A DNA stretch of 32,000 bases, from positions 1 to 32,000 of the forward strand of contig JAUSKK010000051.1 in NCBI GenBank assembly GCA_030649345.1, given 5' to 3'. Below the pieces are notes generated by a model. The model was given only the letters and a program-made list of their open reading frames with translations. It ran no database searches and was not told where the DNA came from. The position numbers and the translations under genes were made by a program. Positions 1-32,000 of the stretch are shown here, piece by piece (the stretch's first letter is position 1; every line of letters begins with the position of its first letter). The DNA comes from Candidatus Iainarchaeum sp. (GTDB taxonomy: Archaea > Iainarchaeota > Iainarchaeia > Iainarchaeales > 0-14-0-20-34-12).

Positions 1-965
1 TAGATGGGTTTGACAGTAATTTATTAATTTTAACCAAAAACAAAAAACCTTCACTAATCACCAGTGATTTAGATCACGGTACTGTAAGTAAAATGAAAGA
101 ATTTTCAGTCCATAATGTGAAAACCAAAAAAGAATTTGATATTTTTCTAAAAAATAATTTGCAAGGAAATAGTATTGGTTTGGATTTGAATGCTTTTAGT
201 GTAAACGAGTTTGCGCGATTTAGAAAATGGTTTAAAGGAAAAAAATTAATGGATGTATCTAAAGAATTAAGAGAATTAAGAAATATTAAAACTAAAAAAG
301 AATTAAAGTTTATTCAAAAAGCATGCAGGATTACAGAAAATGCTTTGGCGCAAGTTCCTGAATTATTTAAAAAAGGAATGACTGAAAAAAATTTAGGATT
401 AGAACTTGAATGTATTATGCGTTCCAAAGGAGCAGATTCTGCTTTAGCTTATCCTTCGATTATTGCATCGCAAGGAAATGCAGGCATTCCCCATCATGTA
501 ACTGGAGACAAAAAAATTAGCTCTGGTTGGCTTTTGTTGGATGTAGGCTGCAGGTATAAAAACTATTGTTCAGATTTATCCAGAACTTTTTTTGTTGGAA
601 AATCTACAGAACATGATCGCAGTTTATATAATTTGGTTTTTCATGCTAAAGAAAGTGCAGAAAAATATTTGAAAGAAAATGCAATTGCAAAAGATTTGTA
701 TTTTCAGGCAGAAACAGTTTTGCAGGAAAAAAAATGGAATATGAAACATTCTTTAGGCCATGGAGTTGGCTTGGAAGTACATGATACACCGGATCGAATG
801 GGCCCAGATAGCAATTGGAAATTGAAAACAGGAATGGTTGTTACGATTGAGCCAGGGATTTATTGGAATACCGGTGGAATTAGATTAGAGGACACGCATG
901 CAGTTTTAAAGAATGGGTTCAAAAAATTATGCAAAAATGCTTCGAATGAATTGATTGAAATCTAA
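1..965 (+). CDS. Xaa-Pro aminopeptidase / M24B metallopeptidase (5' end outside window)
   Basis: The frame of ORF 93..965 stays open back to nt 3 (DGFDSNLLILTKNKKPSLITSDLDHGTVSK...), so the gene starts upstream of the window. The pita-bread metal-ligand pattern is visible: LLLDVGCRYKNYCSDLSRTF (D,D), HSLGHGVGLEVHD (H), VVTIEPGIY (E), IRLEDTH (E). Confidence 0.85.
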   Translation, partial: DGFDSNLLILTKNKKPSLITSDLDHGTVSKMKEFSVHNVKTKKEFDIFLKNNLQGNSIGLDLNAFSVNEFARFRKWFKGKKLMDVSKELRELRNIKTKKELKFIQKACRITENALAQVPELFKKGMTEKNLGLELECIMRSKGADSALAYPSIIASQGNAGIPHHVTGDKKISSGWLLLDVGCRYKNYCSDLSRTFFVGKSTEHDRSLYNLVFHAKESAEKYLKENAIAKDLYFQAETVLQEKKWNMKHSLGHGVGLEVHDTPDRMGPDSNWKLKTGMVVTIEPGIYWNTGGIRLEDTHAVLKNGFKKLCKNASNELIEI

Positions 966-980
966 TTTTAGAGAAAAGCT

Positions 981-1016
981 TTTATATGTGATCTCACATA
1001 TATTCACATATTGTGA
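981..1016 (+). promoter_or_regulatory. TATA-like box plus palindromic operator upstream of the antitoxin/PIN pair
   Basis: AAAAGC-TTTTATAT at 975-987. Inverted repeat TATATGTGA (983-991) / TCACATATA (994-1002) with a 2-nt spacer. A third CACATAT copy lies at 1006-1012, followed by TGTGA. The probable antitoxin ATG is at 1021. Confidence 0.5.
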
Positions 1017-1020
1017 TTTT

Positions 1021-1263
1021 ATGCCTAATTTAACTTTAGTGATTTCAGAAGAATTGCAGCAAAAAATGAGAAAACATTCTGACATTCGTTGGAGTGAAGT
1101 TGCACGGCAAGCCATTGCAAAACGATTGGCTGATTTGGAAATTATGAATAAAATTGCAGAAAAAAGCAAGCTTACAGAAAAAGATATTAACGAGTTGGAT
1201 CATTTAATTAAAAAAGAAGCGCTAAGAGAGTTGAAACAAAATGAACATCGTAGTCGACGCTAA
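1021..1263 (+). CDS. VapB-like antitoxin (small helical/RHH-like protein)
   Basis: The internal ATG at 1021 (MPNLTLVISEELQQKMRKHSDIRWSEVARQAIAKRL...) is preferred over the track start at 955, which overlaps the peptidase gene. The 80-aa charged protein overlaps the downstream PIN gene by 23 nt, a typical toxin-antitoxin arrangement. Confidence 0.6.
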   Translation: MPNLTLVISEELQQKMRKHSDIRWSEVARQAIAKRLADLEIMNKIAEKSKLTEKDINELDHLIKKEALRELKQNEHRSRR

Positions 1264-1657
1264 TATTGTAATGGCTGCATTGATTAAAGATTCCTTTACT
1301 AGGAATATGCTGCTTAAATCTGAATACTTATTTTATTTTCCTGAACCTGCATTAACTGCTCTTAAAAAATATAAACCATATTTAATCAAAAAATCTGAAT
1401 TAACAGAATTTGAATTCACTGAATTAGTTAATCTTCTTTTTGAATACATTTCAATAATTCCTACTCAAACTATCTTGCCGTATTTGAATCAAGCAAGAAA
1501 AAGTATTGGATTTCAAGACAAAGAAGATATTGTAATTTTAGCCAGTGCATTCAGCATCCCTAATTCTGTAATTTGGTCCAACGATGTTGATTTTGAAAAA
1601 CAAACTGAGATTATTGTGTTTAAAACAAAAGATTTGGCAAATTTAAGTTTTAAATAG
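1241..1657 (+). CDS. PIN-domain ribonuclease toxin (VapC-like)
   Basis: N-terminal MNIVVDANIVMAALI with the acidic D of the PIN motif. Later acidic positions are present (KEDIVILASA, SNDVDF). Size is 138 aa and the gene is translationally coupled to an upstream small ORF. Confidence 0.8.
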   Translation: MNIVVDANIVMAALIKDSFTRNMLLKSEYLFYFPEPALTALKKYKPYLIKKSELTEFEFTELVNLLFEYISIIPTQTILPYLNQARKSIGFQDKEDIVILASAFSIPNSVIWSNDVDFEKQTEIIVFKTKDLANLSFK

Positions 1658-1681
1658 AAGTTTAACTATTATCTAATACAT

Positions 1682-2383
1682 ATGCCGTCTAGTTCCACCG
1701 AAGTTTCTCAAATTGACCTGTTGGTTCATATGGCTTTTTTGCATCAAAGTCATACTGCAATTTCTGAAAGAAGTTTTCATACTCCAGAATATTTAGATTT
1801 TTTAGTTCGATTGTATAAGCAAAGAATTGACCAAATTGCGCGTGATCCAAAACGAGTCATGATTTTTATGCCGTCCATTACTGCAGATATAGGATTTTTT
1901 TCACCGCAAAGATGGAATCAACATTTACGAGACATTGCAGGTCAAGAAGAACCTGGCAAAGCAGTTCATGAATTAATGCAGTATGCAAAACAAAAATTAG
2001 GAAAACGTTTGATTGTAATTGTTTCAGGAATTCAGGATGCAGCTGAACGAGGAACCAGTGTTTCCAAATTAATGAAAGCACGAGGCCTTCAAATTGATCC
2101 ATTTAAAATTAAAGTAGAAGCCTACGGAGAGTACGCGCATGGTTGTGTGAAAGGAGAACTGGAAGATTTTTGCAGGGAATTAAAAATTAATTTGCATGAT
2201 CCCAATAAAGCGAATGTGAAACTAGATTTATGCGGAGACAAACCTGAGTTGGTTTTGGCGACACAGGTGCGGAAAAAACTATTGGCACGATTTAAATCAA
2301 AGCCAAGGATTAGACGAAAGCTTAGGAATAAAATTCAAAGAAAAGGAATTCTAAAACGACACAAGCAATCATTACTTCGCTGA
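1682..2383 (+). CDS. hypothetical protein with a poly-basic C-terminal tail (ORFan)
   Basis: Long uninterrupted ORF with no strong competing frame. I recognise no family. The C-terminus is RKKLLARFKSKPRIRRKLRNKIQRKGILKRHKQSLLR. Confidence 0.5.
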   Translation: MPSSSTEVSQIDLLVHMAFLHQSHTAISERSFHTPEYLDFLVRLYKQRIDQIARDPKRVMIFMPSITADIGFFSPQRWNQHLRDIAGQEEPGKAVHELMQYAKQKLGKRLIVIVSGIQDAAERGTSVSKLMKARGLQIDPFKIKVEAYGEYAHGCVKGELEDFCRELKINLHDPNKANVKLDLCGDKPELVLATQVRKKLLARFKSKPRIRRKLRNKIQRKGILKRHKQSLLR

Positions 2384-2499
2384 GCGTGAGCTTTAAAAAT
2401 CATTCTTTTCAATATACGTAGATTCTAGATGGAATTCAATTTTTTTCGATTTCTTTTAAGTTTTTTAAGTATTATTTGCGTTAAAAGGAGGGCTTTTGC

Positions 2500-3606
2500 T
2501 TGCCTAAAAGCATGCTAAAAGCTCAGCTTGTTTTAGAAAATGGTTCAGTATATCATGGGTGTTCTTTTGGTTTTCCAGCCTGCACGTCTGGAGAAGTTGT
2601 ATTCAATACAGGCATGACTGGCTATGCCAGAACTTTAACTGATCCCAGCTATAAAGGACAAATTTTGACTTTTACATATCCTATGATTGGAAACTATGGA
2701 GTGCCTTCTGAAGACGAGCATGAACTAGGGTTATTAAAAAATTTGGAATCTGGAAAAATTCAAGTTCAGGCAGTTCTTTTAGCAGATTATTCAGTAAATC
2801 CAAATCATTGGCATGCTCAAACTACTTTGCAAGAATGGTTAGAGAAAGAAAAAATTCCAGGAATTACTGGATTAGATACTAGAGCTTTAACTCAAGAACT
2901 CAGAGAACATGGAACCATGTTAGGCAAAATTATTATTGAAAAACAATCCTTGCAGGAATTTTTTGACCCCAATAAAGTAAACTTAGTCAAAGAAGTAAGT
3001 TGTACTCAAGTAAAAAAATACGGAGAAAAAAATACTGGTTTAACAATCGGAGTATTAGATTGCGGTGTCAAAAATAATATTTTGCGTTGCTTGATTAAAC
3101 GAAATTGTACGATTATTCGTTTTCCTTGGAATTATGATTTTTTAGAAAACAATATTTCCATCGATGGCTTGCTGGTCAGCAATGGCCCAGGTGATCCCAA
3201 AATGGCGAAAGAAAGTATTGAAATTATTCGAAAAGCCATGGAAAAAAATTTGCCAATGTTTGGAATTTGTTTAGGTTCTCAATTAATGGCTTTGGCTGCT
3301 GGCGCAAATACCTACAAACTCAAATACGGGCATAGAGCTCAAAATCAGCCAGTTCAAGTGGTGAATGAAATGAAAGGATTTATTACTTCGCAAAATCATG
3401 GATTTGCAGTGGATGTAAAAACTTTACCGAAAGGATGGATTAATTGGATGACTAATCTGAATGATGAAAGCAATGAAGGAATTAAACATGAAAGCAAACC
3501 GTTTATGGCTGTGCAATTTCATCCAGAAGCAAGTCCTGGGCCAACAGATACTGAATTTTTATTTGATGAATTTTTAGAATTAGTAAAAAAACAAAAAAAA
3601 GATTGA
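2500..3606 (+). CDS. carA: carbamoyl-phosphate synthase small (glutamine amidotransferase) subunit
   Basis: LVLENGSVYHGCSFG N-terminus, GICLGSQLMA catalytic Cys, QNHGFAV, and VQFHPEASPGPTD His/Glu region. AAGGAGGG lies 8 nt upstream of the TTG at 2500. An alternative ATG exists at 2512. Confidence 0.9.
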   Translation: MPKSMLKAQLVLENGSVYHGCSFGFPACTSGEVVFNTGMTGYARTLTDPSYKGQILTFTYPMIGNYGVPSEDEHELGLLKNLESGKIQVQAVLLADYSVNPNHWHAQTTLQEWLEKEKIPGITGLDTRALTQELREHGTMLGKIIIEKQSLQEFFDPNKVNLVKEVSCTQVKKYGEKNTGLTIGVLDCGVKNNILRCLIKRNCTIIRFPWNYDFLENNISIDGLLVSNGPGDPKMAKESIEIIRKAMEKNLPMFGICLGSQLMALAAGANTYKLKYGHRAQNQPVQVVNEMKGFITSQNHGFAVDVKTLPKGWINWMTNLNDESNEGIKHESKPFMAVQFHPEASPGPTDTEFLFDEFLELVKKQKKD

Positions 3607-3607
3607 T

Positions 3608-4114
3608 ATGAATACACACGAAGAACCAGAAATGTTGACTGTAGTCAATGAGTTAGATACTGTGCTTGGAAAAGCTACCAAAGACCAAGTTTTAAGTGAA
3701 AATTTATTGCATCGCGGAATAGGTGTTTTGGTGTTTAATCTCAAAAACGAATTATTAATTCATCAAAGACCTGCGGATAAGAAAACTTCACCGAATTTAT
3801 GGGATTGTTTTATTGCCGGCGGAGTGCGATTTGGAGAAACCTATGAAAAAGCAGCTATGCGTGAATTAGAAGAAGAAATTGGTGTCAATGTTGATCGAAT
3901 TAATTTTTTATTCAAAGAATTAATGGTTTTAAAATATAGTTTTATGCTGGCTGTGTTTGAAACCAAAATTTCTGAAAAAATTAAACCTAGTGCAAGAGAA
4001 GTTTTAAATCCAGAATTTATAAAACTAAGTGAACTTGAAAAAGTATTAAAGGAACGAGAGTTTTCAAAAAAAAATTATATGTTAATCCCAAAATATTTGA
4101 AGGAATTTCAATGA
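3608..4114 (+). CDS. Nudix hydrolase (COG1443 Idi/YfcD-like)
   Basis: Canonical Nudix box GGVRFGETYEKAAMRELEEEIGV, preceded by LHRGIGVLVFN...LLIHQRPADKKTSPNLWD. The gene sits between carA (1 nt gap) and carB (ATGA overlap at 4111-4114). Confidence 0.8.
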   Translation: MNTHEEPEMLTVVNELDTVLGKATKDQVLSENLLHRGIGVLVFNLKNELLIHQRPADKKTSPNLWDCFIAGGVRFGETYEKAAMRELEEEIGVNVDRINFLFKELMVLKYSFMLAVFETKISEKIKPSAREVLNPEFIKLSELEKVLKEREFSKKNYMLIPKYLKEFQ

Positions 4115-7100
4115 CTTTGAAAAGTAAAATAACTAAACCTAAAAAAGTTTTAATCCTTGGTTCAGGTGCTTTAAAAATTGGGCAAGCTGGAGAATTTGAT
4201 TATTCAGGGTCTCAGTGCTTGAAGGCTTTGAAAGAAGAAGGAATTCAAACTGTTTTAATTAATCCCAATATTGCAACCATTCAAACCAGTCATGAGTTAG
4301 CAAATGAAATTTATTTTTTACCGGTTACTTGTGATTTTGTAGAAAAAGTTATTGAAAAAGAAAAGCCTGACGCTATTATGTTAGCCTTTGGCGGACAAAC
4401 TGCACTCAATTGCGGTATTGAATTATTCAAAAAAGGAATTTTGAAAAAACACAATGTGCAAGTTCTAGGAACTCAAGTTCAAACTATTATTGATACTGAA
4501 GATCGAGAATTATTTAAAAAAAAGCTGGCTGAAATTCAAGTAGATATGCCCAAAAGCATTGCTTGTGAAACTTTAAATGAATCATTAAAAGCAGCTGAAA
4601 AAATTGGTTATCCTGTATTAATTCGCGGAGCATTTGCTTTAGGCGGAGAAGGATCTGGTTTAGCCAATACAAAAACAGAACTCGAAGGATTGGTTGGAAA
4701 AGCATTAACGATTTCTCCGCAAATTTTAGTAGAAGAATACTTGAAAGGCTGGAAAGAAATAGAATACGAAGTTGTACGAGACCAATATGGCAATTGCATT
4801 ACTGTGTGCAATATGGAAAATTTTGATCCTATGGGAATTCACACAGGAGAAAGTATTGTGGTGGCGCCTTCTCAAACTTTGTCCAATGGAGAATATCATT
4901 TATTGAGAACAATTGCCATTCGAACCATTCGGCATTTAGGAATTGTAGGAGAATGCAATATTCAGTATGCTTTAAATCCAACTAAAAAAGAATATAGAGT
5001 CATTGAAGTAAATGCAAGACTATCCAGAAGCAGTGCTTTGGCCAGTAAAGCTACAGGTTATCCTTTGGCATTTATTGCAGCTAAGTTAGCTTTAGGAAAA
5101 AGTTTATTGGAATTAAAAAATTCAGTAACTCAAAAAACAACTGCTTTTTTTGAACCTGCTTTAGATTATTGTGTGGTTAAATTTCCGAGATGGGATTTAG
5201 AAAAATTCCAAAAAGTCAGCAAATATTTAGGTTCGGAAATGAAAAGTGTCGGAGAAGTCATGGCTATTGGACGAACTTTTGAAGAAGCCATCCAGAAAGC
5301 CATTCGAATGCTGGACTTAAATATTGAAGGATTTACTGAACATTCGTTTGAATTCAAAGATGTAGAACAAGAACTCAAACATCCGACCGATAAACGTTTT
5401 TTTGCAATCTATCAGGCTTTAGATAAAGGATTAAGTCCTAAAAAAATCCATGAATTGACTGGAATAGACTCTTGGTTTTTGCATAGATTAAATCACATTT
5501 TTGACGTCAAAAATAAACTAGAACAATATCCTTTGACGAAAGATTTATTGTTGGAAGCTAAAAAAACAGGATTTAGTGACAAAGGAATTGCAGTTACTGT
5601 AAAAAAGAAAGGACAAGAAATTAGTCAATTACGAAAAAAATGGAAAATTCAGCCAGTCGTAAAACAAATTGATACTCTGGCAGCAGAATGGCCTGCGAAA
5701 ACAAATTATTTGTATTTAACCTATCATGGAATAAAAGACGATATTGTTTTCAAACAAAAAAAGAATGTCATTGTCATTGGTTCAGGGCCTTACAGAATTG
5801 GTTCCAGTGTAGAATTTGACTGGTGTTCAGTCAATGCTGTGAATACTTTAAACAAAACAGGATATACGACTACTTTGATTAATTTTAATCCAGAAACAGT
5901 CAGCACAGATTACGATATTTGTGATCGCTTGTATTTTGAAGAACTATCTTTTGAGCGATTGTTAGATATTTATGAAAAAGAAAAACCTTTGGGTTTAATT
6001 TTAAGCACTGGCGGACAAATTGCCAATAACTTAGCGCCTTATTGTAAGCAATTTGGTTTGAAAGTTTTGGGAACCCAGCCTCAAAATATTGATTTAGCTG
6101 AAAATAGACACAAGTTTAGTGCTTTATGTGATGACTTAAAAATTGGCCAGCCGGAATGGAGTGAACTTGTAACTGAAAAACAAGCCGTGGAATTTTCAGA
6201 CAAAGTTGGATTTCCTGTATTGGTTAGGCCGAGTTATGTTTTAAGCGGTCAAGCTATGCGGGTTGCATTTAATGAAACTGACTTACAAGAATATTTGAAG
6301 ACTGCAGTTCAAGTTTCCAAAAAATATCCTGTGACTATCTCTAAATTTATCATCAATGCCAAAGAAATTGAAGTCGATGCCGTAGCTCAAAATGGGAAAG
6401 TGTTATGTTATGCTGTCACAGAACATGTCGAAAATGCAGGCGTACATTCCGGGGATGCTACCATTGTAATGCCGGCTCAAAAAATTTATATTCAAACAGC
6501 CAATGAAGCCTTAAATATTACTGGCCAGTTAGCTAAGGCATTGAAGATTACAGGGCCGTTTAATGTACAATTTTTGGCTAAAAATAATAAAGTCAAAGTC
6601 ATTGAATGTAATCTAAGAGCCAGCCGAAGTTTTCCGTTTGTCAGCAAAGTTACTGGGTCTAATTTTATTGAAGTGGCTGTGAAAGCCATTATGAAACAAA
6701 AACAAAAATTGAAACAAATTAGTCCATTTGAATTAAATCATGTAGGAATTAAAGCCCCGCAATTTTCATTTTCTAGATTACGCGGAGCTGATCCTGTGTT
6801 AAGTGTAGAAATGGCTTCTACAGGTGAAGTTGCTTGCTTAGGTACAGATATTTCGGATGCATTTTTGAAATCCATTATAGCCACAGGATTTAAGCTGCCG
6901 AAAAAAAATATTTTAATTTCTATTTCAGGAGATAAAAACAGAATTAAATTACTGGAACAATTAAAACATTTAAAAAAACAAGGATTTGTACTTTACGGAA
7001 CAGAACATACTGCTGAGTTTTATTCAAGTCAAAAAATTCCTGTAAAAATGGTTCATAAATTGCATGAAAAAAAAGAACCCAATATTGGAACATATTTAAG

Positions 7101-7320
7101 AGAAAAGAAAATTGATTTAGTAGTATGCGTTCCAGAAAATGTTACACCCAAAGAATTATTGGATGAATTTGAAATCCGAAGAATTGCTGTAGACTTTGGA
7201 GTTCCATTAATTACCAATATTCAGTTAGCTAAATTGTTTTTTAATTCATTGACTCGCATGAGCTCTAAAGAATTTGAAATCCAGCCGTGGAGTTATTATT
7301 TAAAAAACATGAAAAAATAA
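4111..7320 (+). CDS. carB: carbamoyl-phosphate synthase large subunit
   Basis: 1069 aa with duplicated ATP-grasp halves: KKVLILGSGALKIGQAGEFDYSGSQ and KNVIVIGSGPYRIGSSVEFDWCSV. IEVNARLSRSSALASKATGYPLA is present, and there is an MGS-like C-terminal domain. Confidence 0.95.
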   Translation: MTLKSKITKPKKVLILGSGALKIGQAGEFDYSGSQCLKALKEEGIQTVLINPNIATIQTSHELANEIYFLPVTCDFVEKVIEKEKPDAIMLAFGGQTALNCGIELFKKGILKKHNVQVLGTQVQTIIDTEDRELFKKKLAEIQVDMPKSIACETLNESLKAAEKIGYPVLIRGAFALGGEGSGLANTKTELEGLVGKALTISPQILVEEYLKGWKEIEYEVVRDQYGNCITVCNMENFDPMGIHTGESIVVAPSQTLSNGEYHLLRTIAIRTIRHLGIVGECNIQYALNPTKKEYRVIEVNARLSRSSALASKATGYPLAFIAAKLALGKSLLELKNSVTQKTTAFFEPALDYCVVKFPRWDLEKFQKVSKYLGSEMKSVGEVMAIGRTFEEAIQKAIRMLDLNIEGFTEHSFEFKDVEQELKHPTDKRFFAIYQALDKGLSPKKIHELTGIDSWFLHRLNHIFDVKNKLEQYPLTKDLLLEAKKTGFSDKGIAVTVKKKGQEISQLRKKWKIQPVVKQIDTLAAEWPAKTNYLYLTYHGIKDDIVFKQKKNVIVIGSGPYRIGSSVEFDWCSVNAVNTLNKTGYTTTLINFNPETVSTDYDICDRLYFEELSFERLLDIYEKEKPLGLILSTGGQIANNLAPYCKQFGLKVLGTQPQNIDLAENRHKFSALCDDLKIGQPEWSELVTEKQAVEFSDKVGFPVLVRPSYVLSGQAMRVAFNETDLQEYLKTAVQVSKKYPVTISKFIINAKEIEVDAVAQNGKVLCYAVTEHVENAGVHSGDATIVMPAQKIYIQTANEALNITGQLAKALKITGPFNVQFLAKNNKVKVIECNLRASRSFPFVSKVTGSNFIEVAVKAIMKQKQKLKQISPFELNHVGIKAPQFSFSRLRGADPVLSVEMASTGEVACLGTDISDAFLKSIIATGFKLPKKNILISISGDKNRIKLLEQLKHLKKQGFVLYGTEHTAEFYSSQKIPVKMVHKLHEKKEPNIGTYLREKKIDLVVCVPENVTPKELLDEFEIRRIAVDFGVPLITNIQLAKLFFNSLTRMSSKEFEIQPWSYYLKNMKK

Positions 7321-7399
7321 TCACATGCAGTCGAAGTTTTAGCTGAAAAAAGTAATATACTTAAAAACTTGAATTCCGTTTTTTTATAGGTGAGCCTTT

Positions 7400-7918
7400 T
7401 TGTCTGAACTTGAATGGATTACTTTAGTGAATGAACACGATACAATACTCGGAAAAGAAGATCGAGTGATTGCCCGTAAAAAAGCTTTACTGCATCGCGG
7501 TGTTGGAGTCTTGGTCTTTAATTCCAATCAAGAATTATTGGTTCACAAACGATCTTCCGAGAAAACAGTGTATCCTAATTTGTTTGATGTTATTGTAGGC
7601 GGCAGTGTTTTATGGAACGAAAGTTACTCACAAGCAGCTATTCGTGAACTCCAAGAAGAAATTGGATTGAATTGTTTAGATTTAAAATTTTTATTTCCAT
7701 TCAAATATCGTTCCATTGAACGCAATCTAAATTTTGAAATTTTTACCTGCATCATGAATCAAAAAGCAGTATTGCAAAAAGAAGAAATCAAATACAGTTT
7801 ATTTTTGAATCTAGATCAAGTGATTGAATTAATGAAAAGCGAAGGATTTTGTCCTTACGCGCACGGAATCATGAACGAGTACTTTAAATTAATTCACAAG
7901 CCTTTGGTGATTGAATGA
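7400..7918 (+). CDS. Nudix hydrolase, paralog of 3608..4114
   Basis: Nudix box GGSVLWNESYSQAAIRELQEEIGL, and LLHRGVGVLVFNSNQELLVHKRSSEKTVYPNLFD aligns with the first copy. TTG start preceded by AGGTGA. A T7 tract lies at 7379-7385 after carB. Confidence 0.8.
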   Translation: MSELEWITLVNEHDTILGKEDRVIARKKALLHRGVGVLVFNSNQELLVHKRSSEKTVYPNLFDVIVGGSVLWNESYSQAAIRELQEEIGLNCLDLKFLFPFKYRSIERNLNFEIFTCIMNQKAVLQKEEIKYSLFLNLDQVIELMKSEGFCPYAHGIMNEYFKLIHKPLVIE

Positions 7919-7933
7919 ATTCAAAACCACTGG

Positions 7934-7996
7934 TTTTGAAAATTTGTGAAAATTTAGCGAATTTTCACAATTATAAAATTCAAAAGAATTTTATAT
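7934..7996 (+). promoter_or_regulatory. conserved promoter/operator module, copy A (upstream of the citryl-CoA-synthetase-like operon)
   Basis: TTTTGAAAATTT at 7934-7945. Inverted repeat GTGAAAATT (7946-7954) / AATTTTCAC (7960-7968). Perfect palindrome ATAAAATTC (7973-7981)-AAAA-GAATTTTAT (7986-7994), overlapping the TATA-like TTTTATAT. AGGAG at 8008-8012 and ATG at 8021. Confidence 0.6.
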
Positions 7997-8020
7997 TTTT
8001 AAAATTCAGGAGAATTTTAA

Positions 8021-9214
8021 ATGAAACTGTTTGAGTTTGAAGGAAAACAATTATTTCAAAAATATAAAATTAGTATTCCCATGAGTACTGTTTTTTCCAA
8101 GGAAGTAAAAATAAATTTACTGGAATTCAAGCAAGGATATGCTGTGAAAGCTCAAGTAACTGCAGGCAAACGCGGAGTTTCCGGCGGCGTGGTATTAACT
8201 CATTCAAAAATTGAAGCTGAACAAGCAGTGCACGAATTATTTTCTAAAAAAATTCATGGCTTTCCAGTTGAACATGTATTGGTAGAAGAAAAACAGAATA
8301 TTGAGTGCATGTATTATTTTTCAATTACGTATGATACTGTAGAAAAATGTCCGGTTTTGTCTTTTTCAAAAAATGGCGGAATTGATATTGAAAAAATGGT
8401 TGACTTATACAGACTAGATATTCCTATTGAATATAATTCTAAACAAGTTTTAGATTGGCTGAATTCTATTGGTTTACAGAAAGTGAATTTAAGTGATTTA
8501 GAACAACTGATTTGTCAAGCATTTACTTGTTTTTTAGAAGAAGATTTACGAGTCTTAGAAATCAATCCATTGGTTTTTTCACAAGAACAAAAATGGATTG
8601 CGTGTGATTCCAAAATTTTAACAGACGATGATGCTCAGTTTCGACACAAAGAAAGAATTTTTCCGTCAAGGAATGAGTTTGGAAAAATTCCAACCATTCG
8701 AGAATTGCAAGCTAAAGAAATTGACCAAGATGATTATCGAGGAGTAGGTGGAAAGTATACTGAATTGACTGGCAATATTGCTATGTTGACTGCTGGCGGT
8801 GGTGCTAGTTTAACGAATATGGATGCTTTGTTAGCGTATGGTGGAAAGCCTGCGAATTATACTGAATATGGGGGTAATCCTCCACAAGAAAAAGTCTATA
8901 AGTTAACAAAAGTTATCTTATCTAAACCTGGTTTGGTGGGTTGTTGGCATGTAGGTGGAACTGCAAATAATACTCAAATTGATGTCACAATGAAAGGTTT
9001 TGCTTTAGCTTTAGAGGAAATTAAGCCAGAGTATCCGATTGTGGTTCGAAGAGATGGACCAAATTCAAGTGAAGGTTTTAGAATTTTAGAAGAAACTGCT
9101 AAAAAATTAAAATTGAATTTGAAATGGTTTGACAAAAATATGCCTATGACTGAGAGTGCAGAAGTGTTAATGAAAATGGTTAAAGAGTATCAAAAAAAGA
9201 AAGGATTGAATTAG
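8021..9214 (+). CDS. ATP-grasp subunit of an ATP-citrate-lyase / citryl-CoA-synthetase-type enzyme (SucC-like fold)
   Basis: The motifs match ACL rather than succinyl-CoA synthetase. These are MLTAGGGASLTNMD, PANYTEYGGNPPQEKVY, GGTANNTQIDVTMKGF, VVRRDGPNSSEGFR and IFPSRNEFGK. Confidence 0.8.
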   Translation: MKLFEFEGKQLFQKYKISIPMSTVFSKEVKINLLEFKQGYAVKAQVTAGKRGVSGGVVLTHSKIEAEQAVHELFSKKIHGFPVEHVLVEEKQNIECMYYFSITYDTVEKCPVLSFSKNGGIDIEKMVDLYRLDIPIEYNSKQVLDWLNSIGLQKVNLSDLEQLICQAFTCFLEEDLRVLEINPLVFSQEQKWIACDSKILTDDDAQFRHKERIFPSRNEFGKIPTIRELQAKEIDQDDYRGVGGKYTELTGNIAMLTAGGGASLTNMDALLAYGGKPANYTEYGGNPPQEKVYKLTKVILSKPGLVGCWHVGGTANNTQIDVTMKGFALALEEIKPEYPIVVRRDGPNSSEGFRILEETAKKLKLNLKWFDKNMPMTESAEVLMKMVKEYQKKKGLN

Positions 9215-9215
9215 T

Positions 9216-10106
9216 ATGAGTATTTTGGTTGGAAAAGGTTCCCGAATTTTAATTCAAGGAATTACTGGAAGAGAAGCTTCTATGATTTTGCCGGATATGT
9301 TAAAATATGGTTCGAAGGTTTTAGCTGGAGTAACTCCAGGAAAAGGCGGACAAACCATTCAAGGAATTCCTGTGTATGATTCTGTTAAAGAAGCTTTGGA
9401 TATTCATTCAGAAATTAATACTTCTTTGGTTTATGTTCCTCCGTTTGCTGCAAAACAAGCATGCATGGAGGCTTTAGATAATGGAATTCATTTATTGAAT
9501 GTTGTAACTGAACGAGTACCTGTACGCGATAGTTGGGCGATTATTAAGAAAGCCAAAGAACTGAATGCTCGAGTTATTGGTCCAACTTCTTTGGGAATTA
9601 TTTCTCCAGGCAAATGTAAGCTGGGTCCAATTGGAGGAAATGATCCTAGTTCAGTGTATCAAGAAGGTTCAATTGGTGTAATGTCTAAAAGTGGGGGTAT
9701 GACTACTGAGACTTCTTGGGTTTTGCGTTTGAATGATTTTGGTCAAAGCACTGCAGTTGGTTTGGGCGGCGATGTATTAATGGGTTCTATGTTTACAGAC
9801 TTGTTGCCTTTGTTTAATGAAGACCAGCAAACCAAGGCTATTGTAATATTCGGAGAATTGGGTGGCTTGCAAGAGAATGCTGTGGCAGAATATGTAAAAC
9901 ACTTTGGCCAGCCTAAGCCCATTGTTGCTTTTATTGCTGGAAAGTTTTCAGAACACTTGCCTCAAGCCATTTTTGGTCATGCCGGTGCCATTATCCAAGG
10001 CGGTAAAGATTCACCACATGAAAAAATTAAAGAATTAGAAACTGCAGGAATACGCGTTGCAAAAGTACATCACGAGATAGGGGAAATATTGAAGGAAGTT
10101 TTATAA
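9216..10106 (+). CDS. CoA-binding / phosphohistidine subunit of the ACL / citryl-CoA-synthetase-type enzyme (SucD-like fold)
   Basis: ILIQGITGREAS Rossmann start, GVTPGKGG, SKSGGMTTE (ACL-like SGGM rather than the SCS SGTL), and the phosphohistidine loop FGHAGAIIQGG. It starts 1 nt after the upstream gene. Confidence 0.8.
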   Translation: MSILVGKGSRILIQGITGREASMILPDMLKYGSKVLAGVTPGKGGQTIQGIPVYDSVKEALDIHSEINTSLVYVPPFAAKQACMEALDNGIHLLNVVTERVPVRDSWAIIKKAKELNARVIGPTSLGIISPGKCKLGPIGGNDPSSVYQEGSIGVMSKSGGMTTETSWVLRLNDFGQSTAVGLGGDVLMGSMFTDLLPLFNEDQQTKAIVIFGELGGLQENAVAEYVKHFGQPKPIVAFIAGKFSEHLPQAIFGHAGAIIQGGKDSPHEKIKELETAGIRVAKVHHEIGEILKEVL

Positions 10107-10129
10107 GCAAGAAATTTCGTTAATTAATT

Positions 10130-10600
10130 ATGCCCATCAATTTCCCTAAATTATTTGTTTCTATTTTCATTTGTTTTTTAGCTGGTTTAATTGGCTCAAT
10201 TTTTACTTTTTCTGCAATTCCAACTTGGTATGCTGGATTGGTTAAGCCTTGGTTTTCTCCGCCTAATTTTTTGTTTGCACCAGTTTGGACAATCTTGTAT
10301 GTATTAATGGGAATTGCTTTGTATTTAATTTGGCGTAAAGGATTTCAAGAAAACAAAACATCCATAAAAATATTTTTTGTTCAATTATTGCTTAATGCTT
10401 TTTGGTCAATTGTGTTTTTTGGATTCAAACAATTATTCAATGCATTCATTGTGATCATTTTCTTATGGATCAGTATTCTGGCATGCATTTTATTATTTTA
10501 TAAAATTGACAAAAAAGCAAGTTACTTGTTAATTCCTTATTTAGCTTGGGTTAGCTTTGCAGGAATCCTAAACTATTCTGTCTGGGCATTAAATGGTTAA
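10130..10600 (+). CDS. tspO: TspO/MBR tryptophan-rich sensory protein
   Basis: Five TM segments in 156 aa. WFSPPNFLFAPVWTILYVLMGIALYLIW is present, with a Trp-rich pattern throughout. Confidence 0.85.
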   Translation: MPINFPKLFVSIFICFLAGLIGSIFTFSAIPTWYAGLVKPWFSPPNFLFAPVWTILYVLMGIALYLIWRKGFQENKTSIKIFFVQLLLNAFWSIVFFGFKQLFNAFIVIIFLWISILACILLFYKIDKKASYLLIPYLAWVSFAGILNYSVWALNG

Positions 10601-10651
10601 AAATATAAATAGAATATTAGATTTAAAAACAGAATAAGCACTCTATTTAAT

Positions 10652-10774
10652 ATGAAATTCAAAAAATCTTCTAAAACTGGAATTATGAAGTTTGCAGGCA
10701 TGCTAAAGAATCCACAACATTTGTCTGCCATGGATTTAATGAAAAAACATGGTTTGAGAATGGAAGACGCTTAA
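10652..10774 (+). CDS. possible truncated antitoxin of the second PIN locus (40 aa, below the ORF-track cutoff)
   Basis: ATG at 10652 gives MKFKKSSKTGIMKFAGMLKNPQHLSAMDLMKKHGLRMEDA, ending at TAA 10772-10774. The same frame continues past TAA (10772) and TAG (10778) to a TGA that overlaps the PIN ATG (ATGA at 10819-10822). Confidence 0.35.
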   Translation: MKFKKSSKTGIMKFAGMLKNPQHLSAMDLMKKHGLRMEDA

Positions 10775-10818
10775 TTTTAGAAAATAAAAATAATATTAAC
10801 GCTAAGAGAGTTGGTGAA

Positions 10819-11238
10819 ATGAGTCACTTAATATATTTAGATACTGGCATATTCATTGGATTTTTACTAAAAGAAAGCCCAGAATACAGATCTTGTAAAG
10901 AAATAATTACTGCAATCAGAGAACAAAAACAAAAAGTACTTTTTTCAGTCTTAAATATTTCTGAAGTATTTTATATTCTGCAACGAGAACATGTAAGTAC
11001 AGATAGAATTAGAAAAGCTATTGAAGAATTAGCAAAACTACCTTATGTTACACTAATTGAAGTACCTATTAAAATTGAACTAAATGCGCTTAAAATTGCA
11101 GAAAAATATAATATTGACTTAACCGATGCAACAACCTATTTGCTAATGAAAGAAAACAAAATAAAATTCATTTATGCTTTAGACAAACATTACGACCGAT
11201 TCAAAGACCTTCAAAGGCTAACTGAATTAAAATATTAG
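10819..11238 (+). CDS. PIN-domain ribonuclease toxin (VapC-like), second locus
   Basis: LIYLDTGIFIGFLL N-terminal acidic motif, ISEVFYIL, and DLTDATTYLLM. Size is 139 aa. GGTGA lies upstream. Confidence 0.75.
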   Translation: MSHLIYLDTGIFIGFLLKESPEYRSCKEIITAIREQKQKVLFSVLNISEVFYILQREHVSTDRIRKAIEELAKLPYVTLIEVPIKIELNALKIAEKYNIDLTDATTYLLMKENKIKFIYALDKHYDRFKDLQRLTELKY

Positions 11239-11266
11239 TTGGAAAAAACCGAACCATTACAATAAA

Positions 11267-11278
11267 CTATTTAAATAG
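11267..11278 (+). promoter_or_regulatory. palindromic TATA-like element upstream of the serpin gene
   Basis: Perfect 12-bp palindrome CTATTTAAATAG, ending 19 nt before the ATG at 11297. No Shine-Dalgarno lies in between, so the transcript may be leaderless. Confidence 0.35.
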
Positions 11279-11296
11279 CTGAATTATAATTAAAGT

Positions 11297-12574
11297 ATGA
11301 AACAATTTTTCATTATTGGAACTTTACTTGTTTTATTAATTGCTGGATGCACTACCCCAATTCAAGTACCTGGAAACAATGATGAACCAGAACCAGTTAT
11401 TACCGAAAAACCAGTTCTAGATGACAGCCAAGCTACAATTGAAGGAGTTAACCAAATTGTACAAGGTAATAGTCAATTTGGATTCAATCTATATTCTAAA
11501 TTACCTCAAGATTCAAGCAATGTATTCTTTTCACCGTATAGTATTAGCACAGCCATTGCTATGGCTTATGAAGGAGCACAAGAACAAACAGCTCAAGAAA
11601 TACAAACAGTATTCGGTTTCCCAGTAGACAATTCAGTTTTACGTTCCGCAAATGCAAGTATTTACAATAAATACAATAAAAAAGATTTGAATTACATTTT
11701 GTCTACAGCCAATGCTTTATGGGTGCAACAAGATTATACTTTGTTAGATAATTACAAAAATGTTGCCCAAAATTCTTACGGCGGAAAAGCAAGCAATGTA
11801 GACTTTGTTAACCAAACTGAACAAACAAGGCAAACTATTAATTCATGGGTTGAAAATGAAACTTATGGAAAAATCAAAAATTTATTCGGGCCAGGAAGTT
11901 TAACTCCAGATTATCGTTTGGTTATCACAAACGCAATTTATTTTAAAGGAAAATGGAAAGAAAAATTCAACGAAGAATCCACGGAAAATCAAGACTTTAC
12001 TTTAGCCAATGGAAGTAAAGTACAAGTTCCAATGATGAGACAATTTAATGAAGATTTTAGATATGCTGAAACCAATGAATGGAAAGCGCTTGAAATGGAT
12101 TACGAAGGAAACGATTTATCTATGTTAATTTTATTGCCCAAAGAAAATAATCTAACTGAACTTGAACAAAATTTAACTCTAGAATCTGTAAAAAATTTAA
12201 AAGAACAAATGAGCTATGAAACAACCAATGTATTTTTTCCAAGATTTAAATTCAATACAAAATATTCACTCAATGATTCTTTAGGCCAATTGGGAATGCC
12301 GACTGCGTTTTCAAATGCTGCTAATTTTTCAGGAATTACAGGTTCTCAAGACTTAAAAATTGGAATTGTAATTCACCAAGCATTTGTGGAAGTCAATGAA
12401 AAAGGAACTGAAGCAGCTGCAGCTACCGGGATAGGATTTGAATTAACCTCTGCTCCATTTGAACCGGAAGAACCTAAAGAATTCAAAGCAGACCATCCAT
12501 TTATTTTCGTTATTCAAGACACAGAAACAGGCAATATTTTGTTTATGGGAAAAGTCAATAATCCTTTAAATTAA
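11297..12574 (+). CDS. serpin (serine protease inhibitor), predicted lipoprotein
   Basis: Signal peptide plus lipobox LLIAGC. Serpin core FFSPYSISTAIAMAYEGAQEQTAQEI. Inhibitory-type hinge EKGTEAAAATG. C-terminal DHPFIFVIQD...GKVNNP. Confidence 0.9.
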   Translation: MKQFFIIGTLLVLLIAGCTTPIQVPGNNDEPEPVITEKPVLDDSQATIEGVNQIVQGNSQFGFNLYSKLPQDSSNVFFSPYSISTAIAMAYEGAQEQTAQEIQTVFGFPVDNSVLRSANASIYNKYNKKDLNYILSTANALWVQQDYTLLDNYKNVAQNSYGGKASNVDFVNQTEQTRQTINSWVENETYGKIKNLFGPGSLTPDYRLVITNAIYFKGKWKEKFNEESTENQDFTLANGSKVQVPMMRQFNEDFRYAETNEWKALEMDYEGNDLSMLILLPKENNLTELEQNLTLESVKNLKEQMSYETTNVFFPRFKFNTKYSLNDSLGQLGMPTAFSNAANFSGITGSQDLKIGIVIHQAFVEVNEKGTEAAAATGIGFELTSAPFEPEEPKEFKADHPFIFVIQDTETGNILFMGKVNNPLN

Positions 12575-13119
12575 AAAAATAAAAAACTAAGTCCTAACAA
12601 AACAAATACTAGGCCTGCAATCTTGTGCAATAAAACATAATTCATTTTTTGGCTTAATATTTTTCCTGCAAAAATAGCTAAAGCAGACAAAATTAATAAA
12701 GCCAGCCAGGCACCCAAGAATACAAAAATTGGATTAAACTTGGTTGAAAACAATCCAGAAACTAACTGTGATTTATCGCCCATTTCTGCAATCAAAATTA
12801 AACTTAAACCAGAAAAAAATGGATTGCTTAATGTAGGCACTGTATCTGATTTTGCATGATCTAGCCAAGTTTTGACTCCAAATATAATAAATAAAACTCC
12901 TGCAATTAATTTAATCCAAGCAAACGGAATAACTGAAGAAATCCAAGAACCTAAAAAGACAGCCACAATCGTAGTGATTAAAAAAGCCAAACTTATGCCC
13001 AATAATAATTTTCCGTGTTCTTTGGTTTTTGAAGAAAGCACTAAAATAGTTAATTGTGTTTTGTCACCCAATTCACTTAAAGCAATGGTAAAAAAAGGCA
13101 ATAAAAAATCAGTGATCAT
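12571..13119 (-). CDS. GDT1/UPF0016 (TMEM165-like) cation transporter
   Basis: Two copies of the E-x-G-D-K-[TS] motif (SELGDKTQL and AEMGDKSQL) in a 6-TM, 182-aa protein. Confidence 0.85.
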   Translation of the reverse strand: MITDFLLPFFTIALSELGDKTQLTILVLSSKTKEHGKLLLGISLAFLITTIVAVFLGSWISSVIPFAWIKLIAGVLFIIFGVKTWLDHAKSDTVPTLSNPFFSGLSLILIAEMGDKSQLVSGLFSTKFNPIFVFLGAWLALLILSALAIFAGKILSQKMNYVLLHKIAGLVFVLLGLSFLFF

Positions 13120-13173
13120 ATAAAAATATTCTAAATCTAATGCTTTTTAAACTAGTTCTTCCTAAAGTTTAAC

Positions 13174-13362
13174 ATGGTTCGAGGAATTATTTTAGGAATT
13201 CAGTTACTGTTGGAATTGGGTTTAGCTTATTTTTTGGTTTTATTAATCTCCAATATTGCAGTATTTAATTTTGGAATGGAAACCATTCAACTGGTTATTG
13301 CTAGTTTGCTTTTTATAGGATTGCTAATTTTCACTGTGAAAAAATTACCGTATCAAGAATAG
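13174..13362 (+). CDS. small two-TM membrane protein (hypothetical)
   Basis: 62 aa with two hydrophobic stretches, 15 nt upstream of the citryl-CoA lyase gene. There is no homology evidence. Confidence 0.35.
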   Translation: MVRGIILGIQLLLELGLAYFLVLLISNIAVFNFGMETIQLVIASLLFIGLLIFTVKKLPYQE

Positions 13363-13377
13363 TTTCGAGGAATTGAA

Positions 13378-14103
13378 ATGAAATTTGTTACAGAAATTGG
13401 TTACAGCAGTCCAAAAAAAACCATTGTACGCGGACATGACATTCAAGACTTAGTGAAAAATAATACGTTTACAGAAGGAATTTTTTTAACCTGGCAAGGA
13501 AGATTACCCAATGAAAAAGAACGAAAAATGCTAGATGCTATTCTGGTTTCCTGCATGGAACATGGACCCAATGCACCCACTATTTTGAGTTCCAGAATTG
13601 TAGCCAGTGCAGGTAATTCATTGAATGCCAGTGTAGCTGCCGGAGTATTAAGTGTCGGAGAACATCATGGTGGAGCCATTGAACAATGTGCTAAACTTTT
13701 TCAAGAACAAATAAACCAAACTGGAAAACAAATTGTGAAAGAATTTGAAGAAAAGAAAAAACGAATCCCTGGATATGGTCATAAAATTTACACCACAGAT
13801 CCTAGGACAGTTCAATTATTGGAAATAGCACAAAAACTTGGATTCTTTGGAAAGTTTGTAAAATTAAGTTTAGAAATTGAAAAAGAATTAGAAACTTTAA
13901 AAGGAAAAAAACTATGCTTGAATGTAGATGGATGTATTGCTGCCTTGATGAGTGAATTAGGCTTTAGCTGGCAGTATGGCAAAGGTTTTTTCATTATTAG
14001 CAGAACCACTGGAATTATTGCGCATGCAGTTGAAGAAACTGTCAAAGAAAAGCCTTTCAGGAGATTGGATGAATCTGAAGTCGAATATATCGGCAAAAAA
14101 TGA
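13378..14103 (+). CDS. citryl-CoA lyase (stand-alone citrate-synthase-like C-terminal module)
   Basis: At 241 aa it is far shorter than citrate synthase. It carries HGPNAPT, GEHHGGA, GYGHKIYTTDPR, LNVDG and SRTTGIIAHAVEE, the catalytic His/His/Asp region of the citrate synthase / ACL C-terminal family. Confidence 0.75.
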   Translation: MKFVTEIGYSSPKKTIVRGHDIQDLVKNNTFTEGIFLTWQGRLPNEKERKMLDAILVSCMEHGPNAPTILSSRIVASAGNSLNASVAAGVLSVGEHHGGAIEQCAKLFQEQINQTGKQIVKEFEEKKKRIPGYGHKIYTTDPRTVQLLEIAQKLGFFGKFVKLSLEIEKELETLKGKKLCLNVDGCIAALMSELGFSWQYGKGFFIISRTTGIIAHAVEETVKEKPFRRLDESEVEYIGKK

Positions 14104-14142
14104 TTCCAAATAATTAAAAAGGCACTGGACATCAAATAATTC

Positions 14143-15558
14143 ATGGTTGAATTTCGAATTGAAAAAGATTCTTTGGGTGCAATAAATGTGCCAAAAGATG
14201 CATTTTATGGTTCTTTTACTGCAAGGGCTTCTGCTAATTTTCAATTATCCGAAAACAAATACCCACGAGCAATTTTGGAACAGTATGTTTGGCTTAAAAT
14301 TACGGCAGCTCAAATAAATTTACAATTAGGTGTATTAAGCCAACGAAAAGCAAAGGCCATAGAGCAAGCAGGAAAAGAAATCTTAAATGGAAAATTTAAA
14401 GATCAATTTCAAATTGATGTATTTCAAGCTGGCGGCGGAACAGTTTACAATATGAATGTCAATGAAGTATTGGCCAATCGAGCGAATCAAATCTTGGGCG
14501 GAAAGTTAGGAGTTTATGATCTAGTTCATGCCAATGATGATGTCAATTTAGGGCAATCCAGCAATGATTTAGGACCCACAGCTATTCGATTAATGTGCTT
14601 GAAAGAATCACAAAAACTATTGAAAACTTTAACAAATCTGGAAAAATCTTTTTTAGTTCAATCCAAGAAACACAAAAACACAATTAAAAGCGGGCGAACT
14701 CATTTACAAGATGCTTTGCCAGTTTTTTTTGGACAAATCTTTGAAACCTATGCTTTAAGTATTCAAAAAAGTAGGGAAAGAATTCAAGAAAGTTTAATTC
14801 ATTTACGTGAATTGGGCATTGGAGGAACTGCAGTTGGAACTGGATCAAATACACATTCCAAATTTCATTCTTTAATGGTTAAACAATTAAGCAAAAATTT
14901 AAACCTTAAATTGAAAACTTCTAAAAATTTATTTTATCACCAGCACAGTTCAGTGGAACAGTTGGCTTTTATGAATTCGTTAAGTGAATGCTGTATTGAG
15001 GCCAGTAAAATTTGCAATGACTTAAGACTACTGGCTTCAGGGCCTAGAACCGGATTTGCTGAAATTATTTTGCCTGAAGTAGAACCAGGGTCAAGTATTA
15101 TGCCAGGAAAAGTTAATCCCAGTATTATAGAAGCAGTGCAAATGAGTTTAATGCAAGTGCAAGGATATGCAAAAACTACCGAATTGGCCAGTATGCAAAC
15201 TCAATTGGAATTGCAGACATTTATGCCAGTCATTGCTTGGAATTGTTTGCAGGGAATTGAATTATTAAACAATGGTTTGGAATTATTGAATAAAAAATGC
15301 ATTCAAGGAATTCAAATAGATAAAGAAAAATGCCAAACTTATTTTGAAAACAGTTTGTCTTTGGTTACTTTTTTAGCTCCAGTCATTGGTTATGTTAAAT
15401 CAGCTCAATTGGCCAAACAAGCCATGAAAGAAAATAAAAGTATAAAACAAATTGTAATCGAAGACGGAATTATGACTGAAAAAGAATGGAATAATTTAAT
15501 GAATCCAAAACAATTAACGAAAGCGAATTTAGAATTTTTAAATAAATTTAAAAAATAA
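14143..15558 (+). CDS. fumC: class II fumarate hydratase (fumarase/aspartase superfamily)
   Basis: SS loop GSSIMPGKVNP, plus HANDDVNLGQSSND, GRTHLQDALP and GGTAVGTGSNT. The motif variants are closer to FumC than to AspA, but aspartase is not excluded. Confidence 0.75.
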   Translation: MVEFRIEKDSLGAINVPKDAFYGSFTARASANFQLSENKYPRAILEQYVWLKITAAQINLQLGVLSQRKAKAIEQAGKEILNGKFKDQFQIDVFQAGGGTVYNMNVNEVLANRANQILGGKLGVYDLVHANDDVNLGQSSNDLGPTAIRLMCLKESQKLLKTLTNLEKSFLVQSKKHKNTIKSGRTHLQDALPVFFGQIFETYALSIQKSRERIQESLIHLRELGIGGTAVGTGSNTHSKFHSLMVKQLSKNLNLKLKTSKNLFYHQHSSVEQLAFMNSLSECCIEASKICNDLRLLASGPRTGFAEIILPEVEPGSSIMPGKVNPSIIEAVQMSLMQVQGYAKTTELASMQTQLELQTFMPVIAWNCLQGIELLNNGLELLNKKCIQGIQIDKEKCQTYFENSLSLVTFLAPVIGYVKSAQLAKQAMKENKSIKQIVIEDGIMTEKEWNNLMNPKQLTKANLEFLNKFKK

Positions 15559-15567
15559 TGTGAAAAA

Positions 15568-16365
15568 ATGAAGCCCAAATTTAGTGGAAAAGGAATTTTG
15601 TCTAAAAAACATGGGGCTGTTTTAAGCAGATTGTTGAAAGGAAAACAAAAACGAGCCATTGCCCGGGAATTGAATCTCAGTGAAGCTGGTGTGGAAACCC
15701 GATTGAATATTCTTTGGCCGTATCTTGGAGAAAGTACTCAGCAGTTGATTGAATCTAGGCGAAGAAGTTCAAAAACAGAAAAACCTACTTTGGATTCAAA
15801 AAAATTAATTGATTCTTTAGATCGGGAATTAGAAAGTAATCCAAATCTAAGTACTTTGAAAAAATTAGCAGAAGAATTTAAAGTTAAACCAGCAGTTATT
15901 TTGCATGAATTGAAATTGGCTGGAGTTTTTTTTAAACCAGAACTTGCAAGAAAATGGCTGGAATTCTGGAAAGAAGTAGCACGTGTAAGAAAATTACATT
16001 TAGTAGATCAAGCTCAAGTACTCCGAATTAGTCCGGAAAAAGTGCGTAAATTGCAGCGTCGATTTCAGCAAGGATTTCAAATAAAAGAAATGCGAACTTT
16101 TTTAAAAGAATTAACTAGAGCCGGTTGGTGGAAAAGTGATTATAGGTCTAAGCTTGGAGGGCGTGCAATTCAAAAAAGAGATTGGCAAGTCAAAGAAGAT
16201 CTGGCTTTACTGAATAGTTTAGCTGAAGCATCCAGTGAAACATATGCCGCTTTGATGGGTTCACTTTTTAATCAATACGCCATCCAAGAGTATGCATTCA
16301 GGAAAAAAAATAAGCTGCCAATTCCCAAGTTAATTGCAACTATTGTCGAGGTAGATTCTACATGA
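15568..16365 (+). CDS. ORFan with an N-terminal LuxR/GerE-type helix-turn-helix
   Basis: LSKKHGAVLSRLLKGKQKRAIARELNLSEAGVETRLNILWPYLG follows the LuxR-type pattern L-x2-R-E-x2-V-L-x-L-x3-G-x3-K-E-I-A-x2-L-x-I-S-x2-T-V. I do not recognise the remaining ~200 aa. Confidence 0.55.
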   Translation: MKPKFSGKGILSKKHGAVLSRLLKGKQKRAIARELNLSEAGVETRLNILWPYLGESTQQLIESRRRSSKTEKPTLDSKKLIDSLDRELESNPNLSTLKKLAEEFKVKPAVILHELKLAGVFFKPELARKWLEFWKEVARVRKLHLVDQAQVLRISPEKVRKLQRRFQQGFQIKEMRTFLKELTRAGWWKSDYRSKLGGRAIQKRDWQVKEDLALLNSLAEASSETYAALMGSLFNQYAIQEYAFRKKNKLPIPKLIATIVEVDST

Positions 16366-16390
16366 TTTTAAATTTGAGAAATTTAAAAAC

Positions 16391-16471
16391 TTTTGAAAAT
16401 TTAAGAAATTTCAACACTATTGTTGAAAACTTAATAGATTTTCAAAATCATAAAATTCAAGAGAATTTTAT
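16391..16471 (+). promoter_or_regulatory. conserved promoter/operator module, copy B (upstream of the orphan sdhA/frdA)
   Basis: TTTTGAAAATTT at 16391-16402. TTTCAACA (16409-16416)-CTAT-TGTTGAAA (16421-16428). TTGAAAA (16423-16429)-N9-TTTTCAA (16439-16445). Perfect palindrome ATAAAATTC (16450-16458)-AAGA-GAATTTTAT (16463-16471). AGGAGG lies upstream of the ATG at 16499. Confidence 0.6.
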
Positions 16472-16498
16472 TGCTTTAAAAAACCAGGAGGTTTTTTA

Positions 16499-18244
16499 AT
16501 GAATGAAAAAATAACAGAGTATCAAACAGATGTTTTAATTGTTGGATCCGGCGGATCTGGACTGCGGTGTGCCATTGAATTATGCGATCAAGGAATTAAA
16601 GATATTTTAGTTATTGGAAAATGCAAATTAGGAGAAGCCCACACCAAAGAAGCTGAAGGCGGAATTAATGCAGCTTTAGGAAATGTAGACAAAGAAGACA
16701 ATTGGTTATGGCATGTAAAAGATACTTTAAGTGAAAGTGGTTATTTAGCCAATGGAAAACAAGCAGAATTGGTATGCAAAAATATGATTCCAGACATTCA
16801 AGAATTGCAAACCATGGGTGTTCCATTTAATCAAACAAAAAATGGAAAAATAAATCAAAGACAATTCGGAGGGCAAACATTTAATCGAACTTGTTTTGTA
16901 GGAGATTATACTGGAAAAGCAATATTGGAAACTTTAGTAAAACAGGTTCAAAAAAGAAAAATTAAAAATTTAGAAAATATTTATGTAACCCAGTTATTGG
17001 CCAGTAAAGGAAAAATTTCTGGAATCTTTGGACTTGATTTTGAATCAGGACAATTTGTACAAATTCAGGCAAAAATTGTTGTTTTGGCCACTGGAGGATA
17101 TACTCGGGTGTACAAAACAGCCAGTTCAGATCAATTTGTGAATACAGGGGACAGTATTTGGCTTGCATTGAATGCTGGTTTAGAATTAAAGGACATGGAA
17201 TTGGTTCAATTTCATCCAACTGGAATGGTTTGGCCGGAAGAAGCTCAAGGAAAATTGATTACCGAAGGAGTCAGAAGCGAAGGAGGATATTTGACAAATT
17301 CTAAAGGAGAACGATTCATGCAAAAATATGATTCTGAACGCATGGAATTAAGCACACGTGATCGAGTAGCTAGGGCAAATTTTTTTGAAATTCGCACAGG
17401 CAATACCACACCCCATGGCGGAGTTTGGTTAGATATAACACATAGAACACCCGAGTACATTGATGAACGCTTGCCGAAGATGATTCAACAATTCAAACAA
17501 TACGGAAATGTAGATATCAAAACAGAAAAAATGGAAGTAGCTCCAACAGCCCATTATTCAATGGGTGGAATTGTAATTCAACCAGAAACAGGAGAAACTA
17601 AAATCAAAGGATTGTATGCCATCGGCGAAGCTACTGCAGGATTGCATGGCGGCAATAGGCTGGGGGGAAATTCTTTGGCTGAAATTATTGTTTGGGGAAA
17701 ATTAGCCGGCAAAGATATTGCAAAAAAAGTAAAAAAATTTAAACAAATTAAAGTGAATTCAAAAATAGTTCAAAACGAAATTGAACGAATTCAAAACTTG
17801 TTTTCTGGAACAAAATCTAACCCAGTTGTTTTACGGACTGAACTGCAAAAACTCATGTGGAATCATGCAGGCGTTGTAAAAAATGAAAAAGATTTACAAA
17901 AAGGATTAACTGAATTAGCTATTTTAAAAGAATTAACTAAAAATGCAAAAATTAAAACTGGATTAAAAAATAATTTAGAACTAATTACTGTACTGGATCT
18001 AGAAGCTCAATTGGCAACCAGTGAATGTATTTTAAAAAGTGCTTTGGCTAGAAAAGAATCCAGAGGAGCTCATTACCGGGAAGACTTTTTAAAAACAAAA
18101 AAAGAATGGCTGGTTAATTTAATTTGCCGGCAAGACTTAAAAGGAAAAATTAAGTTAACAAAAAAGAAAGTAGTTAAACCCAGTGCTGAAGTTTTAAAAT
18201 TTTTGAAAAAAATTAAAGAAAAATACGGTGAATGGAAAAACTAA
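16499..18244 (+). CDS. sdhA: succinate dehydrogenase / fumarate reductase flavoprotein subunit
   Basis: VLIVGSGGSGL FAD fold, EAHTKEAEGGINAAL (His at the covalent-FAD position), QFHPTG, HYSMGG and ESRGAHYREDF. Size is 581 aa. Confidence 0.85.
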   Translation: MNEKITEYQTDVLIVGSGGSGLRCAIELCDQGIKDILVIGKCKLGEAHTKEAEGGINAALGNVDKEDNWLWHVKDTLSESGYLANGKQAELVCKNMIPDIQELQTMGVPFNQTKNGKINQRQFGGQTFNRTCFVGDYTGKAILETLVKQVQKRKIKNLENIYVTQLLASKGKISGIFGLDFESGQFVQIQAKIVVLATGGYTRVYKTASSDQFVNTGDSIWLALNAGLELKDMELVQFHPTGMVWPEEAQGKLITEGVRSEGGYLTNSKGERFMQKYDSERMELSTRDRVARANFFEIRTGNTTPHGGVWLDITHRTPEYIDERLPKMIQQFKQYGNVDIKTEKMEVAPTAHYSMGGIVIQPETGETKIKGLYAIGEATAGLHGGNRLGGNSLAEIIVWGKLAGKDIAKKVKKFKQIKVNSKIVQNEIERIQNLFSGTKSNPVVLRTELQKLMWNHAGVVKNEKDLQKGLTELAILKELTKNAKIKTGLKNNLELITVLDLEAQLATSECILKSALARKESRGAHYREDFLKTKKEWLVNLICRQDLKGKIKLTKKKVVKPSAEVLKFLKKIKEKYGEWKN

Positions 18245-18253
18245 CTTTTGCAT

Positions 18254-18283
18254 ATTGGAAGAATTAATTATTTTTCTTCCAAT
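18254..18283. terminator. hairpin between the convergent sdhA and ferredoxin genes
   Basis: 10-bp stem ATTGGAAGAA (18254-18263) / TTCTTCCAAT (18274-18283) with a 10-nt AT loop. The right arm overlaps the last ferredoxin codons. Confidence 0.4.
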
Positions 18284-18507
18284 TTTACAATTTTAATAAT
18301 GGCCACAGGACAAGCATCGGCTGCATCCAAAGCTGCTTTGTAATCTTTTTCATCAATTATTTTTACAAAATTTCCATTTTCGTCTTGTGATTGTTTTAAG
18401 TCTGCTTTTCCGTCATTGGCCATTTCAAAGTCATTCGGAGACATGCCTACACAAGCGCCTGCACCAATGCATCCATTTCGATCATACACAATTTTATATT
18501 TCACCAT
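18268..18507 (-). CDS. small single-cluster ferredoxin (probable 3Fe-4S type)
   Basis: Cluster motif C-I-G-A-G-A-C plus a distal A-C-P, the Pyrococcus/Thermotoga-type monocluster layout with Ala at the second ligand position. GGAGG lies upstream. Confidence 0.8.
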   Translation of the reverse strand: MVKYKIVYDRNGCIGAGACVGMSPNDFEMANDGKADLKQSQDENGNFVKIIDEKDYKAALDAADACPVAIIKIVKLEEK

Positions 18508-18609
18508 TGTTTAGCCTCCAATAAAAGTAAACTAAAGAATAGAGTTAAAGTATTTAAAAAGGTTTTTAAGTTCAATTAAATTTAATAAGATTTAATGCCT
18601 TGTCTTTAG

Positions 18610-19377
18610 ATGAAACCTAAAAGAATGGTACGTATCCAGCGGCCTAAAAGAAGATTAAAACAAAGACAGCCAAGATCAAGGCCTTTGGCGCGATTTCGGC
18701 ATTTGCAGGAATACAATAAAGTTCATGGAGCTGAAATTTTAAGAAAAGTATTTGAACGATTGTCATTACAGGCAAGAAAAAGAATTGCCGTTAGTCCAGC
18801 AGTGTATGTGAAACCAGTTAAATTTGAAAGTGAATTATGTGCACGCTTGGAGACATTTGCACAAAAATGTCCTCAAGCTGAGCGAATTTTTGTGCGAGGA
18901 AATATTGTTTCTAGTACGCATAAAAATAGACCTGAAAAATGGAATATTGCACCTCGCGGACATTTTGATCCAAAAACAGGAGAACTGCTGTGGGATACAC
19001 CGCCTTACTCCAATCGAGAATCATGGGCGGAAACAGAATGGCTAATTTATCCAACTCGTGGAAAAATGAAAATTAACCAAGATGGTGTGGTTGAAGTAAG
19101 AAAAATGGGTGGAAATACAATTGTAGTAGATATTCACAGTGCTGGATTATTGGACCTTGAATTAAGACGTGAAGGACCTGTATTTTTAGACTTTGCCAAA
19201 AATAAAGTGGATGGAAATGCTCCACAGAATTTTGCAGCAGTGCAAGAATTGATAGTTCGAATTATGCGGCAAAGAGAATTAGCTCGAATGTCGCATGGAA
19301 ATACTTTAAAACTAAGATATGTCACTTGGAGAGATCAACCTGAGAAAATGGAATTTTACGATTGCCTACTAACGTAA
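18610..19377 (+). CDS. ORFan with an arginine-rich N-terminal arm
   Basis: The 255-aa ORF begins MKPKRMVRIQRPKRRLKQRQPRSRPLARFRHL. I recognise no family. The competing in-window ORFs are short shadows. Confidence 0.5.
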   Translation: MKPKRMVRIQRPKRRLKQRQPRSRPLARFRHLQEYNKVHGAEILRKVFERLSLQARKRIAVSPAVYVKPVKFESELCARLETFAQKCPQAERIFVRGNIVSSTHKNRPEKWNIAPRGHFDPKTGELLWDTPPYSNRESWAETEWLIYPTRGKMKINQDGVVEVRKMGGNTIVVDIHSAGLLDLELRREGPVFLDFAKNKVDGNAPQNFAAVQELIVRIMRQRELARMSHGNTLKLRYVTWRDQPEKMEFYDCLLT

Positions 19378-19421
19378 TTTGTTAAAAAATATGTTGGCAA
19401 TGATGAGGTAAAAATCAATTT

Positions 19422-20084
19422 TTACTCCCATTTTTCTTTGATTAAATTTTCTTCTTTAAACCCTTGGGTTTTCATGAATTCAATTACTGAATCAATGGCT
19501 TTCGGCGGACCGCATAAATAAGTTTGAATTTCAGATTTAGGATTCTCAAATTGTGCATGTTCCATTACTATTTGAACATATCCTTGCTTTCCTTGAGACA
19601 AATCATGACTGGCAATAGAATGAACTTTAAAGTTCGAATGTTTTTTCATTAATTCTTTGAGTTCATTTTGATAAACAAAGCAAGTATTGTTTCTAAAACC
19701 ATAAAATAAATGCATGAATCTTTTTTCGTTAGAATGCAGTAAATGCCGAATCATGGAAATCAAGGGAGCAATTCCTGTGCCTAAAGCTACAAAAGCAATT
19801 TCTTTAAAGTCATTACCTAAAACAAATTTACCCCAAGGGCCTTTCATATTCACAGTGTCTCCAATTTGTTTTTTGACTCCAACATGATTGGTTATTCCTG
19901 GAGTTTCATGTACTCGAATGCATAATTCAAGAGTTGATTCATGCGGTGCACTGGATAAAGAAAACGAAGCCCATTTTAATTGTAAATCATTGCCCCATAA
20001 TTTATAATCATCGCAGGAAACCATGACAAACTGCCCAGGCTGATACGTAAATCCTGCGGGTTTTTCAAATCGAATGACTTGCAA
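19422..20084 (-). CDS. ferredoxin-NADP reductase-like FAD/NAD(P)-binding oxidoreductase (PyrK / hydrogenase-gamma-like)
   Basis: YQPGQFVMV beta-barrel, a degenerate R-x-Y-S site (ASFSLSS), GTGIAPLISMIRHLL NAD(P) motif, and YLCGPP C-terminus. The track start at 20084 is a TTG, and the frame is open up to 20150. Confidence 0.75.
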   Translation of the reverse strand: MQVIRFEKPAGFTYQPGQFVMVSCDDYKLWGNDLQLKWASFSLSSAPHESTLELCIRVHETPGITNHVGVKKQIGDTVNMKGPWGKFVLGNDFKEIAFVALGTGIAPLISMIRHLLHSNEKRFMHLFYGFRNNTCFVYQNELKELMKKHSNFKVHSIASHDLSQGKQGYVQIVMEHAQFENPKSEIQTYLCGPPKAIDSVIEFMKTQGFKEENLIKEKWE

Positions 20085-20159
20085 ATGATTTTGTTCATCT
20101 TGGCATTTTTCGACACTTAAAATTTTTGTTTTAAACTCAACTATATTCAGTCACCTTTT

Positions 20160-21809
20160 TTATCGTATTGGACAAACATTTACAGATAATTCTTCTGCTA
20201 AAGTTAAATTTTCAGAATAATCTACTGGCACGTCAATAATATGAATGCCTTCTGAATTTAAAGCTTTTTCAATGGTGGGTTTTAATTCTTCAGTTTTAGT
20301 AATTTTGTAACCATGGCATCCAAAGCTTTCAGCTAATTTTACAAAATCCGGATTGGTAAAAGTAGAACCAAATTGATTGTTCCATTTTTTTTGCTGTCTA
20401 GTTGTAATCGCACCATACATTCCGTCATCAAAAATAATTACTACAAAAGACAAACCTAAACGTTTGGCAGTCTCAAGTTCTTGGACATTCATTAAAAATC
20501 CACCGTCACCGCAGACTACAATTACTTTTTTATCCGGACAAGCTAATTTTGCTGCAATGGCGCCCGGCAAAGCAAAACCCATGCTGGCCAAGCCATTGGA
20601 AATCAAAACAGTATTGGGTTCATTGGTAAAATATTGTCTTGCCACCCATAATTTATGCGAACCCACGTCACTTAACACAATGTCTGAATCACTAGTGCAG
20701 GTACGTAAATCTGAAATAATTCTTTGCGGTTTTATCGGAAAGTTTGGATCTTTGCATTTTTGATGCAGTTTTTCTTTTAAAACTTCTTTCATGGTCTTGG
20801 CATACGTTGTATCATTTTGAGTAATGCGAACAGTACTTAATCTTTCTAAAGTTTCTTTAATGTCTGCAATAATTTCCAATTCAGGCAAATAACAATTATC
20901 TACTTCTGCAGACAAAGTATTCATGTGCAAAATTTTCTTTCCGCAAGTGGCATTAAATTTTTCCGGAGGAGATTCAACTAAATCATAGCCTATGGCAATA
21001 ATTAAATCTGATTCTGCTACAGCACATAAAGCATAATCTTTAGAATGCAGCATTCCAATGGTAAATAAATTTAATTCATAATCATTGGGAACTACTCCTT
21101 TGCTCATATACGTATTGACTACAGGCAATTGATTGATTTCAATAAATTTTCTTAATTGCTGACTGGCTTTGTTTCGAATCACTCCGTTTCCAATTAAAAC
21201 TATGGGAGTTTTTGCTTTAGAAATTAATTCAACTGCAGTACGTAAATCTGTTTCTTGAGGATGCGAATAATACGTTTTTGTTACAGGCAAAGGTTCACTG
21301 AATGCTTCAGCTTCTGATACGTCTTCGGGTAATTCAATATGGGTTGCTCCAGGTCTTTCACTTTGAGCAATTTTGAATGCTTTGCGGACAATTTCTGGAA
21401 TTGAATTTGGAGAAACAATCGAAGTATTCCATTTGGTAATGGGCTCGAACATTTTTACAATGTCAATAAATTGATGGCTTTCTTTATGGCCTCGAGATAA
21501 GCTTCCTTGGCCTGTAATTGCAACTACTGGTGCTGCATCTAATTGTGCATCTGCTATCCCAGTAACTAAATTTGTGGCACCTGGGCCTAAAGTTCCTAAG
21601 CAAACTCCAGCTTTGCCAGTTAATCTGCCATAAACATCTGCCATAAAAGCAGCGCCTTGCTCATGCCGAACTGTAATAAATTTGATTTTTTTACTTTCAC
21701 TTAAAGCCTGCGTAAAATACAATGTTTCTTCTCCAGGCAAACCAAAAATGTATTCCACGCCTTCATTTTCTAAACATTTAACCAATAATTCGGAAGCATT
21801 CATAGACAT
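20160..21809 (-). CDS. thiamine-diphosphate enzyme of the acetolactate synthase / AlsS family
   Basis: GVEYIFGLPGEE, VRHEQGAAFMADVYGRLTGKAGVCLGTLGPGATNL, and the ThDP motif CGDGGFLMNVQELETAKR. I prefer the ATG at 21809 (MSMNASELL) over the track start at 21851. The preferred start has a TATA-like TTTTATGTAT about 30 nt upstream. Confidence 0.85.
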   Translation of the reverse strand: MSMNASELLVKCLENEGVEYIFGLPGEETLYFTQALSESKKIKFITVRHEQGAAFMADVYGRLTGKAGVCLGTLGPGATNLVTGIADAQLDAAPVVAITGQGSLSRGHKESHQFIDIVKMFEPITKWNTSIVSPNSIPEIVRKAFKIAQSERPGATHIELPEDVSEAEAFSEPLPVTKTYYSHPQETDLRTAVELISKAKTPIVLIGNGVIRNKASQQLRKFIEINQLPVVNTYMSKGVVPNDYELNLFTIGMLHSKDYALCAVAESDLIIAIGYDLVESPPEKFNATCGKKILHMNTLSAEVDNCYLPELEIIADIKETLERLSTVRITQNDTTYAKTMKEVLKEKLHQKCKDPNFPIKPQRIISDLRTCTSDSDIVLSDVGSHKLWVARQYFTNEPNTVLISNGLASMGFALPGAIAAKLACPDKKVIVVCGDGGFLMNVQELETAKRLGLSFVVIIFDDGMYGAITTRQQKKWNNQFGSTFTNPDFVKLAESFGCHGYKITKTEELKPTIEKALNSEGIHIIDVPVDYSENLTLAEELSVNVCPIR

Positions 21810-21879
21810 CAAAAAGTATGTATTATTGGCAAAAAATACATAAAAAGGCATTGGTGCAAATTTAGAAAATTGGACTTAT

Positions 21880-22326
21880 TTAGTCAAATGGCACAGCTAC
21901 AATATCTACTTTGAGTTTTGCAATTTTTTCTGAACTTTCTTGTCCTGCAATAGGATAAGGTTCTATTGAAATTAGAGAAATTAAATATTGGTTTCCTATT
22001 TTGTCTTTGCGTGTAAAAGTCTGCGAAGAATTGGTGTCTAAAGTCAAAGTAATATTTTCTACTAAAATAGCATCTTGTTTTATTTCGAGAATTGTTTTTC
22101 CTTCTCCTTGCCAGACGCAGGTAACCTTTGAAGGACATCTAGAATCTTGAATTTCAATTAATTTAATTTCTAAATTATCTGAAAATTTTGCAGTTTGCCC
22201 TTGTGCTAAATTAAATTCTTCTTCGAATTTAGCATTTACAAAATTAGTTGGATTAACTGGTGGTTGAGTTACACAACCTAAAACCAGAACAATGAGTAAA
22301 GCATAAACTGCAATAATTGTTTTCAT
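21880..22326 (-). CDS. lipoprotein, hypothetical
   Basis: Signal peptide MKTIIAVYALLIVLVLGC with a lipobox. The mature part is beta-rich and of unknown family. Confidence 0.6.
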   Translation of the reverse strand: MKTIIAVYALLIVLVLGCVTQPPVNPTNFVNAKFEEEFNLAQGQTAKFSDNLEIKLIEIQDSRCPSKVTCVWQGEGKTILEIKQDAILVENITLTLDTNSSQTFTRKDKIGNQYLISLISIEPYPIAGQESSEKIAKLKVDIVAVPFD

Positions 22327-22385
22327 AAAAGAATATTGGGCAAGGGTTAATTAAAAACTGTTGGAATGGTTCGGTTTCAGCCAAA

Positions 22386-23804
22386 CTATTGTTTTAGTTC
22401 AGTAATCAATACTTTTAATTCAGTAAATTCTTCAATTGCATATTTAGGCCCTTCTCTACCAAAACCAGAATCTTTAATTCCACCGTACGGCTGATTGTCT
22501 GCACGAAAAGTTGGAGTTTCATTAATTAAAACTCCGCCGACATCTAATTCTTCAAAGGCTTGCAAAGCCTTATTGGAGTCTTGAGTAAATATTCCAGCCT
22601 GCAAACCATACTTTGAATCATTTACTAAATTCAATGCTTGCTTAAAAGAATCATAACTAACCAAAACTTTGACTGGGGCAAAAATTTCTTCCGAATAACA
22701 TTTGCTTTTTGGATTTACATTGGCAAGCAAAGTTGGATAAAATAAATTTTTTTCTCTTTTCCCGCCCAGCAAAATTTTTGCACCTTCTTGGACTGCTTCC
22801 TGAAGCCATTGTTCTACACGTTCAGCTGAACTTAAGTCAATCATAGGCCCAACCATTACTTCAGGGTCTGCTGGGTTTCCGATTTTTAATTTTTGAATTT
22901 CTTGAATTAATAATACTTTAAATTTTTCATACACTTTTTTTTGTACAAAAATTCTTTGCGAACTAATACAGGATTGTCCAGCATATGCATACATGGCTGG
23001 CGCTAATTTTTTTGCAGCAAGCTCTAGATTAGCGTCATCGTGAACAATAACTGCCGCATTACCTCCCAATTCCAGCAAGACGCGTTTTTTGCCAGCATTA
23101 TTTTTTAAATTCCAGCCCACACTGGCAGAACCAGTAAAAGATAAAACTTTTATTCGTTCATCTTGAATTAAAAAATCCAAAGATTGTTTATCACTGCGAT
23201 CAATTGGAAGAACTGATATTGCTTGTTTTGGCCAACCGGACTCCAATGCAATTTCAGCTAATTTAAATGAACTTAAAGGAGTACGCTCTGCTGGCTTTAG
23301 AATAATGGGACAACCGGCAGCAATGGCAGGCCCTAGTTTATGACAAACTAAATTTAATGGAAAATTAAATGGCGAAATTCCTATGATTGAACCGATGGGA
23401 AAACGTTTAATTTTTCCTGTTTTACTTGAATCAATTTCAATAATTTGTTCAGTTAGTTTCAAAGATTCTTCTGCAGACAAACGCAAAGTAACTATAGCTC
23501 GGTCTACTTCTTTTAAAGCCAAAGAAATAGGTTTTCCAGCTTCTTCTGAAATTATTTTAGCCAATTCACTTTTTTGTTGTGTAATTAAATCAGCCATTTT
23601 GAGCAAAATTTTATTTCTTTCCAGTAAACTTAAATTTTTAGTAATCTGAAAAGATTCAGTGGTTAATTCCACTGCTTTTTGCACTTGTTCAAAAGAAGGC
23701 ATGCATACTGTTGCAATTTCTGTTTGATTCCATGGATTCACTACAGGATAAGTTTCTTGGGTTTCAGTCCAAGTTCCAGCCAATAAAAATTTCTGAGCTA
23801 ACAT
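22386..23804 (-). CDS. NAD(P)+-dependent aldehyde dehydrogenase
   Basis: FTGSASVGW, general base in LELGGNAAVIV, catalytic Cys in YAGQSCISSQRIFV, and EEIFAPV. Confidence 0.9.
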   Translation of the reverse strand: MLAQKFLLAGTWTETQETYPVVNPWNQTEIATVCMPSFEQVQKAVELTTESFQITKNLSLLERNKILLKMADLITQQKSELAKIISEEAGKPISLALKEVDRAIVTLRLSAEESLKLTEQIIEIDSSKTGKIKRFPIGSIIGISPFNFPLNLVCHKLGPAIAAGCPIILKPAERTPLSSFKLAEIALESGWPKQAISVLPIDRSDKQSLDFLIQDERIKVLSFTGSASVGWNLKNNAGKKRVLLELGGNAAVIVHDDANLELAAKKLAPAMYAYAGQSCISSQRIFVQKKVYEKFKVLLIQEIQKLKIGNPADPEVMVGPMIDLSSAERVEQWLQEAVQEGAKILLGGKREKNLFYPTLLANVNPKSKCYSEEIFAPVKVLVSYDSFKQALNLVNDSKYGLQAGIFTQDSNKALQAFEELDVGGVLINETPTFRADNQPYGGIKDSGFGREGPKYAIEEFTELKVLITELKQ

Positions 23805-23856
23805 TTTAGAATTGGCTTGAAAACAATATATAAATCTAATTCAGCCTAGTTTTTGT

Positions 23857-24405
23857 ATGAGCAATTTTATTTTAGCAATTTCCGGAAGCCCAAAAAAAGG
23901 AAATACAGACACTATGCTAGAGCAAACAGTTAAGGGAGCAGAAAGCACTGGCTTGAAAGTAAAAACTATTTTTTTGCGTGACTTAAACTTTTCAGGCTGC
24001 TGCGGCTGGACAGATTGTTTTTATGAAGGCTATTGTAAAATAGATGATGAAATGCAAAACGTGTATAAAGATTTATTGACTTGTTCTGGCTTGATTTTAG
24101 CCAGCCCAAATTATTTCAACAGCGTTTCTGGTTTAATGAAAAATTTTATTGATCGAACCAATCCCTATGCTTTGAAAAAACAATTGGCTGGAAAAAAAGC
24201 AATTTTGTTGACTTGTGGCGGTTGGTCTTTGGACAGTATTCAAAAAACAGAAGATTATTTAAGAGAAATTTGCAGAATTCATAAAATTGAAGTTTTGGGT
24301 GCACAGAAAATCAAAGCAGATTATCCGAATGAAGCTCAAGAGCAAATTAAAGAATTAGAAAACTGTTTTGAATTAGGAAAACTGTTAGGCAAAAGTTTGA
24401 TTTAA
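23857..24405 (+). CDS. NADPH-dependent FMN reductase / iron-sulfur flavoprotein-like protein
   Basis: Flavodoxin-like start ILAISGSPKKGNTDTML, compact Cys cluster FSGCCGWTDCFYEGYC, and SPNYFNSVSG. ATATATAAAT lies about 25 nt upstream of the ATG with no Shine-Dalgarno. Confidence 0.7.
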   Translation: MSNFILAISGSPKKGNTDTMLEQTVKGAESTGLKVKTIFLRDLNFSGCCGWTDCFYEGYCKIDDEMQNVYKDLLTCSGLILASPNYFNSVSGLMKNFIDRTNPYALKKQLAGKKAILLTCGGWSLDSIQKTEDYLREICRIHKIEVLGAQKIKADYPNEAQEQIKELENCFELGKLLGKSLI

Positions 24406-24809
24406 TTTTTAGGCATTGCTTTCAAGTCCATGTAAAAAAATTCCCATAAATGACCATTCAGATCCTGAAAACCTCGGCCATACATCCAGCCATGATCTTG
24501 GGGTTCGCGATATTCTAAAGCGCCAGCTTGAATGGCTGTGTTAACCAAAGAATCTACTTCTTTTCTACTATCTACAGATATGCCAATAATTGCTTCAGTA
24601 TTTTTGCTTGCATCACAGATTTGTTTTTTAATAAATGTTTGAAAAAAGGGTTCAACCAATAGCATGACATAAATAGTTTCTGAAACAATCATGCAAGTTG
24701 CATGTTTATCAGTAAATTGCGGATTGAATGTGAATCCTAATTTTGTAAAAAATTCAATGGTTTTATTTAAGTCTTTTACAGACAAATTCAAAAACATTTG
24801 TTTAGGCAT
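24402..24809 (-). CDS. VOC (glyoxalase/bleomycin-resistance fold) family protein
   Basis: 135 aa. FLNLSVKDLNKTIEFFTKLGF beta-alpha-beta start and C-terminal GFQDLNGHLWEF are typical of small VOC proteins. Confidence 0.7.
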   Translation of the reverse strand: MPKQMFLNLSVKDLNKTIEFFTKLGFTFNPQFTDKHATCMIVSETIYVMLLVEPFFQTFIKKQICDASKNTEAIIGISVDSRKEVDSLVNTAIQAGALEYREPQDHGWMYGRGFQDLNGHLWEFFYMDLKAMPKN

Positions 24810-24898
24810 GTATTCTATAAGATGTTAAATGGATTTAAATCTTTCCAAAAAACGCAAAAGAATAACTTTTTTAACTCTAAAAACACTCATTCTAATGT

Positions 24899-25603
24899 AT
24901 GGCTTACGAGCTTGCTTTAAGTTTTGGAATTATTTTGGCTTTGGTGCACTTTTTCAGCGATAAAATTGAACAATTATTCGAGCAGAAAAAAATTGATTTT
25001 ATTTCGTTTTCTGCAGGAATTTCTACAGCTTATTTGTTTTTAGTGCTATTACCTGACTTGTATACAGGTTATCAGTTATTGAATTCATTTATTTTTTTGC
25101 TGGTATTGTTGGGATTTACTGTTTTTCACTTAACTGAAAAATGGGTTTATCAAAACACCAGTGCTTTGGGTGATTTACGACATAAATTAAAAGAAGTACA
25201 TGGAGTCACTTGGTTTGTGTATCATGGAGTATTGGGAATTCTTTTGGCTGAATTAACTCAAAGCAATCCAATTATGGGAATGTTATTTTTTGTGCCTATC
25301 TTGTTTCACACCGGAATTAGTACTTTTTCGCTAGAGCAATTGCATGACAAATTAAAATATCATTTACCAGCACGTGCATTATTGTCCGTGTCCACTTTGG
25401 CTGGAATTTTACTGGCATCTCAATTAGCCATTCCTTCTTTGGTTACTTGGATTTTATATGCTTTAATCGGAGGAGCTTTATTCTTTATTGTAATCCGCGA
25501 ATACATTCCGCCGGAAAGACAAGGAAATCCGCGCATGTATTTTATTGCAACCATGGGGTTTGCAATATTAGTATTTGTTTTAAATAACCTGAAACTAATA
25601 TAA
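24899..25603 (+). CDS. polytopic membrane protein, possibly ZIP-like metal transporter
   Basis: About 7-8 hydrophobic segments with His-containing helices (LVHFFSD, VFHLTEKW, ILFHTGIS). C-terminal GGALFFIVIREYIPPE resembles the ZIP G-x-x-L-Y-V-x-x-x-E-L-I-P-E segment. Confidence 0.45.
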   Translation: MAYELALSFGIILALVHFFSDKIEQLFEQKKIDFISFSAGISTAYLFLVLLPDLYTGYQLLNSFIFLLVLLGFTVFHLTEKWVYQNTSALGDLRHKLKEVHGVTWFVYHGVLGILLAELTQSNPIMGMLFFVPILFHTGISTFSLEQLHDKLKYHLPARALLSVSTLAGILLASQLAIPSLVTWILYALIGGALFFIVIREYIPPERQGNPRMYFIATMGFAILVFVLNNLKLI

Positions 25604-25608
25604 TTTAT

Positions 25609-26661
25609 ATGCGAAAACCTGTTTCCAGAAGACCTAGCGCAAAAGTTCATCGAATTGCAAGAATGGTAATTTTAGGTAGTTTAGCTGGAGCTAATTTAGG
25701 ACCACATTCAGCAAAACCTTCAACTCCAGTTGTACAGCGTGCAGGAAGATTAAGACACGATGCATTTTTGCAAGAACAACTGAAAGCCAGGTCGCGTGGA
25801 ATTGAAAAAGTACGAAAAGAAGAAGCACGCAAAAAAGCAGAAGAATTAGAACGACAAAGATTGGAAGAAGTTCGAATAAAAAAAGAAGCAGAAGAAAGAA
25901 TTGCACGAAAAGAAAAATGGCAAAAAAGTTTGGAAACATTAAAACGGGTTACACTGCAAATAAGACGTACGCGAATTTCCAGCAGATTTATGCGACAAAA
26001 TTTGTCTAAATTTAAAAAATATTTAGATGAAAATGCAAGAGCATTGCATAAAAAAATGCGAAAACATGAATGGGAAACTGGCGGGGTAGTTTTAATCGAA
26101 CGTGGAAAAGTAAAAATGATTGATTTACCGGATCCAGAAGATACAAAAATACGCGGATGGTTAGCAGAATTAAAGAAAGGGAATCTAACTAATTTTTCAG
26201 ATATTCGTACAGCGATTCTGGAAAGATTTGAACGAGAAAAAGTAGGGGCTAGACCCAGTATTCAAATTGAAGTAGATGCAGATATTGAGGAAGCCCATCA
26301 GATTCAAAAAGAACTTGCTGAAGAAAGAAATGGGAAACCTGTTTCAAAAAATAGAAGAAAATCTATTTTGGATTTTTTAAAATACCATTTAGATATTGTT
26401 GGCCGGCATAGTTACAGTGGGTTGGCCAATAATTACTTAATTGATGAAGCCTATGCTTCTGCTTTTGATGAACAATCCGACAGTAGATATTTTGGAAGCT
26501 GGCATGTGCATACTCTTGGAAGCCCAGCCAGTAAACAAGATATTCAAGGAAGTACTGCATGGGGCCCTAAAATTGTTTTTTCACCTACTCGAACCGGAAT
26601 GAAAGTGCATATTCTTCAATTAGGTCGAGTAACGAATACCTACACGTATACTTTTAGATAA
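25609..26661 (+). CDS. ORFan: basic N-terminus with a hydrophobic segment, a K/E-rich coiled coil, and a C-terminal domain with a JAB/MPN-like H-x-H...S-x-x-D motif
   Basis: MRKPVSRRPSAKVHRIARMVILGSLAGANLGPHSA, then about 70 aa of K/E/R-rich helix, then EWETGGVVLIERGKV and GSWHVHTLGSPASKQD (nt 26503-26541). Confidence 0.5.
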   Translation: MRKPVSRRPSAKVHRIARMVILGSLAGANLGPHSAKPSTPVVQRAGRLRHDAFLQEQLKARSRGIEKVRKEEARKKAEELERQRLEEVRIKKEAEERIARKEKWQKSLETLKRVTLQIRRTRISSRFMRQNLSKFKKYLDENARALHKKMRKHEWETGGVVLIERGKVKMIDLPDPEDTKIRGWLAELKKGNLTNFSDIRTAILERFEREKVGARPSIQIEVDADIEEAHQIQKELAEERNGKPVSKNRRKSILDFLKYHLDIVGRHSYSGLANNYLIDEAYASAFDEQSDSRYFGSWHVHTLGSPASKQDIQGSTAWGPKIVFSPTRTGMKVHILQLGRVTNTYTYTFR

Positions 26662-26684
26662 CAAAAACACTTTTTGCCGAAATG

Positions 26685-26702
26685 ATTTGAAAAATTTCAA
26701 AT
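26685..26702 (+). promoter_or_regulatory. palindrome upstream of lplB-lplA
   Basis: ATTTGAAA-AA-TTTCAAAT sits 50 nt upstream of the ATG at 26752. Its half-site resembles the TTTGAAAATTT box of the two conserved modules. Confidence 0.35.
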
Positions 26703-26751
26703 AGGTATTTAATGGTTTCAGTCTTTTGAGGATAAGAAACTAAGTGAGATT

Positions 26752-27048
26752 ATGAAAGGTTATGCAATTGAAAAAGTTGAAAATGGAAAGTTAGTCAAAA
26801 TTAAAGTAGATTTTGATGAACGCATTAATTCAATTCAAATCTTGGGAGACTTTTTCTTGCATCCCGAAGAATCCATTTTTGAAATGGAAAAACAACTCAA
26901 AGGAATTCCGTCCAGTCAAAGTCAGGAATCGATTCAGTTGATTTTAGAAAATTATTTGAAAACAAGTCATGCCAAATTAATTGGAATGACTGCAGAAGCA
27001 ATTGCACGCACTGTAAAAAAGGCAATGAATGAAGGTGTTCAAAAATGA
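26752..27048 (+). CDS. lplB: lipoate-protein ligase C-terminal-domain protein (LplB-type)
   Basis: 98 aa. GKLVKIKVDFDERINSIQILGDFFLHPEE matches the LplA C-terminal domain pattern (GDFF). It overlaps the catalytic-domain gene by ATGA. Confidence 0.7.
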   Translation: MKGYAIEKVENGKLVKIKVDFDERINSIQILGDFFLHPEESIFEMEKQLKGIPSSQSQESIQLILENYLKTSHAKLIGMTAEAIARTVKKAMNEGVQK

Positions 27049-27797
27049 CTTGGCGTGTCGTAAAACTAGAAGAACATTCAGCTGAATTAAATATGGCAAT
27101 CGATGAAGCTGTTTGTGAATTTGTTGCAAACGGAAAATCTAAAGCAACTATTCGTTTCTATAAATGGAAACCGAGTGCAGTCAGTATTGGATATTTTCAA
27201 AGCTTAGAAGATGAGGTTGACGTACGATTATGCAAAGATTTAGGATTTGATTTTGTTCGAAGAAGAACTGGCGGCGGAGCAGTCTATCATGACGCTAAAG
27301 GAGAAATAACATACAGTGTAATTGCTCCTGAAAAAATTTTCCCAAAAGGAATTACGGAAAGTTATCATGTAATTTGCGGATGGATTGTGGATTCATTAAA
27401 CGAGCTGGGAATCACTGCAGAGTTTAAGCCTATTAATGACATTATTACACATGGAAAAAAGATTTCTGGAAATGCTCAAACAAGAAGAAACGGAGTACTA
27501 TTACAGCACGGTACTATCTTGTATGATTTAGATGTAGAAACCATGTTTCGCTTGTTAAAAGTTCCTAAAGAAAAAATCTCCGATAAAATGATCTCCGATG
27601 TCAAACAAAGAGTCACTAGTATTCGAGATATTAAAGGAGATTCTGTTTCTGAAATGAATGTTGCAGCTGCATTGGAAAAAGGATTCACAAATGGGAAAGA
27701 ATTTGAGTATGGGAAATGGACCAAAGAAGAACTTGTACGAGCACATGAATTGGTTAAAGAAAGATATTCTAAACAAGAATGGAATTTCATGCGATAA
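27045..27797 (+). CDS. lplA: lipoate-protein ligase A catalytic domain
   Basis: RRRTGGGAVYHD, the GKKISGNAQ lysine motif, and VSIGYFQ. At 250 aa it lacks the C-terminal domain, which is encoded separately upstream. Confidence 0.85.
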   Translation: MTWRVVKLEEHSAELNMAIDEAVCEFVANGKSKATIRFYKWKPSAVSIGYFQSLEDEVDVRLCKDLGFDFVRRRTGGGAVYHDAKGEITYSVIAPEKIFPKGITESYHVICGWIVDSLNELGITAEFKPINDIITHGKKISGNAQTRRNGVLLQHGTILYDLDVETMFRLLKVPKEKISDKMISDVKQRVTSIRDIKGDSVSEMNVAAALEKGFTNGKEFEYGKWTKEELVRAHELVKERYSKQEWNFMR

Positions 27798-27838
27798 ATA
27801 CTGAAAAGCTTTTAAAGAACAAAACAAAGAATACTTGT

Positions 27839-28150
27839 ATGCCTTTACCTATTAAACGAAGACCTAAATTGCGAGTTGTTCAATTTCATGAAATGGATCG
27901 AGAACAAGCTAGAGCTGATTTGCGCAGACGAATTGATTTAATGAATCAAGTAGGCAAACATTTATTGCCGGAAGTTCGGTTAGTGAATGCATTAACTGAA
28001 CTTAGGATAGGCAATTTGGATCCTCAAGTGATTGCTGCTTTACGATCTCTTGCAAAAAATGGAACACGAAATCAGCAAGCAAGAGCACGAAAGGCATTGG
28101 GTAAATTTAAACTAGGCAAAAGACAAGTTTCCAAAGAAGGACATGCTTAA
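27839..28150 (+). CDS. small basic ORFan, possibly HEAT-like helical repeat
   Basis: The internal ATG at 27839 (MPLPIKRRPKLRVVQFH...) is preferred, because the track start at 27779 overlaps lplA. DPQVIAALRSLAKNGTRNQQARARKALGK resembles a HEAT/PBS-lyase-type repeat. Confidence 0.45.
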   Translation: MPLPIKRRPKLRVVQFHEMDREQARADLRRRIDLMNQVGKHLLPEVRLVNALTELRIGNLDPQVIAALRSLAKNGTRNQQARARKALGKFKLGKRQVSKEGHA

Positions 28151-28187
28151 GGAAAATCATTTATTCTTGTTCTAACCTAAACTAGAT

Positions 28188-28946
28188 ATGCCTAAACATG
28201 GAGTCATTTCAAGTTTACGGAGAAAAAAACCAGGTGAACGTGGATATGAGCACACGGTTAAATTAAGAAAACAATTAAAAGAAGATTTACGGTTGGCACG
28301 TAGATTGCATAATCCAAACAATGAGTCATACGGCCAGCTTGGAACAAACTATAGGCGTCTTAGGCTAATGTTCAAAGCACATTTTGAAGAATTTTTAGCA
28401 AGAAAAAAAAGGCAAGTCAGAGAAGAACGAACACATAATTCAAATGCCAAACTCAGATGGCTGGATATTGGCCCAGGTTTACCGGAAAATTTTTTGTCTG
28501 ATTTTGATAAAATAGATCCATCCAGACTATTGGTTGAATTTCATACTTTAGGCCCTCAAGCAGTTAATCCCAAACGAAAACCTGAAATGCGAATGCGGGA
28601 AATTAAATTAAGCGAAGGGAGAACAGAACAAATTCGGAGACACGAATTAAATCCAGACTATAATCCATTGTTTACTCATCACGTAGGCGCTATTGAAACC
28701 TATGATCCCAGAAAACTGGGCGGAAAATTTGATTGTATTGTGTCAACCGGAACTCTTTTTTATGGAAAACAAATTACCGAAGTTCTTCCCAAAATTTGCG
28801 ATTTATTAAATCATCAAGGCCGTGCATTTTTACAAGTTGGATTTGATGTTCCTGCTTTGATTGAATTTTTAAGAACTAACCTTCCAGTAAATTATGAATT
28901 ACGGCAATTTAATAAAACTTTTTTAATGATTGAACGAGTTCACTAA
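28188..28946 (+). CDS. ORFan, class I methyltransferase-fold-like, paralog A
   Basis: Basic N-terminus (SSLRRKKPGERG). Motif I-like RWLDIGPGL, motif II-like KFDCIVSTG, and motif III-like LLNHQGRAFL. It aligns along most of its length with 30440..31261. Confidence 0.55.
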   Translation: MPKHGVISSLRRKKPGERGYEHTVKLRKQLKEDLRLARRLHNPNNESYGQLGTNYRRLRLMFKAHFEEFLARKKRQVREERTHNSNAKLRWLDIGPGLPENFLSDFDKIDPSRLLVEFHTLGPQAVNPKRKPEMRMREIKLSEGRTEQIRRHELNPDYNPLFTHHVGAIETYDPRKLGGKFDCIVSTGTLFYGKQITEVLPKICDLLNHQGRAFLQVGFDVPALIEFLRTNLPVNYELRQFNKTFLMIERVH

Positions 28947-28949
28947 GTA

Positions 28950-30377
28950 TTAGTGTTTCTTTTTGCCTTGGTGTACACATTTGCCTAAAGCATCTTCTGC
29001 TGCTTCCATAATGGCTTCCGGCATGGTTGGATGCGGATGAATTACTGAAGCTAAATCTTCTAATTGGGCAGCCATTTCAATAGCTAAAGCACATTCACTA
29101 ATTAAGTCTGAAGCATGTTCGCCTACAATTTGGATTCCTAAAACAATTTGAGATTCTTGGTCAGCAACAATTTTTACAAAACCTTCTGTTTTATTCATGG
29201 TTAAAGCTCGACCTAAAGCTTTGAATGGAAACTTTCCAATAACTACAGTATATCCTTGCGCTTTGGCTTCATGTTCTTGCAATCCAACATAAGCAATTTC
29301 TGGATCTGTAAATACTACGGCTGGAACCACGTGATTATCAAAAGCAACATTATGGCCGGCAATCACTTCAGCTGCAATCTTTGCTTGCCTGGAAGCTTTA
29401 TGCGCTAACATTGGATTTCCTGTAATGTCTCCAATGGCAAAAATTCGATTATCGGTTGTTCTGCATTGTTCATTAATTATCATAAAACCTTTTTCATCCA
29501 ATTGAACTTTAGTGGTGTCTAATTGAAGTCCTTCCGAGTAAGGTTTTCTTCCAACTGCAACCAAAACTTTTTCAACTTCGATTGAAAATTTTTCTCCTTT
29601 ATTTTTTGGATTCACCGACAAAATAACTGAGTTGTCTTTTTTTTCACATCCTTCAACAGCGGATTGTAGTAAAATTTTAACTCCATATTTTTCGAGTTGC
29701 TTTTGTAATGGCACAATTAATTCAGGGTCTGTACCCGGCAATAACTGGTCTCCTAATTCAATGATTGTAACTTTGCATCCAAGTTTAGCGTATACAATTC
29801 CTAATTCTAATCCAATGTATCCTCCGCCGACTACTGCCAAAGATTCTGGAGCATCGCGTAAAGCCAAAGCGCCTGTTGAACTTAAAATTTGGCGTTCATC
29901 AAATTTCATGAAAGGCAATTCAACTGGTTTAGAACCAGTGGCAATAATACAGTAATCAAATTCTACAGTTGCTACATTTTTGTCATTCGGAATTCCAAGA
30001 GTACGAGAATCTTTAAAGAATGCTTTTCCTTTCAATATTTCCACACCATAATTTTTGCATAAAAAAGCAATTCCTTCAACCAATTTTTTGACTACATCTT
30101 TTTTCCAAGACTGCATTTTTTCAGTATCCAAAGAAACAGCTTGAGCACTAATTCCAAAGAGTTGACTTTCTTCAATATTTCGAAAAAATGAGCTTGCGTG
30201 AATTAATGCTTTGCTGGGAATGCAGCCAACATTCAAACAAACTCCGCCCAATTCTGTGTCTTCAATTAAAATTACCGATTTACCTAATTGTGCTGCGCGT
30301 AAAGCTGCTACATATCCACCTGGGCCGGAGCCAATAATGGCTACATCGTATTTGACTGCAATATCACCCATCACCAT
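28950..30377 (-). CDS. lpdA: dihydrolipoyl dehydrogenase (E3)
   Basis: YDVAIIGSGPGGY, redox disulfide GGVCLNVGCIPSK, a second Rossmann fold LAVVGGGYIGLE, and the C-terminal HPHPTMPE His-Glu dyad. Confidence 0.92.
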   Translation of the reverse strand: MVMGDIAVKYDVAIIGSGPGGYVAALRAAQLGKSVILIEDTELGGVCLNVGCIPSKALIHASSFFRNIEESQLFGISAQAVSLDTEKMQSWKKDVVKKLVEGIAFLCKNYGVEILKGKAFFKDSRTLGIPNDKNVATVEFDYCIIATGSKPVELPFMKFDERQILSSTGALALRDAPESLAVVGGGYIGLELGIVYAKLGCKVTIIELGDQLLPGTDPELIVPLQKQLEKYGVKILLQSAVEGCEKKDNSVILSVNPKNKGEKFSIEVEKVLVAVGRKPYSEGLQLDTTKVQLDEKGFMIINEQCRTTDNRIFAIGDITGNPMLAHKASRQAKIAAEVIAGHNVAFDNHVVPAVVFTDPEIAYVGLQEHEAKAQGYTVVIGKFPFKALGRALTMNKTEGFVKIVADQESQIVLGIQIVGEHASDLISECALAIEMAAQLEDLASVIHPHPTMPEAIMEAAEDALGKCVHQGKKKH

Positions 30378-30439
30378 GTTACATCACAATAAGTAATGTA
30401 TATTATAAAGTTTGAATTTAAAATAGTAATTGATTGATT

Positions 30440-31261
30440 ATGCTCAAAAGACCTAGAATTCGACAGCCTGTGAATAAACGAATTGAAAAACAAAGAAAAC
30501 GCGGAGTAATTCCAAGTTTGTATGGATTTTTTGACCGAAAATATTCACATTTAATTGATTCACCGCGAAAAAGATTGAAGGACAGTATTCGAATGGCCCG
30601 CAAACATCAAATGCCTACAGGCACGTATTACAGCACGGTTGGCGGACATTATGCAAATATGGATCACTATTTTGGAAAACTATTTGAAAGCTTTATTCAA
30701 GGACAAATTAAATTAACTCAAGCACAAGGACTTAAGCCTGTGCGAATTTTAGATATTGGTCCAGGACTAACAGAACGTTTTATGCATGGCTTGCGTAGAT
30801 TGGATCCAACTTTAAAGCATATGCAAATTCACACCATTTCTCCGGAGCAAATTAATCCAAAAACAAGAAGAACGCAAAATGTTCAAAGAGTTTTGACTTT
30901 AAGCAGTGGAGAAAGATTACCTGTCTTTGAACAAGAACCCAATCCAAACTACGAAAAAAGATTAAGACACCATGTTCAAGCGATTGAAACAATTAATCCT
31001 AAAAAATTCAAACGAAAATTTGATGTAATTGTTTCAGTTTGGGGAGGTACACGATATGCTATTGAACCAGTAACTGAAACTATTATTAAAGTCGCACGAT
31101 TATTGAATCCGAAAGGCAAAGCATTTTTGCATACAGCTACATTGCGTCCTGCTGATTTAGAAATATTGGAAAAAGAATTGGGAAAAAATTATGACATAAA
31201 AATAACAGATGGATCGAGAAAAACATTTGCTACGGCAATTATTATTACACGAAAAAGATGA
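30440..31261 (+). CDS. ORFan, class I methyltransferase-fold-like, paralog B
   Basis: ATG at 30440 (MLKRPRIRQPVNKRIEKQRKRG...); the track start at 30434 is a TTG. It carries RILDIGPGL, KFDVIVSVWG and LLNPKGKAFL. HHVQAIETINPKK matches HHVGAIETYDPRK in paralog A. Confidence 0.55.
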   Translation: MLKRPRIRQPVNKRIEKQRKRGVIPSLYGFFDRKYSHLIDSPRKRLKDSIRMARKHQMPTGTYYSTVGGHYANMDHYFGKLFESFIQGQIKLTQAQGLKPVRILDIGPGLTERFMHGLRRLDPTLKHMQIHTISPEQINPKTRRTQNVQRVLTLSSGERLPVFEQEPNPNYEKRLRHHVQAIETINPKKFKRKFDVIVSVWGGTRYAIEPVTETIIKVARLLNPKGKAFLHTATLRPADLEILEKELGKNYDIKITDGSRKTFATAIIITRKR

Positions 31262-31305
31262 TAAATTCAAAATGTTACGAAAAAGAATTACTGGAAAAAA
31301 TAATC

Positions 31306-32000
31306 TTAAATTACGTCAACCAGCATTAGCCCAGGATCTTGCAAATATTTAATGACGTCATTCAAGAAACGTGCTGCTTCTGCTCCGTCAATAATTCTGT
31401 GATCAAAGGTTACTGTCAAATTCATCATTTTGCGTACAACAATTTCGCTGTTGCGTACAACTGCTCGGTCTACAATTTTATAAATTCCTAAAATTCCAAC
31501 TTCTGGATAATTCAATACAGGCGTAGCCATAATTCCGCCAGCTGAACCAATATTAGTAATTGTGAATGTTCCGCCATGCATGTCTTCTGGTTTTAGTTTT
31601 CGTTCTCTGGCTAAAGTTGCTTTTTCTTGAATTTCTTTAGCTAATTGTAAAATGCTTTTTTTGTCTGCATCTTTTAAAACAAAAACCATTAATCCTTCAG
31701 CAGTGTCTACAGCAATTCCTATATTGTAATATTTTTTCAAAACAATTTCTTTGGTTGTGTCATCTACACTGGCATTCAAAAAAGTATGATCTTTCAAGGA
31801 AGCAACCAAAGATTTGATAATAAAAGGCAAAAAAGTTAGTTTGACTCCGCGTTTTTCAGCATCTGCTTTTTGTCTTTCTCGTAAAATAACCAAGTCTGTT
31901 ACATCGCATTCATCTAAATGAGTCACTTGCGGTGCAGTATACACAGACTGAATCATATGGTCTGCAACTGCTTTTCGCACACCCTTAAATGGAATGCGTT
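31306..32000 (-). CDS. 2-oxoacid dehydrogenase E2 acyltransferase, catalytic domain (N-terminal part outside window)
   Basis: The frame stays open to the window edge (..PFKGVRKAVADHM). The catalytic DHRIIDGAEAARFL motif, GGTFTITNIGSAGG and the P-x-x-N motif are present. Confidence 0.88.
   Translation of the reverse strand, partial: RIPFKGVRKAVADHMIQSVYTAPQVTHLDECDVTDLVILRERQKADAEKRGVKLTFLPFIIKSLVASLKDHTFLNASVDDTTKEIVLKKYYNIGIAVDTAEGLMVFVLKDADKKSILQLAKEIQEKATLARERKLKPEDMHGGTFTITNIGSAGGIMATPVLNYPEVGILGIYKIVDRAVVRNSEIVVRKMMNLTVTFDHRIIDGAEAARFLNDVIKYLQDPGLMLVDVI

Follow-up and report, generated by a model that had tools for sequence, protein, structure and literature searches.

Seven arginine-rich proteins with basic termini in a Diapherotrites contig are probably unrelated, lineage-restricted proteins with non-homologous tails

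Seven open reading frames (ORFs) scattered over the 32,000-nucleotide stretch of DNA analysed here (the window), a contig from the MAG of a DPANN archaeon, 'Candidatus Diapherotrites' (Diapherotrites/Iainarchaeia; 33% GC), encode arginine-rich proteins, most of them with a conspicuously cationic N-terminus. We favour, with moderate confidence, the reading that these are unrelated, lineage-restricted basic proteins whose termini are non-homologous, disordered, polyanion-binding tails that carry no common signal. The finding is largely ordinary, because the folds are unrelated and the cationic ends are non-homologous tails.

Seven genuine and native genes

All seven ORFs flagged in the original prediction were found on the plus strand, with the quoted N-terminal (for 1682, C-terminal) sequences reproduced exactly. 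ORFs are named here by their start positions:

1682..2383, plus strand: 233 aa ORFan, pI 10.0, with a poly-basic C-terminal tail
15568..16365, plus strand: 265 aa, pI 10.2, with candidate HTH motifs
18610..19377, plus strand: 255 aa, pI 10.3, 11.8% Arg, with a putative ATP-grasp-like domain
25609..26661, plus strand: 350 aa singleton ORFan, pI 10.2, 11.1% Arg
27839..28150, plus strand: 103 aa, very basic singleton that starts MPLPIKRRPKLR
28188..28946, plus strand: 252 aa, pI 10.0, 10.7% Arg, predicted class-I methyltransferase-like
30440..31261, plus strand: 273 aa, pI 10.6, 10.3% Arg, predicted class-I methyltransferase-like

Apart from the 103-aa product of 27839, the proteins are 233–350 aa long. 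The NCBI annotation of the MAG also calls these ORFs, with the start of the 18610 product at M6 (P0007) and that of 30440 at ATG 30440 (TTG 30434 in the mechanical ORF); the mechanical ORF of 27839 begins at 27779 (123 aa), to which its pI of 11.3 and 12.2% Arg refer. Six of the seven are preceded by a TATA-like box at about −22 to −33, which for 27839 is TTTAAAGA at −28..−21; 28188, which starts 38 nt downstream of 27839 and lacks a TATA-like box of its own, probably belongs to a single transcription unit with it, judging from this arrangement. The proposed comparison of codon usage and GC3 found the seven ORFs (GC3 0.19–0.26) indistinguishable from native genes, with GC3 and Arg-codon usage the same as in neighbouring genes. 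They are genuine, native genes of this archaeon, and probably transcribed independently for the most part.

Basicity extends over the whole proteins

All seven products have a pI of at least 10 and are Arg-rich along their entire length (10.4% Arg versus 2.8% in the other 29 genes of the window, a 3.7-fold difference). This whole-protein Arg-richness is a stronger pattern than the arms and was absent from the original prediction. Proteins with a pI of at least 10 are also commoner in the window than in comparable low-GC loci (6/29 versus 3/75, p=0.013). Homologues elsewhere, from genomes of GC 0.34–0.48, contain 7–14% Arg and have a pI of 9.9–11, with locus medians of 3.6–5.6% Arg; Arg-richness is a conserved family trait.

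Such a composition could also be an unselected relic, arms included, left when the genes were recently acquired by horizontal transfer from DPANN donors of higher GC, an account that would suit the location of homologues on contigs of GC 0.38–0.48, the placement of the genes singly between housekeeping operons and the DPANN/CPR gene sharing shown by LplA. We consider this improbable, given that GC3 and Arg-codon choice resemble those of native genes, that homologues are about 1.4- to 3-fold Arg-richer than their own neighbours whatever the GC (P0012, with 11.9% Arg, even lies on a contig of GC 0.34), and that the ORFs have neither flanking repeats nor mobile-element genes around them.

N-termini are mostly as basic as the proteins that carry them

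The original prediction described a basic arm shared by these proteins. We shuffled each protein and compared K+R in its first 25 residues with its own composition: only 18610 (p=0.0004) and 30440 (p~0.01) showed an excess, and none was seen for 15568, 25609, 27839 and 28188 (p = 0.12–0.32; 0.19, 0.22 and 0.32 for the first three, respectively). An N-terminal arm is missing altogether from the 1682 product, whose first 25 residues have a net charge of −2. With K+R beyond composition in two ORFs only and with arms that are non-homologous, a shared arm is not borne out. The basic-basic-Pro signature ascribed to it is marginal and post hoc: four arms contain [KR][KR]P five times in all, where arm composition predicts 2.0 (p~0.03, with no correction for the post hoc choice of motif), and 18610 has none; measured against 1157 ORFs, RRP shows no enrichment within the first 15 residues (4 versus 1.7 expected). 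Nor does strand carry much meaning: as 26 of the 36 genes in the window already lie on the plus strand, seven out of seven reaches only p=0.08 (p=0.02 for the five ORFs of the local 18–32 kb stretch, all on this strand).

It had further been claimed that the housekeeping proteins of the window do not begin this way, which is mostly correct; exceptions are CarB, starting MTLKSKITKPKK (6 K/R, net +6), and the 26752 ORF (6 K/R among its first 25 residues, net only +1). MK and MP starts are frequent among the window's housekeeping genes as well. Among 1128 ORFs from other DPANN/CPR loci, a net charge of at least +5 in the first 25 residues was found for 25% of proteins with a pI of at least 10 versus 5% of others, and [KR][KR]P in the same segment for 11% versus 1%, arguing that basic N-termini generally accompany basic proteins; LipA and ribosomal L32e-like proteins are among those on this background list.

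The arms might then be a functionless by-product of high K+R content and a preference for MK/MP starts, picked by eye among 36 genes. Five of the seven N-termini are as basic as their own composition predicts, and the marginal motif test, the weak strand bias and the common MK/MP starts all fit; yet enrichment is clear in 18610 and 30440, and 13 of the 14 relatives of 18610 (see below) keep a net N-terminal charge of +4 or more, the exception being P0017 (+1), despite sequence turnover, which suggests selection on charge. We therefore judge a mere by-product rather unlikely.

Relatedness among the seven proteins

In all-against-all BLASTP, 28188/30434 (the latter equal to 30440) was the sole related pair (36% identity, E 3e-41), all other pairs among the seven giving E≥0.018. 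The suggestion of one expanding lineage-specific family thus shrinks to these two paralogues, the others being unrelated and of different folds where a fold could be assigned, as it could for all but three of the seven. The segment EW...RGK[MV]K[IM], said to be shared by 18610 and 25609, falls where the 18610 family is not conserved, and the two proteins match at E=1. Similarly, the direct alignment reported for the arms of 18610 and 30440 is compositional, since the 30440 segment NKRIEKQRKRGVI is the conserved helix EEIKAKQRKRGVI of its own predicted methyltransferase family. Description of the ORFs as unrecognisable needs revision in part, for 28188 and 30440 (paralogues with sub-threshold Methyltransf_23 matches) and for 15568 (a borderline GerE/LuxR HTH). 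Mapping of each domain to an unrelated family, one of the outcomes that the original prediction named as counting against it, was found for four of the seven ORFs.

A putative ATP-grasp-like ligase

The strongest cationic arm of the set, residues 1 to about 30 of 18610 (18610–18699), precedes a domain (residues from about 31 to 255) that is ATP-grasp-like in a structural model. An exhaustive phmmer search returned 14 relatives, hence a 15-member archaeal family, with the motifs ERIFIRGN, APRGHF, EWLLYxT and RFVxWK..EFYD; residues invariant in the alignment include R92, R96, R116 and E248, suggestive of ATP and Mg binding at most. None of the 15 members matched Pfam or NCBIfam, and the family profile retrieved nothing from PDB sequences. 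The AF2 model (pLDDT 83.7, pTM 0.78) has the arm (residues 1–30) as low-confidence coil at pLDDT 56–62, and with this model the top 50 PDB matches and the top BFVD (viral) matches in Foldseek were ATP-grasp enzymes without exception (lowest E 4e-4 and 6e-5, respectively; prob about 1.0), at TM-scores of only 0.36–0.47 and 6–13% sequence identity. We thus regard 18610 as a putative ATP-grasp-like ligase, with a fold like that of RimK, tubulin-tyrosine ligase, PurK, D-Ala-D-Ala ligase and ITPK1. ATP-grasp enzymes hold phosphate- and Mg-binding residues at sites that correspond, in our reading of the alignment, to the strand motif IFIRGN, the hinge-like EWLLY and the C-terminal invariant Glu in EFYD; however, 18610 has a very small domain of about 220 aa, and its family's invariant basic residues are Arg, whereas the usual ones are Lys. 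Most relatives begin at query residue about 28 with merely 5–10 basic residues, and two members bear long arms of different sequence.

Two predicted methyltransferase-like paralogues

We predict 28188 and 30440 to be class-I methyltransferase-like. Their family has about seven known members: P0001 is identical to the 30440 product, and five other homologues of 30440 were found among 5.8e9 proteins. LDIGPG, which resembles the glycine-rich SAM-binding motif I, is invariant in 7/7 members, and the family's own HHVxAIET is a second invariant motif. Methyltransf_23 matches, all sub-threshold, occur in six of the seven members and span about 140 residues in 28188 (E 2.6e-5, 24.4 bits) and 30440 (17.5 bits; cut-off 27 for both), and against the PDB the family profile found weak class-I methyltransferases only (best E 0.0047). 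LDIGPG and the Methyltransf_23 similarity link the pair to class I SAM-dependent methyltransferases (Methyltransf_23, 11 and 25), from which the family differs in scoring below the Pfam gathering score, in being tiny and in having HHVxAIET and KQRKRGVI of its own. KQRKRGVI belongs to a conserved N-terminal helix that the other ORFans do not have; 28188 lacks it and starts at the conserved 'GVI' position, and the arm of 30440 overlies it as a cationised version. Homologues of 30440 start MPTPEVEKRLEEIKAKQRKRGVIEPL, a mixed-charge helix of net +1 to +4.

Across the alignments the arms occupy different, family-specific positions, which does not support a shared module, and no conservation of the arm was found among homologues in the 18610 and methyltransferase-like families, where both length and sequence vary.

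The remaining four proteins

ORF 15568 encodes a probable DNA-binding regulator, as indicated by a GerE/LuxR-type HTH match at residues 10–44 (Pfam GerE, E 4.5e-5, 23.4 bits with a cut-off of 23.5, spanning 35 of 57 profile positions) and weak HTH_3, HTH_28 and HTH_23 matches at residues 89–109 and 147–169. No close relatives of it were found in metagenome contigs, and no relatives of 1682 either. The latter has an acidic or neutral N-terminus and ends in ...RKKLLARFKSKPRIRRKLRNKIQRKGILKRHKQSLLR, so that its most basic 25-aa window is C-terminal (14 K/R); it matched nothing in Pfam, NCBIfam, PHROG, PADLOC or PDB. Likewise, 27839 gave no match in Pfam, NCBIfam or PDB.

A search of 5.8e9 proteins with 25609 found only itself. 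Viral relatives were not found either. AF2 run on the sequence alone gave a poor model (pLDDT 53), in which a long K/R/E-rich helix at about residues 40–120 was the sole confident part. Its C-terminal region carries WHVHTLGSPASKQD, a JAMM-like HxHx6Sx2D that is one residue short (HVHTLGSPASKQD, against E...HxHx7Sx2D in JAMM). PADLOC JAB models matched this motif only, and weakly (E 0.011–0.019, residues 280–313); Pfam JAB was not matched, and 25609 does not resemble the genuine JAB protein of locus L089.

Signal peptides, mobile elements and targeting

Sec and Tat signals require a basic n-region, a hydrophobic h-region and a cleavage site, with S/T-R-R-x-F-L-K as the Tat motif. A positive N-terminal region is common to these signals and the arms, but on reading the sequences we rejected the signal peptide: no hydrophobic stretch follows the basic run in 15568, 18610, 27839, 28188 or 30440, and the N-terminus of 1682 lacks a basic run. 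Only 25609 is ambiguous, its basic N-terminus (MRKPVSRRPSAK) containing S-R-R and preceding a mildly hydrophobic, G/A/S/L-rich stretch that ends in HSA; even here SRRPSAK departs from the Tat motif, and more charges intervene before the hydrophobic stretch. Since six of the seven lack a hydrophobic h-region, the arms are unlike Sec or Tat signals.

Phage or mobile-element cargo and a defence system were likewise rejected, PHROGs and PADLOC matches being weak only. No relatives were seen on viral contigs, and homologues elsewhere are located among archaeal housekeeping genes.

A cationic, Pro-containing arm, often with RRP, could instead be a shared signal, specific to the lineage, by which accessory proteins of this DPANN symbiont are targeted, exported or transferred. 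In each of the two families that have homologues, the window copies are more cationic N-terminally than their relatives (+12 versus +1 to +9; +9 versus +1 to +4), 25609 and 27839 both carry P-[VI]-x-R-R-P at residues 4–9, two basic ORFs of the Iainarchaeal locus L009 have an N-terminal RRP, and a weakly hydrophobic stretch follows the basic region of 25609. We find this highly improbable nonetheless: the set has no common motif (the N-terminus of 1682 has none), arms are missing or different in homologues, six of the seven lack an h-region, RRP is not enriched, as described above, the statistics are weak, and the proteins are basic throughout, not merely terminally. The shared targeting, export or packaging signal first envisaged fares no better, as the arms are non-homologous, variable among homologues, C-terminal in 1682 and, in five of seven cases, do not exceed the remainder of the protein in basicity.

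Cationic ends as possible polyanion-binding tails

Of the three roles originally offered for the arm, nucleic-acid binding fits best, in view of the basic, Arg-rich proteins, the modelled coil of 18610 and the HTH of 15568, although binding itself is something we infer. Under our preferred reading of unrelated proteins with non-homologous tails, each tail, variable in length, probably disordered (also beyond 18610) and N-terminal in most but C-terminal in 1682, would be a local extreme of a positive charge spread over the whole protein. This charge would most likely serve in electrostatic binding of polyanions (RNA, DNA, ribosomes or acidic proteins), and the tails could provide non-specific tethering for enzymes and regulators with polyanionic substrates.

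Known disordered basic tails, such as ribosomal-protein extensions, arginine-rich motifs and the N-terminal arms of capsid proteins, are alike in being short, terminal, K/R-rich and Pro-punctuated segments with few acidic or hydrophobic residues, on basic carrier proteins, in which charge and not sequence is kept. Here, by contrast, ribosomal and capsid proteins are not among the carriers, which are orphans and enzyme-like folds, and binding is presumed. Locus L009, the sole Iainarchaeal relative sampled, also contains basic ORFs whose N-termini read MPRRP... and ...RVRRPK; given these and the more cationic window copies, there may be lineage-specific pressure on N-termini.

Arginine-rich ORFans in a housekeeping setting

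The 33-kb contig, nearly all of it within the window (GC ~33%), belongs to a MAG labelled 'Candidatus Diapherotrites archaeon' by NCBI, where window proteins carry the locus tags Q7S92_06865, _06905, and _06935. Among 36 plausible genes, we recovered all seven ORFans of the original prediction (named by their starts: 1682, 15568, 18610, 25609, 27839, 28188, and 30440), with their termini exactly as quoted. Pfam bore out their housekeeping context, recognizing a citrate-synthase-like protein, fumarase, an SdhA-like flavoprotein, ferredoxin, LplA, and the E3 and E2 components of oxo-acid dehydrogenase. All seven do lie on the plus strand, but so do 26 of the 36 genes (p = 0.08).

The charge of these proteins is a property of the whole chain. 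Each of the seven has a pI of at least 10, and jointly they contain 10.4% Arg versus 2.8% in the other 29 window proteins, with His and Pro also higher and Cys lower. Their cores were still Arg-rich after trimming of 30 N-terminal and 40 C-terminal residues. The proposed codon comparison came out as native: neither GC3 (0.19–0.26) nor usage of the six Arg codons departs from that of the neighbors. Proteins with a pI of at least 10 made up 6/29 in the window versus 3/75 in DPANN/CPR loci below 38% GC (p = 0.013), and versus 105/1128 over all 80 DPANN/CPR loci (p = 0.05). In the two families described below, 7–14% Arg and a pI of 9.9–11 are kept wherever members were found, on contigs of 0.34–0.48 GC where the remaining genes show a median Arg content of 3.6–5.6%. 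That ~10% Arg persists under strong AT pressure while synonymous sites are fully ameliorated argues for selection on positive charge.

The original prediction holds in part as an observation. The best-supported reading is that the seven are heterogeneous, lineage-restricted basic proteins, the K/R/P runs at their ends being disordered tails that are not homologous to one another. Putative binding of polyanions (RNA, DNA, ribosomes) would be the obvious mechanism for this charge, and a nucleic-acid-binding arm is plausible; the tails resemble basic extensions of nucleic-acid-binding proteins. Hypothetical proteins predominate in DPANN genomes (PMC9258230); among them, lineage-specific Arg-rich proteins are candidates for RNA-, DNA-, or ribosome-associated roles. 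Our literature search on Arg-rich N-termini in DPANN returned nothing relevant.

Most basic N-termini do not exceed composition

We shuffled each protein and compared the K+R count of its first 25 residues. An arm beyond composition stood in two proteins only: 18610 (12 K/R, p = 0.0004) and 30440 (10 K/R, p ~ 0.01). The arms of 15568, 25609, 27839, and 28188 contain seven K/R each (p = 0.12–0.32), a number expected anywhere in proteins with ~20% K+R and hence no excess; 1682, which has a basic C-terminal tail, lacks an arm in its first 25 residues. The basic-basic-Pro signature, [KR][KR]P, occurred five times versus a mean of 2.0 in within-arm shuffles (p ~ 0.03, uncorrected, for a motif picked post hoc), but never in 18610. 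At the nucleotide level, AGACCTA occurred four times versus 1.4 expected, with as many in 5% of shuffles; we discarded this motif, which merely encodes R-P. Across the 1128 background ORFs of the other 80 DPANN/CPR loci, a basic N-terminus was several-fold commoner in proteins with a pI of at least 10 than in the rest, as was [KR][KR]P, and the proteins with such N-termini included an L32e-like ribosomal protein and LipA.

An ATP-grasp-like and a methyltransferase-like family

For 18610—whose start in the NCBI annotation differs from the window ORF—and for 25609, a word-indexed homologue search matched only the proteins themselves. An exhaustive phmmer search with 18610 retrieved 14 relatives of 180–282 aa, and their alignment has R92, R96, R116, W128, T149, G159, W240, and E248 as invariants. 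The AlphaFold2 model built from this alignment (pLDDT 83.7, pTM 0.78) leaves residues 1–30 as low-confidence coil. The top Foldseek matches in both libraries were ATP-grasp enzymes only, at modest TM-scores of 0.36–0.47: PurK, pyruvate carboxylase, ITPK1, MdnC, ATP-citrate lyase, TTL, Ddl, and RimK in the PDB, and TTL-family, TupA-like, and glutathione synthase proteins in BFVD. The fold is ATP-grasp-like, whereas every sequence-profile test failed, and no Pfam model matches any family member.

The gene contexts of the family are archaeal housekeeping loci (thermosome, RIO kinase, Cdc6). Three short-form members occupy a conserved slot where the prefoldin-Pcc1-L37ae-exosome-SBDS-proteasome superoperon ends, flanked on one side by a HAD hydrolase gene and on the other by a convergent gene of DHH/RecJ-like type:
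L091:10001–10648, short-form member
L093:4438–5085, short-form member
L094:7508–8203, short-form member

A further family member, P0010, precedes the E1 gene by 46 nt in the following locus:
L089:10001–17685 (Micrarchaeota JAZDPR010000031.1), complete eukaryote-type ubiquitin-like cluster encoding ThiF/E1, a zinc-finger/RING-like protein, JAB, an 81-aa Ub-like protein ending GG, UQ_con/E2, a GNAT-like protein, and Methyltransf_23

This ubiquitin-like link was seen in none of five further contexts of the family and was treated as coincidence; the remaining window ORFans matched none of the L089 proteins. We define a minimal, Arg-rich, uncharacterized archaeal ATP-grasp-like family that often adjoins the exosome/RecJ-like superoperon.

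The products of 28188 and 30440 are paralogues (36% identity, BLASTP E 3e-41), with only five further family members among 5.8 billion clustered proteins. LDIGPG and HHVxAIET are invariant in all members, Methyltransf_23 matched six of the seven below the Pfam threshold, and the family profile drew only weak class-I methyltransferases from the PDB; the pair is class-I methyltransferase-like, but below threshold. Two members, P0003 and P0004, stand in tandem on a groundwater contig (L086:633–1445 and 1523–2308), paralleling the window pair. This defines an uncharacterized archaeal class-I methyltransferase-like family of ~7 members. Both families are new and small but fall within known superfamilies, and do not amount to a new kind of system.

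The arms are not equivalent among homologues

The arms, proposed as a shared element, are not one: they differ in length and sequence among homologues. Most 18610-family members begin around query residue 28 with a short basic start (MRPRRRE, MPRISRRP, MPPRRRY, or MVKRRRH), and two members with long arms, P0009 and P0011, have different sequences there. The methyltransferase-like family has a conserved mixed-charge N-terminal helix (MPTPEVEKRLEEIKAKQRKRGVIEPL), of which 30440 carries a cationized version and which 28188 lacks. The arms of 18610 and 30440, said to align directly, thus occupy family-specific, non-equivalent positions. The EW...RGK[MV]K[IM] segment common to 18610 and 25609 falls on residues that differ among 18610-family members, and BLASTP between the two proteins gave E = 1.

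N-termini may be under lineage-specific pressure. In both comparable families (2/2), the window copy is more cationic at its N-terminus than its relatives, and L009, the single Iainarchaeum locus sampled, contains two basic ORFs whose starts read MPRRP... and ...RVRRPK, in an arrangement that recalls the window:
L009:10759–11499 (minus strand) and L009:18064–18807 (plus strand), the first a basic, Pfam-recognizable methyltransferase of 246 aa that starts MPVFGKGRVRRPKF and is wedged between LplA and E2, the second a basic ORFan of 247 aa that starts MPRRPL

However, detectable homology was not found: hhalign between the L009 methyltransferase and the window family was non-significant, and we rejected it as a positional orthologue. 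With two families and one relative, such pressure is a hint only. None of the seven ORFans has a homologue in 80 LplA-anchored DPANN/CPR loci, drawn from a collection without the source genome or near relatives.

A stronger version holds that an Iainarchaeal RRP-type, cationic, Pro-punctuated arm is a common localization or transfer tag on Arg-rich accessory proteins. Its carriers would be an ATP-grasp-like ligase, a JAB-like protein, methyltransferases, an HTH protein, and small helical proteins, and its destinations could be the cell surface, vesicles, or the host. Besides the two observations on cationic window copies and L009, the P-[VI]-x-R-R-P that 25609 and 27839 share at the same position hints at it; the arms did not fit the definition of Sec or Tat signals, and a shared signal is not supported by the evidence. 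We consider the tag very improbable, though a new signal, if true, would bear on how DPANN symbionts deliver proteins.

Native genes and neighboring sequence elements

For the methyltransferase-like family and 25609, a viral origin was rejected, as viral contigs contained no relatives. PHROGs and PADLOC returned nothing convincing for the ORFans, and a window search revealed no flanking repeats at any of them. A TATA-like box lies ~22–33 nt upstream of the ATG in 6/7—such boxes being common by chance in AT-rich DNA—suggesting short or no leaders. The exception, 28188, begins 38 nt behind 27839 and may be co-transcribed with it.

The product of 15568 has a GerE/LuxR HTH 0.1 bit from the Pfam threshold and further HTH-like stretches; close relatives of it and of 1682 were not found in metagenome contigs. 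PDB sequence searches with 1682, 15568, 25609, and 27839 found nothing, and 1682, 25609, and 27839 could be assigned to no family. In 25609, a K/R/E-rich segment is confidently helical in a single-sequence AlphaFold2 model that is otherwise unusable (pLDDT 53). This protein has a JAMM-like HxHx6Sx2D, with borderline PADLOC JAB matches as its sole support, and did not match the genuine JAB protein of L089. Its N-terminus (window 25609–25720) comprises a basic region with SRRPSAK, then MVILGSLAGANLG and HSA, and is possibly an atypical Sec/Tat-like signal.

The window LplA (27045–27797) is 57–71% identical, across L004–L083, to LplA of Woesearchaeota, Aenigmatarchaeota, Micrarchaeota, and CPR bacteria (Peregrinibacteria, Gracilibacteria), which suggests that DPANN and CPR have shared genes. 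Two further elements recur in the window:
7942–8004 and 16419–16481, direct repeat of 63 nt (79% identity), directly 5′ of sucC (8021) and the SdhA-like gene (16499)
11239–11262 and 22361–22384, 24-nt element AAACCGAACCATT[AC]CAA, an inverted repeat with 83% match

The former has the appearance of a promoter or regulatory element common to two TCA-cycle transcription units. The latter lies ~35–55 nt upstream of a serpin gene (11297, plus strand) and a lipoprotein-like ORF (21880–22326, minus strand), its inverted copies thus facing their genes in the same direction. Each of the two products carries a lipobox-like signal peptide.

Follow-up and report, generated by a model that had tools for sequence, protein, structure and literature searches.

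Two methyltransferase-like paralogs bracket the dihydrolipoyl dehydrogenase gene of a Candidatus Iainarchaeum archaeon, probably through local gene duplication

The window analysed here is a stretch of 32,000 nucleotides from Candidatus Iainarchaeum sp. (GenBank assembly GCA_030649345.1, contig JAUSKK010000051.1, positions 1 to 32,000), which towards its end carries genes of a 2-oxoacid dehydrogenase (OADH) complex together with two open reading frames, copy A and copy B, that are the subject of this report. The features of the locus are collected in Table 1. The E2 gene extends beyond the end of the window. In an independent Logan assembly (L037, from SRR13727527), which is 100% identical to window positions 28717-32000, the full E2 is 425 residues long with lipoyl and E3-binding domains, E1β lies upstream of it and a 273-residue copy B product is called. 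Because L037 carries the identical order, E1β-E2-copy B-lpdA-copy A, the layout is not an assembly chimera. The coordinates agree with an earlier note on this DNA, which placed copy B antisense inside a gap of 928 nt between E2 and E3 and the end of copy A 3 nt from the lpdA stop.

Table 1. Features of the lpdA locus (window coordinates)
Feature	Coordinates	Strand	Description
lplB (LplA-C)	26752..27048	+	NF053749 LplB, 67.7 bits against a cutoff of 65
lplA (LplA-N)	27045..27797	+	Best match NF053750 LplA_large, 2.4e-70, 236.7 bits, below the cutoff of 480
Orphan basic ORF	27779..28150	+	123 aa, or 103 aa from the ATG at 27839; between lplA and copy A
Copy A	28188..28946	+	ORF, 252 aa; DPANN-specific class I methyltransferase-like protein, LDIGPG variant
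lpdA (E3, dihydrolipoyl dehydrogenase)	28950..30377	-	TIGR01350, 4e-170, 566 bits against a cutoff of 409; Pfam Pyr_redox_2 and Pyr_redox_dim
TATA-like box TATATTATAAA	30399..30409		Putative; in the 56-62-nt divergent spacer
Inverted repeat, left arm TTTGAATTTA	30411..30420		Perfect, 10 nt; unique in the window
Copy B	30440..31261	+	ORF, 273 aa; paralog, antisense between E2 and E3
Inverted repeat, right arm TAAATTCAAA	31262..31271		Directly after the copy B stop codon
Two oligo-T runs	31280..31300	-	T6 at 31300-31295 and T5 at 31284-31280; they closely follow the E2 stop
E2, 3' part (dihydrolipoamide acyltransferase catalytic domain)	31306..32000	-	PF00198 at 7e-86

Upstream of copy A and on the same strand, lplB and lplA are predicted to encode a bipartite archaeal lipoate-protein ligase, a system that has been described previously (PMC3904984); PF21948 matches the stretch 26752..27797 at 2.4e-56. 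The locus thus shares E1β-E2 (by way of L037), E3 and the overlapping lplB-lplA pair with the Thermoplasma acidophilum-type arrangement, an E1α-E1β-E2-E3 operon accompanied by LplA-C and LplA-N (PMC3904984), but differs from it in that E2 and E3 are separated by an unrelated antisense gene which does not belong to that system and which the operons of relatives lack. The orphan ORF at 27779 has no Pfam or NCBIfam match, nor any homolog among the small ORFs that adjoin members of the copy A/copy B family elsewhere. Those ORFs are unrelated to it, and a conserved upstream partner was rejected on this ground. The window's basic orphan ORFs (1682, 15568, 18610, 25609 and 27779) likewise proved unrelated to the family and to each other, the best cross match having E = 0.02.

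Copies A and B are true paralogs, as the earlier note had proposed: BLASTP aligns them over 244 residues at 36% identity (E = 5e-42), far beyond chance, and all of the shared blocks that had been listed (GVI[SP]SL, LDIGPGL, NP[DN]Y, HHV.AIET..P.K...KFD.IVS, LLN..G.AFL and NY[ED][LI]) are found in the alignment. When the genes are aligned by codon their nucleotide identity is 51%, with different codons at 43 of the 91 identical residues, and each copy keeps all 11 family-invariant residues; an old duplication with both copies retained describes the pair well. Copy A begins ~18 residues into the family N-terminus, and there is an in-frame stop upstream of it at 28173. Copy B has an alternative TTG start at 30434, which would give a product of 275 residues. 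The GC content equals that of the genome and, since there is no compositional anomaly, neither appears to have been recently acquired.

The AlphaFold (AF2) models of copy A (pLDDT 82.5, pTM 0.79) and copy B (pLDDT 90.3, pTM 0.88) both show the class I methyltransferase pattern, with secondary-structure elements assigned by DSSP in the order β1-αA-β2-(hairpin)-β3-β4-αD-β5-αE-β6-β7. Together with the Foldseek matches, they support the methyltransferase fold that the order of the blocks had suggested. The best 50 PDB matches in each search were all SAM methyltransferases or methyltransferase-like domains in larger proteins (FASN and SAMTOR), and the best matches in the PDB and BFVD were SAM methyltransferases with E values of 1e-5 to 1e-7. 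Foldseek probabilities were 1.00 for nearly all top matches (lowest PDB value 0.98), with low TM-scores of 0.33-0.44 and large r.m.s. differences for both models. For copy B there were 680 PDB matches at E ≤ 1e-3, among the best of which were BpumL, AprA MT2, CurJ, NmbA, NNMT and Bud23. A profile search against PDB sequences gave marginal matches alone (best E = 0.05). Neither copy is matched by an NCBIfam model, and the scores against Pfam Methyltransf_23 (PF13489; 2.6e-5 and 24.4 bits for copy A, 17.5 bits for copy B) lie below the gathering threshold of 27.

The glycine loop is atypical, as had been noted, with LDIGPG in place of GxGxG; the canonical motif I used for comparison was (V/I/L)(L/V)(D/E)(V/I)G(G/C)G(T/P)G. 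All 15 GPG-type family members share L-D-I-G-P-G without exception, the column of the third glycine is variable (P, T, N, L and others) and relatives with a canonical loop align in register with it. In class I methyltransferases an acidic residue at the C-terminal end of β2 binds the ribose hydroxyls of SAM. This residue is absent here, an invariant histidine (His119 in copy A) occupying the position at which the canonical relatives P0034, P0049, P0072 and P0092 have glutamate; alanine replaces the adenine-binding aspartate. SAM binding is not assured, because the canonical third glycine and the acidic residue of motif II are both missing. The subfamily has a conserved core (HHVGxxET...FDxIVS...GxAF), a β-hairpin of ~40 residues inserted between β2 and β3, and a basic N-terminal helical extension which in the models resembles a cap over the active site. 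Conservation is strongest among the residues that line the expected cofactor pocket (DIGPG, HT, HHVGxxET and FDxIVS), and from this we infer that the copies most likely retain SAM binding and methyl transfer. Their substrate would most likely have no connection with the OADH complex. Given the strong positive charge, it could be acidic or a nucleic acid; the structures nearest to the models are small-molecule and peptide methyltransferases.

With Methyltransf_23, Methyltransf_25 and Methyltransf_11 (PF13489, PF13649 and PF08241) the copies share a predicted Rossmann-like core of seven strands, in which the elements follow one another in the same order, and equivalents of motifs I (LDIG.G), III (VG..E), IV (FD.I.S) and post-V (G.AF), but they differ in the GPG loop, the histidine at the end of β2, the hairpin and the basic extension. 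Direct Pfam matches are weak for the copies but strong for their distant profile relatives, 36 of 48 of which match Methyltransf_23 (29 match Methyltransf_25 and 26 match Methyltransf_11). These distant relatives include canonical GxGxG methyltransferases of Diapherotrites/Iainarchaeota. The class I methyltransferases of the P0058 cluster from Iainarchaeum/Diapherotrites (for example RLG70225.1 and MCD6247817.1) resemble the copies in length, Arg-rich N-terminal helix, inserted region, phylum and a VH.G.AET...YD.IFS...GGEA core, but have a canonical LDVGCGS motif I and only 17-25% identity to copies A and B; they are also uncharacterised and so give no functional information. In the alignment, relatives with LDVGCGSG share the N-terminal Arg pattern and the core of the subfamily, with glutamate at the His119 position, while several relatives combine GxGxG with the motif II histidine. 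The best structural matches (E 1e-5 to 1e-7) are capped enzymes, namely BpumL (the plantazolicin N-methyltransferase; PDB entry 4kwc), AprA MT2 (6d6y), the CurJ C-methyltransferase (5thy), NNMT and HNMT, which like the models combine a Rossmann core with N-terminal helices that cover the active site; TM-scores reach only 0.35-0.44, at sequence identities of 11-18%. The copies differ from the BpumL/AprA/CurJ type in that no biosynthetic gene cluster surrounds them.

The family is small. A search of 1.84 billion proteins gave 18 representatives at E ≤ 1e-30, one of 5.8 billion gave 15 GPG-type members, and a metagenome scan for further loci found only four. All named members are from DPANN archaea (Diapherotrites/Iainarchaeum or Micrarchaeota). 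Most members are unnamed or `hypothetical', a single one of the 15 of GPG type being annotated as a class I SAM-dependent methyltransferase, and nothing specific to the family was found in the literature. It duplicates repeatedly: tandem pairs are found elsewhere (P0005/P0006, 59% identity; P0008/P0013, 54%), as is a tandem triple in L035, and a neighbour-joining tree groups copies A and B as sisters, though weakly. A direct repeat, TTCACCGGCAAC, lies downstream of the Micrarchaeota family genes; in the window it does not occur beyond chance. An anti-phage defence or phage-derived methyltransferase was considered as a candidate, and neither copy has a PADLOC or PHROG match at E ≤ 0.01. In our view, these proteins are ordinary uncharacterised lineage-specific methyltransferases.

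In the explanation that we favour, and which we consider probable as a whole, copies A and B are real genes, old paralogs within a small class I SAM-dependent methyltransferase subfamily of DPANN archaea, which came to lie around lpdA by local duplication and have no partnership with OADH. The earlier note had instead suggested a functional link, such as modification or regulation of the OADH complex; the targets of methylation or regulation in this lineage might then be E2, E3 or the lipoylation machinery. Taken alone, the placement of both copies within the cluster lplB-lplA-ORF-copy A/lpdA/copy B/E2 could hint at such a link; copy A lies on the same strand as lplB-lplA, with gaps of 37-41 nt, and might be transcribed together with them, and copy B and lpdA may have a promoter region in common. 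Relatives do not support it. At about ten other family loci no OADH or lipoylation gene was found in the fetched flanks, which covered 5-10 kb per locus where the contig allowed (several contigs were just 3-7 kb). The neighbours there are instead pyrimidine (pyr operon) genes, ATP synthase subunit D, Thy1...PGK/GAPDH, Fic, STT3/glycosylation genes and toxin-antitoxin genes, none of which gave a functional clue by Pfam, and in the same sample two further probable paralogs, which have the same GC content (34-35%), face pyrF and ATP synthase subunit D in convergent orientation. The family genes of relatives are thus unlinked to OADH genes, the outcome that the earlier note had itself said would count against its proposal. 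The insert is moreover missing from the OADH operons of DPANN and other relatives. E2 and E3 are contiguous in four of six (L039, L013, L010 and L014), as had been expected of a normally uninterrupted junction, with a gap of 18 nt in L039, the closest relative with E2 on its contig (lpdA 56% identical). Contiguity is not universal, since E2 and E3 are apart in L011 and L012, and apart from the same organism the searched collections held no lpdA relative of more than 56% identity. The four contiguous cases therefore point to copy B as a lineage-specific insertion. Because the family adjoins unrelated genes in relatives, the placement around lpdA looks like an accident of local duplication rather than a sign of partnership. 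The window also holds a second pair of paralogs, NUDIX genes 36% identical to each other, which bracket carB; bracketing would therefore seem to be a recurring outcome of local duplication here that arises without functional coupling. We regard a tie to OADH as highly improbable, and think it no less doubtful that the duplicated pair was later recruited as a lineage-specific lipoate/OADH regulator, whether by methylating E2, E3 or LplA or through an antisense, terminator-less copy B transcript that tunes the E2:E3 ratio, with the GPG/His site perhaps reflecting a non-SAM ligand.

A different question is whether the fold still transfers methyl groups, since the proteins could instead be binding or sensor proteins, or accept another ligand. 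The GPG loop, the motif II histidine and the alanine seen in the alignments would fit this, as would the sub-threshold Pfam scores and the presence of SAMTOR and the non-catalytic FASN pseudo-methyltransferase among the structural matches. We consider it unlikely: the residues of the expected cofactor pocket are those conserved most, which indicates a constrained ligand site, and relatives with canonical motifs grade into the subfamily, several of them keeping GxGxG beside the histidine. Active methyltransferases such as NNMT and PNMT also have a proline-containing motif I (GSGP), which counts against loss of activity. The other suggestion made earlier, a selfish insertion, would make copy B a mobile cassette with terminal inverted repeats in the E2-E3 spacer. 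It begins from a repeat that reads exactly as had been stated and bounds copy B closely, one arm lying 14 nt ahead of the TTG start and the other immediately following the stop. In L001 a paralog is flanked by an inverted repeat of 13 nt, also perfect, and the family is multi-copy with variable neighbourhoods that include toxin-antitoxin and Fic genes. Mononucleotide shuffles gave P(≥10 nt) = 0.013 for the flanking repeat, but two of the 33 window genes, copy B and one other, reach 10 nt, and A/T-only palindromic hexamers (TTTAAA and AAATTT) are abundant in the intergenic DNA and ease such matches. Its description as weak evidence was apt, and the shuffling and the within-window control rule it out as a decisive mobile-element end. 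The flanks of copy A have only 8-nt matches, at chance level, and the flanking repeats of copies A and B are unrelated, each occurring once in the window; nine other family genes tested had repeats of just 4-8 nt. No target-site duplication is present, Pfam identified neither a transposase nor an integrase among the neighbours, and the searches for phage and defence genes and the GC content speak against a cassette, as does the 36% identity of the copies, which implies no recent mobility. The repeat thus stands and its reading as a mobile element is, in our judgement, very unlikely to be correct.

If local duplication is the correct explanation, the locus adds another to the uncharacterised methyltransferase families of DPANN archaea that are restricted to one lineage, and would show cleanly how a local gene duplication can split a conserved operon and force lpdA onto its own promoter. 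It opens no long-standing question. The findings may be of use in annotation, the family being without a Pfam or NCBIfam model, and they advise caution: paralogs that tightly bracket a housekeeping gene need not indicate a functional link, as the NUDIX pair also illustrates.

The history that we propose begins with an ancestral copy convergent to lpdA in this lineage, from which a local duplication would have put a second copy at the E2-E3 junction, splitting the usual E1α-E1β-E2-E3 operon. The route may have been a tandem duplication of a [methyltransferase + lpdA] unit, after which one lpdA was lost, or a simple duplicative insertion. Oligo-T tracts act as archaeal terminators, and the two runs after E2 form a candidate terminator at which the E1-E2 transcript probably ends. 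For lpdA a leaderless mRNA is probable, driven by its own TATA box, which copy B would share in the opposite direction. The centre of this box lies 27 nt upstream of the lpdA ATG and 30-36 nt away from where copy B starts. The bidirectional element described earlier is present as given and its sharing is plausible. Similar A/T boxes occur at about -25 to -35 upstream of all window genes, and the divergent pair 22386(-)/23857(+) has one common box laid out as at lpdA and copy B.

Copies A and B belong to an uncharacterised, DPANN-restricted and duplication-prone branch of the class I methyltransferases in which the cofactor site is altered. Both copies score below the Pfam cutoff of 27 bits for Methyltransf_23 (24.4 and 17.5 bits), and an NCBIfam search of the two returned no match. 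Searched with a profile, 5.8 billion proteins yielded 15 members only, the named ones being Diapherotrites and Micrarchaeota MAG proteins. Among 1.84 billion representatives, searched exhaustively with an HMM, 18 reach E<=1e-30 and 121 reach E<=1e-3. When 48 more distant matches were tested, 36 matched Methyltransf_23, 29 Methyltransf_25 and 26 Methyltransf_11; those with source names are Diapherotrites/Iainarchaeum proteins annotated as 'class I SAM-dependent methyltransferase'. As seen in an alignment of the subfamily with these canonical relatives (A4), the two groups share an N-terminal Arg-rich helix, an insertion after beta2 and a VH.G..E...FD.I.S...G.A core. They differ in motif I, which is LDVGCGSG in the canonical relatives and LDIGPG in the subfamily, and at the invariant His119 of the subfamily, where several canonical relatives have Glu.

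Confident AlphaFold models of copy A (pLDDT 82.5, pTM 0.79) and copy B (pLDDT 90.3, pTM 0.88) both show the class I order of elements. Among the top matches listed by Foldseek against the PDB and BFVD, all are SAM methyltransferases or MTase-like domains, including BpumL, AprA MT2, CurJ, NmbA, NNMT, HNMT, MnmC2 and Bud23 (E 1e-5 to 1e-7), with TM-scores that are low for both models (0.33-0.44). No close characterised relative was found by family, profile or structure searches. The Pfam matches of the distant relatives, alignment A4, the models and the Foldseek results therefore support the methyltransferase fold predicted in the earlier note.

The paralogy of the two copies is clear: they share 36% identity over 244 residues (E=5e-42), and every conserved block previously named is found in the alignment. 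Their codon-aligned DNA is 51% identical, with different codons at 43 of the 91 residues that are identical between them, and all 11 family-invariant residues are kept in both. The start of copy A lies approximately 18 residues downstream of those of other family members (window 28173-28190), the corresponding N-terminal residues being absent because of an in-frame stop at 28173. The conserved MPxPExExRLEEIKAxQRKR segment is kept in copy B and lost from copy A.

Features of the locus, and TTCAC(C/T)GGCAAC repeats at other family loci (L004, L006, L007, L036)
Feature	Coordinates	Strand	Remark
lplB	26752-27048	+	ORF call and Pfam/NCBIfam
lplA	27045-27797	+	ORF call and Pfam/NCBIfam
Orphan basic ORF	27779-28150	+	between lplA and copy A
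Copy A	28188-28946	+	
lpdA (E3)	28950-30377	-	
Copy B	30440-31261	+	alternative TTG start 30434
E2, 3' part	31306 onward	-	
Repeats, L004	8778-8842		
Repeats, L007	2308-2367		
Repeats, L036	5785-5854		
Repeats, L006	5606-5626 and 6455-6520		

The 928-nt gap between E2 and E3, the 3-nt spacing of copy A and lpdA, the TATATTATAAA element and the 10-nt inverted repeat all read as first described, in a window that is AT-rich (34% GC). An independent Logan assembly (L037, SRR13727527) is 100% identical to window 28717-32000, reaches beyond it and has the gene order E1beta-E2(425 aa)-copyB-lpdA-copyA, and the arrangement is therefore no chimera. Comparison with other contigs upholds the view that copy B interrupts an E2-E3 operon. 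The two genes are contiguous or overlapping in L039, L013, L010 (Woesearchaeota) and L014 (Nanoarchaeota), and non-contiguous in L011 and L012. The lpdA of L039, where the E2-E3 gap is 18 nt, is 56% identical to that of the window, and no closer relative was found in the collections searched.

The earlier note had suggested a functional link of the two copies to lpdA or the OADH complex, and the neighbourhoods of their relatives do not support it. The family gene is convergent to pyrF within a pyrimidine operon in contig L001 and to ATP synthase subunit D in L040, adjoins Fic and ATPase genes in L002, and lies in a syntenic Thy1...VapBC...PGK-GAPDH region in L004, L006, L036 and L007; in L035 a tandem triple adjoins STT3/glycosylation genes. 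No OADH or lipoylation genes were present within the retrieved flanks of any of these loci. Relatives whose copies are unlinked to OADH genes are what the earlier note had named as a result that would speak against its reading. The sequencing run that yielded the independent copy of the window also yielded L001 and L040, and their GC content is the same (34-35%); one genome therefore probably carries four or more paralogs, of which two lie far from lpdA. A pair of NUDIX paralogs (3608-4114 and 7400-7918; 36% identity, E=1e-34) also brackets carB (4111-7320), all on the + strand, so that diverged paralogs bracket a housekeeping gene twice in 32 kb, and such an arrangement need not imply a functional tie.

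The alternative that copy B is a selfish cassette bounded by its inverted repeat (30411-30420 and 31262-31271) is a weak one. The repeat is present, with a probability of 0.013 for 10 nt or more in mononucleotide shuffles of both flanks, and in L001 a perfect 13-nt inverted repeat surrounds the paralog P0003 (CTAAACCAAGAAA at 651-663 and TTTCTTGGTTTAG at 1527-1539). However, the arms of the two loci are unrelated in sequence, no target-site duplication surrounds the copy B repeat, PHROG and PADLOC searches of copies A and B gave no match, and no transposase or integrase families were detected among the neighbouring ORFs scanned. The copy B motif occurs once, copy A has no equivalent, the L001 arms extend into neighbouring genes, and the other nine family genes tested have flanking repeats of 4-8 nt only. 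A flanking repeat of 10 nt is reached by two of 33 window genes.

In a neighbour-joining tree of the family, copies A and B form a weak genome-specific group, each tandem pair (59 and 54% identical) likewise groups by genome, and local duplication is therefore recurrent in the family. Neither copy differs from the genome in GC content. A plausible route would be that a [methyltransferase + lpdA] unit was duplicated in tandem and that the lpdA nearer E2 was then lost; a simple duplicative insertion would be equally possible.

An A/T box approximately 25-35 nt before the start codon is common upstream of window genes, and intergenic DNA of the window shows a 5-7-fold enrichment of TTTATA and TATAAA. 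The lpdA/copy B spacer contains one such box, centred 27 nt from the lpdA ATG, a distance that would suit a leaderless mRNA, and 30-36 nt from the copy B start. The same common-box layout is seen in the 52-nt spacer (23805-23856) between the divergent genes 22386-23804(-), which we take to be aldehyde dehydrogenase-like from its sequence, and 23857-24405(+, FMN reductase), where a single near-palindromic TATA box, ATTTATATATTG, lies approximately 30 nt from either start codon. Past the E2 stop, the minus strand carries a T6 and a T5 run that would suit termination of an E1-E2 transcript; no T-run lies between copy B and E2, which transcription from copy B would enter antisense.

In Micrarchaeota-type loci, two TTCAC(C/T)GGCAAC copies lie directly 3' of the family gene, 46-47 nt apart. 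In L006 the copies lie approximately 850-900 nt apart, with a 249-aa opposite-strand ORF between them, as if an insertion had separated them. The window lacks this motif.

Orphan ORFs with very basic termini (e.g. MKPKRMVRIQRPKRRLKQRQPRSRP...) occur in the window (1682-2383, 15568-16365, 18610-19377, 25609-26661 and that preceding copy A) and in L001 [2412-3131(-) and 4770-5426(+)], interleaved with core metabolic genes (fumarase/SdhA-like, lplA and, in L001, the pyr operon). The only Pfam match among them is a weak GerE HTH in 15568, and homology between them was not detectable. PIN-domain genes (1241-1657 and 10819-11238; PIN_2 and PIN) also lie among metabolic genes, and the short ORFs upstream of them (e.g. 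955-1263) may encode antitoxins. The 425-aa ORF at 11297-12574 has a lipoprotein-like N-terminal hydrophobic segment with Cys and, judged by eye, resembles a serpin.
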